Shown here: piece after piece, positions 1 to 64,000 of the stretch
How positions within the stretch are numbered: the first letter of the stretch is position 1
Layout of the letters: every line of letters starts with the position of its first letter
From: a virus
DNA length: 64,000 bases
IMG/VR virus record: IMGVR_UViG_3300045974_000167
Span: 19,560-83,559 of that record
Reading direction: 5' to 3' (one strand)
Made by a program: the position numbers and the translations under genes
Notes under the pieces: model-generated
Seen by the model: the letters and a program-made list of their open reading frames with translations, nothing else
What the model was told of the DNA's origin: nothing
Database searches by the model: none

Positions 1-1
1 C

Positions 2-2131
2 AATGCCGGGATTGAACTAACCGGGGGAAATAGCCCTACGCTGGGTAGCGCCTATGCCGCCGCCAGTCTCTCTAACTGGGGCGAAGTCATTCTCCGCACA
101 ACCGCACCAGCAGGAGCAGCACTTGCTCAATTCATGCTCCGTGTATCCAGCCATAGTTCTGGTACATGGCAGGTAGATAACGCTTATCTATACCTAGCGG
201 ATCAATCCTCGCTTTCTACCGCCGATAGAAACGCGCTGGATAGTATGGCGGCGGCGCTAGATGACAGCAAGCTTTCTTCCTTAGAGAAAGCCTCCATTGT
301 CCCCGCGTATAAGTCGATGCTGCGGGCGTATTTCGGTACATCTGGGTCTAACGGACTAGCGTATACGGCAGGTCAGTACGCGGCCCCGCATACAATCGCC
401 ACCACCAGCTACACCTCCGCTATCACCACTCTTAAGGCAACTCTAGAGGGGTACGGTCTTAAGTTCGGAACAGTTAATACTGTTGTATGGGACTCCGGAC
501 CCTCCACCGAAGTAGCTTGGACGGCGGATCCCACCCCCACCACCGTCGATGGGCCTGCGCTGCGGGCGCAGTACACCTCTGCCCTTCTGGAAGAGTCGGC
601 ACTTCGGCAATCGATTGCAGACGCGGAGCGCCTAACCCGCCTAGACCTTGCTGGGACTATTACGCAGGTCGGCGGGGACGGGTACCTAACTCCTAGCGAG
701 CGCCGCACAATGCGGTTGATTTACCAGAACACGGTATCTCAGGGTACGGTAATCCTAACTAGGATTGTAACTGAGCTTGACCCCAAGAGTATCCCCTGCG
801 ATCACTCCGCGTATGATTCCGCTTTAACAGCACTAACCACGTATTTGAATGGGTTATCCCCGGATCTACGTGTAGATCCCGCCACTCTTACCGCGCCGCA
901 GCAGGTTGCTAATACTCCTATCACTGATAGGGCCGCGTGGTATAACGCATGGAAGGCATTCCTAGACGGGTTCACGCTGTTACAGACCAACTTCACCAAG
1001 GCGGCGCAGGATACTGCAAATTCTGCCATGGATATTTTATCCGCGATTGGATCGGATAATATCCTGTCTAAAGGTGCAGAAAAACAAGCACTAATTCAGA
1101 TATACCGTGCGGCGCAGAAAGACTATTCTGCGGCGTATTCCATACACCAGAAGTTATCCCCTAATCAATCTTGGGGTGTAAATCTTACAACGGATACCGG
1201 GCCAATGTGCTGGCACACCCCCGCCGGGGATGCTACGCACTGGTTCTATGCCCTAACCCGTATGACCTCCGCTAACCCACAAACCCCGGTGGTTGGTGGT
1301 AGCGCGTATTGGTATGATCTAGGGGTAGCTATTGATAACTCCGTATCCGGTACTCCAGCAGGGGCGTATAATTTATTCAACGTAGCGGGGGCAGACCTCG
1401 TTTCTTACATCGGCAGCACTTTAGGGCTATCAGATCCTCTAGTAGTATGGCCCGCAGGTACGTACGTGCCTGGAAACGAAGCCACCTGGATTACGTATGA
1501 CACCCCGATAGATGGGGCCTTATTACGGCAGAAGTTTGCCACGTTCTATTCTGCACAGGCTAATTTTGAGGCTAGTGTAGATACTATAAAGACTAGCATT
1601 CGTGCGGCGCAGGCTAAGTCCGGTGGTTTAGTCCTCGCTAGTGCATCTAGGTTAGGGTCTGTTAGGGTTGGCAGCGGACTAACAATCGATTCTAACGGGA
1701 TTCTAAGTGCGTTAGGTGGCGGCGGTGGGGGCGGTGACGCTACTACCTTAGGTTCCAAGTACCCGGATGTTTCCGCTACCGCCGATACGATTGCACAGCG
1801 CGATCTAAACGGGTGGTTGTTTGCGGTAGATGTTTCTACTTCGTCTGACGCCCGCCTAAAGTACGATGTAGCATCCATCAAGGGCGCGCTTGATAAGGTG
1901 CTTGCGATGCGCGGCGTGACCTTCACCCGTGTAGGTGACACCCGTAAACAGATGGGGGTTATTGCCCAGGAGATGGAAGAGGTTGCTCCCGAGGTTGTTC
2001 ATACTGACGATGAGGGCATGAAATCTGTTACGTATGGTAACCTTGTAGGGGTGTTGATTGAGGCTGTGAAGGAACAGCAGGCAACCATCGTGCAACTGAT
2101 TGCACAGGTTGATGCCCTGACCAAGAACTAG
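2..2131 (+). CDS. Tail fibre/tailspike with C-terminal intramolecular chaperone (peptidase S74-like); 5'-truncated by the window edge
   Basis: Frame is open from position 2. C-terminus has SSDARLKYDV...GVIAQEMEEVAPEVV...YGNLVGVLIEAVKE, the S74 chaperone signature. Three internal D-x-x-L-S/T-x-x-E-K/R repeats and a poly-Gly linker. Confidence 0.88.
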   Translation, partial: NAGIELTGGNSPTLGSAYAAASLSNWGEVILRTTAPAGAALAQFMLRVSSHSSGTWQVDNAYLYLADQSSLSTADRNALDSMAAALDDSKLSSLEKASIVPAYKSMLRAYFGTSGSNGLAYTAGQYAAPHTIATTSYTSAITTLKATLEGYGLKFGTVNTVVWDSGPSTEVAWTADPTPTTVDGPALRAQYTSALLEESALRQSIADAERLTRLDLAGTITQVGGDGYLTPSERRTMRLIYQNTVSQGTVILTRIVTELDPKSIPCDHSAYDSALTALTTYLNGLSPDLRVDPATLTAPQQVANTPITDRAAWYNAWKAFLDGFTLLQTNFTKAAQDTANSAMDILSAIGSDNILSKGAEKQALIQIYRAAQKDYSAAYSIHQKLSPNQSWGVNLTTDTGPMCWHTPAGDATHWFYALTRMTSANPQTPVVGGSAYWYDLGVAIDNSVSGTPAGAYNLFNVAGADLVSYIGSTLGLSDPLVVWPAGTYVPGNEATWITYDTPIDGALLRQKFATFYSAQANFEASVDTIKTSIRAAQAKSGGLVLASASRLGSVRVGSGLTIDSNGILSALGGGGGGGDATTLGSKYPDVSATADTIAQRDLNGWLFAVDVSTSSDARLKYDVASIKGALDKVLAMRGVTFTRVGDTRKQMGVIAQEMEEVAPEVVHTDDEGMKSVTYGNLVGVLIEAVKEQQATIVQLIAQVDALTKN

Positions 2132-2133
2132 CC

Positions 2134-2613
2134 ATGGCACTTCCCGCATCAGGAATACTGAAACTCTCAGATATTATTGCTGAATTCGGTGGGCCGGGGA
2201 ATCTGCGGGCGTATCTGTACGGTGGGACATATGTAACCGTCGCGGACTACGCCCCTAACGTACCGTCCAGCGGGAACATTACCCTTCGTAATTTCTTGGA
2301 CGCGGCAAAGGCAGGAAACCGACTATCCGTAGTCGCTAATCCCAACTACATTGATGGCTTTGGCGTCGGTATATCTGCCCAGAACGTGAACACCGGAGGA
2401 ACTACAATAAGCTCTGACGGCACCGGCCCATTCACGTACGCATGGTCTGTACTCTCCGGTGGAGGGACTATTATCGGGACCGGGGCCGGGGTGTACGTAC
2501 GGGAAAGATTACCATTGTGGGGCATGGATTCAGGACAGATCCAATGCGTAGTTACGGACTCTACCGGGCGTACTGGATCTGCCATAATAGACTACTACCT
2601 AGATAACTCCTAA
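2134..2613 (+). CDS. Tail fibre-associated/adhesin protein
   Basis: N-terminus MALPASGILKLSDIIAEFGG is typical of small proteins that follow S74 tail fibres; Gly/Thr-rich Ig-like C-terminus. Confidence 0.65.
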   Translation: MALPASGILKLSDIIAEFGGPGNLRAYLYGGTYVTVADYAPNVPSSGNITLRNFLDAAKAGNRLSVVANPNYIDGFGVGISAQNVNTGGTTISSDGTGPFTYAWSVLSGGGTIIGTGAGVYVRERLPLWGMDSGQIQCVVTDSTGRTGSAIIDYYLDNS

Positions 2614-2628
2614 CCTTTTGAATTCTCG

Positions 2629-2676
2629 GCGGGGCGGGGACCGGGTAACACCGGCCTTGACCCCGCTATTTTTTTG
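2629..2676 (+). terminator. Intrinsic terminator
   Basis: GCGGGG...CCCCGC stem with an inner CCGG/CCGG stem, followed by TATTTTTTT. Confidence 0.7.
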
Positions 2677-2761
2677 CCCATAAGTAACTGACTGCGATCA
2701 ATTGCAGGAAAATACCCCCCCGGGGGGTTGCTAGAACCCACAGTTAATGTAGTATGAGGGG

Positions 2762-3124
2762 ATGCTATTATTCAAGCCTGGGGTAGACCTCAATAATTTG
2801 AAGCCTCAGGCGGCGGCTGCTATGACTGTAGCTGCTGGTGTATTTGATTTTTACCGGTCCCACTGCATGGTCACCTCCGTAGGGGACAGCAAGCACGGAA
2901 TTGACTCACTGCATTATAAAGGTCTTGCATTTGATTGCAGACTTGCCTCCCGGTACAACTCGACACTTCAGGGAGTAGACGCCGCCGTCGTAGCTAAACT
3001 TAAGGAGTCTCTGACGGCCCAGTACGATGTTGTTCTTGAGGGTGAGGATACCCCGGGGGCCTCAGGTGCTCACATCCATATTGAGTATGATCCGCTCCAC
3101 GACGGTAAGCCCGTTATTGTCTGA
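2762..3124 (+). CDS. Endolysin, M15-like Zn peptidase
   Basis: SLHYKGLAFD and HIHIEYD zinc-ligand motifs (H-x6-D, HxH). Confidence 0.75.
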   Translation: MLLFKPGVDLNNLKPQAAAAMTVAAGVFDFYRSHCMVTSVGDSKHGIDSLHYKGLAFDCRLASRYNSTLQGVDAAVVAKLKESLTAQYDVVLEGEDTPGASGAHIHIEYDPLHDGKPVIV

Positions 3125-3131
3125 GGTTCCT

Positions 3132-3377
3132 ATGGCCTGGTTTTTCAATAATGCTAAAGGCAAGCCTGACGCGATGCTAACGTTCGCCATCTTCGGGTTC
3201 TCCGGGGTGATGATCAAGGCCATTCTGAACGGCGTAACCATTGGGACGGTGAACTGCGGAACAATGGACGCCGCCCTTGCCGCCGCCATCCTTGGATCCA
3301 CTCTAGGGGCTTACGTTATCCGCAGGGGGCAGGACAACAAGAAGGAAGTTTCGTTAGCTTCGTTCAAGGCGGAATAA
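3132..3377 (+). CDS. Putative holin (2 TM)
   Basis: Small, with two hydrophobic segments and a charged C-terminus; directly after the endolysin; GAGG RBS. Confidence 0.55.
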   Translation: MAWFFNNAKGKPDAMLTFAIFGFSGVMIKAILNGVTIGTVNCGTMDAALAAAILGSTLGAYVIRRGQDNKKEVSLASFKAE

Positions 3378-4108
3378 TGCTAGAGAAGATCAAGCCCTGG
3401 ATTCTTCCCGCCGCCTTACTGGTGGCGGTGGTTTTCTTGGCTGTCAAATTCTCCTCTGCTAACAAGGCCGTGACAGAGGCACAGGCCGCTCTTGAACGCA
3501 TCCAGCTAAAGTTAAATGAGGTTCCTGTCGGTGATCCTGTCGCCCAGGCGAAACTCGATGCCGCGCTCCTACAGATTGAGGCATTGAACAAGCTTGTAAC
3601 CGACTTGAAGAAGGATTTGCCCAAGGGGTCCAAGACTATCTACGTACAGTCTGGGGGCACGGGCGCGGGAACGGTCGGCGGCACCCCTCGACCCCCCGAA
3701 CCTCCTGCGAAGCCTGATGAGCCCGCAAAACCTGCGGTCGAATGCCTACTTGCGGTAGGGGACAAGATGGAGATCACGGTTGCCAATGCGGGCATCGAAA
3801 CCCCCAAGGGCAATCTCGTCTTTACTGGAATTGCCTCGGCTACCCGGCTGTCACCGGAACCTAAGACCGAACTCTTCAAGTCTGAACTGAAATACTCCAC
3901 TGAATTTAGGGAGAGGGAAGCTGAAGTAATGGGTTGGGGCGCAGGGGTCTCACTGGCGGCGGGGAAGTTCGGATGGGCGCTAGGGCCTGCGCTGGCGTTC
4001 CCTCCGGTGAATATCTGGGTAGGTAATCTAGAAACCCTCTTCACTATCAACTTCGGTGGGGACGGCCAATGGGTTACGACGGTCAACGGATTCGTCAGGT
4101 TCAAATGA
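3377..4108 (+). CDS. Membrane-anchored coiled-coil protein, spanin-like
   Basis: N-terminal TM/signal, coiled coil, Pro-rich linker, beta-rich C-terminus ending FVRFK; lysis-cassette context. Confidence 0.45.
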   Translation: MLEKIKPWILPAALLVAVVFLAVKFSSANKAVTEAQAALERIQLKLNEVPVGDPVAQAKLDAALLQIEALNKLVTDLKKDLPKGSKTIYVQSGGTGAGTVGGTPRPPEPPAKPDEPAKPAVECLLAVGDKMEITVANAGIETPKGNLVFTGIASATRLSPEPKTELFKSELKYSTEFREREAEVMGWGAGVSLAAGKFGWALGPALAFPPVNIWVGNLETLFTINFGGDGQWVTTVNGFVRFK

Positions 4109-4284
4109 GAGATACGTGGTCGTTGTCTAAGAAGCGATTTCACTTAGATAATTACTGTCCCGGGTGTGGGCACCATTGGGATGTGCATATCCCAGAGGTG
4201 GGGTGTAGGGCGTGGTGTTTGGAGGGGGTCTGTAAATGTCTAAGGACGCAACATCAGGAGACACAACCCCCTACCCGCCCGTAG
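4105..4284 (+). CDS. Small Cys-rich hypothetical protein
   Basis: ATGA overlap with the upstream stop; CPGCGH motif. Confidence 0.4.
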   Translation: MRDTWSLSKKRFHLDNYCPGCGHHWDVHIPEVGCRAWCLEGVCKCLRTQHQETQPPTRP

Positions 4285-4694
4285 TCGGGTATAGTCGTCC
4301 CATTGGACAGCCACAGGGGCCTACTACCGGGCGCTGGGAGTTGTTAGAGCACGTACGCGGTAAGGATGTATCTCGCGGACGCCGCTGGAACGAAGTGCCC
4401 ATGTGGTACCGGGTACTTGACCGTTTCGGCCTCCCCACACTTTTACTCCTTGGGTTATCCTGGGGGGTGTGGACTGTCGGAAATAATGTTATCGAGCGGT
4501 GGGACAAACAGCAGAAGGAAGTTGCTGCGGCTATGACGCGGCAGGCAGAGGCTACCGGGAGGATAGTAGATAAAATCGATAAGATGGCCGATGACACCCA
4601 CCTTGTAACTGGGATTATCCTTGATAGAATCGGTCGTCCGATGCCCTTCGCTACTATAGGCCCCGCTCCTGAGAAGAAAGAGGACAAGAAGTGA
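4236..4694 (+). CDS. Single-TM membrane protein (lysis-associated?)
   Basis: One TM segment (FGLPTLLLLGLSWGVW) followed by a coiled coil; GGAGG RBS. Confidence 0.55.
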   Translation: MSKDATSGDTTPYPPVVGYSRPIGQPQGPTTGRWELLEHVRGKDVSRGRRWNEVPMWYRVLDRFGLPTLLLLGLSWGVWTVGNNVIERWDKQQKEVAAAMTRQAEATGRIVDKIDKMADDTHLVTGIILDRIGRPMPFATIGPAPEKKEDKK

Positions 4695-5191
4695 GTTACA
4701 ATCGGACAATCCTACTCATTCTTGGGGGTATACTCTTGTTCTTGGGGGTGGCTGCCGCCGCAGACCCGGATCATTTAGACCTGATTGCTCGGGCGGGGTT
4801 TTGGTACGACCACGGCGCGGCGCTTATGCTGATGTCGGCTGACCTGATTACTTTAGTTATCCTCCTAATCGTTACAATGCTACACCGAGCCAAGTTTACC
4901 CGACTTAGGATTTCTATCGAGAGCAACCGTCTAGAGGTTAAACGTCTTGGCGGCGTAGCCGAGGAGCGGAAGTCCATGCTTGACCGGGTGGAACGGCACA
5001 TTCAGACGTTGAAGGAACGTACCATGCAACTGCGGGCGTGTGATGAAGACCACGAACGCCGGGTTATGTACCTTGAGAACAAGCTCAATCTCGCCCACGA
5101 TAGGGCGGTGGCGCGGCTAGCACTTAGGGGCGATGCATGGAAGGATGATCTTGCGGCAAACCCTGATAATTTCATGCCCAAGACCCCCTGA
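4691..5191 (+). CDS. Membrane protein with coiled coil
   Basis: Two hydrophobic segments, then a heptad-rich region; GTGA overlap. Confidence 0.55.
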   Translation: MSYNRTILLILGGILLFLGVAAAADPDHLDLIARAGFWYDHGAALMLMSADLITLVILLIVTMLHRAKFTRLRISIESNRLEVKRLGGVAEERKSMLDRVERHIQTLKERTMQLRACDEDHERRVMYLENKLNLAHDRAVARLALRGDAWKDDLAANPDNFMPKTP

Positions 5192-5285
5192 CCGATTGCA
5201 ATCGATTGCAAAGAATGAGAAGATGACCTCGTGGACTAGGTTTGGGCCTGCGGCCCGCATTGATTTTTAATAACAGGAGATACAC

Positions 5286-5702
5286 ATGGCCGGTAAGACC
5301 AACTATCTTGAGGGACAGTTCCTTAACCTTCTTCTGCGGACCCAGGTTGCCTGGAAGCCCGCCGGAATCTGGGTTGGGCTCTTTACCGCTGCCCCTACTG
5401 ATGCCGGTGGAGGTACTGAGGTAACCATTGGGTCCAATGCCTACGGTCGCGCCGCTGTTACCCAGGCGGATGCTAGCTGGAACGCGCCTGCTGGTACGCC
5501 CCGAGCCACCACGAACGCGATTGCCATCAACTTCGCCACCCCCACTCCTGCTGGCTGGGGCCTCGTCACCCACTTCGGCCTGTTTGATGCTGTCTCTGCT
5601 GGCAACCTACTGTACTGGGCGGCGCTGGGTACCTCCAAGACCATCAACGCCAACGACACGGTTAGCTTCGGGATCGGCACTCTCAGCATCACCGAAGACT
5701 AA
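5286..5702 (+). CDS. Virion/tail-associated structural protein
   Basis: MAGKTNYLE...VGLFTAAPTDAGGGTEV...WG.VTHFGLFDA.SAGNLL, a widespread phage tail-region family; AGGAG RBS. Confidence 0.75.
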   Translation: MAGKTNYLEGQFLNLLLRTQVAWKPAGIWVGLFTAAPTDAGGGTEVTIGSNAYGRAAVTQADASWNAPAGTPRATTNAIAINFATPTPAGWGLVTHFGLFDAVSAGNLLYWAALGTSKTINANDTVSFGIGTLSITED

Positions 5703-5709
5703 GCTCTAA

Positions 5710-6696
5710 ATGCCGATCAAACACGCATTCACCAGCGCGAAAGCGGATGGCGGTGATACTACCGTCGTACGTCCTTCGGACTGGAATGCTGATCACGAAG
5801 TAGATGTCGGCGGTGCGTCCTTGGCTTCTCGCACGGACGGTACAGACCCGGCTGCGCCCGCCGCCGATCATCTACTTATCTACGCTAAGACCGTTGCCGG
5901 AAGGGTGATGCCTAAGTGGATCGGCCCTTCCGGCGTGGACATGATCATCCAGCCCCATCTGGGGACCAACAACGTCAGGATGATCCTCCCCGGTGTCGGT
6001 ACGGCGGTGGGCGCCTCTCCTGGCACCGCCTATTCTCTAGTGTCGGTAGGAATGGCGATCACCTCCGCGCTAATTTCTACTGGTGGCGGCAACTCGATTC
6101 CCGCAATCGCCGCGACGAACCTGCTTACACAGACGAAGCGGGCGGCCCTCTCGACAGGCACCACCATCAACGCCGGGATCTCGGTCTACAGCACGGCGCA
6201 TGAGGTGTGGCGTGGTAACGCGGCTGGGCTGGGCGGGTTCTTCTTCGTCTGCCGCTTCGGCAATAGCGTAAACACCACCAACGGACGCTTGTTCGTTGGC
6301 CTGCGCGATGTAACCACAGCGGCAACCATCGTAGACTACACCGCTGCCGCCACTACTACCCCCGGGCGTATCGGGGTAGCCCGTACCGGTACTGGCAACC
6401 TGTACCTAGTCAACTGCGTATCTGGCACAGCTCCTACAGCTCTAGATTTGGGCGCTAACTTCGCCGTCAACACCGCGCACCTGTACGAGCTGATTCTATT
6501 CGCCAAGCCCAACGATTCAACGGTCTACTACCGAGTAACGAATCTCTCGACAGGTAACTCCGCGACAGGATCCCTGACCACGAACATCCCAGCAGCAACT
6601 TCGTTCCTGTCGCCCATCTGCACCATTGGCTCCATTGCGGCGACCTCCGCGAATACGCTTGATTTAATCAAGCTATATCTTGAGACTGACTTCTAG
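5710..6696 (+). CDS. Virion structural protein (minor tail/fibre-like)
   Basis: N-terminal IKHAFTSAKADGGDTTVVRPSDWNADH motif; Thr/Ala/Gly-rich beta-type body. Confidence 0.6.
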   Translation: MPIKHAFTSAKADGGDTTVVRPSDWNADHEVDVGGASLASRTDGTDPAAPAADHLLIYAKTVAGRVMPKWIGPSGVDMIIQPHLGTNNVRMILPGVGTAVGASPGTAYSLVSVGMAITSALISTGGGNSIPAIAATNLLTQTKRAALSTGTTINAGISVYSTAHEVWRGNAAGLGGFFFVCRFGNSVNTTNGRLFVGLRDVTTAATIVDYTAAATTTPGRIGVARTGTGNLYLVNCVSGTAPTALDLGANFAVNTAHLYELILFAKPNDSTVYYRVTNLSTGNSATGSLTTNIPAATSFLSPICTIGSIAATSANTLDLIKLYLETDF

Positions 6697-6704
6697 GGAG
6701 TAAA

Positions 6705-8285
6705 ATGGCTCAGGCGTTCCAGACCGACTTCGTACAGTCGGACGCCTTTGAGGCCGCTGCTCCTTCGGGTGCGCTTGATGGAAGCATCGTTGCGCCTACT
6801 AGTACCGTAACCGGATCTCTTTCCGTAGTAAAAGCACTAACCGGTACGGTTGCGGCGCAGGTTTCTACTGTTTCCGGGTCATTATCTGTAGTAAAGACCC
6901 TCACCGGTACTGTAGCTGCTCAAGTCTCTACTGTAACTGGTGATCTAACTGCTTTTGGTAGTCTAACAGGGGCCGTCGCCGCCGTAACAAGCACGGTTAC
7001 CGGCGATTTATCTGTAGTAAAGACCCTTCAGGGCGCGGTTGTCGCCCCCGCGTCTACTGTCTCCGGAGAGCTAGCTAAAACCGCAGCCCTTGCTGGTGCA
7101 ATCAATTGCACAAGTACGGTGGTCGGCGGTATCTCCCTAGCGGTCAATCTCACCGGTACTGTAACTGGGATCCCTTCAACCGTTTCCGGTACTGTCTCCC
7201 AGGTTGTAAACCTAGCGGGCGCTGTACCCGGGATTACTTCTACCGTAACTGGGTCCGTCAATAAGACGGATACTCTAACCGGTGTAATCGCCGCCCAGGT
7301 AAGTACGGTCGCAGGTGACTTGACCGTCATTTCTTTGACGGCACTAACCGGCAGTATCGCCGCCCCCGCATCAACCGTTACCGGTGAGTTAGCAGTAACT
7401 AAGACTCTCTCCGGGGCGGTTGTCTCTGCTGCCTCAACTGTAGCGGGGTCCATAACTAAGGTCGCCACTCTTACAGGGGCGGTGCCCGCAGTTACGTCCG
7501 TTGTATCCGGGTCACTTGCCTTAGTTAAGGCGTTATCCGGCGCTATTAGTGCCATCACCAGTACCGTTACCGGTTCCCTAACCTCGGTAGGGGACACTCA
7601 ACTAAGCGGAACAATCGCCGCTATTCCCAGTATTGTTACTGGTGATCTAGGCGTAAGTAAGAACCTGACCGGTAGTGTCCCGGCCCAGGTATCTATCGTT
7701 ACCGGTAAACTGACCATCGACCTGCACGGGGCTATAGGCATTGCCCCTTCGGTTGTTACCGGTGAACTGACGGTAGGAAAGAGTCTGTCGGGATCGATCA
7801 TTTCCCCGGCATCTATCGTTAGTGGCGATCTCTATAAGGTAGTCACGTTAGTCGGCAGCATCCCGGGGCAAGTATCTGTTGTCTCCGGTGAACTACTGTC
7901 CTCGTCCACCCTTACTGGGTCAGTATACGGAACTGCCACCGTCGCCGCTGAATTATCGAAGCGGGTTAACCTAGATGGCTTCGTTCTTTGCCCCAGTAGC
8001 GATGTTGCTGGGGAGCTAACTTACGTCGTCAATCTATCCGGCAACGTCGTAGCCCTAGCCACCCTGCTGGGTGAATTGTACGTATCCCAACCGGGCGTTA
8101 GTGTCTCAATCGATATTGGGAAACGTGTCTTAACTATTTACGGGCTGGGGCCGATAGCGGTAGTTAAGACGATATTCCCTACCGCTGACATCAATACTAT
8201 GCGGCCCGCCCACAAGATTTATGCCGCCGAACCCGTGGCAACATGGGTAGTTACTGGCGCTAAGAACAAAACTTTCGTATCATAG
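6705..8285 (+). CDS. Repeat-rich virion fibre/surface protein
   Basis: About 20 tandem ~20-21 aa repeats (LxGxV/IxAxxSxVxGxL), very rich in Ser/Thr/Val/Gly. Confidence 0.65.
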   Translation: MAQAFQTDFVQSDAFEAAAPSGALDGSIVAPTSTVTGSLSVVKALTGTVAAQVSTVSGSLSVVKTLTGTVAAQVSTVTGDLTAFGSLTGAVAAVTSTVTGDLSVVKTLQGAVVAPASTVSGELAKTAALAGAINCTSTVVGGISLAVNLTGTVTGIPSTVSGTVSQVVNLAGAVPGITSTVTGSVNKTDTLTGVIAAQVSTVAGDLTVISLTALTGSIAAPASTVTGELAVTKTLSGAVVSAASTVAGSITKVATLTGAVPAVTSVVSGSLALVKALSGAISAITSTVTGSLTSVGDTQLSGTIAAIPSIVTGDLGVSKNLTGSVPAQVSIVTGKLTIDLHGAIGIAPSVVTGELTVGKSLSGSIISPASIVSGDLYKVVTLVGSIPGQVSVVSGELLSSSTLTGSVYGTATVAAELSKRVNLDGFVLCPSSDVAGELTYVVNLSGNVVALATLLGELYVSQPGVSVSIDIGKRVLTIYGLGPIAVVKTIFPTADINTMRPAHKIYAAEPVATWVVTGAKNKTFVS

Positions 8286-8294
8286 AGGGCATAT

Positions 8295-8621
8295 ATGATT
8301 ACCGTGACGATGGATCAGGGCGAGTACAAAAGGATTGAGGTTGATTACCTCGGATCCGGTACCCCGTGGGATGATTTAACAGGTTGCACTATTGAAATGT
8401 CTGGGAAACTCGATATTAAATCTGCAACCGCTGATTTCACGGCGGCGGGCGCTCTAGGAGCGGCTAATTCGGATGGCAAGATTACAAAGTGGGGAGCAGC
8501 GGTACCATCGAACGTAGTGGCAGGTATTTACGAGGTAGCACTCACTCTATCTAAGTCGGGGGCGACGTTCGGCTTTCCACAGATCGAAACGTGTAAGCTG
8601 ATCGTCTTGAAACACGCATGA
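8295..8621 (+). CDS. Virion protein, BppU-N/Ig-like
   Basis: QGE...DLTG.TI...AGIYEV pattern; structural-gene context. Confidence 0.45.
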   Translation: MITVTMDQGEYKRIEVDYLGSGTPWDDLTGCTIEMSGKLDIKSATADFTAAGALGAANSDGKITKWGAAVPSNVVAGIYEVALTLSKSGATFGFPQIETCKLIVLKHA

Positions 8622-9049
8622 TTCCAGAAGAGTTACGAACCGGGCACGAGATCATAGACACACAGCATAACTCAATTCTCACCGAGTTGAATTTGCTCAA
8701 GAAGGTGCTAGACGAAGGGGGTCTTTCAACCCCGGTCGTCTTAGAATTCGTAACATTCTTACGCAACCACTTCACGGACCACTTCACAGATGAAGAGGTC
8801 TTGATGCATAGGTTGAATTATCCAGCGGCTAACTTGCATGTAGACGAACACCTCAAGTTCTTCGATGTGTTCATCCATACGCGAGCTAAGATTCTTGCTA
8901 ACGGTGCCACCACTGAGAACATCGATAACCTAGTAAGTTCATTGAGTGGTTGGCTGACAGATCACATCCTAAGCACTGATGTTTTACTTGCCAGATTCGT
9001 CCGTGGGGAAAAACTGCCCGAAATCCCCATGTATGAGCGCGGATATTAA
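8618..9049 (+). CDS. Bacteriohemerythrin (single domain)
   Basis: TGHEIIDTQH, HFTDEEVLM, YP...HVDEH, WLTDHILSTD: all di-iron ligands present. Confidence 0.92.
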   Translation: MIPEELRTGHEIIDTQHNSILTELNLLKKVLDEGGLSTPVVLEFVTFLRNHFTDHFTDEEVLMHRLNYPAANLHVDEHLKFFDVFIHTRAKILANGATTENIDNLVSSLSGWLTDHILSTDVLLARFVRGEKLPEIPMYERGY

Positions 9050-9076
9050 AAATCTGGGCCGCAACGATAAATTTCC

Positions 9077-9105
9077 TTGCGCCCTTTAGTTAATTTCTGT
9101 ACCTT
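9077..9105 (+). promoter_or_regulatory. sigma70-type promoter (fixed-AG spacer class)
   Basis: TTGCGC-17-TACCTT; AG at spacer positions 6-7. Confidence 0.55.
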
Positions 9106-9142
9106 CTAAATCGTCGGCAACACCTACCCGCCGCCCAATGGA

Positions 9143-10351
9143 GTGCGCTTGTTTGACCTAGCTTTCAAGGCTCGTCTGCCCATTATCGGTGTGCAGACGG
9201 ATGATACCGCTAACTTCGATAAGGTACTCGCGTTTTACGCGGCCCCTAAGAAGGTGGCTTCTCTTGCGGAGAAGCACAAGACGCTAGGTCCGTACCTCTA
9301 CTGGACTGATGATGAGGATCTGGTTACCACGGATACCTACGAGGAATTCCGCGCCGCAGGATTGTCGCTAATAGTCCTTAATTTCGATACTTCCCGCAAG
9401 AATCCACTGATTTTCGACGGAGGCATCCTCCCGACCCCGGATCCTTTAGTCAGGTATCTTCTATCTGATATGCTAGGGGAAGAATGGGTAGAGCCAATCA
9501 TCCCAGGTCTTCGCGGCCTGTCTCTGAAATCCATTAGGGAAGTCCTACTACTTACCCAAGCACGAGTTAATGGAATTACCCTCGCTGAGATCCGGCGCAC
9601 TAGGTCGTCCCTCGTGGGTGGGGCTACCGGACTCTATCTTGAGGATTCTAGCTATGACTTTTACCAGTGGCCGGAACATCTTAGGGCGTGGTTGGAGCTT
9701 AATAAGTCGTATTTTCACAAGGAAACGCACCACAAGCTTGTACCAAGGGGACTTATGTTTAACGGACCTCCCGGTGTGGGGAAGTCCATGGCGGCTAAGG
9801 CCATCGCAAATACGTTTGGTGTACCGCTATACCGATTCGATATCTCAAGCACTCTCGACAAATACATCGGAGTCTCCGAGGGTCGAGTTCAGAACGTTCT
9901 TGATCTCGTCAACCGAGAAGCCCCCTGTGTTCTTCTCCTAGACGAAGTAGAGAAAATCTTCCAGGGTAAGGAGGATTCGGGGGTAATCAATCGACTGTTA
10001 TCTAAGTTACTGTGGTGGCTTGCAGAACATCAGAGCCGGGTGTTCACGGTTATGACCACTAATGATAAGAGTTCGATCCCTCCCGAGTTGTACCGGACAG
10101 GCCGCATCGATAAGGTGATGCCTATCTCCAAGTTGACGTTCAATGAATCCCGTAAGTTTGCGGCGCAGGTGTTCGAGAGTATCCTAGAGATGAAGCCCGC
10201 TCTAGGACAAGTCCCGACGATTACGAAGGCTCTGCAATCGATTGCGCCCGCAGACTATCATCCTGACTTTCCCCTACTAGCCCACGCCGATGTAACGGAG
10301 GTAGTCGTTAACGAAATTAAAAAGCACGGTTGGGACGTTCCCAAAAAATAA
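9143..10351 (+). CDS. AAA+ ATPase (Ycf46-like)
   Basis: Walker A GPPGVGKS, Walker B LLLDEVEK, SRH TTN...PPELYRTGRID. Confidence 0.9.
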   Translation: MRLFDLAFKARLPIIGVQTDDTANFDKVLAFYAAPKKVASLAEKHKTLGPYLYWTDDEDLVTTDTYEEFRAAGLSLIVLNFDTSRKNPLIFDGGILPTPDPLVRYLLSDMLGEEWVEPIIPGLRGLSLKSIREVLLLTQARVNGITLAEIRRTRSSLVGGATGLYLEDSSYDFYQWPEHLRAWLELNKSYFHKETHHKLVPRGLMFNGPPGVGKSMAAKAIANTFGVPLYRFDISSTLDKYIGVSEGRVQNVLDLVNREAPCVLLLDEVEKIFQGKEDSGVINRLLSKLLWWLAEHQSRVFTVMTTNDKSSIPPELYRTGRIDKVMPISKLTFNESRKFAAQVFESILEMKPALGQVPTITKALQSIAPADYHPDFPLLAHADVTEVVVNEIKKHGWDVPKK

Positions 10352-10355
10352 TCGG

Positions 10356-10384
10356 TTGACAAATCTAGGTTGATTTGTTACGGT
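10356..10384 (+). promoter_or_regulatory. sigma70-type promoter (fixed-AG spacer class)
   Basis: TTGACA-aatctAGgttgatttgt-TACGGT. Confidence 0.75.
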
Positions 10385-10426
10385 GCAAATCGCTGTTGCG
10401 GTACAACCCAAACAATGGAGTGATAC

Positions 10427-11032
10427 TTGAATCCTGCACTTAAGACGGTCGAAGACGTTGAGAAGCACTTTGCTCCCCTCGTTGGGGAGAAGCCGGTGTT
10501 CCGTACGGGGACCGGTCGTCCGTACATCCGCATCGCAAACAAGGGTGATGCCAGCCTTTTCCTCAATGTTGTCCTTGAATCCTTCGAGTACAAGGAGAAG
10601 CCGGTGCGCGGAGTCGTTGCCCGGTTCTTCCAGACAGGGGGGGTGCCTACGTCCTTCGCCCCGCCGCTCAAGGTCCGCGCCGAAGGGAACTTTGAGGGAA
10701 CTAAGCTGTTCCGGCTGTCGAAGCTGAATTTCGCGCTGTGTGATTACGCGCATCCCGCGCCGATCACGGCATGGCACAACCAGAAGGTCACGCTCCAGCT
10801 TGTTGAGTGGCTTCAGGGCGTGGTTCAGTTTGCCTCTGCGACCCCGGTGGGTCCGGAGGTGCTCGCTCAGATCGTAGAGCTGACGATCCCTTCCGCCGAT
10901 AAGGTGTCGGATGCGAAGGAACTGTTCTCTCTCGACCCGTTCGATGGGGACGACAAGAACGCGAAGGCTGTTCCCTCTGAGGGCGATGCCGAAGAGGCTG
11001 ATGAGCCCGACGAGGATGTCGAGGGAGAGTAG
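10427..11032 (+). CDS. Hypothetical protein with acidic C-terminal tail
   Basis: GC3-rich coding pattern; promoter and ATGGAG RBS upstream. Confidence 0.7.
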   Translation: MNPALKTVEDVEKHFAPLVGEKPVFRTGTGRPYIRIANKGDASLFLNVVLESFEYKEKPVRGVVARFFQTGGVPTSFAPPLKVRAEGNFEGTKLFRLSKLNFALCDYAHPAPITAWHNQKVTLQLVEWLQGVVQFASATPVGPEVLAQIVELTIPSADKVSDAKELFSLDPFDGDDKNAKAVPSEGDAEEADEPDEDVEGE

Positions 11033-11143
11033 GCCGTACTGAGGGGCTGCCCACGCTGCACCGCCACGCCGCCCCCCTCAGTTGCAGCCCCCCGCGCCGG
11101 GTCGGGGCTCCCAAAACCCGGCACTTTCTATTTGAGGGGATAG

Positions 11144-12154
11144 ATGCCCGAAAACGTGATAGTCGTTAAGCCTGTGTATAAACAGATCACGGGCAGCATG
11201 AATTCTGCGGCGCTCCTAGCTCAAATAATTTATTGGCATACCCCCGGCGCTACCGGCGCGACTAAGCTGCGCGTAAAACGCGATGGGGAATTGTGGCTCG
11301 TTAAATCGTGGAAGGATTGGGAAACCGAAATCGGCCTTTCCCGAATGCAGAGCCGTGTAGCTCTTGACAAACTGCGGGCATTGGGGCTTATATTCACCCA
11401 AGTCCACAAGTTTAACAGCACGCCAACGACGTACATCAAGCTCCGGGTAGACATGCTTGATGCGGCCATCGAAAAGGTCAATGATTCCGCCGAAAAGTTA
11501 CCGGTAACCAATCACGGAATGGTTACCAAGGGCCAATCCGATTGGTTACCGGTAACCAATCTTATAACAGAGACTACTAAACAAGAGACTACACATGACA
11601 CTTTGTCCGCAAAATCAGAGAATGTCAAAGAAGCAGTAGAGAAGGAAAATATGGCAACATTAGAAGAGACATTAAAATTTAAGAAAGAACAGGCTGAAAA
11701 AGTTTTAGCGGGAACGAATCCGGCGAAACTCGCTCTACGCTGGAAGAAGCGACTAGCCAAGACATATGGCGGTTATGTGAAAGATTTGACCGGTGCCGAA
11801 ATGGGACAGCTCGGTCTACTCGCTAAGATGATGGGGCCTACGGACACGGCTAAGTACATCGAAAAGACCGTGGATCTCGCGGCTACGAACTGGGAGGAGT
11901 ATGTATTTGAGGTCAGGGCCAAGTACGGGTTAACCACGACACCCGAAAGACCCGTTGTAGGTTTCCTACTGAAGTACCATGATGTTGCTATTCAGATGTT
12001 GCAATCGAGTGCAAAACAGGTTAAGCCTCAGAATGTAACTCCGTTGAAGGCGGAATCTGTTGCCGCGCCTCAAGAAGTGACTAAGACTAAGGTTGACGTA
12101 GCTTCTAAACAAATGGTCGCGGAGGCCCTCGCAAAACTGAAGCAACAGAAATGA
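11144..12154 (+). CDS. Replication initiator / replisome organiser (winged-HTH)
   Basis: AALLAQIIYW...WLVKSWKDWETEIGLS...ALDKLRALGLI and ITETTKQETT linker, typical of phage O-like initiators; upstream of DnaC-like and DnaB genes. Confidence 0.75.
   Translation: MPENVIVVKPVYKQITGSMNSAALLAQIIYWHTPGATGATKLRVKRDGELWLVKSWKDWETEIGLSRMQSRVALDKLRALGLIFTQVHKFNSTPTTYIKLRVDMLDAAIEKVNDSAEKLPVTNHGMVTKGQSDWLPVTNLITETTKQETTHDTLSAKSENVKEAVEKENMATLEETLKFKKEQAEKVLAGTNPAKLALRWKKRLAKTYGGYVKDLTGAEMGQLGLLAKMMGPTDTAKYIEKTVDLAATNWEEYVFEVRAKYGLTTTPERPVVGFLLKYHDVAIQMLQSSAKQVKPQNVTPLKAESVAAPQEVTKTKVDVASKQMVAEALAKLKQQK
11499..11562. repeat. Candidate iterons inside the initiator gene
   Basis: GTTACCGGTAACCAATC occurs twice (~11497 and ~11545), with GGTTACC between; the core is palindromic. 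Confidence 0.5.
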
Positions 12155-12163
12155 GGAGAAGTC

Positions 12164-12694
12164 ATGCTAAACGCAGAACATCACGACCGACTCATTAAGA
12201 ACTTGGACGCGATTTGCCATACCGCAAACGTGCCCAAGACCTTTATGCAGAAGTCGGCCAAGGAGTTCTGCTCCGGGGTAGAGCTGGATTGGCTCACTCG
12301 CTTCCCTGTTTTCCAGCGAGAGGGCAAAGGTCTTGTGCTTGTTGGTAAGCACGAAACCGCTCCCGATATAAAGATGATGGCAATGGCCGCAACACTCCTG
12401 CGTAACTATATCGACGCCCGTGTCATTACCGTGCAGACGTTGCTTGAGGCTTCCGAGCATCACCATGAGATCCCTGATCCCACGGTGCTGCTCATTCCGA
12501 ACCTGTATGTACGACAGGGCGGAAAGGGAATCCCCTCTTGGAAGATGAGCCTCATCTACGACCTACTCCTGTCCCGCTTCACGGCGGGGAAGGTTACGGT
12601 CGCCTACGTTGAGGATATGAAGGTACTAGCCGCTGATTACGGGGCATTAATGGCGCAGCACTTGAAGTCGGGCTACCTAATCTCCGAAGGGTAG
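12164..12694 (+). CDS. DnaC/IstB-like helicase loader (degenerate Walker motifs)
   Basis: GKGLVLVG...MAATLLR...VLLIPNL...IYDLLLSRF..GK.T layout; lies between initiator and helicase. Confidence 0.55.
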   Translation: MLNAEHHDRLIKNLDAICHTANVPKTFMQKSAKEFCSGVELDWLTRFPVFQREGKGLVLVGKHETAPDIKMMAMAATLLRNYIDARVITVQTLLEASEHHHEIPDPTVLLIPNLYVRQGGKGIPSWKMSLIYDLLLSRFTAGKVTVAYVEDMKVLAADYGALMAQHLKSGYLISEG

Positions 12695-12698
12695 AACT

Positions 12699-13157
12699 GT
12701 GTCTAAAACTATTGAGCTAACCGGTCTTCGCTTCGGAAGACTGGTGGTGGGAGATTTTGCCGGAATTTCTAAATTTGGGAGTAAACTTTGGGAATGCCTC
12801 TGTGATTGCGGAACAACCAAGATAATCTCGTCCGCAAGCTTGCGGCAAGGTGGTACTGTCTCCTGCGGTTGCAAGATGCGTGAGGGTCGTCCCCCTAAAC
12901 ACGGTAAAACTGGTTCTAAAGTATGGAAAGCATGGGAAGCCATGCTTGACCGTTGCCATAATCCTAAGAACAAGCGGTTCCACGATTACGGAGGGCGTGG
13001 AATCGTCGTATGTTACCGATGGCTAAAGTTTGAAAACTTTTACGAGGATATGTGGGATCCCGCAAAGGGTATGTCCCTAGATAGACTTAATAACGACGGC
13101 AATTACGAACCAAGTAACTGCCGATGGGCTACGGCAAAAACAACAGGCATCGAATAG
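12699..13157 (+). CDS. HNH-type homing endonuclease, apparently +1 frameshifted near the C-terminus
   Basis: GLRFGRLVV, WECLCDCG, SCGC, YGGRGI.VC.RW..FENF, SLDRLNNDGNYEPSNCRWAT; one extra A in the run at 13136-13140. Confidence 0.85.
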   Translation: MSKTIELTGLRFGRLVVGDFAGISKFGSKLWECLCDCGTTKIISSASLRQGGTVSCGCKMREGRPPKHGKTGSKVWKAWEAMLDRCHNPKNKRFHDYGGRGIVVCYRWLKFENFYEDMWDPAKGMSLDRLNNDGNYEPSNCRWATAKTTGIE

Positions 13158-13199
13158 ACGTAAACCCAAACCCTACGCGCCGCGAAAGAAGGTTGCGTA

Positions 13200-14480
13200 A
13201 TGTCTACGTTCATGCTCGGGGCAAAAGCTATAAAGAAATTGGCCCTCGAACAGAATGCTCTTGCGTTCTTCCAGGCGAAATTTTCTCCTCCGATGTTCAA
13301 GGGCGAGAAAGAGCTTGCGCTGCTGGAATTCACAAGAAAGCACTATGACGAGTGCCACACACTCCCAACGATTCAAACTCTGGAAACGAAGTTCCCGGAG
13401 ATCAAGGAGATAGACGTACCCGAACCGTCGATTTACTACGTCAAGCAGATGGAGAAGAGGTTTGGATATGACCTCTTGAGCAAGGCGACGGCGGAAAGCA
13501 GGGATATCTTAAAGAAGGACGACGAAGCTGTTGAAAATGCATGGAAGATTCTGCGGGATGCCCAAAATACTTGGACCCAGCAGAAGTACAGACATAAGAT
13601 CCTAGATGTAAATGTAGACCTGCCCGAATTGCTGCTCACGCAGTACCACGGGAACCTACTGGGATCGGATATGGCCCCCGCATTCTTCGGGTGGCCGTAT
13701 CTAGACGACCTTGGTGGGATTGCCCCTGCCGAGGTTGTTTCTTTTGTGGGCCGTCCTGCTACTGGGAAGTCCTACAAGATGCTGTATTGCGCCCTCCATA
13801 ACTGGAGCAAGCGCCACGAAAACGTGCTGTTTGTGTCGATGGAGATGGGGCACCTGCTCATCGGTCAGCGCGTTGGTGCCATGTATACCAACACGCCCGT
13901 CAAGCAACTGATGGCGGGGGGGTTCTCAAGTCAGACGTTCTTGATGTTCGCTGAGAAGATTACGGATATCAAGAAAGAGCCCGCAAAGTTCTACGTTATC
14001 GACGGTAATCTCGCGGCCAGCGTAGACGATATTTACAACCTCGCACTTCTCCTGAAGTGTAGAATCGTCTTCATCGACGGTGCCTATATGTTGAGGCACC
14101 CGAACCCTAGACTCGATAGGTATACGAAGGTTGCCGAAAACATCGAATGGATCAAGCGTGTCTCGTCGGATAACAAGTTCATTACGTTCTGTTCGTGGCA
14201 GTTTGCCAAGACGGCCGTGACGAAGAAGAAGCAGAAAGGGGCGAAAGAGGGGCTAGAGGATATCGGCTACTCCGATGCGATTGGTCAAATCAGCGCCCTC
14301 GTCATAGGTATCATGCAGGAAGAGGGCGTAGAAACGATAATGAAGCGAAAGCTTGAGTTACTGAAGGGTCGTAACGGTGAAATCGGTTCGTGGGAAATCA
14401 ATTGGAATTTCATGGAGATGGACTTCCAACAGGTAGATGTTAATACCCAAAAAACCTCCGACGAATTGCAGTATGTATGA
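13200..14480 (+). CDS. DnaB-like replicative helicase
   Basis: GRPATGKS, LFVSMEM, VFIDGAY, IGYSDAIGQ, LKGRNGE (SF4 motifs). Confidence 0.88.
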   Translation: MSTFMLGAKAIKKLALEQNALAFFQAKFSPPMFKGEKELALLEFTRKHYDECHTLPTIQTLETKFPEIKEIDVPEPSIYYVKQMEKRFGYDLLSKATAESRDILKKDDEAVENAWKILRDAQNTWTQQKYRHKILDVNVDLPELLLTQYHGNLLGSDMAPAFFGWPYLDDLGGIAPAEVVSFVGRPATGKSYKMLYCALHNWSKRHENVLFVSMEMGHLLIGQRVGAMYTNTPVKQLMAGGFSSQTFLMFAEKITDIKKEPAKFYVIDGNLAASVDDIYNLALLLKCRIVFIDGAYMLRHPNPRLDRYTKVAENIEWIKRVSSDNKFITFCSWQFAKTAVTKKKQKGAKEGLEDIGYSDAIGQISALVIGIMQEEGVETIMKRKLELLKGRNGEIGSWEINWNFMEMDFQQVDVNTQKTSDELQYV

Positions 14481-14701
14481 GCGGAAATCCCTGGACAAAA
14501 CTAGATTCCGCCCCTATAATAAACATACTAACGGTTGAACCCTGTAAGTGTCTAAAATATAAGTACCCGCACGTTCATAAGCCGATTCAGGATAAAGACG
14601 GCGATATCTTCGCGTGGGATGATCAACCGGTAGCGTTACCCCCGGGAATGACCAGCTTCAAATTTAATTTACTCAAACCTTTTAAGGGAATATACAAATG
14701 A
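14477..14701 (+). CDS. Hypothetical protein
   Basis: ATGA overlaps at both ends. Confidence 0.5.
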   Translation: MSGNPWTKLDSAPIINILTVEPCKCLKYKYPHVHKPIQDKDGDIFAWDDQPVALPPGMTSFKFNLLKPFKGIYK

Positions 14702-14991
14702 GCGAGCTTGCTGCTGTTCCTGACGTTGAGACTCCTGCCCCGGTTGCAAAGAACCGCGCCCGACTGATGATTGACTTCCTGAGCCCCGAGGATGTGCTTG
14801 AGTTCGTGAGCAAGCTTCGCCTCGCGGGCCACCTCCCCGACGCCGCCAAGGTCTACCAGTCGGATGCGCTGGACTTTCAGGCCCGTAAGATTCAGGGTGT
14901 TGGCCGCAAGCACACCTTCATCCTGCGTAACCCGGATGAGTCCCGCAAGGAGCTGAAGTTCGTGACGAAGAAGGTTCTGGCGGTAGAGTAA
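14698..14991 (+). CDS. Hypothetical protein
   Basis: Coupled ORF with a GC3-rich codon pattern. Confidence 0.6.
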   Translation: MSELAAVPDVETPAPVAKNRARLMIDFLSPEDVLEFVSKLRLAGHLPDAAKVYQSDALDFQARKIQGVGRKHTFILRNPDESRKELKFVTKKVLAVE

Positions 14992-15051
14992 TGCGGGCCG
15001 GTTGTGCCGGGGGAGTCTGCACTTGATTGCAGGCTCCCCTAATCTTTTCGT

Positions 15052-15080
15052 TTGACAAATGTAGACTGTTTGACTATCCT
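15052..15080 (+). promoter_or_regulatory. sigma70-type promoter (fixed-AG spacer class)
   Basis: TTGACA-aatgtAGactgtttgac-TATCCT. Confidence 0.75.
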
Positions 15081-15125
15081 GTATTTTGTAACGGCGCGGT
15101 TCGGCCACTAACCCATGGAGGGATT

Positions 15126-15590
15126 ATGACTGTCAAGGTCACTCAGCTTCAGAAGCCCGTTGCTAAGGTGAAGGATTCTCTCAAGTCTGCGGCGCTGTCC
15201 AAGGACACCCGTGCGGCCATCGACCGCCTTTGGGAAATCGAGCAGAAGCTTGCTCCCATGCGGGCACTTCTCAAGGAAGAGAAGAAGATTCGGGAGCATC
15301 TGTCGGAGGTTGCTTCCAACACCGAACGGTTTGACCCCAAGATGCCCGCCATCCTAGAGGGTGATGCTGCCGTCCTTGAATACGGCGCGGCTAGCTCTAC
15401 CCGGGAAATCTCCAACAAGGACGGAGCAATCCAGCTCCTCAAGGAGAAGATGGGCGGCTACGAGAAGCTTCTCGCAATCATCAAGATCAACCTCGGTGAT
15501 CTCGACCAGTACACGACCGAGGAGGAGCGGGCACCCTTCGTCAAGAGTGTTGTCGGCTCTAGAAAGTTTACGACCATCAAGGGGAAGTGA
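15126..15590 (+). CDS. Hypothetical coiled-coil protein
   Basis: CCATGGAGGGA RBS before ATG 15126. Confidence 0.7.
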   Translation: MTVKVTQLQKPVAKVKDSLKSAALSKDTRAAIDRLWEIEQKLAPMRALLKEEKKIREHLSEVASNTERFDPKMPAILEGDAAVLEYGAASSTREISNKDGAIQLLKEKMGGYEKLLAIIKINLGDLDQYTTEEERAPFVKSVVGSRKFTTIKGK

Positions 15591-15823
15591 TGGCCCTAAT
15601 TTGCATTGAAATCGATGATAAGTTTCTAGAGTTCAAGGCCGCATGTACCCCCCTGCTTAAATCTGGGATGTTGCCACTTGGCACGTATGTGCGTCCCATA
15701 GTCTCCACTATGGTCATTGCAATGGCCGAAAGCATCTACTACATCCGGCAGGGATCCATCTACAAAGTGAAAGACAGGAGCGGAAATGCGCTACAAGAGC
15801 CAAAAGCTGACGATCAAGAATGA
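15587..15823 (+). CDS. Hypothetical protein
   Basis: GTGA overlap with the upstream gene. Confidence 0.45.
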   Translation: MMALICIEIDDKFLEFKAACTPLLKSGMLPLGTYVRPIVSTMVIAMAESIYYIRQGSIYKVKDRSGNALQEPKADDQE

Positions 15824-15968
15824 GAACAAGATCCACGTTACCGATGCGGGAGAGATCACCCTCAAGTGTCCCGCCTGCGGTAAGCGTAAGCCCCTGACCG
15901 CTTTCGGGCTGCGGCAGATGAAGGACGGCTCCGTTCGTAATCAGCCTTGGTGCCGCGAGTGTAGGTGA
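15786..15968 (+). CDS. Zinc-ribbon protein
   Basis: CPACG...WCRECR; AGGAG RBS. Confidence 0.6.
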   Translation: MRYKSQKLTIKNENKIHVTDAGEITLKCPACGKRKPLTAFGLRQMKDGSVRNQPWCRECR

Positions 15969-16177
15969 TGGAAGTCTCGGGGATAGAGGTTTGTAAACAG
16001 AGAACCCCGACCGCCGATAGGCCCATAGCGTTCCATTGCTACCATCTCCAGCCCTGGTCAGCATCCTCTAACTGCCAAACAGAGATATGTTGCCATTGCG
16101 GGAATACTAGGACCGTAAACCACGGGTCGTTCAAGCCAGCATCGATATTAGGTATCATCTAGTCTGCAATCAATTGC

Positions 16178-17161
16178 ATGAAAAAAGAACTAGTCCTTAA
16201 CCTGATGAAGTCGTTAGGTATGCACGATCCCCTCCCCGTGAACGGGTGGTGGATGGCGCAATGCCCGCTGGCACCTTTTACCCACTCCAAGGGAAAGGAC
16301 ACGCGGCCATCGTTCGGAATGAACATGGAATCCGCTAACTATAACTGCTTTACCTGCGGCAGCGGGAGTGCCACGAAACTTGTGATGTCCCTGGATCTAT
16401 ACTCCAAGGACGACCCAATCCTTTCGGCGCGGTACCACTTCAAGCAAGCTTACGAAGTTCTACAGGGTATAGAGGACTACCTAGAGCCTTTACCCGAGTT
16501 CGGTGCTATAACCCCGAACATGCTAGAGTTTACTCCGTGGCCCGAATGGTGGCTTGAACAGTATCAACCGTGGCATCAGAGCACGACCGCCAAGTGGTAT
16601 CTACATGAGGGGCGTCCTGCGGCGGGCAGTCAGGGAATCCCGGCTGAGATAGCCATCCAGTTCGAGCTACGATACGATTACAAGTACAATCGAATCGTAT
16701 GCCCTTACCGTACCTATACAGGTAAGTTGGCGGGGGCCAGAGGTAGAGCGTGCGATCCAAACGCCACGCTCAAGCACTTCGATTACACCCACGACAAGAT
16801 CAATAATGCTCATGGGGTCTGGTACAACGAACAAGCATTGGAACTTGCGGCCCGCCACCATAAACCCGTAATCGTCGTAGAGGGCCAGTTCGACTGCATG
16901 AGTGTCGCCCGGATTTATCCCTACGTAGTGGCGGGCTTAACTGCCAAGTCTAGCGCCGAAAAGATCACTAAACTGCAAGGTTGTGATGGTGTTGTGACGA
17001 TGCTGGATAATGATGAGACAGGGGAATCGGCCCACATCCGGTACGAAACCCTGCTCCGGAAGCATGTTCCAATTGGGCGTGTTTCGTATCCAAAAGAGTA
17101 CAAAGACCCCGGTTCCCTGCCTCTCGAAGTGCTAGAAAAAGTGCTATCCGATCTTATTTAA
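16178..17161 (+). CDS. DNA primase (Zn finger + TOPRIM)
   Basis: CP...H...D.RPSF...NCFTCG; VVEGQFD; MLDNDETG; YKDPG. Confidence 0.9.
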   Translation: MKKELVLNLMKSLGMHDPLPVNGWWMAQCPLAPFTHSKGKDTRPSFGMNMESANYNCFTCGSGSATKLVMSLDLYSKDDPILSARYHFKQAYEVLQGIEDYLEPLPEFGAITPNMLEFTPWPEWWLEQYQPWHQSTTAKWYLHEGRPAAGSQGIPAEIAIQFELRYDYKYNRIVCPYRTYTGKLAGARGRACDPNATLKHFDYTHDKINNAHGVWYNEQALELAARHHKPVIVVEGQFDCMSVARIYPYVVAGLTAKSSAEKITKLQGCDGVVTMLDNDETGESAHIRYETLLRKHVPIGRVSYPKEYKDPGSLPLEVLEKVLSDLI

Positions 17162-17164
17162 CCT

Positions 17165-17193
17165 TTGACAATCATAGGTCGTTGTCGTACCGT
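17165..17193 (+). promoter_or_regulatory. sigma70-type promoter (fixed-AG spacer class)
   Basis: TTGACA-atcatAGgtcgttgtcg-TACCGT. Confidence 0.75.
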
Positions 17194-17251
17194 GTCACCT
17201 GTCGCACCAACCCGGATCACCGTAATGGTATCCATATAAAGGGGTAAAACA

Positions 17252-18034
17252 ATGGCTGTGTCTTGGTTAAAGCAGGGCGAAGATTCCGCGAAGCTGCACG
17301 AGCAGGAGAAGGCCGCGCAGATCAAGCGGCAGTCGGAGCAGGGTAAGTCCTTCCGGTTCTGGCTGAAGAAGGGCGACGAGGCCAGCATTTGGTTCGTCGA
17401 TGGCGCCCTCCACACGAAGGGCTACCTGGCCCCGCCCAGGTACTACGAGCATACGGTGTTCTTCAACAACACCTGGGACAACATCGTTTGCCCTCAGCAG
17501 ACGATGCCCAGCGCGAAGGAAGTTTGCCCGATTTGCGAGGGCAAGGACCGTGCGGCGCTGGTCAGCCTGTTCACGGTGATCGATACTAGGCCGTACACCA
17601 CGAAGAACGGAATCACCATCCCGTTCACCCGCAAGCTGTTCGTCGCCAAGCCCACCACGTTCGATATGCTGAACAAGATGGCTATCAAGCGCGGCGGTCT
17701 GACGGGGTGCCGGTTCGATGTTTCCCGTACCGGTGACAAGAGCCCGAACGTCGGAGATGTGTTCGACTTTCAGGAGAAGTCCACGGACGTTGAGGCGCTG
17801 ACCCAGATGTTCACCTCCACCTTCAAGGTGAAGGATAAGCAGTCGGGGTCGGATATTCAGAAGACCGTGAACCTCTGGGAGCCCCTCCCCTACGAGAAGG
17901 AGATCATCTTCCGTACCGGCGATGAGCTTCGTAAGATGGGCTTCGGCGCTCCCACCGGAGGGTCGGGCTTCTCGCAGGACACCTCCCCCGCCGCCGATGC
18001 TGGTAAGGGCGAGGATTACGAGACTCACCTCTAA
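17252..18034 (+). CDS. Single-stranded DNA-binding protein (gp32-like)
   Basis: RFWLKKG, YEH...C...CPIC Zn site, FTVID.R, acidic C-terminus. Confidence 0.75.
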   Translation: MAVSWLKQGEDSAKLHEQEKAAQIKRQSEQGKSFRFWLKKGDEASIWFVDGALHTKGYLAPPRYYEHTVFFNNTWDNIVCPQQTMPSAKEVCPICEGKDRAALVSLFTVIDTRPYTTKNGITIPFTRKLFVAKPTTFDMLNKMAIKRGGLTGCRFDVSRTGDKSPNVGDVFDFQEKSTDVEALTQMFTSTFKVKDKQSGSDIQKTVNLWEPLPYEKEIIFRTGDELRKMGFGAPTGGSGFSQDTSPAADAGKGEDYETHL

Positions 18035-18112
18035 AACGTAAAGGGCCGCGCCGCCCGACCTGTGAGGGTTTCCCCCTAAGCTAACCCAGGCGGCACTTTT
18101 AATGGAGTAACT

Positions 18113-18283
18113 ATGCCCTTGTACGTTTACGAATGCGAGAAATGCAATCTTGAGGTTGAAGTGCTTGAGAAGGTGAAGCACTATGCACCTGATTGCAAAC
18201 GCTGCGGTAGAGAGATGAAGAAGAAGATTGTTGCTTCTGCGGCCAAGGCGTTTCCAGGCGCTGCATCTTGGAGAAACGATTGA
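18113..18283 (+). CDS. FmdB-family zinc ribbon protein (absent from the ORF track)
   Basis: MPLYVYECEKC...PDCKRCG.EMKK; ATGGAG RBS. Confidence 0.75.
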   Translation: MPLYVYECEKCNLEVEVLEKVKHYAPDCKRCGREMKKKIVASAAKAFPGAASWRND

Positions 18284-19575
18284 TCAATCTGACTGAAATC
18301 CCGTTATGGACGGACGCTATGGCTGTCTATCCATACTCGGAAGGTATGGAGGCGGCGTTCACGTTTGTCTCTACCTACGGTGATGAAGTCAAGATGGCTG
18401 TGCGTAGCGGCAACCATATCCTTGTGCCCCGCCGTGTCGCCCCATTGGGTGGGCATGACAAACGGGTGAGTCGGCCGCTTCCTGCAATCGATTGCAAGAT
18501 GCCGCCTCTGGATGTGGAACAGGCTGGGTGTATTTCTTCCTCGCTGAAACTTCTACAGAACGGGGTTGACCACGTTCTAGAGGCCCCTACCGGGTTCGGC
18601 AAGACCTATATCGGTTCGGCAATCGCGGCGCGACTAGGACAAGCGACCCTGATTGTGGTCCCTAAACAGGACTTGATGGATTCTTGGTACAAGACCCTGA
18701 TCAATCTTGTGGGAGTAACCCCGGATGATATCGGAATCGCCCAAGGCGCTAAACTCGACTACAAAGGCAAACGATTCGTACTCGGCATGGTACAAAGTAT
18801 CATCCGACCCGGCAAGTATGAAGAAGATTTCTACCGATCTTTTGGATTGGTTATCTTCGACGAAACGCATCGTATGGCTGCGGAATGTTTCTCCCGAGCC
18901 TGCATGTTGTTTCCTGGTATGCATAGACTCGGACTTTCCGCCACTCCTAAAAGAAATGATGGAAAAACACCTGTCATTAGTGCCCATATCGGGCCTGTCC
19001 TCGTTAGAGGTGTCACCGTCCCCATGAGCCCGAAAATCCTCGTAGAGAGCACCGGTTGCGGGCTCCCTTCGTGGATGGACAACATCGACCCCGGTAGGAT
19101 GATGGCTGCCTACGGGGCGTTGTCCAAGAATACCCAACGTAACGAAAAGATCGTAGGTTTCACCAAGAATGCCTACGGCAAGGGTCGGACTATAGTGCTC
19201 ATGTCAGACCTCATTTCACACCTAAATCTCCTTAGCAACATGCTGATCCAGGCGGGCATCCCTCCCACGGATATCGGGATGTATACCGGCGAGGTTCAGC
19301 GTGTCCTGCTCAAGCCCAACGCCAACAAGCGGGTAATCCTCGCCACCTATGGAATGTGCTCCGAGGGCACAGACTATCCGCATTGGGATACCCTGATCAT
19401 GGTAACCCCCCGCGCTAACATCAAACAGCCGTTAGGGCGTATTCTACGTAAGAAGGCTGGCAAACCCACCCCCGTTGCCCTCGACCTAGTTGATAGCGGG
19501 CGCATCTTCAAGGGCTTCTACTACAAACGCTTGAAGCAATACCATGAGGTAGGAAGCGAGGTCGTTCAGCTATGA
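18268..19575 (+). CDS. SF2 DExH helicase (UvsW/ResIII-like)
   Basis: APTGFGKT, IFDETH, GLSATP.R.DG, SEGTD.P, QPLGRILR. Confidence 0.9.
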   Translation: MEKRLINLTEIPLWTDAMAVYPYSEGMEAAFTFVSTYGDEVKMAVRSGNHILVPRRVAPLGGHDKRVSRPLPAIDCKMPPLDVEQAGCISSSLKLLQNGVDHVLEAPTGFGKTYIGSAIAARLGQATLIVVPKQDLMDSWYKTLINLVGVTPDDIGIAQGAKLDYKGKRFVLGMVQSIIRPGKYEEDFYRSFGLVIFDETHRMAAECFSRACMLFPGMHRLGLSATPKRNDGKTPVISAHIGPVLVRGVTVPMSPKILVESTGCGLPSWMDNIDPGRMMAAYGALSKNTQRNEKIVGFTKNAYGKGRTIVLMSDLISHLNLLSNMLIQAGIPPTDIGMYTGEVQRVLLKPNANKRVILATYGMCSEGTDYPHWDTLIMVTPRANIKQPLGRILRKKAGKPTPVALDLVDSGRIFKGFYYKRLKQYHEVGSEVVQL

Positions 19576-20018
19576 GCAACGATACTCTGACCACCACCAA
19601 GGTTTCTTCGTTTAAGAAGTGGTACGACGCTAACAAGGAAGAATTCGCAAAGAGGCGGCGCGAGAGATACCATGCTGATGAAACTTTCCGGAAGAATGCC
19701 CTCGAAAGGTCAGCCTCTTACCGTAGAGGTAAGAGGGTTGAGGAACGCGGCCTCCCTCCCGGCTATTCTGTTACTCACTCGGATGCTTGCGAGAAACTGG
19801 GCATTGAGGCACCCGTTCTGCGAGCCTGGGCACGAAAGAACTACTACCCCGAACCCTTCCAGGCCAACAAGCGTATCTATTTCACAGAAGGGCAGATAAC
19901 CCTGCTAACGCACTTAGTTGCATTCTTCCAGATGCAGCCACCGCATCGTCGTCTTGGGCCTATTGCTCTAAAGAAACTAGACGAACTTACCTCCTACATC
20001 CACGCGAACTGGAACTAG
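19572..20018 (+). CDS. MerR-like HTH DNA-binding protein
   Basis: SDACEKLGIEAPVLRAWARKNYYPEP...RIYFTE. Confidence 0.65.
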   Translation: MSNDTLTTTKVSSFKKWYDANKEEFAKRRRERYHADETFRKNALERSASYRRGKRVEERGLPPGYSVTHSDACEKLGIEAPVLRAWARKNYYPEPFQANKRIYFTEGQITLLTHLVAFFQMQPPHRRLGPIALKKLDELTSYIHANWN

Positions 20019-20019
20019 A

Positions 20020-20490
20020 ATGGCTATCAATATGAAGCCCCCTGCGGGGATTCCGCAGGTGAAATCGGTTGCAAAGTACGACGAACATTTAGCCAAGGCT
20101 GCCACAGAAGAAGAGGCACTAACGGCTAAGGCAATGGCGGCAATCAACCTTCCCAACGAATTCATCCAGCATCTAAAGTCCCCGTCCTCCACCGGTACGG
20201 TGAAGGTTGATCACCTCAAGACTGACTACGGGAAGAAGACCGTAACCCCTGTGGAGGAAACCACTGAGTCGATGGTTGCCCCGCCCATTCCGCTCGATAA
20301 GCTGCACAATCTGGCGGTTGCGGGAAAGATGACTATCAATCTTGGTAACTACGAATCTGCCCAGATCATGGTGTCTCTCACGGTTCCATGCACCAAGGAA
20401 ACCCTAGAGGACGCCTATGCCTACGCCTCTGATTGGGTGTCCGACAAGATCGAGTCTGCTGTTGCCAAGGCGAAGAAGGGTAACTCCTAA
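20020..20490 (+). CDS. Hypothetical phage protein
   Basis: TINLGNYESA motif, common in phage replication regions. Confidence 0.6.
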   Translation: MAINMKPPAGIPQVKSVAKYDEHLAKAATEEEALTAKAMAAINLPNEFIQHLKSPSSTGTVKVDHLKTDYGKKTVTPVEETTESMVAPPIPLDKLHNLAVAGKMTINLGNYESAQIMVSLTVPCTKETLEDAYAYASDWVSDKIESAVAKAKKGNS

Positions 20491-21704
20491 TGGGTGTTTC
20501 CATCAAGAAGATCGCCGCCGACCCCGCGACATTACCCGTTGAACCCGTAGACCTCTCCCCAATTTCAACCCCCATCCAGGCAAAGCCCGAGAAGAAGAAC
20601 GGCAAAACTCCCGCCCCCGACTCCGCAAATCTAGACCATATTCTTGCGGCGGTACGTAAAGAAAAGGGCGATAAGATTGCCGTCAAAGGTAGCCAGATCC
20701 CCGATGTTGAGAGAATCCATACCGGCGTCTGCGAATTCGACGTAGGAACTGGCGGCGGATTCCCCAAGGGGCGCATCACCATCGTCTACGGTGTCGAATC
20801 CTCGGGCAAGACAAATCTCGCTCTAAAGGCAATCGCTTACATCCAGAAGTATTACCCGCCCGGAAAGAATCGGTGCGCCTTCATCAATCTCGAAGGCACG
20901 TTTGATCCTGCTTGGGCTACTAAAATGGGGGTGGACGTTGACCAGCTTGATGTCATTAATCCGGCATACGGAGAGGAAGCTGTTGACATTACGGATGCGG
21001 TCCTCCGAGCATCCGATCTTGCTATCTGCGTCGTGGACTCAATTGCTGTCATGGTATCAAGCAAGGAAATCGCCAAGTCTGTCGAAACCGCAGACATGGG
21101 AACTTCCGCCATCCTCATCAAGAGACTATGCAACAAGGCTGTCATTGCTCTCGCAGAAGAAGCCAGAAAAGACCACTACCCCGCCCTCGTCCTTATCAAC
21201 CAGCGACGTTTTAAGGTGGGTGTGATGTTCGGGGATCCCGAAACGATGCCCGGGGGCGAGACAATGAAGTTCCTGTCCAGCCTTACCGTGCGACTCTACG
21301 GGAAGAACATTGTAGACAAGAACTACCACCCCGACATTCCCTGCTGGAAGGACACCAGCGTAATCGTCAAGAAGGCCAAGATTCCTGTTACTTCGGCCAA
21401 CTTTGAGTACAAGATGGCGATGATGCCTGTTGGCGATATCGATATCGGGGATACGGACTCTTGGAACTTTGTATCCGGGTACCTCAAGTCCAACGGGACG
21501 CTTGTGAAGGAGAAGGAGGGGTGGCGTATGAAGATGCCCAACCTCAAGCCTGCCATCATGCCCACCCTCGCTGGGTGGGAGGAACAGTACGTCTGTGATC
21601 TTGGCTTCCGTGTGAATTGTCAGCAGGAAGTCGTGAAAATGCTACAGGATAAGAAGTTCACCGTTGCGGAGAAGGAAGAGTCCGCGCCTGCCGTTGATAA
21701 GTGA
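20490..21704 (+). CDS. recA: RecA-like recombinase
   Basis: GGGFPKGRI, YGVESSGKT, VVDSIA, INQRRFKVGVMFGDPETMPGG. Confidence 0.93.
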   Translation: MGVSIKKIAADPATLPVEPVDLSPISTPIQAKPEKKNGKTPAPDSANLDHILAAVRKEKGDKIAVKGSQIPDVERIHTGVCEFDVGTGGGFPKGRITIVYGVESSGKTNLALKAIAYIQKYYPPGKNRCAFINLEGTFDPAWATKMGVDVDQLDVINPAYGEEAVDITDAVLRASDLAICVVDSIAVMVSSKEIAKSVETADMGTSAILIKRLCNKAVIALAEEARKDHYPALVLINQRRFKVGVMFGDPETMPGGETMKFLSSLTVRLYGKNIVDKNYHPDIPCWKDTSVIVKKAKIPVTSANFEYKMAMMPVGDIDIGDTDSWNFVSGYLKSNGTLVKEKEGWRMKMPNLKPAIMPTLAGWEEQYVCDLGFRVNCQQEVVKMLQDKKFTVAEKEESAPAVDK

Positions 21705-21711
21705 GGCTGTC

Positions 21712-21876
21712 ATGGTGGAGGGGGAAGTTGCTAGGGAGTATGCGCGGGTTATTTGCGACAAATGCCGGGGGCAGGGATGTGAACCCAACTGGGCCACGCG
21801 CTGTGAGAGGTGTAACGGCGCTGGCTCTATGCTTGTACCGGTGACCAAAGATGAACCCGTATCTAAAACGGCTTGA
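21712..21876 (+). CDS. Small DnaJ-type CxxCxGxG zinc finger protein
   Basis: CDKCRGQG and CERCNGAG. Confidence 0.5.
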   Translation: MVEGEVAREYARVICDKCRGQGCEPNWATRCERCNGAGSMLVPVTKDEPVSKTA

Positions 21877-22207
21877 AAAGAGTGGTTCTTCGGGGCATGG
21901 AAAAAAGTCTGAAAAGAGGGTGGCTAAATCCCTAGCCGCCCGACTCACGCCCGCCAGCGGGGCTCTGCGGGGCGCTAAGGGGGACTTTAAGACAGAAGTA
22001 TATCTGTGCGAAGCCAAGAGCACGGTGAAAACTTCTCTCCCGATAGAACTAGCCTGGATGGTTAAAATCTCTGTAGAAGCACTCAATACCGGCAGGGTTC
22101 CTGCGGTCGCCCTTAGTTTCGTGACCCCTGACGGTTCTGCTAAGGCTTACGGTGATTGGGTGGCTATCCCCAAGCATGAATTTCAGCGGTTGACGGAAGA
22201 TAGATGA
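21851..22207 (+). CDS. PD-(D/E)xK nuclease, Hjc-like resolvase
   Basis: E.RVAK.L.ARLTPASGA...KGD...LCEAKST. Confidence 0.7.
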   Translation: MNPYLKRLEKSGSSGHGKKSEKRVAKSLAARLTPASGALRGAKGDFKTEVYLCEAKSTVKTSLPIELAWMVKISVEALNTGRVPAVALSFVTPDGSAKAYGDWVAIPKHEFQRLTEDR

Positions 22208-23109
22208 AATTCCTAGAGAACGCTGTGAAGAAGGCCCACGGCCCTACACACAGCATCATCCAAGCGTTGAAGGAACACCTAGGAAAGCCCCTCAAGGCTC
22301 GTTCCCACAAAGAGATCCATGCCTCCGACCTGACCAAAGAGCACTTCTGCCCGCGAGAGGTAGCTCTACTTGATACTCTGATCCTTACCCGTAAGGATCA
22401 GCACGTAGGTACGGCTATGCGGGTGACGTTCGACGTTGGGGAACTAACGGCTAAGGCGTTCACGGACAAGTGGCTGCGCGATAAGGTAGTCGGTGATTGG
22501 TATTGTCTGCGCTGTGCGGCTATGCGTAGGTTTGTGAAGTACCCCGACCCTACCGACTCCACCGGGGGCTGTAGCACTTTGGGCCATTTATGGGAACACA
22601 TGGAGATCCGGTTTAAGGACGAGTATTTCCAGTATTCAGGTGCAATCGATTGCATTCTTGACCTAGGAGCGCCGAAGCTCACGATTGTCGAGCTTAAAAT
22701 CATGGCACCCGAAATGTTCGCCAAGCTTGAGGCCCCGCTTGCCGAGCACCGGATCCGCACCAACCTCTACATGAACCTAGTTGAGAACTCGAAACACCCG
22801 AACAAGGACAAAATCAATACAAAGTGGGCCAAAATCCTGTATATCTCGCGGGGCTACGGGAAGAAGGGGGAATCCGGAGAAGTCCTACCCTTCAAAGAGT
22901 TCGATGTAGAACGCAACGATGATGATTTAGAGACTCCGCTAGGTAAGGCCCTCGCGGTTAAACACTTTAGAGTAACAGGCCAAATTCCTGGGGGCATCTG
23001 CCCTTTTTCCTATTCCCCGGAAGCAAAATCGTGTACGGTGAATAATCAATGCTTTTCCGGAAAGTACCCCCCCGTTAAAGGACTTGACTCCAACGGCGGG
23101 AAGTATTAA
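22204..23109 (+). CDS. Cas4-like PD-(D/E)xK exonuclease
   Basis: HASDL...FCPR, SGAIDCIL..IVELK, C-terminal C..C..C cluster ligands. Confidence 0.75.
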   Translation: MKFLENAVKKAHGPTHSIIQALKEHLGKPLKARSHKEIHASDLTKEHFCPREVALLDTLILTRKDQHVGTAMRVTFDVGELTAKAFTDKWLRDKVVGDWYCLRCAAMRRFVKYPDPTDSTGGCSTLGHLWEHMEIRFKDEYFQYSGAIDCILDLGAPKLTIVELKIMAPEMFAKLEAPLAEHRIRTNLYMNLVENSKHPNKDKINTKWAKILYISRGYGKKGESGEVLPFKEFDVERNDDDLETPLGKALAVKHFRVTGQIPGGICPFSYSPEAKSCTVNNQCFSGKYPPVKGLDSNGGKY

Positions 23110-23141
23110 TACATGGGTACAACGATTGAGGCAGGAACCGA

Positions 23142-23681
23142 GTGCCCGTAACGATAACGAAAAAGCTTGTATCGGTGCCATCCGCTACAAGCATCCTGGG
23201 ACGGGTGATGGGTGTTGACCCGTCAACGTACACCGGCATAATTGTACTAGACGGTGATACGGTAGTGTGTCGAAAAGTAATCAATTTCCCCGAAGTAGAG
23301 GGGTATAAGCGGTTGCAACTGATTGCACGGGAGTTTATGAGGTTGGTACGGATGAACACGCCGCGCCATATCTTCATCGAGCAACAGATTTTCGGCGGCA
23401 AGTTCAACCACGCCGTACAGGGTCAAATCAGCGCACTACTCAGAATGTCGTTGTTTGAGTACGGCGAGCCGTGGTACGACGTAACTCCTACCACGCTGAA
23501 GAAGTGGGCGACGGGAAGCGGTAAGGCTGACAAAAAACAGATGAAGTCAGCGGTACTTGCTAAGTGGGGATTTGATTCAAAGAGTGACGACGAAGTAGAT
23601 GCGTATGCAATCGCCCGTCTTGGGCAATTCGTAGTCGGCTCACCGTCGCCTACGATAAAGGGTGTAAATAAAGGAGTGTAG
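23142..23681 (+). CDS. ruvC: RuvC-like Holliday junction resolvase
   Basis: MGVDPS, IFIEQ, TPTTLKKWATGSGKADK, DEVDAYAIA. Confidence 0.88.
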   Translation: MPVTITKKLVSVPSATSILGRVMGVDPSTYTGIIVLDGDTVVCRKVINFPEVEGYKRLQLIAREFMRLVRMNTPRHIFIEQQIFGGKFNHAVQGQISALLRMSLFEYGEPWYDVTPTTLKKWATGSGKADKKQMKSAVLAKWGFDSKSDDEVDAYAIARLGQFVVGSPSPTIKGVNKGV

Positions 23682-23685
23682 AACA

Positions 23686-24444
23686 ATGGATACCAAGGAC
23701 TTCAAGCGCAACTCGTACAAGCTGCTTTCCCCGAAGACCGCGAAGGAGGGCTTCCGCGCCGTAGCCCGCAAGCGCCGTGATGTCAACGTCGCTAGCTCGA
23801 TCCTCAACATCGCGGCTGCGACCAACACCTTCCAGGGTGCCGTTGCAGAGCACATCCACCCCGGCGTTCAGCTTAACGACAAGCTGCGCGGCGCGGCCAA
23901 GCACGCCCTCGGCCCGTGCCTACAGCACGCCGTTGCTCTCGCCAAGGTGCTGAAGGTGAAGGTGCCCTCGTCCCACCGCAAGATCAAGTCGAAGAACACG
24001 GTGACCGGCGGCATCATGGACATCACCCGCCTGGGCGGCGACCTGCTCTACACCTACGTTGCAGCCGTTAACTCTGCTCGCGTAGTCCCCCTCACCGCCG
24101 AGGAGATCGCTGCCCTCCCTGCCCCCAAGCCGGTTGCCGAGGGCAAGAAGGCCAAGGTTGCCAAGACCGACAAGATCGTTGTTGATCCTGTCAACGTCGA
24201 GGTACTCAAGGTTCAGCTTTCCGCCTACCTCGCCGCTGTCTACGAGTTCTCCTGGCTGATGCTGCACGGTCCCGTTGCCGATGTCATGGGCGCGCACATC
24301 GCGCAGATCACGCCGAATCACCCCAAGGGCTTCTTCGACGCTCCCCCGAAGAAGGAGATGCCGAAGGGGTTAGTTCCCCGGAAGAAGAAGGATGCCGCCG
24401 CCGTGGTCGCCAAGGCAGAGGCAAAGAAGGCTGTCAAGGCGTAA
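23686..24444 (+). CDS. Basic hypothetical protein, possibly a degenerate MazG-like helical fold
   Basis: Helical repeats resemble an all-alpha NTP-PPase but lack the acidic EExxE motifs; Lys/Ala-rich tail; strongly GC3-biased. Confidence 0.55.
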   Translation: MDTKDFKRNSYKLLSPKTAKEGFRAVARKRRDVNVASSILNIAAATNTFQGAVAEHIHPGVQLNDKLRGAAKHALGPCLQHAVALAKVLKVKVPSSHRKIKSKNTVTGGIMDITRLGGDLLYTYVAAVNSARVVPLTAEEIAALPAPKPVAEGKKAKVAKTDKIVVDPVNVEVLKVQLSAYLAAVYEFSWLMLHGPVADVMGAHIAQITPNHPKGFFDAPPKKEMPKGLVPRKKKDAAAVVAKAEAKKAVKA

Positions 24445-24472
24445 AACAAACCGTCCATCGAGGCTTTTTCGA

Positions 24473-24501
24473 TTGACTTACATGGCGCGGTAATCTACGA
24501 T
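24473..24501 (+). promoter_or_regulatory. sigma70-type promoter; TGG variant at the fixed spacer position
   Basis: TTGACT-tacaTGGcgcggtaatc-TACGAT. Confidence 0.7.
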
Positions 24502-24544
24502 TCATCCACTTGCGGATTTCCCCGCGCCAACGGAGTGTAAAAAA

Positions 24545-25330
24545 ATGAGCGAAACCCCTGTTTCTGATGTGCAGGCTACGACCGAGGCTCCCCCCGTAGA
24601 GAAGGTTGCCAAGGCCAAGGTGAAGGCGGCTGGCAACTTCATCATGGACACCGCCACCGAGATCGAAACCCTCACCAAGACCAAGGCGCTGAATTACGCC
24701 GACAAGCTTGCCGAGGACATCGACAACAACAGCTTCAAGCTCGGCGGCTGCCTCAAGGTGATCCTCGATAACGGTTGGTTCGAGGGTGCCGAATCGTTCG
24801 GTGAGTTCGTCGCCAACCGGTTCGGGTTTCAGGAGCGTAAGGCCCGCTACCTGATGGAGATTTACGAGAACCTCGTTTCCAAGCAGATTCCTTGGGAGAA
24901 GGTTCAGATCCTAGGGTGGTCGAAGCTGAAGGATCTCGCCAAGCACCTGACGCCAGAGAACGTCGATGAGTGGGTCGCCAAGGCCCAGAACGTGACGGTC
25001 ACCGAGCTTCAGGCGATGCTCAAGGCCACCGCGTCGGACTCCCCCGACAAGACGACTTCGGACACCACCACGCTGAAGTTCAAGTTCAAGAACGACCAGC
25101 TTGAGACTGTTCAGTCGGCGCTGTCGAAGGCGAAGGCCGAGACCAACACCGAGTTCGACAACGTTGCCATCGAGAACATCTGCGCTGGCTACCTCGGCGG
25201 CACGGTCGCCGCTGCGAAGGGCGCTGACCTCAAGACCCAGATGCAGGGCGCTGGGTGGGAGGCTGTCCTGGGAATCTTCGGAGAGCTGTTCCCGAAGGTT
25301 GACCTCACGGTTTCGGTGCAGGACGGGTAG
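24545..25330 (+). CDS. Putative DNA-binding protein (DUF3102-like helical/HTH)
   Basis: FKLGGCLKVI...SFGEFV...FGFQERKARYLMEIY...LGWSKL. Confidence 0.55.
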   Translation: MSETPVSDVQATTEAPPVEKVAKAKVKAAGNFIMDTATEIETLTKTKALNYADKLAEDIDNNSFKLGGCLKVILDNGWFEGAESFGEFVANRFGFQERKARYLMEIYENLVSKQIPWEKVQILGWSKLKDLAKHLTPENVDEWVAKAQNVTVTELQAMLKATASDSPDKTTSDTTTLKFKFKNDQLETVQSALSKAKAETNTEFDNVAIENICAGYLGGTVAAAKGADLKTQMQGAGWEAVLGIFGELFPKVDLTVSVQDG

Positions 25331-25359
25331 ATAGGAACGGGTTACCCGTTGGCAACCAT

Positions 25360-25400
25360 GACCCCACCTGGGAATCCTCCCACGGTGGGGTCTTGTATTT
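25360..25400 (+). terminator. Intrinsic terminator
   Basis: GACCCCACC-TGGGA...TCCCA-GGTGGGGTC stem followed by TTGTATTT. Confidence 0.6.
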
Positions 25401-25409
25401 CACAATGGA

Positions 25410-25703
25410 GTGTTCCCCATGTTTTTTAATCCCAAGATTATTGTTTTAGAAACGTGGGCCGGTAAGAACGGCTCAGGTGCCGAGATTTGCAACTACCGGT
25501 GTGCGTGTAGAACCTGCGGCGCGTCGTGGACAATGACGGGGCACCCTGATTGGAACATCCGGTGCTTTCAATGCCAAGAGTCTACTTCCCCCGCTAGTTT
25601 CTTCCGTAGACTGAGGGAAGACTTTGCTGCTGGCGAATTCAAGTACGTCCCTAACGTTGATGGCACCAATCATCGCGTGCGTGATGGCTATAATAATCAG
25701 TAA
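25410..25703 (+). CDS. Zn-ribbon hypothetical protein
   Basis: CRTCG...CFQC; ATGGAG RBS. Confidence 0.55.
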   Translation: MFPMFFNPKIIVLETWAGKNGSGAEICNYRCACRTCGASWTMTGHPDWNIRCFQCQESTSPASFFRRLREDFAAGEFKYVPNVDGTNHRVRDGYNNQ

Positions 25704-26016
25704 GCAAGCCAAGAAGATTCTGAATCGCTCCGAAGTCCACGTTGAAAAGGTCAAACCGGTCCACAAAACCGGCACCCTCGTCCCCTCTACGAATGACCCT
25801 AATAGTTCCGTATTGGCTGCCCTGTGGGCTCTGCCCGGTCGCCCCGGTCAAACCCTTATGATCGTTAAACGCGCCACCGGTAGAACTTACCGAGTCATCT
25901 GCTACAACCCTGTTACTAGAGTAATGGGCCTAGCCAGTGAAGAACTGGCGGGCCATACCTTCGATGCACCTTACACTGAAGATGCGGAGGCCAGATACAC
26001 GCCACTATGGCGTTGA
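25684..26016 (+). CDS. Hypothetical protein
   Basis: ORF fills the gap up to the next promoter. Confidence 0.55.
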   Translation: MAIIISKQAKKILNRSEVHVEKVKPVHKTGTLVPSTNDPNSSVLAALWALPGRPGQTLMIVKRATGRTYRVICYNPVTRVMGLASEELAGHTFDAPYTEDAEARYTPLWR

Positions 26017-26035
26017 GTGCAACTGATTGCAGGAT

Positions 26036-26064
26036 TTGACAATCCTAGAGTGTTGATGTAATCT
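26036..26064 (+). promoter_or_regulatory. sigma70-type promoter of the modification cluster, with a TGCA-N6-TGCA palindrome at 26018-26031
   Basis: TTGACA-atcctAGagtgttgatg-TAATCT; CCATGGAGGGA RBS. Confidence 0.75.
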
Positions 26065-26083
26065 CCCGAAATCCCATGGAGGG

Positions 26084-27025
26084 ATGATGGAACAAAAAGA
26101 GATGTTCCCTGCGGTAACAGGGAACAGCCCAGCGCACCACTCCCAGGTGATGAGTGCGTTCATCAAGTGCATCCGGCTACGTCGAACCGACGACGCGGTG
26201 TACTGGTTCACGCACTTCAACCACTTCTGGCCGAAGGAACAGTTCCGGCTGACCCGCCGCATCCTGATCTGTTCAGCGGAAGATTGCATCGATGTCCCGG
26301 TGCAGAAGGAGGTCGCGGCGTGGTTTATCGGGGCCATCAATCAGAAGGATAGGACGGCGTGGTATCGTGGCGCTGTCGCCAAGATCCATCTGATTTGCGC
26401 CACACGTAACTGGTGGTGGCAACCGACCGGACGACGCTACGTCGTTCGATGGACGGAGACTGAACGAACACTGGGGCTCCTGCCGGAACTAACTAAGTCC
26501 GAGCTAGTAAAACTCCCTGTCGATTTCGATAAAGAGGGTGTAGCCCTAATTCAGCATATGCTACTCAATGCTGGATTTGAAGATTACAAGGCTAGAGGTG
26601 CATACGCTGCGATGCTTGAAGAGAGAGCGCGCACCACAGAAAATATGTCGGCGCGACTTTCTGCTGGAATCCATCGAAAGTACGCAAAGCTTCTCGGGAA
26701 GGATGAGAATTTCACGGGCCAAGCTCTGTATAAACTTGCCGGGGGAAGTCTTGGGATTAATGCTTACCCTGCAATAAAGGCAGAGGATGTCAGAGATTCC
26801 GTTCATAAGGCCCTAACGCGGTTGAAGAATCCAGAGAAGACGCCTTCATGGACCCACGACGGAATCCATTGCTATGGTAAAGATAGGCGATTTGCAGGCG
26901 TCCTTCGCAGTATGGTTGGATGCTGTAACGCATTTAGCCATTACGGACGCCTTGACCCCGCCGACGAATTCACTGAGGAAATGTATGAGCTCTCCAATGT
27001 CAGCTTCTCCCACAAGCTTCTTTAG
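26084..27025 (+). CDS. Stand-alone RarA/MgsA C-terminal-like helical protein (no ATPase domain)
   Basis: SAFIKCIR...DDAVYW...RRILICSAED resembles MgsA SAxxKSxRGSDxDAAxYW...RRLxxxASEDIG. Confidence 0.6.
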   Translation: MMEQKEMFPAVTGNSPAHHSQVMSAFIKCIRLRRTDDAVYWFTHFNHFWPKEQFRLTRRILICSAEDCIDVPVQKEVAAWFIGAINQKDRTAWYRGAVAKIHLICATRNWWWQPTGRRYVVRWTETERTLGLLPELTKSELVKLPVDFDKEGVALIQHMLLNAGFEDYKARGAYAAMLEERARTTENMSARLSAGIHRKYAKLLGKDENFTGQALYKLAGGSLGINAYPAIKAEDVRDSVHKALTRLKNPEKTPSWTHDGIHCYGKDRRFAGVLRSMVGCCNAFSHYGRLDPADEFTEEMYELSNVSFSHKLL

Positions 27026-27599
27026 GGATGATACAGAAACCCTGTACGTTGTCTCTGCCCATGAGCACGGGGCAACGTCCAAGGCCCTGTTCAGCCCAGA
27101 GGAATTGCACGATTCCCGTGTAGAACGCGCAGGGGAATTGCTCAAGATGGCGGCGGTGCAGGGGGATACTGTCCTAGATGTTGGATGCGGCTATGGCTCG
27201 CTAATTCCACACGTTCCGGCAGGTGTTAAGTATGTGGGGATGGACCCCAATCCAGCTTTTCTCAAAAAGGCAAGCGAGGATTACCCATCTACCTTGTTTA
27301 TCCACTCTGGGATTCCCCTGGCCGATAACATACCACCACCACTCTGCGATTACGTCGTTAGTCTCGGAGTTGCGTGTCACCTCATGTCCGGTGTCGCGTC
27401 CCTTGTTTGGTACGCTCATAAGCTCCAGTTAATGGCCCGTAAGGGCATCATTATCGAGATTCAAACACCAGCGTACAACGGCTCCTTCACCAAGTTTAGC
27501 ACGGAAGAGATCGTGCAGGCATTCTGCCAACGCATAAAAGCAGAGAATACACTATCCCACCCGAAGGATAGCGCCTCGACTTACCTGTTCTTCCTATGA
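26985..27599 (+). CDS. Class I SAM-dependent methyltransferase
   Basis: VLDVGCGYG, YVGMD, DYVVSLGV motifs. Confidence 0.8.
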   Translation: MSSPMSASPTSFFRDDTETLYVVSAHEHGATSKALFSPEELHDSRVERAGELLKMAAVQGDTVLDVGCGYGSLIPHVPAGVKYVGMDPNPAFLKKASEDYPSTLFIHSGIPLADNIPPPLCDYVVSLGVACHLMSGVASLVWYAHKLQLMARKGIIIEIQTPAYNGSFTKFSTEEIVQAFCQRIKAENTLSHPKDSASTYLFFL

Positions 27600-28198
27600 G
27601 CGTCCTAATCGTTAAAGCCTCACCCATCGAAAAGAAGTACAAGACAATTGCTGCCGATCCCCCGTGGGCTGAACACGGCGGCGGCAAGGTGCAGCGGGGG
27701 GCTGACCGGCACTATGACCTGATGAAAACTGCTGAGATTGCGGCGTTTGGTATGCGCGTGCAACTGATTGCAGATAAGGACGCCCACCTCTACCTTTGGG
27801 CCACGAACAACCACCTAGAGGATGCTCTATCCATCCTCCCCGCGTGGGGATTCAAGTTCGTGACAATGATTACGTGGGTCAAGGAAGGTAAACCCGGCCT
27901 GGGTCAATACTTCCGTGGACTTACTGAGCATTGCATCTTCGCCAAGCGCGGACAACCCACCTACCGCGTCGGAATCAACGGCAAGAGGGCACAAGGGCTT
28001 ACTGCACTTCTAGATGAAGGTCGCGGCCTCTGGTTCAAGGCCAAACGTGGCAAGCACTCTGAGAAACCTGCCCAGTTATACACTTGGGCACGTTCCGTTA
28101 GCCACGGACCCTACCTTGAAATGTTCGCCCGTGTCGCCCGCCCAGGTTGGGATAGCTGGGGAATCGAGGCCCCCACTTCTACCAAGGTCAATCTATGA
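27596..28198 (+). CDS. MT-A70 family N6-adenine methyltransferase
   Basis: ADPPW, HY.LM, HLYLWATN, WGF..ITWVK, GLGQYFRG.TEH, HSEKP, LEMFAR..RPGWDSWG. Confidence 0.92.
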   Translation: MSVLIVKASPIEKKYKTIAADPPWAEHGGGKVQRGADRHYDLMKTAEIAAFGMRVQLIADKDAHLYLWATNNHLEDALSILPAWGFKFVTMITWVKEGKPGLGQYFRGLTEHCIFAKRGQPTYRVGINGKRAQGLTALLDEGRGLWFKAKRGKHSEKPAQLYTWARSVSHGPYLEMFARVARPGWDSWGIEAPTSTKVNL

Positions 28199-28941
28199 AC
28201 AAGAACGAGATTTACACGGCTAATCAACCACTCTGTCTGGGTGGGCAGATTTATATGTGGAACCGGTATGCCAACGTTGGGCATATGGTTCACATGCCGG
28301 ATGCCCAATTCACCAAGGGCGGGCACATGAGCCGTATCGATTTCCTGGCCCCGGACGGGAAAGTGCAGCCAATGATCTTTCCCCTCAAGGACCGGTTCCT
28401 GACCCCCGTGAACGAGTGCCTACTGCACGAACAGGATAAGACTTTCAGGAAATTCTTTGGGACTATCCGTGCTCTGTACGCCAAGTTCTACTATTTCAAG
28501 ACCTACGAAGAAAAGCTGTATAGCCTTATCGAAGTATTAGACGGAACCTTGTTTTCCAAGCCAGTCAACCTAGCCACGTTGAATTCCTATCTCTGGAATT
28601 GGGTAGCGGAAGAAGTCGGTATCCGCAACGGCATCGAGCAGCATTACACCACCAAGCTAGGATTCGTGCGGCCCGATGACCCCTCCGAATGGGTGGCGAT
28701 GATGGGCGCTGCAATCGGTTGCAAGCTCTACCTCGGCGGCGGCACGGCAGCCAACGCCTACTTGAAGAAGGAACATTTCTCCAATAGGGGTATGGACTTC
28801 ATCTCCCAGGACTATAAGATGAAGCCATACCGTAGGACTAAGAGTCACATCAACGATAACGCTATGGTGTCAATCTTAGATCCTCTATTCATTGGGGGAC
28901 CGAACCTTGTCCAAGAACTTGTTGGAGTACCGGCTTGGTAG
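28195..28941 (+). CDS. WbqC-like protein
   Basis: ANQP, DAQFTKGG..SR, IRALYAK..YF, YLGG..A..YL, SILD.LF..G match the WbqC layout (HQP..., DDVQY, NR, YLSG, LSIID.LF..G). Confidence 0.72.
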   Translation: MNKNEIYTANQPLCLGGQIYMWNRYANVGHMVHMPDAQFTKGGHMSRIDFLAPDGKVQPMIFPLKDRFLTPVNECLLHEQDKTFRKFFGTIRALYAKFYYFKTYEEKLYSLIEVLDGTLFSKPVNLATLNSYLWNWVAEEVGIRNGIEQHYTTKLGFVRPDDPSEWVAMMGAAIGCKLYLGGGTAANAYLKKEHFSNRGMDFISQDYKMKPYRRTKSHINDNAMVSILDPLFIGGPNLVQELVGVPAW

Positions 28942-29856
28942 TTTCTTTGAACGATTCTGGTGCATTGTTTTCGGCCAACATCGCTACACAGAGAAAGCGC
29001 AGACATTCCCGGGCCGTAGGAAGACTTGGATTGGTCAAGATAACTACGTAGTTGACCCGGGGTTTATCGCTTCTTGGGAACAGTGTATTTACTGCGGAAA
29101 GCAGATTAACAAATCCTTCAGAGAGATAGAGTCGATTAACGACCCCTCTTACGAGCCCCCTAGACTATGACCAAGAGACATTTTCTAGAAGCCGCGATGC
29201 GTAGGGGGTACGCTCGCGTATACGTCTACGGTGAAACTTTGCCTAGACTGCTTTCATGGGACTTGGGTATGCCCGTGGAATTGAATAGTATGGGTATCAA
29301 GATGACCGTGATTCAAAACGACCTTCCAACTGAGATCGAGATCCCGTGGGACTCTATCTCTTCCATGGTAGCTCAGGATAGCGAGAGGTACCCGGAGGAT
29401 CTCAATGAGTAGCCTGATGGACTACCTCGACGCCCACGCTAATTTAGTGTATCTGCTACTCGGGCTGTGGTTATTAGCTTTCTTTGCCATGTGGTCGTTG
29501 GGGACATACCGGAAGCGCCGTAGGAGCCATCGGCATATCCTGCCGGGTCACACAAACGCTGTAGAGAAGACCGACGAAATCTGGTTGGATAAACTCAAAT
29601 AGGGGGCGTAATGTTTGTGAAGCGGAAGTTTGAACTAGCTTGGATTGAGGGAAACCCTGAAACGGGTCTGACGGTGGCGCGGAGGGAGTTTATCCTTGCT
29701 GGCGAAACCTTACAGATTAAGACGGAGGGCGGGATAGTTACCCTTGTGGTAACTTCTATCGGCGGGGATAAGCCCGTTGATGATAAAAAGGTGATGCAAA
29801 TCGTCACAGATCACATCATTGCCACCGACCCAAGCCCCTCCCCAAGCAAGCATTAG
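28892..29856 (+). other. Four small hypothetical CDSs (28892-29170, 29167-29412, 29405-29602 with 1 TM, 29611-29856)
   Basis: Abutting or overlapping + strand ORFs. Confidence 0.5.
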
Positions 29857-29884
29857 AATCTAACCACAAGATAACATTAGAGAA

Positions 29885-29918
29885 ACCCACAGGGACTTCG
29901 ACCCTTGTGGGTTTTTTT
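29885..29918 (+). terminator. Intrinsic terminator
   Basis: ACCCACAGGG-acttcga-CCCTTGTGGGT followed by TTTTTT. Confidence 0.8.
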
Positions 29919-29949
29919 ATGTTTGGACTTGAAGCCAACGGTAAATACC

Positions 29950-30476
29950 ATGTATATTCGAGGGCCTGGAGGAATCATTCTACCTATGGACAATTTTAGC
30001 GCACCACCTCCGAAGCCTGGCGACGGACTGAGCACCGTCTACCGAATCGGCGGCAAGCACCCCGGATTCAAGAAGTGTCGCCATTGCGGCGTAGCCGGAT
30101 ACGTTACAGAGCCGACTATTACGAAGGCACTCCGTAAGGGTCTAGAAGACGCCAAGTTTCAGATCGTTAGTGTTGCAAAGAAAGGTGAGCGTGAGGGTAC
30201 TTTCAACGTCATGCTCCGTCCGCTGATGAACATGCTTAGGTCGAAAGGAATGGTTGTTCGCTAATGGGATTCGCTACGTGCGGTAAAAGACTGCGGGCCG
30301 AATTAATCAAGCGCGGAGTCTCGGAGGCTACGTTCTCTTGGACTTCTGGAATTCCCCAAGGGGTTAAATCTGTCGAGAACACCCCTGAAGTTAGGAAATA
30401 TCTCCAGAATTTTAACATCAAGATCGATGATGTCGGCTGCGTCTGCCACGACAGCGGGGTCTGCGATTACAAATGA
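29950..30476 (+). other. Two small hypothetical CDSs (~29950-30264, 30264-30476)
   Basis: Coupled ORFs (TAATG), Cys motifs. Confidence 0.5.
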
Positions 30477-30516
30477 ACGCTGGTCAATGGTTCACTCCTA
30501 GTTTTATAATCTGACC

Positions 30517-31053
30517 ATGCCTTACGCCGACCCGGTAAAACGTAGAGAAGCGAATCGTCTTTGGGCGCGTAAATACCGCGAAAACAATAGAGAACTTGTT
30601 AATGCTGCGGCCAAAGAATACTACCACTCCAACCCCGCTTATCGTGCCAGGGCCATACAACTAGCAACCGCTAGGCAAGAATCTAACCCAGAAGCTAAAC
30701 GCGCCAGCGGCCAACGCTATTATCAGAATCATAAAGTAACACTTCGTAGTTACTACAAATCATGGACAAATACTCCTGATGGAAGACGTATTCGTAGGGA
30801 ACTAGAACAACGTAGACACGCATTAAAAACCGGTGCTCCCGGTGAGTTTACCAAGGAACAGTGGTTACAAAGAAAAAGCCTTTGGGGTGGAAAATGTTGG
30901 CTAAACTTGAATGGGTGCGCGTCCGTGGCAGGCTCTATTGACCATGTAATACCGCTTTCTAAGGGTGGAACCAATTGGCCCGCTAACTTGCGACCGGCTT
31001 GCCGAAGTTGCAATAGCAAGAAGAATGCACAGGATTGGCGGAAATATGTCTAA
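30517..31053 (+). CDS. HNH endonuclease
   Basis: IDHVIPLSKGGTNWPANLRPACRSCNSKK; own TATAAT just upstream; lower GC. Confidence 0.88.
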   Translation: MPYADPVKRREANRLWARKYRENNRELVNAAAKEYYHSNPAYRARAIQLATARQESNPEAKRASGQRYYQNHKVTLRSYYKSWTNTPDGRRIRRELEQRRHALKTGAPGEFTKEQWLQRKSLWGGKCWLNLNGCASVAGSIDHVIPLSKGGTNWPANLRPACRSCNSKKNAQDWRKYV

Positions 31054-32533
31054 CAGATTCCTAGTGGTTCCAACCATCGGACTCTGGAAATCACTCGCCA
31101 CCGATAGCTCGTTCGTCTTTATGATGAACACAGTTCGGAGGCTCATAGCACGAGGTAACTATGCCTACGTCGTCCTCCCCCGTGACATCGACATGGAGAA
31201 CGTGCCCAAGATTCCAGGGGTCATGTACTTTGTATGCGACGTACCTGCGAGGGCGCTCGACACGCAGATGGGAATCGTGGATCAAGCATTCATTTCAAAC
31301 ACCTTCGGGTTCCAGTACGGAAAGTACGTGGTTGACGCTGGGATTGTTCTGCACGGCTCTCAGGTACTACCACTCAAGGCCGCCGTCCATCCTAGAGGGC
31401 CTTTTGACTGTTTTCCTGTCTTTTGTCTTGAGCAGGGTGTTAGTTGGATTGATACTGCTCCTGGGTACGAGCCTGGAAGATATGATGAAGAACTGATGAT
31501 CCTGGGGGCCTCGTATTCCTACCTCTGCTGCGTATCCAAAAAAGACCTAGGGAGTTCTCTAGAAAAGGCCCGCCACTTCAACCTTAGCCATCAACAGTTC
31601 AACATTCTTAGGGAAAATGCCTTCGCGGGTGCGGCCCCTGTAGACGTACCCCTTATGCAATCGATTGCAGCGGAGACCAAGAAGAACGACACCACCACCC
31701 TGCTCTACGCCGCCAGAACAAACAAGACCAAACACCCTGAAGATATCGTCGAAATCTTCGATGCCCTATACAAACAGAATGAGCCCATCAACATTACTTA
31801 CGTCACTCAGACTTCACCTCTCAAGTTTGATGTCATCACTAAGAGGCGTCATCTCTTTGATGAGCGTGGATATATTGAGCCCCGTACGAGTTGCGGCCCG
31901 ATGGATTTCTACAAAGAAGCCGCCAAATCCCACGTTTACCTCTGCTGGTCGGATAGCGAGAGCTTCAATGCCTCTGCTGTTGAGGCTTCTCTTCTGGGTT
32001 GCGTGTATATGTGTCACGACACTAAGCCTCATCGTGATCTATATGATGGTGATCTGGGTGGGGACGTATTTTGGCTCCGCGACAAGGTGGACGCCATAGA
32101 GAAAGTGCGCTGGGTCATCCACCACTACGAAGAAGCTTACAAGATGCAGGCTCCCCTGCGGCAGAAATTCCTCGACCGCCAGATCGAAGGCGACCTCTCC
32201 AAGCACATCCATGAGAAAACCATCGAGTTTCATCGAGCTAACGTCAAAGGGACGCCCGGTAAGCTTTATTACTATAAGCTTGCGGAAAGTGCAGAACTTA
32301 CGAAAATTATCGATGGTTGTCTGTCGAATTGGGCAGATGAAACTATCGGCCTTGAGGATGTTCTTGTTTCCTTAGAATCCCACGGCGACGCCTTCTCGAC
32401 AGACAACCTATATCGAGCCATTTCACGAGTGATGCCGGTGAACTGGAACTTGCATCAAATGATGAAGCTGCACTATAACCTCCTCGACACCTGCGACAGC
32501 CGGTACCCCCGGTATAGGATCAAGAATGACTGA
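31046..32533 (+). CDS. GT-B fold (GT4-like) glycosyltransferase
   Basis: LLYAARTNKTKHPE and SHVYLCWSDSESFNASAVEASLLGC (E-x7-E donor-binding motif). Confidence 0.72.
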   Translation: MSNRFLVVPTIGLWKSLATDSSFVFMMNTVRRLIARGNYAYVVLPRDIDMENVPKIPGVMYFVCDVPARALDTQMGIVDQAFISNTFGFQYGKYVVDAGIVLHGSQVLPLKAAVHPRGPFDCFPVFCLEQGVSWIDTAPGYEPGRYDEELMILGASYSYLCCVSKKDLGSSLEKARHFNLSHQQFNILRENAFAGAAPVDVPLMQSIAAETKKNDTTTLLYAARTNKTKHPEDIVEIFDALYKQNEPINITYVTQTSPLKFDVITKRRHLFDERGYIEPRTSCGPMDFYKEAAKSHVYLCWSDSESFNASAVEASLLGCVYMCHDTKPHRDLYDGDLGGDVFWLRDKVDAIEKVRWVIHHYEEAYKMQAPLRQKFLDRQIEGDLSKHIHEKTIEFHRANVKGTPGKLYYYKLAESAELTKIIDGCLSNWADETIGLEDVLVSLESHGDAFSTDNLYRAISRVMPVNWNLHQMMKLHYNLLDTCDSRYPRYRIKND

Positions 32534-33257
32534 GCCTCTGAACAAAGAGAATGTGATGCGGGTGCCCATCGATTCCATCGAGCCGAACGATTGGAATCCT
32601 AACCAGATGCCCTCCCACCTGTTCAACGAGCTATCCCACGACATCGAAGAGGAGGGGATGGATCAGCCGGTAGTCGTGATTGAACGCGACGGCAAACGCA
32701 TCATCGTTGACGGCGAGCACCGTTACAGGGCCTCCAAAGCTGCCGGAAGAACGGACATCCTGATCTCTGTCCGCGACTACTCGGACGACGAGGCGAAAAT
32801 CCGGACAGTACGTAGAAACATGATTCACGGCACGACTGACCCCGCCAAGTTCACGAAACTCGTCATGGACTTGAACAATCGCGGCCTGCCTATCGATGAG
32901 ATTAAGCGGCGCATGGCTACCCCTGACAAGGAATTTATGAAGATGTACCAGGGGAACACCGCCGACAAATCCAAGAAAGCAGCCGAAGTCATTGCTGATG
33001 CTGAGAAGGGGGTTGCCCAGACCTTCCTCGTCGTCAACTTGTCCCAGATGATCAGGGATATCGTTGCCAAGTTCGGGGAAACCATCCAGCAGGGGTTCAT
33101 CGCCTTCTCCTACAAGGGACAGACTCACATGCTGATTTCGATGGACCCCAAACTCCACAAGGCTATGGTTGCCTTCAAATCGGCGGCGGAAGAGGATAAA
33201 CTGACTCAGGAACAAATCTCTGAGCGTCTAGCTAATGCTCTGATGAAGGCGTCGTAA
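32526..33257 (+). CDS. ParB/Srx N-terminal domain protein
   Basis: PNDWNPN.M, I.EEG..QPVVV, IVDGEHRYRA, RRN.IHG. Confidence 0.88.
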   Translation: MTEPLNKENVMRVPIDSIEPNDWNPNQMPSHLFNELSHDIEEEGMDQPVVVIERDGKRIIVDGEHRYRASKAAGRTDILISVRDYSDDEAKIRTVRRNMIHGTTDPAKFTKLVMDLNNRGLPIDEIKRRMATPDKEFMKMYQGNTADKSKKAAEVIADAEKGVAQTFLVVNLSQMIRDIVAKFGETIQQGFIAFSYKGQTHMLISMDPKLHKAMVAFKSAAEEDKLTQEQISERLANALMKAS

Positions 33258-34003
33258 TGACCGTCAAGTTCAACTCCCCATTCACCCCCAAGGTGATGCC
33301 AAAGATTGAGGATCTTCCCGGTGCCAAACCGGTTGACCTCAAGAAGCATAAGCGTACTGCCTCAGGGGAACTGCGGCGCGAACCCGCTGCGACCTCGGAA
33401 CGTCAGAAGGCTAAGGTAGAGGTCGAGGTAGCTGTTGAACGTGCGATTAAGACTGGCGAAATCGTCGTGCGGGAGAAGGGTGCAATCGTTGACACGACTG
33501 ACCCTGAGCTTAGAGAACACTTTGGTCGTATGTTGTTCATGGGGGCTACCCAAGACCTCATCTGCGAAGTCCTAAAGATCCAGCGGGACACCTACCGCCG
33601 ACTCAAGCGGCTGCACCTTGAATCCGTCGTAGAATCCCTTGCCGAAACCGGCGTGATGGGGATGGTTGCCCTCTCCTTCGACAAGATGGAGATGGCGTCT
33701 ACCAAAACCCTGCAACTCATCAACTCCCTTGGGGTATCGGAGAAGGACCGCGCCGACCTCATTGGTGCTGTCCGACTCTTAAAGGATATCGAAAACGATA
33801 AGGTGTCGATGCTCGTCAAGACGGGGGCAATCAAGGTGAAGAAGCGGGCCGAAATCTCCGCGCACCTTGAAGTTCTCTCCGGTAGCTCTCAGCCGCTCCT
33901 AACCGGTGAAAAGGCGCAGCAGGTTATGGTCAGGGTAATGGCCGACCTCGTTGATGCTATCGAGGACGACGATGAATCTGACGGCGGCGAAGAGAGCGAT
34001 TAG
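33257..34003 (+). CDS. Putative terminase small subunit
   Basis: HTH-like GATQDLICEVLKIQRDT plus helical oligomerisation region; overlaps the TerL start. Confidence 0.55.
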   Translation: MTVKFNSPFTPKVMPKIEDLPGAKPVDLKKHKRTASGELRREPAATSERQKAKVEVEVAVERAIKTGEIVVREKGAIVDTTDPELREHFGRMLFMGATQDLICEVLKIQRDTYRRLKRLHLESVVESLAETGVMGMVALSFDKMEMASTKTLQLINSLGVSEKDRADLIGAVRLLKDIENDKVSMLVKTGAIKVKKRAEISAHLEVLSGSSQPLLTGEKAQQVMVRVMADLVDAIEDDDESDGGEESD

Positions 34004-35792
34004 AGATGTAGCGCCGGAATACCGGCGTCACATGATGCTGTGCATCGAGGATGCGCTGCGGGGAGACAACCGCGCCCTCTCGAAGTACAAGCACATGCCC
34101 GTGGACGTTCGTACGTTCATCGAGGCTGATTATTACATGCAGTCTGTGACCGCTACCGGGCAGAAAATCATCTACCCGGAAGTGATGAAGCATCTCGTAG
34201 AAATCAATGAAGGTGACTACGACGAGGTTGTGCTAACAGGGGGCATCGGTGCTGCAAAATCCACTATTGGCGTCTATACTCAGGCGTATCAGCTCTACTT
34301 ACTTAGTTGTATGGCTGATCCTCAAGGTTACTTCGGCCTCGATCCCTCTTCCGAGATTGTCATCGTCTTCCAATCTCTTTCCAAGACGTTAGCGGAAGAG
34401 GTTGACTATGACCGGTTCCGGTCGATGGTGGAACGTACTCAATACTTCCAAGAGAAGTTCCCCCACAACAAATTCGTTGAGAACCAACTAGAGTTCCCGA
34501 ACCGCATCATCGTAAAACCAATCTCTGGTTTAGAGACAGGCGCAATCAGCCAAAACGTCATCGGGGGGATGATCGATGAAGTTAACTTCATGGCCGTTGT
34601 GGAAAAGTCTAAGATGGCGGATGGCGGTACTTACGACCAAGCGACTGCTCTTTACAATTCGATTGCACGCCGCCGTAAGTCGCGCTTCCTCAAAGCTGGG
34701 CGAATGCCTGGGCGACTTTGCTTGGTATCTTCTCGTCGTACTCCCGGTCAGTTTACGGATAAGAAAGAGGAAGAGGCTAAGTCCAACCCCAAGATTTACG
34801 TATATGACAAGCGTGTCTGGGAGATTAAGCCCCCCGGAACCTTCTCCAACGAAAGATTCCATATTTTTATCGGGGACGGAGCCCGACAGCCCCGGGTAAT
34901 TGCGGACGGGGAGATTATCTCAGAAGATGATCGGCACCTTATCGATGCCATCCCCATCGAGTTCAGGGCAGACTTCACCGATGACATCACCAAAGCCCTG
35001 CGTGATATTGCCGGTAAGAGCACGCTTGCCATACATCCGTTCATGCCTCGGCGGGAGGATGTGGCTGCTAACTTCGGGCGTCGTCCTAGCGTCTTCACGG
35101 TAGAGGTTTTCAACCAGCAGGGATTGAAACTTAGGATTCGGGATAACCTAGTTATTCGTAATCCTGATTGCCCCCGCTGGGTTCACATCGACTTAGGTAT
35201 TAGCAGCGACTCGGCGGGCCTCGTTATTGCTCACGTTCCTAAGTTCATGGAGATGAAAAGAGGGGAGGGTACAGAATACCTCCCCGTGATAGAGGTAGAT
35301 GGTGCCTTAGAGATTCCCCCTCCTCCGGGTAAGCGTGGGGAGATCGATTTCGCGGGCATCCGCCGAATCCTCTACAAGCTCCGGGACATGGGAATGCAGA
35401 TCAAGTGGGTCAGTCTTGACTCGTTCCAATCCACCGACACGATGCAGATCCTTAGAAGGAACGGGTTTATCGTAGGCTATCAATCGATAGATACGACTAA
35501 CGTGCCGTATGATTTAACGAAACAAGCCCTGTACGACCATCGGGTCATTGCCCCAGCCCATGAGAAACTGGTAAAAGAATTAGTGTCTCTAGAACGAGAC
35601 TTTAGGCGTGGGAAGGTAGACCACCCAGCCAAGGGGTCCAAGGATATCGCGGACTCGCTAGCTGGGGTTATTTTTGGCCTGAGTATGAGGCGTGATGTCT
35701 GGGCTCAACACCGTATTCCGCTATCCCAGGCAGTTTCAATCGCGTCCCATATCAATGACCATGAAGACTCAAGGAGTATCCCCCGTGAATAG
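33972..35792 (+). CDS. terL: Terminase large subunit
   Basis: VVLTGGIGAAKST, GGMIDEVNF, LVSS, nuclease HIDLG..SD, SLDSFQS, KVDHP..GSKDIADSLAG. Confidence 0.88.
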   Translation: MNLTAAKRAIRDVAPEYRRHMMLCIEDALRGDNRALSKYKHMPVDVRTFIEADYYMQSVTATGQKIIYPEVMKHLVEINEGDYDEVVLTGGIGAAKSTIGVYTQAYQLYLLSCMADPQGYFGLDPSSEIVIVFQSLSKTLAEEVDYDRFRSMVERTQYFQEKFPHNKFVENQLEFPNRIIVKPISGLETGAISQNVIGGMIDEVNFMAVVEKSKMADGGTYDQATALYNSIARRRKSRFLKAGRMPGRLCLVSSRRTPGQFTDKKEEEAKSNPKIYVYDKRVWEIKPPGTFSNERFHIFIGDGARQPRVIADGEIISEDDRHLIDAIPIEFRADFTDDITKALRDIAGKSTLAIHPFMPRREDVAANFGRRPSVFTVEVFNQQGLKLRIRDNLVIRNPDCPRWVHIDLGISSDSAGLVIAHVPKFMEMKRGEGTEYLPVIEVDGALEIPPPPGKRGEIDFAGIRRILYKLRDMGMQIKWVSLDSFQSTDTMQILRRNGFIVGYQSIDTTNVPYDLTKQALYDHRVIAPAHEKLVKELVSLERDFRRGKVDHPAKGSKDIADSLAGVIFGLSMRRDVWAQHRIPLSQAVSIASHINDHEDSRSIPRE

Positions 35793-36435
35793 TGGGAATA
35801 ATTGTTTAGGGCGAACTGTTCTAGTCATTGGGGCACATCCCGACGATTTGGAAATGAATGCCGGTGGGACAATCCATAAACTAATCCAATCTGGAGCAGT
35901 GGTATCCACTACAGTTTTAGCTAGCCATACCACCTTCAATGGTGATAGATTACTCGAATCAAACCGCGCCCAAATCAAATTGGGTATCGTCGGGATGGAG
36001 TTTGCTGGAGGGATTGACACTAAATTAGCTGATTCTAAGGCCATGTTAATTGATCTTCTTGATAGTAAGATAAAGATCATCAAACCGGATACAGTCATCA
36101 CCCATTTTCACGCTGATACGCATCAAGATCATGCCGCCTGCTACGATATCGTAATGGCGGCAGCGCGTTGTGTACCAAACATCCTGCTGTTCAAGCCGAC
36201 GTTTCCATCAGGCAGACCCGACATCCCGTTTCACCCTAACTTCATCAGCAAGCTCTCCGACGAGAATATGATCGCTAAGATTTCTGCCATGAGCGAGTTC
36301 GTATCTCAGCGTAATAAATACGGAGAGGATAAGTGGCTTGAATCCCTTAAGTCTACTGCGGCGGGCGATGCTTGGACGTATGGTGGCTTCCACGGGTATG
36401 CGGAAATCTTTCAAGTCTCACGTTTAATGGGGTAG
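35785..36435 (+). CDS. PIG-L/LmbE family de-N-acetylase
   Basis: VLVIGAHPDDLE..AGGTI, R..E, ITH..ADTHQDH. Confidence 0.9.
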   Translation: MNSGNNCLGRTVLVIGAHPDDLEMNAGGTIHKLIQSGAVVSTTVLASHTTFNGDRLLESNRAQIKLGIVGMEFAGGIDTKLADSKAMLIDLLDSKIKIIKPDTVITHFHADTHQDHAACYDIVMAAARCVPNILLFKPTFPSGRPDIPFHPNFISKLSDENMIAKISAMSEFVSQRNKYGEDKWLESLKSTAAGDAWTYGGFHGYAEIFQVSRLMG

Positions 36436-36444
36436 TGCAATCAA

Positions 36445-36909
36445 TTGCACGGAGGGCGTGTGGGAGTAACCTTAAGAACACAAAAATCTGAACGTCCGGT
36501 TGAGAGCCTGACGTTAGATGAAGCGATTGCTGAAAGGCAACGCTTAGTTAAAACTACGATGGACGCGCAGGATGAACTCAGCGACCGAAATCGTATCGGA
36601 ACCGATGGAAAAAGGATCTCTGCCCACGACTACTGGGCGTGGCACCGTACTGTATCGAAGGTAGTCCGCGACAATCAACACCGCATGGGTTTACTGCGTG
36701 AACACATCAGAAAGATGCGGCAGCGTTCGTCTGTCGCAGAGGCCAAGGTTGAGGACGTAACTGATCGGGGCCTACTCAAATCAGCATACGAACTGCTCTG
36801 CACGCTTGCTAGAGAAGATGTTGATTTTGATGCTCACGAACAGGCTCTCATGGACGTTATCCGAGAACGCATCCAGGGAACCTCACCAGTTAATGGAGGT
36901 CGTAAATGA
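36445..36909 (+). CDS. Hypothetical coiled-coil protein
   Basis: GGAGG RBS near GTG; coupled to tmk. Confidence 0.6.
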   Translation: MHGGRVGVTLRTQKSERPVESLTLDEAIAERQRLVKTTMDAQDELSDRNRIGTDGKRISAHDYWAWHRTVSKVVRDNQHRMGLLREHIRKMRQRSSVAEAKVEDVTDRGLLKSAYELLCTLAREDVDFDAHEQALMDVIRERIQGTSPVNGGRK

Positions 36910-37610
36910 TTTTCGTGCTTGAGGGGTTGGATGGGTGTGGCAAGGGGACACAAGCCGAAATTCTAATCAAGAGTCTGCTGAAAACAGATCCGACAACCGG
37001 ACTAGTAAAGTTTCCCGACTACACGACGCCCATCGGGAGACTGTTGCAGGATTGGATGCACGGAATGATCGGGGTCTGTGCAACCGACGAAGCACCCATC
37101 GTTCCCCTTCCCGGCCAGAGCGCACTCGCCCTACAGGCTATTCTCCTAGCAAACAAGACGGAGCAGGCCGACCTCTTGTGGGGTTATAAAACCATCGGAA
37201 ACCTCGTAGTAGACCGGTACTGGCAGTCGGGCGTTGCCTACGGTGCGGGCGTTGATGGTTTGGACTACGATTACATGGTCCGAATCAATAGAGGACTACC
37301 CGCCGCCGATATCAACTTCCTTATCAATATCCCTGTCTCAGTAGCTTTAGAACGTCAGGCTTTACGCGGCCGTAAGGATATCTACGAAGGCCGTCGTGAT
37401 GCGCGTGATGCGATGGAGCGGTGCAACACCGCGTACGTCCAGTTGTGGGCTAGAATGGCAAATCGTGATCCCACTGCTTGGGTAGTAGTTGATGGAACTC
37501 GTCCCCGTGATGAAGTGGCAGCCATGATTCTCGCGGAAGTAATGGCGTTCAAACAAGCACGAGATCCTAGCTGGCTGGCCGACGACTCTCATCCAGTTAG
37601 TGCGATTTGA
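36906..37610 (+). CDS. tmk: Thymidylate kinase
   Basis: VLEGLDGCGKGTQ, KFPDY.TPIG, VVDRYWQSGVAYG. Confidence 0.9.
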   Translation: MIFVLEGLDGCGKGTQAEILIKSLLKTDPTTGLVKFPDYTTPIGRLLQDWMHGMIGVCATDEAPIVPLPGQSALALQAILLANKTEQADLLWGYKTIGNLVVDRYWQSGVAYGAGVDGLDYDYMVRINRGLPAADINFLINIPVSVALERQALRGRKDIYEGRRDARDAMERCNTAYVQLWARMANRDPTAWVVVDGTRPRDEVAAMILAEVMAFKQARDPSWLADDSHPVSAI

Positions 37611-37654
37611 CCAAGCACGAGATCCTAGACATCTAGCTAGCAAGGACACGAGAC

Positions 37655-38131
37655 ATGGCTATCCACGGACTAGCAGCGAGACCCTCCCCCACCCCCATCC
37701 GGGATCCCGTAGTAGTAGAGAGACTGCCTAGTACGGAGAAGGACATCAAGTCTCCCTTCCGCGCAACTCCTGGCTCCGCTGGCCTAGATTGGTCCCTTCC
37801 TAGGGACGTTTCCATCTGGCCCGGACAGACCTTGGTTATTCCCTCAGGATTCAAGATCGAGATCCCGCATGGACTCGTCGGCCTGATGCGTACGAGGTCA
37901 TCCTCACGTAAGCGAGGGCTGTCCGTGGATGGCACCATCGATAGCGATTACCGTGGCGAGGTAGGAATCAGCCTAAGAAATCTTACGACTGAGCCTATCT
38001 GTGTTAAGCGAGGAGAAAGAATCGCCCAGATGGTAATCGTAGATGCCCACCTATATATCAATGTAATCGAGGGGCATGTTAATATGAACACCGTCCGAGG
38101 CGAGGGCGGCTTCGGCTCGACGGGGGTATAA
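37655..38131 (+). CDS. dut: dUTPase (trimeric)
   Basis: SAGLD, RSS, GTIDSDYRGE, GERIAQ, RGEGGFGSTG. Confidence 0.95.
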   Translation: MAIHGLAARPSPTPIRDPVVVERLPSTEKDIKSPFRATPGSAGLDWSLPRDVSIWPGQTLVIPSGFKIEIPHGLVGLMRTRSSSRKRGLSVDGTIDSDYRGEVGISLRNLTTEPICVKRGERIAQMVIVDAHLYINVIEGHVNMNTVRGEGGFGSTGV

Positions 38132-38172
38132 CCTATTGATTTTAGGGGAGTACCTGTGCTATACCAACCCGT

Positions 38173-38664
38173 ATGAGGGAACTACAAATCTCAAAGGGTT
38201 GTACCGCTTTAGTAGATGACGAAGATTTTGAGTTAGTTTCAAAATGGAGATGGTCGTATTGTAAGGGGTACGCCGTTAGGCGAGAGCGTTACGGGCCTCG
38301 TAAAGAGAACCGAGCCAAGTGGATATACCTACATAGATTCGTGTTGGGGCTCACGGATAACTCTGGATTATCCACCGATCATATAAATCGTAACCGTTTA
38401 GACTGTAGAAAAGAGAATCTACGATTAGTTTCTCACAGAGAAAATTGTCTCAACACCCCCAAGAAAACATACAAGCACGGAGCGTCCTCTAAATACAAAG
38501 GAGTTTCTTTCAACAAGAAACTTAAGAAATGGCGCGCTAGAGTGTACGAGCATGGAAAAGAAATGCTGGTTGGGAATTTCCTAACTGAAGACGAGGCCGC
38601 ATTAGCGTATAATGCTATGGTTACGAAGCTGCGTGGTAATCTAGCCACGCTAAACGCGGTTTAA
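38173..38664 (+). CDS. HNH homing endonuclease with AP2 domain
   Basis: ALVDDEDFE, LHRFV, DHINRNRLDCRKENLR, SSKYKGVS...KWRA...EAALAYN. Confidence 0.9.
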   Translation: MRELQISKGCTALVDDEDFELVSKWRWSYCKGYAVRRERYGPRKENRAKWIYLHRFVLGLTDNSGLSTDHINRNRLDCRKENLRLVSHRENCLNTPKKTYKHGASSKYKGVSFNKKLKKWRARVYEHGKEMLVGNFLTEDEAALAYNAMVTKLRGNLATLNAV

Positions 38665-38673
38665 GGAGAGACA

Positions 38674-38961
38674 ATGGGATTCGTTCTTGGTGGGACAAAC
38701 GTAGTCCAGGCTATTACTGCCAGCAGCGCCGTCGTTACCGGCGTCAAGTCTGGGCAGCCGTACCTTGTTACCTCTACTACAGATTGCTACCTTGCAATCG
38801 GTGGGGCGGCGGCGCTTAATGCCGGTATCTTCATCCCTGCTAAGTACCCGCAGGTGCTACGCTTCGGCTCAGACCTTGGTGCAGCTAACGTCGATCTCCG
38901 TGTAATCGGAACTACTGGGTACATTCATCTGAACCCTGGTAAAGAGATCGGCAACGACTAG
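38674..38961 (+). CDS. Hypothetical (beta-rich, possibly virion) protein
   Basis: AAGGAG RBS; small Gly/Ala/Val-rich ORF. Confidence 0.6.
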   Translation: MGFVLGGTNVVQAITASSAVVTGVKSGQPYLVTSTTDCYLAIGGAAALNAGIFIPAKYPQVLRFGSDLGAANVDLRVIGTTGYIHLNPGKEIGND

Positions 38962-39079
38962 CTGCAACTGATTGCAGGACGGACGCCCCAAAATGTAGGG
39001 GTGTCCGTCTTTCGTTTTGCAGAACGTTGTGCGATGCTCACCATCTCACGACGCCCGCACACCCATGGAGGGATTATTA

Positions 39080-39881
39080 GTGATTGACCTTATTCGCGGT
39101 ACCATGCTGGCGGCGATTGCCAACCGCCGTACAGGTACTTTCTCCTGGCCCGACGACTATTGCTGCTCAGAGAAGTGGTACTACTGGGTCCATGTTACCT
39201 GGGTAGACGACTGGAATCGTGAAGGTCGTGTAACTGAATGCATCGAGTTCCTGCTCAAGTGGCTTGATAGCGATGCCAACATCCAGCGGGCGCTCGATAA
39301 GGCCATCGAGTGGAAGGCCAAGTGGGGTACTGATACATGACCGAACCCAAGACTGACGAACTCGTTGGACCCTTCAAGATCAAGAAGACTGAACACGAAC
39401 GGGGGGAACCGGCCTGGGAGCGTATGGCTAACAACGTCGCCCGAAACTTCGTCGGGGGCATGGATGAATGCAAGACCTGCGGGCGTCCTCGCGTGCAGCG
39501 GTACTGCTGCACTTTCTGCGGGGGCGAGTGATGAGCATCAAGGACATGGAAGTCCCCTTCGGGTTCAACCAGGGGCATCGCACCGATACATTCGTTGCCA
39601 TTAGAGAACTGGGATTCAATTCCATGGGGGCGTTCGTAGTCAACGGCTACAGTACCCCGCCGCCTGAGCCCAGAGGAACGTTCTTCACCTCTATCCCGAT
39701 TAGCAAGAAGGAATACCGCGAGAAGCATCCTACCCAGGCGGGATTTCACCTTACTAGGCTAAGAATCATCTTCTACGATGATTGGGGTGAGAGGTACAGC
39801 ATCTACGCCGCCCCGGCAATCTTGAAGCAGCTTGCATACGAGTGCGTTATTAACGGTATTCCGGAGACAGCGGGGGGCTAA
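39080..39881 (+). other. Three small hypothetical CDSs (39080-39340, 39337-39531, 39531-39881)
   Basis: Coupled ORFs after a promoter (-10 at 39033) and CCATGGAGGGA RBS. Confidence 0.6.
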
Positions 39882-40279
39882 TGAACCTAGGATTCACCGG
39901 TACCCGTGAAGGGATGAGCCAACGGCAGAAACTTGCCCTTGGGGAACTCCTTGACGGTAGATACAGTATGAACATCGGTGACTTCCATCACGGGGACTGT
40001 CAAGGCGCGGATACCCAGGCGCACTTGATTGCAAAATCCCGGGGATGGAACATCATCATCCACCCGCCCGACCAGACCTACGCCAGAGCATACAACACAG
40101 GGTTCTCCTCCATTCGTATGCCCATGCCGTTCCTGGCTAGAAACCACAACATTGTCGATGAATGTAGTGCATTAATCGCGGCCCCGCGAACCGAGAAGGA
40201 AGAGTTAAGAAGTGGTACATGGGCCACCATCCGCTATGCTTGGAAACAGGGCAAGACCGTCGTAATCCTCAACCCGTAG
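39881..40279 (+). CDS. SLOG/DprA(YspA)-like nucleotide-binding protein
   Basis: GFTGTR, HHGDCQGAD, LARNHNIVD, SGTWATIRYA...GK.V. Confidence 0.75.
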   Translation: MNLGFTGTREGMSQRQKLALGELLDGRYSMNIGDFHHGDCQGADTQAHLIAKSRGWNIIIHPPDQTYARAYNTGFSSIRMPMPFLARNHNIVDECSALIAAPRTEKEELRSGTWATIRYAWKQGKTVVILNP

Positions 40280-40295
40280 TCAATGGAGTGACCAG

Positions 40296-42070
40296 ATGGG
40301 CAATGACTTCCCGAACGACCTCGTTGGTTCTTGGGCTACCTACCTTACCGCTTCCAAGGGCGAAGTCCCGTGCAAGATTCGCGGCGCACACGCTACGAAG
40401 GGTGATACCTACTTGGTGGTCGAGATTGCTTCCGGCCCCAACAAGGGCGAGCTTGTGACCGTCCCCGCCTTCCGCATCAAGATCGGATTGTCTGACGAGG
40501 CGCGAGCCATCCTCACCAAATAAACTTGTCAAACGTAGCGTGACCTGCTACAACACAATCTGACGTTGCACACAATCCATGGAGGGACGATGTTCTTTTC
40601 GATGCTCGACAGGTACAAGGACCGGATGGGGGACTACAATGCCCCCCCGCCTAACTTCAAGGAAGTCACTGCTGACGAGTTTGCGAAAATACCCCATCTT
40701 AGTGGGGTGCCGGACAAGCTCGAATACCGGCAGATTATCCTCACAGACAACCGTAGCCCTCTGATTGACGGGGTGTTGCATTGGTACAACGACGGTCACG
40801 GGTGGATGATCAATCAAGTGTACTGGAACAAGGAAAAGTCCCAGTTCGAGTACACGCTGCGCTTCTACACCTTCTCTATTTGCGAGCACGACTTCGGCAA
40901 GGACGAAGGTACCGCGATGTTTGAGCACAAGTTCACCTGCAAGAAGTGCGGCTATACGTACGGATACGACTCAAGCGGATAACCAACACAAAGGGGTGCG
41001 TCTTGAACAAAGAGAGCCGAGCCCTGTGGTTTCTCGTCGGTGCGATAGCAATCATTCTTCTAGAGGTCGGCGGCGCGGCTGTAGCCATGGGGACGTATGA
41101 CCCTCCTCCTGCTACCGCAGACTACGGAAGAAACATCGGACGAGAGGTAGTGGTCTACATCGATGAGCATGTCCCCGGCAACAAGCCGGTAGTTAAATAC
41201 TCCGGTTGCCGCCCTGAGGGGCTCGCATTCCGGCGCAAGCCACCCGAAACCACAAAGGCTAAGAACAAGTAATGTCGGATAACTTACCGTTCGGAAGTGA
41301 CGGACCCATCCGTAAGATCATCTCCAAGGAACCCTTCATCGACAAGATGTTCAAGATTGAACGCTTTCGGGTCAAGTTAGAGTGCGGTCATACCGTGTTT
41401 CGGCGGAAGCGGATGTTCCCCAAGGGTACCTTCATCAAGTGTGAGAAGTGCCCAGGCACGAAGGATCTATGAAACCCTGCACCCATTCTGCGATGGAAGC
41501 GCGTGAGGCATACGCAGTTGGCGTGTGCCCAAACTGTCTTGAGGCAGATATTGCCTTTCTGCGGGCTGCACTAGCGGACAAGGAAATGGAGATCGACGTT
41601 CTGCGGCGCTACGGAAACAAAGACTGTACTAGACAGGCGGATGAGGAGATAGCTAAGACTCGCGTAGAGAACTTGCGTGCCCGCTTCGGGAGGTAGGGAC
41701 TTATGACCACCAAAGCTAGGCCCCTCGTTACCAAGGTTCGTTGTATGTGGTGTCCTGCTGGGCATGGAGGAAAGAATACTGTTCTGTGTAAGCACTGCGG
41801 GAACACCGGGTTAACCGACCATGTTCCTTCGTGGAATAAGGCAAAAGGTAAAAAATGAAAACGCATATCGAGCTTCCGGAAGTGAACGAGTATTTCTGCC
41901 GTTCTATTCCGTATGGAACCCAAGCCCATATCTCCTACGAGCAGTTCCTAGCTACCGTAAACAAGGGATCCATCAGCGGGCGACTGTCCAGCCGCCCCAG
42001 CAGCAACGTCATAGTACCCTACTGCATCACTTGTCTTAGGCTGGCGAAGGCTCGATGCTACTCTAGCTGA
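40296..42070 (+). other. Run of small hypothetical CDSs (40296-40523, 40590-40982, ~41003-41272, 41272-41472, 41469-41696, 41855-42070)
   Basis: RBS-preceded or coupled ORFs, several with Cys pairs; promoter TTGTCA-17-TACAAC at 40526. Confidence 0.55.
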
Positions 42071-42155
42071 CACGCCCCAAATGATACTTCGCACTCCCAA
42101 GGGAAATGTGCGAATGTCAAATCATTGATGCGGTGAAACCCCATGGAGGGATTTA

Positions 42156-42512
42156 ATGCTGACATACGCTGGGATGTCGTTCATGCCCCACCCACGGGGC
42201 GGGTACATGAAGTACATCTGCGAATCCCCGTCTGGGAATTCCTATACTCTGTCCCTAGACCCCAACTGGAAGGGGGCACGTTGTTCCTGCCCTGGAGCGA
42301 TTCATCATCACGACCGGGTGTGTAAGCACGTTAGAGCATTCAACGAGATGATGGCCTCCAATAACATGAATACCGCTGTAGCTGTGGCGGCAATCATGCA
42401 GCACGAGACTATGGATAATGTTAGCGAGGAGGCCAGCGAGATTAGTGACATTTCCAATACCAATCGCCCCGCCCCTGTGGTAAGTGACTACCTCAAGAAG
42501 TTGGGATTCTAA
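42156..42512 (+). CDS. SWIM zinc-finger protein
   Basis: SGNSYT...CSCP...CKH. Confidence 0.7.
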   Translation: MLTYAGMSFMPHPRGGYMKYICESPSGNSYTLSLDPNWKGARCSCPGAIHHHDRVCKHVRAFNEMMASNNMNTAVAVAAIMQHETMDNVSEEASEISDISNTNRPAPVVSDYLKKLGF

Positions 42513-42517
42513 CTCAC

Positions 42518-42599
42518 GGTGTCCTGGCGGAAATGGTAGACGCGCTAGCCTTAGGAGCTAGTGCCGAAAGGCGTGAGGGTTCGATTCCCTCGGACACTA
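42518..42599 (+). tRNA. tRNA-Leu (anticodon TAG)
   Basis: GGTGTCC/GGACACT acceptor; CTAGC-CTTAGGA-GCTAG anticodon arm; long variable arm; TTCGATT T-loop. Confidence 0.93.
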
Positions 42600-42605
42600 C
42601 TTCAC

Positions 42606-42687
42606 GGGACTGTGGCGAAACTGGTAGACGCATGGGACTTAAAATCCCCCGCCGAAAGGCATCCCGGTTCGATTCCGGGCAGTCCTA
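42606..42687 (+). tRNA. tRNA-Leu (anticodon TAA)
   Basis: GGGACTG/CAGTCCT acceptor; CTTAAAA loop; variable arm; TTCGATT. Confidence 0.92.
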
Positions 42688-42691
42688 TCTT

Positions 42692-42767
42692 GCCTCCATA
42701 GCTCAGTTGGTAGAGCAGCGGGCTTTTAACCCGTTGGTCGTAGGTTCAAATCCTACTGGGGGTACCA
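42692..42767 (+). tRNA. tRNA-Lys (anticodon TTT)
   Basis: GCCTCCA/TGGGGGT acceptor; CTTTTAA loop; TTCAAAT; encoded CCA. Confidence 0.95.
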
Positions 42768-42773
42768 TTTTTC

Positions 42774-42848
42774 AGTCCCTTAGCTCAGAGGTAGAGCGAG
42801 GCCCTTACAAGGCTTAGGTCGTCGGTTCGATCCCGACAGGGGCTACCA
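42774..42848 (+). tRNA. tRNA-Val (anticodon TAC)
   Basis: AGTCCCT/AGGGGCT acceptor; CTTACAA loop; TTCGATC; encoded CCA. Confidence 0.95.
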
Positions 42849-42900
42849 GTTGCAATCGATTGCAGATGTAGGTTAATAGTAGTCAAACCGGTGAGAACAT

Positions 42901-43728
42901 ATGGGGGTCACCTTGATTCGTGTGATAGATAAACCCGTAGTTGTCGATGAACCCGCCGTAGTTGCACAGTCCTCCGTACATTACGACGAGCCCTCCGAGG
43001 ATATCCCAGCACACCCCTGCACGCATAATAACCTCATGCGTGTCAAGATGTTCGCTGGAGAATCTGTAGAGGAAGTAGAGGAAAAGGTCAATGCGTGGCT
43101 TTTTAAGCACTTCATTGTCAGCCCCCTCGCTATCAAGATGTCGGCGCGTCCTGGGATGATTGCTGTCCTGATTCAATACGAGTACGACCACGTTCCCAAG
43201 AAGAAGGGCGAGGATGAGGACTGACGCCCCAAACGGCGGCTTGCACCCCGGAGATACATCCTCTATTGTCGCATCATCGACACGGCGCAAACACCATGGA
43301 GGGAAAATGCCAGAACCGATGAAGCTCTCGATTAACATTGACGCGCAGGTTCGTCAGTTGGGGGAGCGGGAGTTTGAATGCTCTGTCGTGCTCACAGGTG
43401 ACACCGGCAAGCCGCATCCCGTGCTAGTTACGCGGCGCGGCGGTTCTGCTGGACAGGCTCTTTCGATTGCTGTATCTTGGGCGTTCGACTACGTTAAGAC
43501 CATGGAGGGAACATGAACGTTGCTACCTTTGCTGGGTTGTTCACGAATGCGAAGAGGATTGTCTCGCTGATCGGCGTCACCGAGAACAGGATTGATACCG
43601 CCGCCCGACTTCGGAAGATCGCAGGTGACGACCTTCTGATGCTTGACCTGTGCAGGGCGATTGATTCCCTGGACCTGCACCTTCGTACCGCTGGTAATAC
43701 CGACCTTGAAATTACCGTGAAGGAATAA
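42901..43728 (+). other. Three small hypothetical CDSs (42901-43224, 43307-43516, 43513-43728)
   Basis: RBS-preceded ORFs; promoter TTGCAC-17-TATTGT at 43241. Confidence 0.55.
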
Positions 43729-43734
43729 CCTTAA

Positions 43735-44094
43735 GGGGGCGAATTAGATTCGACAGATAACGCCAACATGAGATGCGTGCCGTGGTTGGTCAGCAGGCCA
43801 CGTAAAAAGCCGACCAAACGATCAAAGGCCAACGAGCCGATGGTCAGCCTCCGCGCCGTAGCTTAAGCGCGTAGGTTGCGGGGACTACGTGAGCCCCGCC
43901 GTTCTACCGGAAGATCACCCTTGTACCGGCTAGGGCGTAATTACAGGGTGCGGACCTAGGGATTAGAGGCTCGACTAGGAATGCTGTGCAAGAGAGTCCA
44001 TTGTCTGTAACCTGCCCAGGTCTACAGGGACACGCACGTAGTATCTGATGGAAACGTTGTTTGGACCGGGGTGCAATTCCCCGCGCCTCCACCA
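43735..44094 (+). ncRNA. ssrA: tmRNA; tag (A)ANEPMVSLRAVA*
   Basis: 5' GGGGGCG..GATTCGAC pairs with 3' CGCCTCC-ACCA, including the G3.U70 Ala determinant; T-arm CGGGG-TGCAATT-CCCCG; pk1 CGTGG/CCACG with TTGGTC/GACCAA; tag ORF 43828-43866. Confidence 0.92.
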
Positions 44095-44098
44095 ATAC

Positions 44099-44317
44099 GT
44101 TAGGGGTGGCCCTGCAAAACAGGGCATCGTAAAACCCCCCAGTAGGGTGCGACGCCCTACCTTTACACGGGTCGATGCCTCCTAAGACCCATTCAAATAA
44201 CTCTGGAGGCTTTTAATATGTTCATAGGGACAGGCCACGGCGACTAATCTACAGCCAATCCGCCTCCCAAAATGCAGAGAGTGGGCCGCTCCGCAGCCAC
44301 TTTAATTACTGGGGAGC
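44099..44317 (+). ncRNA. Unassigned structured RNA(s): tRNA-like unit plus two H-type pseudoknots
   Basis: T-arm-like TAGGG-TGCGACG-CCCTA; PK1 GGGTC/GACCC with GCCTCC/GGAGGC; PK2 AGTGG/CCACT with GCTCC/GGAGC. Confidence 0.5.
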
Positions 44318-44336
44318 TACTTTTCATGGAGGAACG

Positions 44337-45087
44337 ATGGCCGCGCCTATATATCTGAACAAAGACGGGTACTTAGTTAATATGTACGACTGTACCCCTT
44401 GCCCCAAGTGTAAGGACACGCACAGATACCCGTTTCCGCATGTAAATCCTGAGTGTTGTTGCGATGATTGCGGGTTCCGAGAACCTTGGATTCGGTCTAA
44501 CGGACGGCCCGACCCGGAGGAAGTGTGAGTGACCCTCACGGCTGTACCGAAGAATCTCCGTGCAGCAACCCCGCGTTGCGTTGGGTTCACTCCGACCGCT
44601 GCCAGATCGGATGCCTGGGTCGCACGGTGAAGGGGCTGAGAGAATTAGCCCGCTCCATCGAGAAGGAACGTAACTCGTTGCTGATAGCTCTACGGGATGC
44701 GTGTATCGGCCACGCTGATGATTGCAAGTGCGCGGGCTGTGCGCTCGCTTTCGCTCCCACCGGGGCACCAGATAAGGAGAAGCCGTGAGCATCAACGGAA
44801 ACTGCGGTATCTGCGGCGATGAGGTCGTCACAAAGGGACATGCCCAAGTGAGCGAATACTGCGAACGACACGGAGTACACAAGTCAACCTGCATGGATTG
44901 CCCAAACGAAGAGATCAAGCGATTGACCGCCGAGCTTGTCCGTTTTCGTGCAGTTCTGACGAATTCCCTGCGGTTCGCAGGGCACATTGGGAATTGCGAT
45001 TGGGCAGCTAGCACTTGCTCTTGCGGCTACCTAACGTGGAGGACAGACCGCTATCTAGTCCTGACCGGAAACGACGGATCCCGCTAG
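44337..45087 (+). other. Three small Cys-rich CDSs (44337-44528, 44525-44788, 44785-45087)
   Basis: GTGA-coupled ORFs with CxxC motifs. Confidence 0.55.
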
Positions 45088-45129
45088 CGCAACTGATTGC
45101 AAACCATAGAAACATGCTGTATTGTCAAA

Positions 45130-45540
45130 TCATTGATTGACGGATTCGCCGCGAGAGCATTTCCGAATGCCTCGTTCGCGGGGCAGGGGCCGCTGACCCC
45201 CTGCCCATTATTTACGCTGGGTCATCCCCGAAGGGTGGCGAATGGGCCGGGATAAACCGGGGCGGTGTTAACACTTCCATTCCTCTGGTAAGGAGGAAAT
45301 GCCAACCGAATCAACGGCAGCGTAGCAATCTGGTATTCGGCGGGCGCAGCGAGCCCTTGTGCTCGTTTGCGGTCCTGCTAGGGGCGAGGTTAAGGGGGCT
45401 AGCACTCCTGTTGCCGACCTGCCGGATACCGTTATCTTGGGCACAACGCCCAAGGCGGCGTAGGGCTGTACGTATCCCTCCCCCGGGGCATCGGGCAAGA
45501 GGCATCCGGCATAGCCGTGAACGGCCCTACGCCGCCCATA
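45130..45540 (+). ncRNA. Unassigned highly structured non-coding RNA cluster with its own promoter
   Basis: Promoter TTGCAA-17-TATTGT (45097-45125) with no RBS after it; several long GC stems up to 16 bp. Confidence 0.6.
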
Positions 45541-45609
45541 GATTGAAACTGATTGCAACCCGCAGAACGATGCGGTAACGTCAAACTATCGACGGTCCAT
45601 GGAGGGATT

Positions 45610-46279
45610 GTGCTATCTGAATACGAAAAGCGGGATTACGTCAAGCTCAACGGAACCCGTTGTCCCTACTGCGGGGACGACGATGTTGGCACCTTCCCCC
45701 AGGAAGCGACAGAGGGTCCACGCAAACCTAGCGACCCCCTGGGGTATTGCGACCCGGACGGTTCGCTTAGAATCCTCGCCATGTGCGGCTGCGGCAAGAG
45801 GTGGTACGACGTTTATCGACTCCACACCCTAGAGGAGACATGATGCCCACAAAAATCATTGGGAAGGCGAAAGTCAGCGGCGGCGCAAAGGCGCTTGCTG
45901 TGGTCGAGTACATGATGGCATTGAACCGACTTACTCGTCTTGCTGACGAGATTGAGCGCGGGATGCACGGTTATCTGCCCGGAGGTGTCCTTGGGGATAT
46001 CGCCAAGGACATCCGCACAGTTCTCGAACATAAGGTGCCCTAATGACCAAGAAACCGGATCTCGTTGAGGTGTGTTCCCGGCTTGAGGGGGAGTTGAAGA
46101 CGGCTCAGATGCTCCACCACCAAGCGGTGTCCGCGCTTATGAAGGTTAGAAATGACCTGCGTAACGCCGAGGAGCGCGTGGAGTTGAAGGAATCCCGCAT
46201 CGTTTCACGAGATAACGAGATAGCCAGATTGCAGAAGGTCATCGTCAACATGGCAAAGACCATGTTCAAAGATGCGTAG
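45610..46279 (+). other. Three small hypothetical CDSs (45610-45843 Zn-ribbon, 45840-46043, 46043-46279 coiled coil)
   Basis: Promoter at 45553 plus RBS; coupled ORFs. Confidence 0.55.
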
Positions 46280-46281
46280 CT

Positions 46282-46536
46282 ATGGGTGAGTGCGTCGGAT
46301 GCGGCTTTTGCTGCAAGAAAGCCATGTGCTCGTTGGGCGTCCACTTGTACGGCATCCATAAAGTATGTCCATCTCTAGTGTTTGAAAACGGGGGGTACTG
46401 GTGTTTGACCGCGAGATCATCAAGCACATTCAGGAAGGAATTGTACGTGGGGGAGGGATGTTGTGCCGGTCTGAACACGGACAGGTTGATAATCATCAGA
46501 GCAAGGAATTCCTCACTCACTTCATCCGCGCTATGA
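46282..46536 (+). CDS. CxxCxxCC (YkgJ-like) Cys-cluster protein
   Basis: ECVGCGFCC...CPSL...YWC...GCC. Confidence 0.55.
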   Translation: MGECVGCGFCCKKAMCSLGVHLYGIHKVCPSLVFENGGYWCLTARSSSTFRKELYVGEGCCAGLNTDRLIIIRARNSSLTSSAL

Positions 46537-46758
46537 TGGGGATGGCATCAGGGGATGCTGTTGCTCTTGCCATCTATAGCGCCGCCGACCGGTGCGGAAT
46601 GACCAAGAATGAAGCGCATGATCTTGTTAACCACGTTCTACGTAGTCGTAGGTCTGAGTTTCCTCCGGGGTTTATGCCGTAGATGAAATCGGTTGCACTC
46701 TGTAGAAACATACCGTATTGTCAAATCATTGCGGCGGTAACAACCCATGGAGGGAACG

Positions 46759-46956
46759 ATGTCTAAAATCCGATGGACGGAAGAGATAAAGAAGTCGGTC
46801 AGGACTCGCATCAAGCGCGGAACTTCCCCCAAGGAACTGAAGCGGAGTTTCTCCGCGATGGTGGATTCCATGTCCTCGCCGGTTTCTGAGGTGGAGTCGC
46901 TCAGGGCGGAACTGCGGCGGCTGCGTGCCCAGCTAAAGTCCAATCCCCGGCCCTAG
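46759..46956 (+). CDS. Small hypothetical protein
   Basis: Promoter at 46693 and CCATGGAGGGA RBS. Confidence 0.55.
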   Translation: MSKIRWTEEIKKSVRTRIKRGTSPKELKRSFSAMVDSMSSPVSEVESLRAELRRLRAQLKSNPRP

Positions 46957-46959
46957 GGG

Positions 46960-47268
46960 TTGCTCATGCTCTCACTCAAAGAGGTGCATGAAGTCAACCT
47001 CGTAGTTCTCAACAACCACTTCGCCCCAGATTTATGTGAGTCGTTGTTCGGCCCGCTGGAATGGGACGAATCCATCATCATGCTGTCCCCGGAGGATAAG
47101 CGTGACGTACTTGACTTGCTTGTGGAGATGGGCGTTTTCCCTTCCAAGGGTCAGGCCCGAAAGAACTGGAAGGGATCGGTCACGATTCCTTCTGGCTTCA
47201 GCGATTTTGCGGGCATCGGGAAGATGAGGCGTAGGTTAACGATATGGAACCCAATGGAGGAAACATGA
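46960..47268 (+). CDS. S4-like (TyrRS C-terminal-like) RNA-binding domain protein
   Basis: VLDLLVEMGVFPSKGQARKN...IGK resembles the TyrRS C-terminal LLv.xGL..SkseARR motif. Confidence 0.55.
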   Translation: MLMLSLKEVHEVNLVVLNNHFAPDLCESLFGPLEWDESIIMLSPEDKRDVLDLLVEMGVFPSKGQARKNWKGSVTIPSGFSDFAGIGKMRRRLTIWNPMEET

Positions 47269-47474
47269 CGACTGTTGTGAAACCGGAGAAGAGGGCAAAG
47301 GTTCGGCTCGTCGGCGTTGATGGTAACGCCTTCATGCTTATCGGCGTCTGCCGTCAGGCTGGAAAGCGCGCCGGATACACCCCTGAGCAGATCACGGCAT
47401 TTCAGGAAGAGGCGATGTCTGGAGATTACGATCACGTTATCCAGACTTGCATGGATTGGTTCGAGGTTTCGTAA
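47265..47474 (+). CDS. Conserved small phage protein
   Basis: VRLVGVDGNAF...AMSGDYDH motif, frequent in phages and plasmids. Confidence 0.65.
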   Translation: MTTVVKPEKRAKVRLVGVDGNAFMLIGVCRQAGKRAGYTPEQITAFQEEAMSGDYDHVIQTCMDWFEVS

Positions 47475-47538
47475 AGCACGAGATCCTGGCGAGCTGGCAG
47501 GAGAGCCCTAGATAGCGTAGTAACTCGAAAGGAATAGT

Positions 47539-47961
47539 ATGCCCGCAGTAGCAAAGATTACTCATCAAGAAGTGCTCCTTGCCCTCAAGAATGTTGGGGC
47601 GTGTGAAGGTCTGCGTAACCAGTTCGTTCGCCGGGTTAAAACGATGGGATTTAAGCGGGCGTATGAATCCCTGATTAAGCGGGTAGGCGGGCGGTACGAG
47701 AAGTACATCAAGTTCGTTAACAGCCCCGACTTTTTCACCAAGCACATGAGCGAGTACACCACAATCGGTAAGCACCAATGGGCGCTGTATGACATCGCAA
47801 CAATCATCGCTAGGATCATTAATCAGGCGGGGATTAAGCGGCCAGATACTTACAACCCCGGCAACGTTAAGAGCATCCTAAAGCACTTCCCGCCCGCCAC
47901 CATGGAGAAGTTGCTGAAGAAGCTCGCTACCGACAAGAACTTGGTTAGGCGGTGGTGGTAG
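47539..47961 (+). CDS. Hypothetical basic protein
   Basis: AAGGA RBS; GACEGL motif. Confidence 0.6.
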   Translation: MPAVAKITHQEVLLALKNVGACEGLRNQFVRRVKTMGFKRAYESLIKRVGGRYEKYIKFVNSPDFFTKHMSEYTTIGKHQWALYDIATIIARIINQAGIKRPDTYNPGNVKSILKHFPPATMEKLLKKLATDKNLVRRWW

Positions 47962-48062
47962 CCTGCAATCGATTGCAAAGATGATTGTGCTTGTCAAACG
48001 TAGAATCATGTGCGACCATGCACCATCAACGACGCACCAACGGTCCATGGAGGGACTAACCG

Positions 48063-48518
48063 ATGGGCAAAGTCATCATCTTGCAGGGCGTTCCCGGCTC
48101 TGGGAAGTCCACCTACCAGCGCCAGTTCTACCCCGACGCGGAAGTGTTCTCCGCCGACCACTACTTCACGGCTGGGGGACAGTACGACTTCAACCCCAAG
48201 ATGCTGCCCCACGCTCACGGGATGTGCCTGCGCGGGTTCATCAACTGGTGCAAGTCGAACTCGATGTTGAGCAAGAACGTCGCCATCGTGGACAACACGA
48301 ACACCACGGTCACAGAGATCGCACCGTACATGGCGGTGGCGGCGGCGTACAACCACGATGCCGAGATATTCGCCATGATGGTTGCCCCCGAGATCGCCGC
48401 CAAGCGGAACATCCACGGTGTCTCGCAGGGCGCGGTCGAGGGCATGGCACAACGCATCGTCGCCTCACACAAGCAACTGCCCCCCTGGTGGAAGCTCACC
48501 GTCTTCACGGAGTCATAA
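48063..48518 (+). CDS. P-loop kinase (AAA_33 / polynucleotide kinase-like)
   Basis: GVPGSGKST, FSADHYF, AH..C, IVDNTNT, RNIHGV. Confidence 0.85.
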   Translation: MGKVIILQGVPGSGKSTYQRQFYPDAEVFSADHYFTAGGQYDFNPKMLPHAHGMCLRGFINWCKSNSMLSKNVAIVDNTNTTVTEIAPYMAVAAAYNHDAEIFAMMVAPEIAAKRNIHGVSQGAVEGMAQRIVASHKQLPPWWKLTVFTES

Positions 48519-48519
48519 C

Positions 48520-50435
48520 ATGGGACGCCACCGCAAACTGACGATGCGCGAACAGATCGAGGATCAGCGGCTCACCATCCACGATCTACAGGTCACCCGT
48601 GACCGGCTCTGGCACGCCATCCACGAGAACCTGAGTAACTACCCCAACAACGAGGGCTCGATTCGTTTGAGGGCGGTTATGAACGAGAATGCCTACTGTT
48701 CCTGCGGGCGCAGGGCTAGTTGCTGGGCGAACGGAACCGGACCCAAGATGTGTGAAACCTGTGCTTGTTCCTAGGGAGAACCATGGTTGCTACCTTTTCA
48801 GTCGAAGTCGAGTATGACCCCGCGCTTCTGAACATCCGCGAGGTGAAGGAAGTTCTCAACAAACTGATTGAGAATGCCACTCAGGACGGCGGCGACCTCA
48901 TGGATGGCATCGCCTCCATTAGTGGATTTACCCACGAAACCCCGAACAGGAAGGTCGGTGGTTAGGTGCCCTTTTACACCCTCAATATCGATGGAAAGAC
49001 CATCACCAGTTGGGAAACCCCCAAATACTCTTGTGGCGAGGTAAGTACAGAACCCAACCTCTGTCTAAGTTCTGGGTATATCTGCACCCGCAGGAAAGGT
49101 CACAGCGGTGATCATATCGCTCGCGGACCCAAGCGACAGCTAATTGAACGCTGGCCCCGACGCCCCATTTGAAACCATGTGCAATGCAGCATAACCTGCT
49201 ACATTTGCACCATGACGTTGCACCCACAACACGGAGGATTCACATGGAAACGAACGGACTTGGTGGACACGCTGCTGGACAGGAATACCACGCGCAGGAA
49301 CGCACGCTCCGCGTCTACTGGGACGATGATCGGCTGGACAAGATCACTCGCCTTCGCCTCCTGAGCGATCCCTGCTGTAGCTGGTGGGATGTCAAATACT
49401 GTCACGGCGTTCTCGCAGATGGTACGCTGGTGAATGTAACCCTTCCATTCTCACAGTTACGGAAGGGCGGCATCAACGCTCAGATCATCAAGTACGCCCG
49501 GGAGGACAAGGTGTTCGCCAAGGGCCTGGGTGTCTTCGACGCGATTTCCACTCTCTGCTAGAGGTTAGCCATGTTCAAGATTCTTGCTGCGGTGCTGGTT
49601 GCTTGTTCGTTGATCGGATGCGGCTCGGAAGTCGAGGAACCCGCCCCCCCTACTCCTGAGGTTGTAGTTGTCCGTGAGGTCTGCACAGTCTATCTCCTCC
49701 CTGACGGTGGCGTGGTTTGTAAGTGCGAACCCAAGCCCCTGGTGACTCCATGAAGGTAGAAATCTGCTGGACGGATTGGCGGGATGCCAACGAACCCTCG
49801 TATCTTGTGGAGTGCGAGGTGTCTCCGGGTGAACCTGCTTCTCGGGATTGCCCCGGGGCAGACCCCGAGGTCGAGATCCTAGCGGTGTGGGAGGATAGCC
49901 CTAGAAAGGTAGGGGAACCGCGAGTTAAGGTCTTCCGGAAGGACATCGAAGAGTACCTCGACGCCAACCCAGACGAGATTTACGACGACGCCGTGTGCGA
50001 AGCTGACGACAAAGACGCAGGACTGCGTTCTGCCGCTGACGACCTCAGAAGCGATGAGGCAAGGGGAAAGTAATGGCTCTGAAAATCAGCATCATGGAGG
50101 ATGAGGCGTTCCGCAAGGAATTGCAGAAGTTTTGCCAGGAACAGTTGCGGCCCATCGCCAGGGAGGAAATCGCCAAGATTCTCACTCCCGGCTATGCCAA
50201 GGAAGAACTGACGAAATACATCAAGGGCGAACTTACCAAGAAGGCTCTAGATGAACTTCGTTGGAACATCTACCACAACATCAAGAACACGGATGCGTTC
50301 CGAGAGGAGATGAAGAAACACATCACGGAATACATCAAGTACGAGCGTAGCGCCGCCGATATGACGCTGCAAGGCAAGCTCGATGAACGCATCAAGAATC
50401 TGATCCACATAACCCTGCGGGAGATGTTCAAGTGA
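48520..50435 (+). other. Run of small CDSs (48520-48774, 48783-48965, 48966-49172, 49244-49561, 49571-49753 lipoprotein, 49750-50073, 50073-50435)
   Basis: Coupled or RBS-preceded ORFs; 49571 has a signal peptide with an LIGC lipobox. Confidence 0.55.
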
Positions 50436-50867
50436 AGACCTACCAAGTGACCCTCGACATCAACACTAATGAAGTAGAGCCGCCGCAGAATTGGGATTGG
50501 GTAACCCTGCTCGATCTAGACGTAGCCAAGGGTGAGGGGGTAGACGTTGCAGATGTGCAACTGATTGCAGACGATAGTGACTGCCCAGGAGAAGGGACGA
50601 ACGAGTAACGACGCCCCAAATGTTCCGCACACGTTTGCAGGATGTTCTGACATCATGCATCAATGACGACGCGGAAACACCCCCTGGAGGCCAAAATGCC
50701 GGTGCCGACCGTTGAGGAAACGAAGTCTGGTACGAAGGTTGTTCCCTTCTTCTGCTGCCCCATGGTGACGCTCACGATGTTGAGCGGGCGACCCCTGGCG
50801 CACACGGATGCGTGCCCGAACAACCCCAAGAACAAGCGGTAACTCGCTGCACCCCATGGAGGGACAC

Positions 50868-52561
50868 ATGACGCTCGCAGAGAAAAAGGCGAAGATCCAG
50901 CACCTTCTCGCCACGAACAACACCGCAGTCGAGGTCGCTCTGACCCGGCTCCTTGCTCGTCAGACGAGTGATGAGCGGTACAGCCACACGACCGTCCACG
51001 CCAACAACCGTGGGTTCAGCGGGCGCGATGCCGAGTTCGGCACCTCTCTCGCGGAATGGATCAACAAGGGACACTCCCTTTCCTACCGCCAGATGATCTA
51101 CGGCCGCAAGATGGTGATGAAGTATTGGCGGCAACTGATCGAAGAGGCTGATGCCCGCACCCCCGGCTGGGCTGATCCCGTCGCCATGGACGACTTCGAC
51201 GGTGTGCAGGTCGAGCTTGACGCCGAGGCCGCGTTGGAGGCGCAGGCCGAACTCGCGTACATGAAGATGCACGGCAGCGACCCCTTCTAGGCTTTTGGGC
51301 GGCGTGCCCCTTGCCATCCCTGCGGGGTCTATGGCAAGGAGAAAGGAGGTGCGGTGAGTGTAGAACTACTGCTGCTAATAGTTCTAGCCATGACAATTGG
51401 ACGAGCCCTGAATTCAAAGCGGAAGTAACGACAACCCCTTTGATACATTCTCCGTTCAAGTCTGCTGTGCGATGATGCACCATCAACGACGTACCCACAC
51501 CCCATGGAGGGATTATGAGCAACCCCATCGAAGCGATCATCAACAAGATCCAAAGCGAAATCGAATACGCGAACGATGCAATCGATGAGGCAAGGCTCGA
51601 AGCACGGTTCGATCCCCTGATTCCCAAGGCGGAACGCGCCGACACCTGCAAGCGCGCCCGCATCGACGGCATCGAGGGAACGATCAAGCACTACGACCGG
51701 CTCAAGTCGATGAACCGGATGCGGCTGAATCAGGCAGCCAACCACTTCCTCAAGTCGGCCGGATTCAACTGGGACGCGACCGCCTCCAAGTCGCGGTCGT
51801 AACGCAAACGACCTGGGGTAAGTCGCTAAACTGCCCCTGCCTTTCCAACCCACACAGCGGAGGATTCACAATGACGATCACCATGAAGAACTGGCTCGTG
51901 ACGGCGCGTGATCTTGGCGAGGAGAATCCCTACCTCGCCCCGGAATGCCGCAAGTCGGCGGCGTGCCTGAGCGGGCAGATCACCCACCACCCGGAGTTGG
52001 TGATCACGAAGGACGAGAACCGAGTCACGACCTCCTCCATCGTCAATGTCGATGGACGCATCGTGACGACGTTCTCCGGGCGCAAGTACAAGCTGTACGG
52101 TCGTCCCGACCCCCGCTTCATGGAGTTCCTCGGCAGCAAGGAACTGCCCTATAACCCCCGCAACCCGCTGGCACCGCTGGTCGGTGCCGGTTTCATCGCC
52201 ATCGGAGGCTGACATGGGATTCACGACCATCGCAACGACCGCAGACGGTAGCCGCTACATCGTCAAGTACCACGACGGCGTTTCGTGTGTGGTGTGGGGC
52301 GAGATGTCCGGGTATCGCGGACTCAAGACCAAGCACCAGGGCACGATGTCCCTGCGTGTCGCAGATGTCACCCTCGCCACCATCGAGATGACGCCCATCA
52401 TCGTGGAGGAACTGCTCCAACAGTACCTCCGGTCGGAACAGAAGAAGGGCAAGTACATCGCGTGGCGTGGGCGTCGTTACTCCATCTATAACTCCGAAGC
52501 GGAGTTCCTGAAGTACATGGCGATGCGTGCTGCCACCCGCAACATCCAGGGTCGGTACTAG
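50868..52561 (+). other. Putative early genes (50868-51290, 51515-51802, 51871-52212, 52214-52561)
   Basis: GC3-rich ORFs, each with a strong RBS; promoters with -10 at 50651 and 51471. Confidence 0.6.
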
Positions 52562-52806
52562 TACGAGATTATGGGGAGCTGGCAGGAGAGAACTAGAAAG
52601 GCTAGTGCAACTGATTGCAGTGAGTAAGGGCGGCGGCAGTAAGGAAGGGTGAAAATGCAGCACAAACGACCCTTCTGATACGTTGTAACGCACAGAATGT
52701 TGTGCGACCATGCATCATCGGTTGACGCGGAAACTGCCGGGGGGTACGGATTGGCCGTAATCCAACGGTATTGACCGAGAGCTTGACCGACCAATGGAGT
52801 GACACA

Positions 52807-53406
52807 ATGACGACCGAGATCAAGAAGCCCCGCAAGTCGAAGAAGATCGCCGCCGAGAACGTCGCTGCCGCCGAGGTTGCCGCCCCGGTGGACGCTCTCA
52901 CCCCCGAGGTCACCACCGTCGAGGCAGTCGCCGCCGTCGAGGTCGCTCCCGCCGCAGAGCCGACCCCGATGCCCGACCCCTGGAAGCTGTTCGATGAGGT
53001 GCCGTACGGGGGCGCGGACAAGAAGATCCCGGTCCTGGCGACGGCGATCAACGACGAGAACCGCGAGTACGTGCTCCGCGAGCTGATGAACGCGGTCCTG
53101 GCCGTCACCGGCCCCCGCGACGGGATGTCCTCCTCGCTGGACCGCCGCGCCTTCCACGCCGGAGTGCGGACGTACATCCCCGAGGGGCACTACAAGCGGG
53201 CGCCCCTCCAGGCCGTGAAGCCGCTCGACGAGGAAATCTACGTCGCCCGCGTCGGCAGCCGCATCCTCGACACCATCAACGAGAAGAAGCTCCCGCTGTC
53301 CGGGGGCCTCAACTCCCACGAGAACGCGCAGGTCCGCATCGGCGCTCTCTACGAGGCGCTCGTTTCGGTCGCCGCGTCGAAGGGCCTGATCTTCGCCGCC
53401 CAGTAA
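52807..53406 (+). CDS. Putative early protein: basic N-terminus, Ala/Glu/Pro linker, globular C-domain
   Basis: Own promoter (TTGTAA-17-GACCAT, 52683) and terminator; very high GC3. Confidence 0.7.
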   Translation: MTTEIKKPRKSKKIAAENVAAAEVAAPVDALTPEVTTVEAVAAVEVAPAAEPTPMPDPWKLFDEVPYGGADKKIPVLATAINDENREYVLRELMNAVLAVTGPRDGMSSSLDRRAFHAGVRTYIPEGHYKRAPLQAVKPLDEEIYVARVGSRILDTINEKKLPLSGGLNSHENAQVRIGALYEALVSVAASKGLIFAAQ

Positions 53407-53428
53407 CACCTGAGTACGAGACTCCCGC

Positions 53429-53467
53429 GCTCCCGCACCCATACAACGGTGCGGGGGCGTTCTTTTT
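53429..53467 (+). terminator. Intrinsic terminator
   Basis: GCTCCCGCACC...GGTGCGGGGGC followed by GTTCTTTTT. Confidence 0.7.
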
Positions 53468-53803
53468 GGCTAGTTAGCAGGTGAGATAGACTAGAAATTC
53501 CCGGCCCGCGTCACCCCGTTAAGCTAGTAGACCATTATTGATACGAGGCTCGTACAAGCACGCAAAAACCCTACCCGCTACCCCCCCACCACCCCGACCC
53601 GCCAAAGGTCACCATGAGGCTCCTGCGCGTTCTAATAGGAATCCTAATTGCCCCCTCTGACCTCACTTCCGACCTAGAGCGTTTCTGCAATCGTGTGCAA
53701 AGTATAGGGGGCAGTACGCACGCCCCAAATGTTCCCACCCACCCCACAGAATGCCCTGCTACGGTTGACCATCAACGCCGTATTCAACCAATGGAGTGAC
53801 CCA

Positions 53804-55920
53804 ATGGCGAACAAGATGAATCACCGGCACGGCGGCGGCAGGCGGAACGAGGGAAAGTCGGAAGTCGATCTTCGCTTCCTCCTTCGTCCCGAGCCCCTGG
53901 CACTCGATCAGATCACCGAGGGTCTGGACGACGCCTTCATCGATTCCGAGATGTTCGACACCGGATGCTGCGCGGAGTGCGAGGACATGGCCCGCCGCTA
54001 CTCCACCGACAACAACGAGGGATGAAATGAACGAGCACGAGACTCCAGCACATGCACCACACACGGACGGACAGCTAGTGAGGTGCCCCAAGTGCAAGGG
54101 TCTGAGCACCGTGCAGGGTACGCACATCAGAACGTACTGCTGTTGCAGCAAGTCGCCGCCAGAGGGCAGTCTCATGGTACCCTACAACCGAACCCCCATC
54201 CGGAGGAAGTAAATGCACGGACGAGAGATGTGCGAACGCCACGAACCCGACATGAGGAAGTGTCGGTTCTGCACGGATTTCACCAAGGAACCGTGCTACA
54301 AGCCCAAGCTCATTGATCCTCCAAAGGACAAGACCAATGGACGACCCTAAGTACATCTACATCGACACCCATGAGGCAGGCCCAGACTTCTTCATCTTCC
54401 CTAACTGGTACGACCACAAGCGGGTGGCTGAGTTTGTGGGCGGGGAAGTGCTGAGTGCTGGATTCGTGTGTTTCAACGTGCCCAAGCCATTCTGTCATGG
54501 GAAGTCTACTTCTCTGAACGTCGGAGCTACCGAGTTCGCCACGAAATACTTGAGGAAGAGGTACGGGATCAACGAGGACTAACACCCCAAAATCCTGCAC
54601 ACGATTGCAGAACGGCGTGTTACCTTGACCATACGGCAATGACGCCGTGGGAAACGGAGAGACAATGGCACGGTACTTCATCGACCACAAGACGGGGCTG
54701 ATCACGGAGATCACCCTGGACGACATCGCCCCCGCCGGTCCCTGGCAACTCGCGGCCTGCGAAATGCGGGAAGTCCAGGCCCTCAGGAACGACGAGTTCT
54801 GCCTGACCGACCAGGGTGTGCTCCTCCGTGACGACGCGGGACAGATCATCGACGGGCTCCACATCGTCCTCAACCGCTACGGGGTTGGGACGACCTACGG
54901 ATACCCCGAAGAGAACCTCATCGAGTTCTTCAACTAGTACGAGATTCCAGCGCATTACGCGCATACGACCCACTAGCTAGGGAGGCAACAGTGCTGAGAA
55001 TCGACTTCGCAGAGCGTTGTGCATGGCGAGCCATGTACCTCTCGTACACCAAACACGACAAGTCCGGATACAAGTGGCAGCACCAGTTCTTCCACATCGG
55101 ATTCGACCCCAACCAGAATAGCGGGAGGCCGCAGATTTTCGGCGGCGCGTGGGGGCTGGCCTGGAGATTCAATATCCCCCACATCCGTTGGAACATGAAG
55201 ATGAACAGCATCACACGCTTCCTCTACCGCTGGCAAAGCAACATCCTGTTCCGCCTCGACGGACGCTTCAAGTGCTGGCCTGGGCAGACCCCCCGCCCCT
55301 AAATCCCGCAAACGATTGCAAGACGGTCTTAGACCGCCCTGTTACTGTGACTGTGCCGCAACCACGCGGCACCAACGGAGGCACAGACATGAGCAACTAC
55401 TGCGTCGAAACCTACCACGCCAGGCTGTCCGACTCGGTGATCACGGACATGGACGGAGACACGGCAGAGGAACTGAACGACGAAACGCTCGCCTACGCGA
55501 ACGAGCTGTTTGAGGCAGCCAAGGCGAACTGCCCGCCCGACGAATACTGCGAGGTTTGGGTTGCCCGCTTCCGGCCCAACCTGCCCGCCCAGCCTGTCTA
55601 CATCTTCACCTCCCTGGTGCATTAGACCGGGGATCGACGCCCCAAACGTCTGCACACGATTGCAGACCGCCGTGTTACGGTGACTCTGCCGCACTTGCGG
55701 CCACCAACGCTGGAGACACGCAATGGACACCATCACGCTGACCCGGCACGAAGCTGACCATGTGGTTGCGGCCCTCGCCACCCTGCACGCCATCTTGGGG
55801 AAGAACTACGAAACCGGCCACCCCAACGCCGAAGAGGACAGGAAGTGGGTGGCGGGCATCCTCCAGAACTTCAACGAGAAACTCGGAAACACCACCGTTT
55901 CCTGGCTGAACATCGAGTAA
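53804..55920 (+). other. Small putative early CDSs (53804-54025, 54027-54212, 54337-54582, 54666-54937, 54991-55302, 55389-55625, 55723-55920)
   Basis: Repeated promoter-RBS-ORF cassettes (-10 at 53760, 54621, 55343, 55676). Confidence 0.55.
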
Positions 55921-55963
55921 CAGACCGAACACCGAACGACGCGCCAACCAATGGAGTGACCCC

Positions 55964-56203
55964 ATGGCCTACGACGCCCAGAAAGATGTCCTCGTTCACG
56001 CCTTCCCCAAGTTCCAGACCGCCGACGGACACATCGAGATCGGAGTCTACAAGTACAACGGCGCGGCCCCCAAGATCAGGATGCACGCCGTCACGGTGTC
56101 CAAGTCCACGGGCAAAGAGTACAGGAACTCCATCGGCAACATGACCCGAGCCCAGTTCGAGTTGTTCGTCGGACTGTCCCCCGAGATCCTCAACAAGCTG
56201 TAG
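55964..56203 (+). CDS. PC4/YdbC-like ssDNA-binding protein
   Basis: IEIGVYKYNGAAPKIRM...G.MTRAQF pattern resembles the PC4/YdbC family. Confidence 0.5.
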   Translation: MAYDAQKDVLVHAFPKFQTADGHIEIGVYKYNGAAPKIRMHAVTVSKSTGKEYRNSIGNMTRAQFELFVGLSPEILNKL

Positions 56204-56249
56204 AAAAAGAACCCCAAATCGGCGGCGCGTCTGCTGCTGCGAGGTAGAC

Positions 56250-56510
56250 ATGAGATTCCATATCAATCCCTCCTACGCCCCAGGTCGTAGACTCTGGCTA
56301 GAGGTCACCCAAGACAGATTCTTCACCGAGGATGAGTACCGCCTCTTCTGGATGCTCAACAAACTGTCCATCTGGCACGGACAGGACAAGCACGGCGCGA
56401 ACTACAAATCGTGGGAATTTGCTCCAGATATGGAGCCTGCCGTGCGGCGCGTCCTCGAATACCTGAGATACGAGGAAGGAGACTTTGAACTGATCCCTCA
56501 GACCTACTAG
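56250..56510 (+). CDS. Hypothetical protein
   Basis: GAGGT RBS; followed by a terminator-like hairpin at 56532-56563. Confidence 0.55.
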   Translation: MRFHINPSYAPGRRLWLEVTQDRFFTEDEYRLFWMLNKLSIWHGQDKHGANYKSWEFAPDMEPAVRRVLEYLRYEEGDFELIPQTY

Positions 56511-57201
56511 ATCGAGATTCACACCCGCCCGCCCCCCTATGCTTGCACAGATAGGGGGCTTTTCACGTTAGTATCTAGCAAAAATCGGCGGCGGCGTCTG
56601 GTCCCCTTAGTATAGAAGATATAGAGGACAATAGGAGGGCTAATAGGGATACTAAAACTAGGGAAGCAATAGGTGGAATAGACCTGTAATCTCGATCACT
56701 TAGGTCTACCCTTTAGACAGTCCAGAATCTCCATAAATCCACCCAATCTAGCTAAAAAGCTGCCTCTTGCTCACTCAAAATCCTAAAAAGTCGAGACAAG
56801 ATTGGGTCGGGCACGAGACTATGGCGAGCTAGCGAGCACAGACAGAAAGATAGATCGAGACTCTAGCAAGCAGGCTGGAATAGATAGATAGACGAGCAAG
56901 TGGGAGGGCAGCAAGGCAAGAAAGGTAAGAAAGGCAAGACTGGGCTTGGCTCTCCCTCCCTATAGGAGATTGCGCTCTGAAAAGTTGAGAAAGTGTAGTT
57001 AGCGTTCAGACCCCTTGTTTTTAGTAGTGTAGAAAACACGATTTAGTAGCAAGACTGCTCCAACCATGCGCCGCCGATTCTCTACTCGTGCAGAAAGACG
57101 AGAGTGGTTGGAATGAACTACCCAAATGTTCTGCAATCAATTGCAGAACGCCCTGCTATGCTCCTTCCATGACGTACCACCCAAACGACGGAGACACTTC
57201 A

Positions 57202-57508
57202 ATGCGGACCTACTTCATGGTGTACGACGCAAGCGGCAACATGGTCATCGCCTGCTCCGACTGTGTGGAGCGGCACCTGCCGAGCGCGATGTGCGTCGAG
57301 ACACTGTTCACCCTGGACGACATCGACCACATCCACCAGACGAACCGCCCGATGTTCTCCAAGCCCGCCCGCCGCAGCGAGAGCAACTAACATGACCGGC
57401 ATGGACGACGCCATCTTCTTCTCCATCTGGTTCACAGCCGGAATCACGATGATGGGACTTATCTCCGGAGGATTCCGAGTCATCACCCGCCGCACCTTCT
57501 GGAGATGA
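57202..57508 (+). other. Two small CDSs (57202-57390; 57392-57508, single TM)
   Basis: Promoter (-10 TATGCT at 57157) and GGAG RBS; hairpin plus T-run at 57547-57566. Confidence 0.5.
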
Positions 57509-57579
57509 CATGATCCACAAGTACGGCTGTTAAGCAAAATGCCCTCGCCCACCGTGGCGGGCTTTTCTGCAACTGATTG

Positions 57580-57851
57580 CAGACAGCACGAGACTCTAGG
57601 TGGCTGGGAGGAAAGAAAGATAGGAAGGCTGGTACCCAGTACGAGACTATGGCTAGCTGGGTAGGAGTAGCAAGAAAGATAGAAGGAGCAGCAAAGCAAG
57701 ACAAGAAAGGAAAGCAAGAAAGAAGTAGAAAGACTGGAAAGACGAGAAAGAAAGACAGCAGGAGAAAGACGAGAGTGAGATCGAGACTATGGCTGGGTAG
57801 GTAGGTGAGCATAGCGAGGTAAGGCAGGCTGGGCGAGCGAGGCTGGACAAG
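57580..57851 (+). repeat. AG-saturated purine tract with CGAGACT(A/C)T repeats
   Basis: For example AGAAGTAGAAAGACTGGAAAGACGAGAAAGAAAGACAGCAGGAGAAAGACGAGAGTGAGA; ends abruptly at 57851. Confidence 0.8.
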
Positions 57852-58343
57852 ACCGTTTTTTCAAAATCGACCGACCTGCTCTGTCTACTTTGCGTCGGCA
57901 CGCCTTTTTCCCGTGCCAAAACGAACGCCCCTTTCCGTGTCGTGTGCGTTCGGTACGTGTCCCGTGTCTTTTGCCCCACCCAACATGACCCATCTGTTTT
58001 CATGCACTTACCTCGTTTCTTGCGTGTACCATGCGTCTTTTGCCCCAACCATGCCCCACCCCCCCGCGCCCCTTGACGTTCCAACATGTTGAAATCACTG
58101 CAAACGATTGCGCCCGTGTTTCGGCACGGTCGCTGCAATGACTCCGGAATGTCGTTGTTGAATCTTCGGTCCCGCCGCTGAAAATCGGACCTGCGAACGA
58201 CCGACCCGGCCCCCGGCAATCGACCCGAAACCCGAAAAAACGTTCTCGGAACGTGCCTTTGCGGTGTTTCGGCATACCCCAACGGATCGACCGTTGAACC
58301 TTGAACGGCGACCGAAACCCGTTGTATCCATACGGAAAATCAA

Positions 58344-59150
58344 ATGAAAATCTCGAAATCGGAACGTCGCGCCCGCCTCGTTGCCTCGAACGCCGCTCTG
58401 CATGCTGCGGCGGTCGCTGCGGTCGTTGCGGACCCCGAATCTCCCGAAACCGAATCCATCCTCATGATGAACGCCGGCGCCGATGTTCCGCCGGTCACGC
58501 CTGCGGATGTCGCTGCGGCGTCCGCTGATGCCCCGCCATGCGACGCACCGGTCGCGGTCGATGCTCCGGCCCCGGACGCCCCTGCGGACGCCCCTGCGGT
58601 ACCGGTGCGCTCCGACGTTCGATACTCCGCGCCTCGACTGTCGATGCCGGTCGGAACCCTGATTCCGGTCGGTGCGAATCACACCGGTACCCGCGGCATC
58701 TCCCGGCGGTACCTGTACGCGATTCCCGGCGGTGACTTCCTCGCGACCGGTGATTCCCGCCTCCCCTCGTCCCTCGAATCCATCGACCTTGCCCTGTCGA
58801 TGATCGACGACGCTGCGACGCTGATCGAACGCACCGATTCGACCACGTTCGCACCGACGGTCGATGCCTGCGGCTTGCGGTACGGTGCGTCACCGCGCCA
58901 TGCAACGACACACGCCGCGATGCGACTTGATGCGCATGACTTCGCGGTCTCGTTCACGGCCCGCGTGATCGATTCGGTCCCGCCCGGACTGCGGCCCGCC
59001 TCGTGCCATTCGGTCCTGTCGCGCCTCCCCGGCGCACGGTCGAACCACGCCGATGCGTCGGCCCGCCTCTCCTTCGTTCGTACCATCGCGGTGAACGTTC
59101 GGACGCTTCTCGCTGCTGACGCTGCGGCCGTGACCGCTCCGACGGTCTAA
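58344..59150 (+). CDS. Hypothetical protein encoded entirely without AG; candidate first-expressed factor
   Basis: 268 aa with no Trp or Gln and only two Lys (AAA); basic N-terminus, Ala/Pro/Asp linker, globular C-domain; strong terminator directly after the stop. Confidence 0.72.
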   Translation: MKISKSERRARLVASNAALHAAAVAAVVADPESPETESILMMNAGADVPPVTPADVAAASADAPPCDAPVAVDAPAPDAPADAPAVPVRSDVRYSAPRLSMPVGTLIPVGANHTGTRGISRRYLYAIPGGDFLATGDSRLPSSLESIDLALSMIDDAATLIERTDSTTFAPTVDACGLRYGASPRHATTHAAMRLDAHDFAVSFTARVIDSVPPGLRPASCHSVLSRLPGARSNHADASARLSFVRTIAVNVRTLLAADAAAVTAPTV

Positions 59151-59158
59151 CGTGACTT

Positions 59159-59214
59159 GACCGACGGTTGTGCATGCCTTCCATGACATGCGCAACCGTC
59201 GGTCTTATTTTTTT
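59159..59214 (+). terminator. Strong intrinsic terminator
   Basis: GACCGACGGTTGTGCATG / CATGCGCAACCGTCGGTC 18-bp stem followed by TTATTTTTTT. Confidence 0.85.
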
Positions 59215-59398
59215 CGCCCGTTGGGATGTGCTCACATGAGGGGGGATATTTTGGTGTGATTTGACAAACGGGAATCTGACTTCCCACGCAAGCGGTTGCG
59301 GGAGGGGAAATGTTTAGGGTGAGGGGAACAGGGTGGGGGGTCGTTGGGGGACAGGAGGAAAAATTTTAGGGGCTCCTTTTCGACTTAGATGAAATGAA

Positions 59399-59427
59399 TT
59401 GACAAATGTAGGGTGCTTCGGTAATGT
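59399..59427 (+). promoter_or_regulatory. sigma70-type promoter (fixed-AG spacer class)
   Basis: TTGACA-aatgtAGggtgcttcgg-TAATGT. Confidence 0.75.
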
Positions 59428-59472
59428 TGTTTCCTGATTTCGGCGGTGCAATCCCAATCATGGAGGCTCCTA

Positions 59473-60080
59473 ATGTCTGACCCTGTTGACAGGATGTGCG
59501 AGTGTGGGCACCTTGAATCCCGGCATGGCTACACCTCGTCTGGGCAGTTTACTTGTAACGACCCCCTGTGTATGTGCAGGGTGAACTTCAAGCCTGTAGA
59601 GGTTGCTCACGTTGCTCTATCCGGCTCGATTGTGGGCAAGGGTTCGATGAAGTAATCCTGTTGTAAGAAGCCTCAATGGAGTGAGGATGGACCGTTCGGC
59701 TATCAATGGGGAATTCGCTCGACATAGAGTCGTGGCGGGTTCCCCTTTTACTACTGACTTCGCGTTGGAAGAAATCTACAGGGCGTGGGTGGAGCTTTCT
59801 AAACCTACTGACTGTTGGATTGGGTATGACCTAGACAACGAACACAAACGGATAATCTCCGTTGTGAGGAAAGAGGCTGAGGATGAAGGAGAAGGAGTCG
59901 GCCTACGAAGCGTTGATGGTGGCGAAGCATTATGTGGGTAAGGGGTGCGGGGATAACTCTTGCCTACTCGTTAGACCTACTGGAATGGCTACGAATGGCG
60001 GGTGCCGGTGTGCGAACCGGCCTGCGGTGTTCTCCGCGCTGTGCAGGCTATTCCGCGCAAGCATGGAGGAGAATTCGTGA
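59473..60080 (+). other. Three small CDSs (59473-59655, 59681-59941, 59883-60080)
   Basis: RBS-preceded ORFs; Cys motifs (CECGH; GMATNGGCRC). Confidence 0.5.
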
Positions 60081-60700
60081 AAGTCGTCGTCGGGGTTCCT
60101 GCGGGGGATAGAGTCCACACAGAGTTTGTGGTGTGCCTGGGGGATATGCTGCTCTATACGGCTAAGGCATTACCTGACCTGGAATTAGAGCTTCGGATGC
60201 AGATGAGTTCGCTCGTCGCGTTTAATCGTAATGAGCTTGCGAAATATGCTCTAGAGCAGAAGGCCGACTACCTCCTGTTTATTGATTCGGATATGGAGTT
60301 TCCTCCGTATGCGCTGAATCGGATTTTGGATGAAGCCTTAGGCGGGGAGTATGAAATCCTTGGGTACAACTACACGCAGCGGGGGCCACCGTTCCAGGGA
60401 TTAGCTCTTGATCTTGCTGGAAAGCAGGTGGAACACGGCAAGTGGGTGATTGAAGTTTCTAGGTTGCCTACCGGATTTATGTTGATTAATCTGGGTGTTT
60501 TTGCCAAATTGAAATCACCGTATTTCCACCATCCGATTGAGGACGGACATATCGTTTCAGAGGATTATGCGTTCTGCGACGATGCACGAAAGGCTGGAAT
60601 CAGACTTTGGATGGACGCGGATATGTCTAGGGAGATTAGGCATATCGGAACTGCATATACACGGTGGGTTTCGGGGTTAGGGTGCCAGAATGAGTTTTGA
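60077..60700 (+). CDS. GT-A fold (GT2-like) glycosyltransferase 1
   Basis: RNELA..AL...ADYLLFIDSDM.FP, PTGFMLI..VF, SEDYAFC..AR..G..LW.D...HIG. Confidence 0.82.
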   Translation: MKVVVGVPAGDRVHTEFVVCLGDMLLYTAKALPDLELELRMQMSSLVAFNRNELAKYALEQKADYLLFIDSDMEFPPYALNRILDEALGGEYEILGYNYTQRGPPFQGLALDLAGKQVEHGKWVIEVSRLPTGFMLINLGVFAKLKSPYFHHPIEDGHIVSEDYAFCDDARKAGIRLWMDADMSREIRHIGTAYTRWVSGLGCQNEF

Positions 60701-61313
60701 TATTGTTCAGGTGGTTGTGCCTACGCGGGGGAATCCACGAGCTGAAGTAGTTTCCTCTATTGAGAGGGTTTGTCGGCGTAGCCTTGCTCCCAAATACTTG
60801 ATTGGGAATGCGGGTGCAGCGGAAACGAAGGCCCGTGCGGTTAAGTGGTTCATGGAGGAATGCGTTGCGGATAGATTAATCATCGTGGACGACGACATTA
60901 TCGTGCCGCCCAATTTCTTGGATTTAGCGTGCAGGGATGCCGATATAGTCGCAGCGATTTGTCCGGTATGGGTGGTGGGGACTAAGCAGGTGCCGTTCTA
61001 CAATGCCTACCGTGCGGTGCAGGGTGGATACGCGCACGCGGAGATTAATCTAAAGGGAATGCAGGAGGTAGATGCTGTTGGAGGAGGCGCTCTTTGTCTG
61101 ACTCGGAAAGTCCTTGCCGACCTAAAGCCTGTGTTCACGGATAAGTACGACGAGTGGGGAGTGCTTGCTCTGGGGGAAGATTTCCACTTTTGCCAAAGGG
61201 CTAAGGCTAAGGGCTATAAGGTGTGGGCGGATTTCAGTATCCGATGCGAACACATCAAGACCGTACTTCTAGAGGACTACGCCATCCGCGTGATTAAGGG
61301 GTTGCAGCCATGA
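60690..61313 (+). CDS. GT-A fold glycosyltransferase 2
   Basis: IIVDDDI, EVDAVGGGALC, GEDFHFCQRAKAKGYKVWADFSIRCEH. Confidence 0.8.
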   Translation: MSFDIVQVVVPTRGNPRAEVVSSIERVCRRSLAPKYLIGNAGAAETKARAVKWFMEECVADRLIIVDDDIIVPPNFLDLACRDADIVAAICPVWVVGTKQVPFYNAYRAVQGGYAHAEINLKGMQEVDAVGGGALCLTRKVLADLKPVFTDKYDEWGVLALGEDFHFCQRAKAKGYKVWADFSIRCEHIKTVLLEDYAIRVIKGLQP

Positions 61314-61921
61314 CGGTACAAGTAGTCATTCCTACGAGGGGAAATCCCCGCGTAGAGACTGTTGCCTCTATTGAAAATATTTGCAGGGGCAAGACCCCCC
61401 CGCACTACGTAGGGGGCTCGATGGGTGCAGCAGAGACAAAGAGTCGGATTGTTCAATGGTTTCTGCTAAAGACGAATGCCTCGCACTTAATCATCTTAGA
61501 TGATGACGTTATTCCTCCAACGAATTTCTTGAGTCTCGCAGAACGGGGAGTTGAGATAGTAGCAGGAGCAGTACCACTATTCGGTGCTCACTCCGCAAGG
61601 GTTCCGTTCGATGCTGTTTATAGGAGAAATGCCGCTGGAACCTATATTCCCGTAGAAGCCGGATTAACTGGAATGCATGAAGTAGACGCAGTAGGAGGAG
61701 CTTCTATCTGTATTGCTCGCCACGTTCTGGTAGATGTGCGGCCCGCCTTTACCGATGTGTACGACGAAGACGGAAGGGCGGTTATCAGTGAGGACTTCCA
61801 TTTCTGTCAGCTAGCCAAGGCGAAGGGATATAAAATCTGGGCCGACTTCGATGTCCGGTGTGAACACGTTAAGCAAATGCCGTTGTCGGACATGGCGATG
61901 CGCGTGCGAGCGAACCCGTGA
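61310..61921 (+). CDS. GT-A fold glycosyltransferase 3 (paralogue of 60690)
   Basis: VVIPTRGNPR.E, ILDDDV, EVDAVGGA, SEDFHFCQLAKAKGYKIWADFDVRCEH. Confidence 0.8.
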   Translation: MTVQVVIPTRGNPRVETVASIENICRGKTPPHYVGGSMGAAETKSRIVQWFLLKTNASHLIILDDDVIPPTNFLSLAERGVEIVAGAVPLFGAHSARVPFDAVYRRNAAGTYIPVEAGLTGMHEVDAVGGASICIARHVLVDVRPAFTDVYDEDGRAVISEDFHFCQLAKAKGYKIWADFDVRCEHVKQMPLSDMAMRVRANP

Positions 61922-62259
61922 GTGATTGCTCTATTCCTTGTACCGGTCGATGTTGTGAGATGTTGGCACTACCGTTTCTCATGGAGGAATACAAACAATC
62001 TTATGAGAACTGGCTGGCGGGTCGGCCCCACCTAAAAGATATCTGGATTATCTACCCGATGCTGAAACCGCCACCAGAGAAACTCTATAAAGAACTTCTC
62101 GATACAGTCGGAGGCGATCCATATAAGCTTGTCTCCTTCCACTACGGATGCAAGCACTTAACAGAGGATAAGAAGTGTAGCATCTACGATGCTAGACCTC
62201 AGATGTGCAGGACGTTCCCAGATGATCATCCTTGCCAGTTTTGCGGAGTAACAGCATGA
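61918..62259 (+). CDS. YkgJ-family Fe-S/Zn Cys-cluster protein
   Basis: CTGRCC...CKHL....CSIYDARPQMCRTFP. Confidence 0.8.
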   Translation: MSDCSIPCTGRCCEMLALPFLMEEYKQSYENWLAGRPHLKDIWIIYPMLKPPPEKLYKELLDTVGGDPYKLVSFHYGCKHLTEDKKCSIYDARPQMCRTFPDDHPCQFCGVTA

Positions 62260-62353
62260 AGAAGGCTCTGATTTACGCGGCGTGGTTTCTGGCGGGATTC
62301 TTCATCGGGCCTATCCTTGCCTATTTCGGAATTATGAGTCTCTGGAGGCCGTA

Positions 62354-63084
62354 ATGACATTAGGAAAAAATCTTGGAACGGTCGGCGGGCACAACTGGTA
62401 CCGTCTACCGTCCAAGTTCGTAGAACGGTTGTGGTGTACCCGCTGCGGGTGTCTTGCCGAGGGCGACTTGCTCTGGGCAATGAATCTGAAGTTAACCCGC
62501 TGGGATTGGCAGTTCACACTACCCGGGAATCCTGTAAAGGTGATTAAGAGTTCCGAGGATGTTCCTAAATGCCCCAACGGTGTTGGGTACAACCAGACCA
62601 CGCTCATGCGGGAGCAGGGACTACAGAAACTAGAGCGTCAGGCCAAGGGAGAAATCGAATGATTGAAAAGAACACCATCAATTTCTGCGGAAGGCCCTTG
62701 CTCGATTGGGAACCCGGCGACGAACAGTTCAAGAAGATTTTGAAGATTACGTATGATAAGGGCTGCGAACATTACATCGCCAAGCCCAGCGATACTATTA
62801 TCTTCCTAATGCGGAAGGTGAAGGAACTTGGCAATCAATTGCACGACGTAGAGGCTACCCCTATGTCGGAGTGGGCGGCTACTCTCGCGGCTGCGAAGGA
62901 GAACGTGGAGGGAACGGCGGCTTTGTTACATGAGGCCGAGAAGCGTATTGCGAAACTGGAGGCGATGATTCCGCAGTATGCACCGGAACCTCCAACGCAT
63001 TGCCATTGTCCCCGTAGCGTTCCTCTAACGCAAGATCAGAAACGATGCTCTTGGTGTTGGTTACCTCGTAAGGAAAAGACCTAA
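62354..63084 (+). other. Two hypothetical CDSs (~62354-62662, 62659-63084)
   Basis: GGAGG RBS and ATGA coupling. Confidence 0.5.
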
Positions 63085-64000
63085 TGCGCGAGTGTGTGGA
63101 GTGTGGGCATATTACGTGTTCTCACCTAGCTGAGTTTGAACAGCTACAGGCCAATGCGTTAGAGGGCCTGCGTGATCGCGTTAAGCAGGCAGAGCAGGAT
63201 GCGCGTGCGGCGGGGTATAGGGCGCATGATTTCCCTGCCGTGGCTGCGGAACGTGACGTTCTCCGCGCCCGCGTGGCTGAGGTCGAGCGGGACTTGGCAA
63301 GCGAAGTGCGGCAGCACGGGGAAACGGCTGCGAGCTATTTCGATGCCCGCGCCGAGTCCGAGAGGCTGCGGGCGGCGCTGCGGGCGGTCCTCGACACGCA
63401 CGATGCCTGGGACGCCGCCGAGGTTGAGAGGTTCTCGCAGGAGAGCCTGTCGCGCCGGATGGTCCGGTGCGAAGCGTTCTACGGGGCGAAGAAGGAGGCC
63501 CGCGCCGCGCTGGCCGAGGCCGAGGCGGGGAGGCTGCGGGCGCAGGTCGATTCCTGGGAAGCTGGCTGGCACAAGAAGCACGGGGAGGTCGTTCGGTTGA
63601 CGGAGGTGCTGCGGGACGTTTTCGACTCCGGCTACATCCCGCACGACTACGCAACCTGTGACGAGAACAGGTCCGTCAACGCGGATCGAGCGTGCCTCGC
63701 GTGCAGGACCCGCGCCGCCCTCGCCGCCGATCCGGTAGCGGAGGGCGGGGACGCGCCGTGGAGGTGCCCCATCTGCGAGAACGGCACGCTAATTGCGCCG
63801 TGGAACTGCGTGTGCAACGGGATTGCCCCCACCGCTCCGGTGCCAAGCGCCCCTGACCCCGAGGACGTTCCTGTCACTCGCCCCTGGAAGGATGCCAGCC
63901 CAGACTTCCAGTCAGGTTATCGGGCCGGGTGGGCTGACCGGGAGGCGGACATCTTGTGCGGCATCGACAGGGTAGCGCCCCCGGTGCCGAGCGGGCCGCG
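63084..64000 (+). CDS. Hypothetical coiled-coil/Cys-rich protein, 3'-truncated by the window edge (absent from the ORF track)
   Basis: TAATG coupling; frame MRECVECGH...VAAERDVLRARVAEVER... appears open to the end; GC rises markedly after ~63200. Confidence 0.6.
   Translation, partial: MRECVECGHITCSHLAEFEQLQANALEGLRDRVKQAEQDARAAGYRAHDFPAVAAERDVLRARVAEVERDLASEVRQHGETAASYFDARAESERLRAALRAVLDTHDAWDAAEVERFSQESLSRRMVRCEAFYGAKKEARAALAEAEAGRLRAQVDSWEAGWHKKHGEVVRLTEVLRDVFDSGYIPHDYATCDENRSVNADRACLACRTRAALAADPVAEGGDAPWRCPICENGTLIAPWNCVCNGIAPTAPVPSAPDPEDVPVTRPWKDASPDFQSGYRAGWADREADILCGIDRVAPPVPSGP

What the first reader, a model, noticed from the sequence alone, without database searches (positions are those of the whole stretch)
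57852..59238. A 1.39-kb transcription unit with no AG (and no TGG/GGG) on the coding strand
Seen: the last AG is at 57850-51 and the next is at 59239-40. Between them the + strand has no AG, although GA is abundant, and every GG up to 59221 is CGG. Several tens of AG would be expected from base composition (rough estimate). The minus strand is not constrained, since CT and CCC are common on +. The island covers ~490 nt of upstream DNA, the 58344-59150 gene and its terminator, and ends ~25 nt after the T-run. The cost is visible: the protein has no Trp or Gln and only AAA Lys, Glu is encoded as GAA despite high GC3, and the RBS is CGGAAAA rather than the GGAG used elsewhere. Inference: virion DNA carries a bulky context-specific modification, either at G in RG-but-not-CGG or at C in CT/CCH on the template strand. 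This one gene must be transcribed by unassisted host RNAP before the modification can be read through or removed, so its product would be the factor that unlocks the rest of the genome. Alternative: the transcript or exposed strand avoids an AG/DGG-specific nuclease.
Basis: partly seen in the sequence, partly recalled or inferred. Interest (0 to 1): 0.97.

Follow-up and report, generated by a model that had tools for sequence, protein, structure and literature searches.

The report
One-strand AG-free phage gene unit
An uncultured pond phage keeps one complete gene unit (long leader, orphan gene, terminator) entirely free of the letter pair AG and of GG unless preceded by C, on the sense strand only. 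Its distant relatives appear to do the same, so something unidentified in the infected cell must read these tiny words and this gene must escape it.

Summary
On the + strand, 57851-59222 (1372 nt) holds no AG and no AGG/GGG/TGG, while 61 of 63 GG are CGG. By local composition 57 AG are expected. The next longest such interval in the 83.5-kb genome is 58 nt on + and 95 nt on -.

The interval covers a 492-nt non-coding leader, a 268-aa orphan ORF and its intrinsic terminator, and ends 8 nt after the T-run. The other strand is not purged.

It is selection, not mutation bias. Other genes of the phage prefer AAG and CAG and use Trp and GGG freely. All five known homologues, down to 39% identity, lack Trp and every residue pair that would force AG or TGG.

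New here: the same grammar (no AG, no DGG, CGG allowed, GA normal) rules the stretch between 23 conserved promoters and their GGAG ribosome sites. The island is therefore a whole gene written in this phage's leader dialect, with no Shine-Dalgarno.

Best reading (about 0.4): a stealth message invisible to a factor that reads purine-G words on untranslated RNA.

The scan has noted similar dinucleotide-purged islands in other phage genomes.

The parts
57851..59222 (+). Interval with no AG and no AGG/GGG/TGG on the + strand (AG-free proper: 57852-59238)
   Evidence: 0 AG against 57-85 expected; 61 of 63 GG are CGG; 24 times longer than any other such interval on +.
57852..58343 (+). 492-nt non-coding, C-rich, G-poor leader-like segment obeying the same ban
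   Evidence: No convincing ORF. No Rfam match. Fold z-score -1.27. No standard promoter, best PWM score 0.9 against at least 15.5 for real ones.
58344..59150 (+). Orphan ORF of 268 aa (P0001): basic N-terminal helix, Ala/Pro/Asp linker, conserved C-terminal domain
   Evidence: Five-member family P0001-4 and P0008. No Pfam, PHROG, PDB, atlas or Foldseek match. Codon table.
58314..58373 (+). A-rich, weakly structured start region without a Shine-Dalgarno
   Evidence: MFE -5.5 kcal/mol, against an island mean of -16.3 and a window mean of -13.6; sequence.
59159..59214 (+). Intrinsic terminator: 18-nt arms 59159-76 and 59187-204, then a T-run to 59214
   Evidence: (I5).
57577..57851 (+). Purine-rich non-coding block directly upstream (75% purine; AG at 19% of positions) with three copies of CGAGACT[AC]T[AG]G at 57589, 57642 and 57782
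56790..56950 (+). Sister purine-rich block with two copies of the same motif (56814, 56856)
59239..59372 (+). G-run block directly downstream (GG 35 in 137 nt; many runs of 3-6 G)
59399..59461 (+). Next standard promoter and AG/DGG-free leader, serving the following gene block that includes the glycosyltransferases

Best explanation
The unit is a self-contained gene whose whole sense strand, and hence its whole message (leader, coding part and 3' end), is written in the dialect this phage otherwise uses only between a promoter and the ribosome-binding site. In that dialect G never follows A, and GG occurs only as CGG. In ordinary genes the first AG after the promoter is the GGAG ribosome site itself. 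Here there is none, and translation must start at an unstructured A-rich ATG without a Shine-Dalgarno. I infer that a factor in the infected cell reads purine-G words on RNA that ribosomes do not cover. It could be a nuclease or an RNA-modifying enzyme with dinucleotide-level specificity, from the host or the phage. Every single occurrence of such a word would then be costly for this message. The result is a stealth mRNA that stays intact and translatable while messages carrying these words are cut, marked or shut off. Shown: the ban, its strand, its limits, its cost, its conservation in homologues (indirectly), and the shared dialect with leaders. Inferred: that the level is RNA, that a reader exists, and what the protein does.
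For: 1. Absolute, one-strand ban co-extensive with leader, ORF and terminator, ending 8 nt after the T-run.
2. It runs against the phage's own codon preference, so it is not mutation bias.
3. Conservation: all five homologues, down to 39% identity, have no Trp and zero K/E/Q/M-to-V/A/D/E/G pairs, which would force AG or TGG. For the first four, 5-8 pairs each are expected and P is 5e-5 to 1.6e-3. P0008 was checked by eye. Among 61 other ORFs of this genome the observed/expected ratio has a median of 0.99, and only the island ORF is at zero.
4. Same grammar in 23 promoter-to-SD stretches: AG 0 against 36 expected, GA 30 against 36, and 24 of 32 GG are CGG. The first AG lies inside GGAG in 20 of 23. 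On the + strand, AG and GG are depleted around the promoters (AG nearly absent from about -30 to +40 of the invariant AG), while CT and GA stay near normal over most of that stretch. In many cases where an upstream ORF could be called, the zone begins at or near its stop codon.
6. The start region is unstructured and has no SD.
7. [quoted passage not shown] Engineered ACA-less messages stay translated under MazF (PMC5408214).
Against: - No enzyme with AG/DGG specificity on RNA is known, and none was found in the contig. There is no RegB, and the early ORFs tested had no significant family hit apart from one weak sub-threshold ArdA match.
- No transcription start site or promoter could be assigned to the island. 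If transcription starts in the AG-rich block, the message would carry many AG at its 5' end.
- The AG-free zone at ordinary promoters also covers untranscribed spacer DNA. That fits RNA only if read-through transcripts matter.
- The one 3' untranslated stretch inspected by eye, after the unit-1 ORF at 57508-57577, does contain AG.
- A purge of the 492-nt leader as strict as that of the coding part is less expected for an RNA hazard than for something that blocks RNA polymerase.
- The DNA of the homologues could not be read.
Confidence: 0.4

Rival explanations
1. DNA-level reading. Phage DNA is modified, or DNA in the infected cell is nicked or adducted, at AG/DGG on one strand (equivalently CT/CCH on the other). 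This unit is kept free of sites so that it stays ordinary, readable DNA, for example for host RNA polymerase straight after injection.
For: The only known enzymes with AG-dinucleotide specificity act on DNA: Nt.CviQII nicks R^AG, M.CviQII methylates AG, and Nt.CviPII nicks ^CCD (PMC3017599 and PMC3299994). The phage carries an MT-A70 methyltransferase, a second SAM methyltransferase, a GT-B plus PIG-L plus WbqC cluster and three tandem GT2 genes beside the island. The leader is purged as strictly as the coding part, as expected if any site between start and stop blocks the polymerase. The AG-free zone at promoters includes untranscribed DNA.
Against: The purge is on the non-template strand in AG terms. 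A template-strand mark at CT/CCH would also block all other genes, yet their promoter-proximal 45 nt are purged and their coding regions are not, which has no purpose in this model. No region is purged on both strands. There is no DpdA. Adenine methylation cannot explain the GGG/TGG ban. The contig is 87% complete and its termini are unknown, so 'first injected' cannot be tested.
Confidence: 0.25
2. Ribosome exclusion or Rho loading. The unit is meant to be a long naked, C-rich RNA. All Shine-Dalgarno-like words are removed so that 30S subunits cannot bind, which makes expression depend on Rho or on a special initiation mode.
For: The forbidden words AG, AGG, GGG and TGG are all parts of the phage's own ribosome-site consensus ATGGAGGG, and CGG is not. 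The RNA is C-rich and G-poor (C 36%, G 26%). Pyrimidine-rich sense strands are Rho targets (PMC13323073).
Against: Isolated AG is not Shine-Dalgarno-like but is still absent (0 against 57 expected). GGTGA-type anti-SD complements remain (seen in the sequence). Such weak effects should not give an absolute ban that costs Trp and Gln and is kept across 39%-identical homologues.
Confidence: 0.1
3. Priming-free zone. Bacterial DnaG-type primases start primers as pppAG or pppGG on template CTG, CTA or CCC (from my own knowledge, not checked here). The - strand of the island offers no CTN or CCH, so no primer of + polarity can start inside it, while the flanking blocks offer many sites.
For: The forbidden set on the - strand (CTN, CCH) includes the three known primase trinucleotides. 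The flanks are dense in such sites.
Against: There is no reason for a priming gap to end at a transcription terminator or to recur at 23 promoter-leader stretches. A 1.4-kb gap is within normal Okazaki spacing. The specificity of the phage's own primase is unknown.
Confidence: 0.05
4. No function: chance, hypermutation (for example strand-specific deamination turning AG and GG into AA and GA), or foreign origin of the segment.
For: AA and GA are enriched in the island. Its GC content (62%) differs from the genome's (54%).
Against: The expected number of such gaps is 9e-34. GC is higher, not lower, than in the genome. The ORF is intact and conserved. Homologues keep the rule. There is no genome-wide pressure against AG.
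Confidence: 0.02

Closest known systems
Engineered ACA-less messages in MazF-expressing cells (single-protein production; reviewed in PMC5408214)
   Same: A message wholly devoid of a nuclease's short target word keeps being translated while other messages are cleaved.
   Different: That case is engineered, uses a trinucleotide and has a known nuclease. This one is natural, uses a dinucleotide plus DGG, includes a 492-nt leader and the terminator, and has no known reader.
[quoted passage not shown]
   Same: An enzyme reads a purine-purine dinucleotide on naked mRNA and blocks translation. It shows that readers of this size exist on RNA.
   Different: The target there is GA, which is enriched in the island (87 against 57 expected). 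The island is therefore not an escape from CmdT itself. No phage escape by dinucleotide purging turned up in my searches or in the passages of that paper that I read.
Chlorovirus Nt.CviQII (R^AG) with M.CviQII (AG), and Nt.CviPII (^CCD) (PMC3017599, PMC3299994)
   Same: Virus-encoded enzymes that read AG, or CC plus one base, on one DNA strand. This is the nearest match in specificity.
   Different: They act on double-stranded DNA, and genome protection comes from methylation, not from site loss. Here YAG is banned as well as RAG, and the third-base rule is CCH rather than CCD. No nickase was identified.
Restriction-site and short-motif avoidance in phage genomes (reviewed in PMC12707154, abstract only seen)
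   Same: Selection removes the target words of a sequence-specific hazard.
   Different: Classical avoidance concerns 4-8 bp words, both strands and whole genomes. This case is 2-3 nt, one strand and one transcription unit.
T4 RegB endoribonuclease cutting GGAG in early ribosome sites (from my own knowledge)
   Same: A reader that attacks the Shine-Dalgarno word on RNA. In this phage the first AG after 20 of 23 promoters is a GGAG.
   Different: RegB needs the tetranucleotide. There is no RegB homologue in the contig. A ban on every AG goes far beyond GGAG.
Other dinucleotide-purged islands noted by this scan in other phage genomes (e1-5919324, e1-5933008 and six more)
   Same: Self-contained phage gene units, many of them read as early genes, lacking one or a few dinucleotides, kept in relatives where those were examined. 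One is one-strand CT-free (the same word on the other strand) and lies next to a CT-rich stretch.
   Different: These are AI notes that I did not check. The words differ, and several are purged on both strands.

Membership tests
Nuclease/modifier-target-free message (ACA-less type) | Target word absent from the entire transcript | tested here: met
   0 AG and 0 DGG from 57851 to 8 nt past the terminator T-run
Nuclease/modifier-target-free message (ACA-less type) | A cognate enzyme with that specificity in host or phage | tested here: inconclusive
   None found. No RegB, and the early ORFs tested had no significant family hit. The host is unknown and the contig is 87% complete.
Nuclease/modifier-target-free message (ACA-less type) | Message stays intact and translated while others are inactivated | not testable with these tools
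   No RNA run holds the stretch
CmdT (GA-specific) escape | Loss of GA dinucleotides | tested here: not met
   GA 87 observed against 57 expected
RegB-type Shine-Dalgarno cleavage escape | RegB homologue present in the phage | tested here: not met
   PF10715 gave no match at E <= 1
Classical restriction-site avoidance | Avoidance on both strands | tested here: not met
   CT 77 and CC 169 on +. No sub-region is purged on both strands.
Classical restriction-site avoidance | Genome-wide under-representation | tested here: not met
   AG observed/expected is about 0.91 over the window. NAG codons are preferred elsewhere.
DpdA-type 7-deazaguanine DNA modification at short motifs | TGT/DpdA transglycosylase gene | tested here: not met
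   PF01702 is absent from the contig, while the controls were positive. The contig is incomplete.
AG-specific DNA methylation/nicking (CviQII type) | Adenine methyltransferase with AG specificity | tested here: inconclusive
   An MT-A70 gene lies at 27596-28198. Its specificity is unknown.
AG-specific DNA methylation/nicking (CviQII type) | Modified or nicked AG in virion DNA | not testable with these tools
   Only assembled contigs are available
T5-type first-step-transfer (pre-early) segment | Lies at the leading end of the packaged genome | not testable with these tools
   The contig is linear, 87% complete, and its 3' end (window 64000) falls inside an ORF. Contigs run across 57851.
Moron-like autonomous unit | Own terminator, deviating composition, own promoter | tested here: inconclusive
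   Terminator present. GC is 62% against 54%. No promoter could be assigned.

The most novel reading that the evidence does not exclude
Phages and their hosts fight with enzymes that read single dinucleotide steps on RNA or on an exposed DNA strand. Together with the other purged islands noted by this scan, it would mark a whole class of still unknown dinucleotide-reading systems, each revealed by the word its counter-gene avoids.
Probability: 0.35. Interest if true: 0.9.

Novelty: new variant of a known kind. Interest (0 to 1): 0.85.

Why it matters
The sequence alone predicts the specificity of an unknown reader (AG, and GG unless preceded by C, on one strand). It also names the gene that must escape it. 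That turns an invisible host-phage interaction into an experiment: recode the gene with synonymous AG, or use AG-containing and AG-free RNA or DNA as bait and substrate in infected-cell extracts. If it acts on DNA, it would be a new context-specific modification or nicking system with a built-in exempt gene. The same logic can be applied to the other purged islands seen in the scan.

Tried and rejected
Homologue DNA:
- Two metagenome scans, two genome scans and two viral scans with the family found no locus.
- The conservation test therefore had to be indirect, through forced residue pairs.

Close relatives of the phage:
- None in the phage collection or in IMG/VR.
- Distant loci L001-L022 and Stenotrophomonas phage DLP5 have no comparable island.

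Function of the protein:
- Pfam, PHROGs, PDB sequence search, ESM atlas and a Foldseek search of the model all gave nothing. The AlphaFold model had pLDDT 61.
- No longer fused forms exist.
- A proposed kinship with the ORF at 52771-53406 was not supported: BLASTP E 1.2, hhalign probability 0.2%.

Expression and RNA structure:
- No RNA holder was listed among the sequencing runs.
- No Rfam family matched in 50000-64000.
- The leader fold is not significant, z -1.27.

Promoter:
- No sigma-70 consensus or standard phage promoter lies in or at the edge of the island.

Candidate readers:
- DarT1 as a G-specific reader was rejected, because no consensus motif was found for it (PMC11543638).
- There is no DpdA, no T7-type RNA polymerase and no RegB in the contig. 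The RNA polymerase search had no positive control.

Literature:
- Searches found no description of natural dinucleotide-purged phage genes.

Full report
**Observation**

I read 57700-59400 and recounted. On the + strand the last AG is at 57850-51 and the next at 59239-40. The 1389-nt gap compares with a second longest AG gap of 149 nt in the whole 83,559-bp genome. Local base composition predicts 57 AG, and the window-wide rate predicts 85. The expected number of such gaps in the genome is 9e-34.

Of 63 GG, 61 are CGG. The single TGG and GGG lie at 59222-25. Counting AG and DGG together, the free interval is 57851-59222, or 1372 nt. No other such interval exceeds 58 nt on + or 95 nt on -.

GA (87 against 57 expected), AA and CG are enriched. 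The other strand is ordinary: on + there are 77 CT and 169 CC, and no sub-region is purged on both strands.

A second pond metagenome from a different study holds an identical 936-nt contig, 58282-59217, so the sequence is real.

**Anatomy**

The genome is an IMG/VR virus record, linear and estimated 87% complete. Nearly all genes lie on +. The large terminase is about 50% identical to those of Stenotrophomonas phage DLP5, Rhodobacter phage RcZahn and Vibrio VHS1-like siphophages. No close relative exists in the phage or IMG/VR collections.

The island has three parts:
- A 492-nt C-rich segment without a convincing ORF, Rfam match or significant fold.
- A 268-aa ORF at 58344-59150.
- A strong intrinsic terminator: arms at 59159-76 and 59187-204, with a T-run to 59214.

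The second metagenome's contig also ends there, at 59217.

Directly upstream lies a 275-nt purine-rich non-coding block in which AG occupies 19% of positions. It holds three copies of CGAGACT[AC]T[AG]G. A sister block with two copies lies at 56790-56950. Directly downstream lies a block of G-runs (59239-59372), followed by the next standard promoter.

**Selection, not mutation**

Other genes of the phage prefer AAG (215 to 81 AAA) and CAG (89 to 49 CAA). They use AGY and AGR codons, and they have 1.3% Trp and 31% GGG among Gly codons. The island ORF uses only AAA and GAA and has no Gln and no Trp. Every Gly codon follows a C. Its GC content (62%) is above the genome's, which rules out G-to-A hypermutation.

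**Conservation**

The protein has four homologues: P0002 (84% identical), P0003 (56%), and P0004 and P0008 (about 39-40%). All come from short metagenome contigs.

I therefore used a proxy. Under the ban, Trp is impossible. Lys, Glu, Gln and Met cannot be followed by Val, Ala, Asp, Glu or Gly, since AAA|G, GAA|G and CAA|G create AG and ATG|G creates TGG.

All five proteins lack Trp and have zero such pairs. For the first four, 5-8 pairs each are expected and shuffle P runs from 5e-5 to 1.6e-3. P0008 was checked by eye. As a control, 61 other + strand ORFs of this genome have a median observed/expected ratio of 0.99, and only the island ORF is at zero. The rule has therefore been kept while the protein diverged to 39% identity.

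**The protein**

There is no Pfam, PHROG, PDB, atlas or Foldseek match. The AlphaFold model has pLDDT 61. No fused forms exist.

The conserved positions include His113, Cys176, His186, Asp196, Asp199 and six Arg. This hints at an enzyme or a nucleic-acid binder, nothing more.

The region from -30 to +30 around the ATG is A-rich, has no Shine-Dalgarno and is weakly structured: -5.5 kcal/mol against -16.3 for the island and -13.6 for the window. This fits Shine-Dalgarno-independent initiation.

**The leader dialect**

A weight matrix separates them cleanly, with scores of at least 15.5 against a next best of 12.

- After the invariant AG, the + strand stays free of AG and DGG for 43-53 nt.
- The first AG downstream of the -10 element lies inside a GGAG ribosome site in 20 of 23 cases.
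- In these stretches AG is 0 against 36 expected from their own composition. GA is 30 against 36, and 24 of 32 GG are CGG.
- The positional profile shows AG nearly absent from about -30 to +40 around the invariant AG, with GG also depleted up to about +30. CT and GA stay near normal over most of that stretch, apart from a CT dip near the ribosome site.
- In many cases where an upstream ORF could be called, the zone starts at or near its stop codon.

The island therefore obeys the same grammar as the phage's untranslated promoter-leader stretches, extended 25-fold and across a coding region. It lacks the one AG-bearing element those stretches lead to. It contains none of the standard promoters (best score 0.9).

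**Weighing mechanisms**

A reader at dinucleotide level is required. Isolated AG in contexts that do not resemble a ribosome site is absent too, both in the island and in the leaders.

For a reader acting on the sense RNA or on the exposed sense strand:
- The ban is on one strand only.
- Its limit coincides with the terminator.
- In ordinary genes the ban holds in untranslated stretches and ends at the ribosome site.

A transcription-blocking mark on the template strand would not explain why only the first 45 nt of ordinary genes are clean.

Readers of this size are known. CmdT ADP-ribosylates GA in single-stranded mRNA, and engineered ACA-less messages survive MazF. However, GA is enriched here, and no AG-specific RNA enzyme is known.

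For a DNA-level reading:
- The only known AG readers are chlorovirus DNA enzymes.
- The phage has an MT-A70 methyltransferase and many sugar-transfer genes.
- The leader is purged as strictly as the coding part.
- The promoter zones include untranscribed DNA.

I put the RNA or sense-strand stealth reading at about 0.4, DNA modification or nicking at 0.25, ribosome exclusion or Rho loading at 0.1, priming exclusion at 0.05 and no function at 0.02. The rest is unknown.

**Relation to what is known**

This is not classical restriction avoidance, which concerns both strands, longer words and whole genomes. It is not CmdT escape, not RegB escape and not DpdA-type modification. It works like a target-free message.

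My literature searches found no description of natural dinucleotide-purged phage genes. This scan has noted comparable islands in other phage genomes, including a one-strand CT-free island next to a CT-rich stretch. I did not check those notes.

**Verdict**

This is a real, extreme, selected and conserved feature whose reader and function are unknown. It is directly testable by recoding and by using AG-free and AG-rich nucleic acids as probes.

Noticed in passing
window 9077-59430 (23 sites; for example 10356, 47991, 59399): A family of 23 promoters, TTGACA-N5-tAG-N10-TAnnnT, with an invariant AG in the spacer. Each is followed by 43-53 nt without AG or DGG up to a GGAG ribosome site, and many share an upstream ACGCCCCAAA element that begins at or overlaps the preceding stop codon.
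   Followed up: yes
window 35595, 42404, 56814, 56856, 57589, 57642, 57782: Seven copies of CGAGACT[AC]T[AG]G, all on +. They resemble the core of SP6/T7-type promoters (GACACTATAG, from memory). One lies 113 nt upstream of the tRNA cluster. No single-subunit RNA polymerase is in the contig, which is 87% complete.
   Followed up: partly
window 59239-59372: A block of about ten G-runs of 3-6 G on the + strand, between the island's terminator and the next promoter. It is a possible G-quadruplex or insulator element, and it is partly complementary to the C-rich stretch at 58036-58061.
   Followed up: no
window 57130-57148 and 57565-57583: Two copies of the TGCA-N6-TGCA palindrome bracket the small unit between the two purine-rich blocks. 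One overlaps the promoter and the other follows the terminator at 57544-57570.
   Followed up: no
window 26874-36435; L024 14232-23322: A SAM methyltransferase, MT-A70, WbqC-like protein, HNH, GT-B, ParB-N, TerL and PIG-L (BshB-like) deacetylase lie in one string. Stenotrophomonas phage DLP5 has the same PIG-L, BshA-like GT, ParB and TerL arrangement plus sugar epimerases and an aminotransferase. This is a conserved sugar pathway of unknown target wrapped around the packaging genes.
   Followed up: partly
window 60002-62259: Three tandem GT2-like paralogues, followed by a CxxCxxCC (YkgJ-type) metal-binding protein, lie just downstream of the island.
   Followed up: partly
window 42518-42848: A cluster of four tRNA genes: Leu-UAG, Leu-UAA, Lys-UUU and Val-UAC.
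   Followed up: no
window 58282-59217: In the second pond metagenome, the identical contig starts 62 nt before the ATG and ends 3 nt after the terminator T-run. The ORF plus terminator may therefore travel as a module among differing flanks.
   Followed up: no
window 50073-50435: A weak, sub-threshold ArdA-like (antirestriction) match in an early ORF (E 0.003).
   Followed up: no
L023 33452-34046 (Stenotrophomonas phage DLP5): A 594-nt stretch without TT inside a hypothetical gene (expected number of such gaps 8e-6). It is much weaker than the island here.
   Followed up: no
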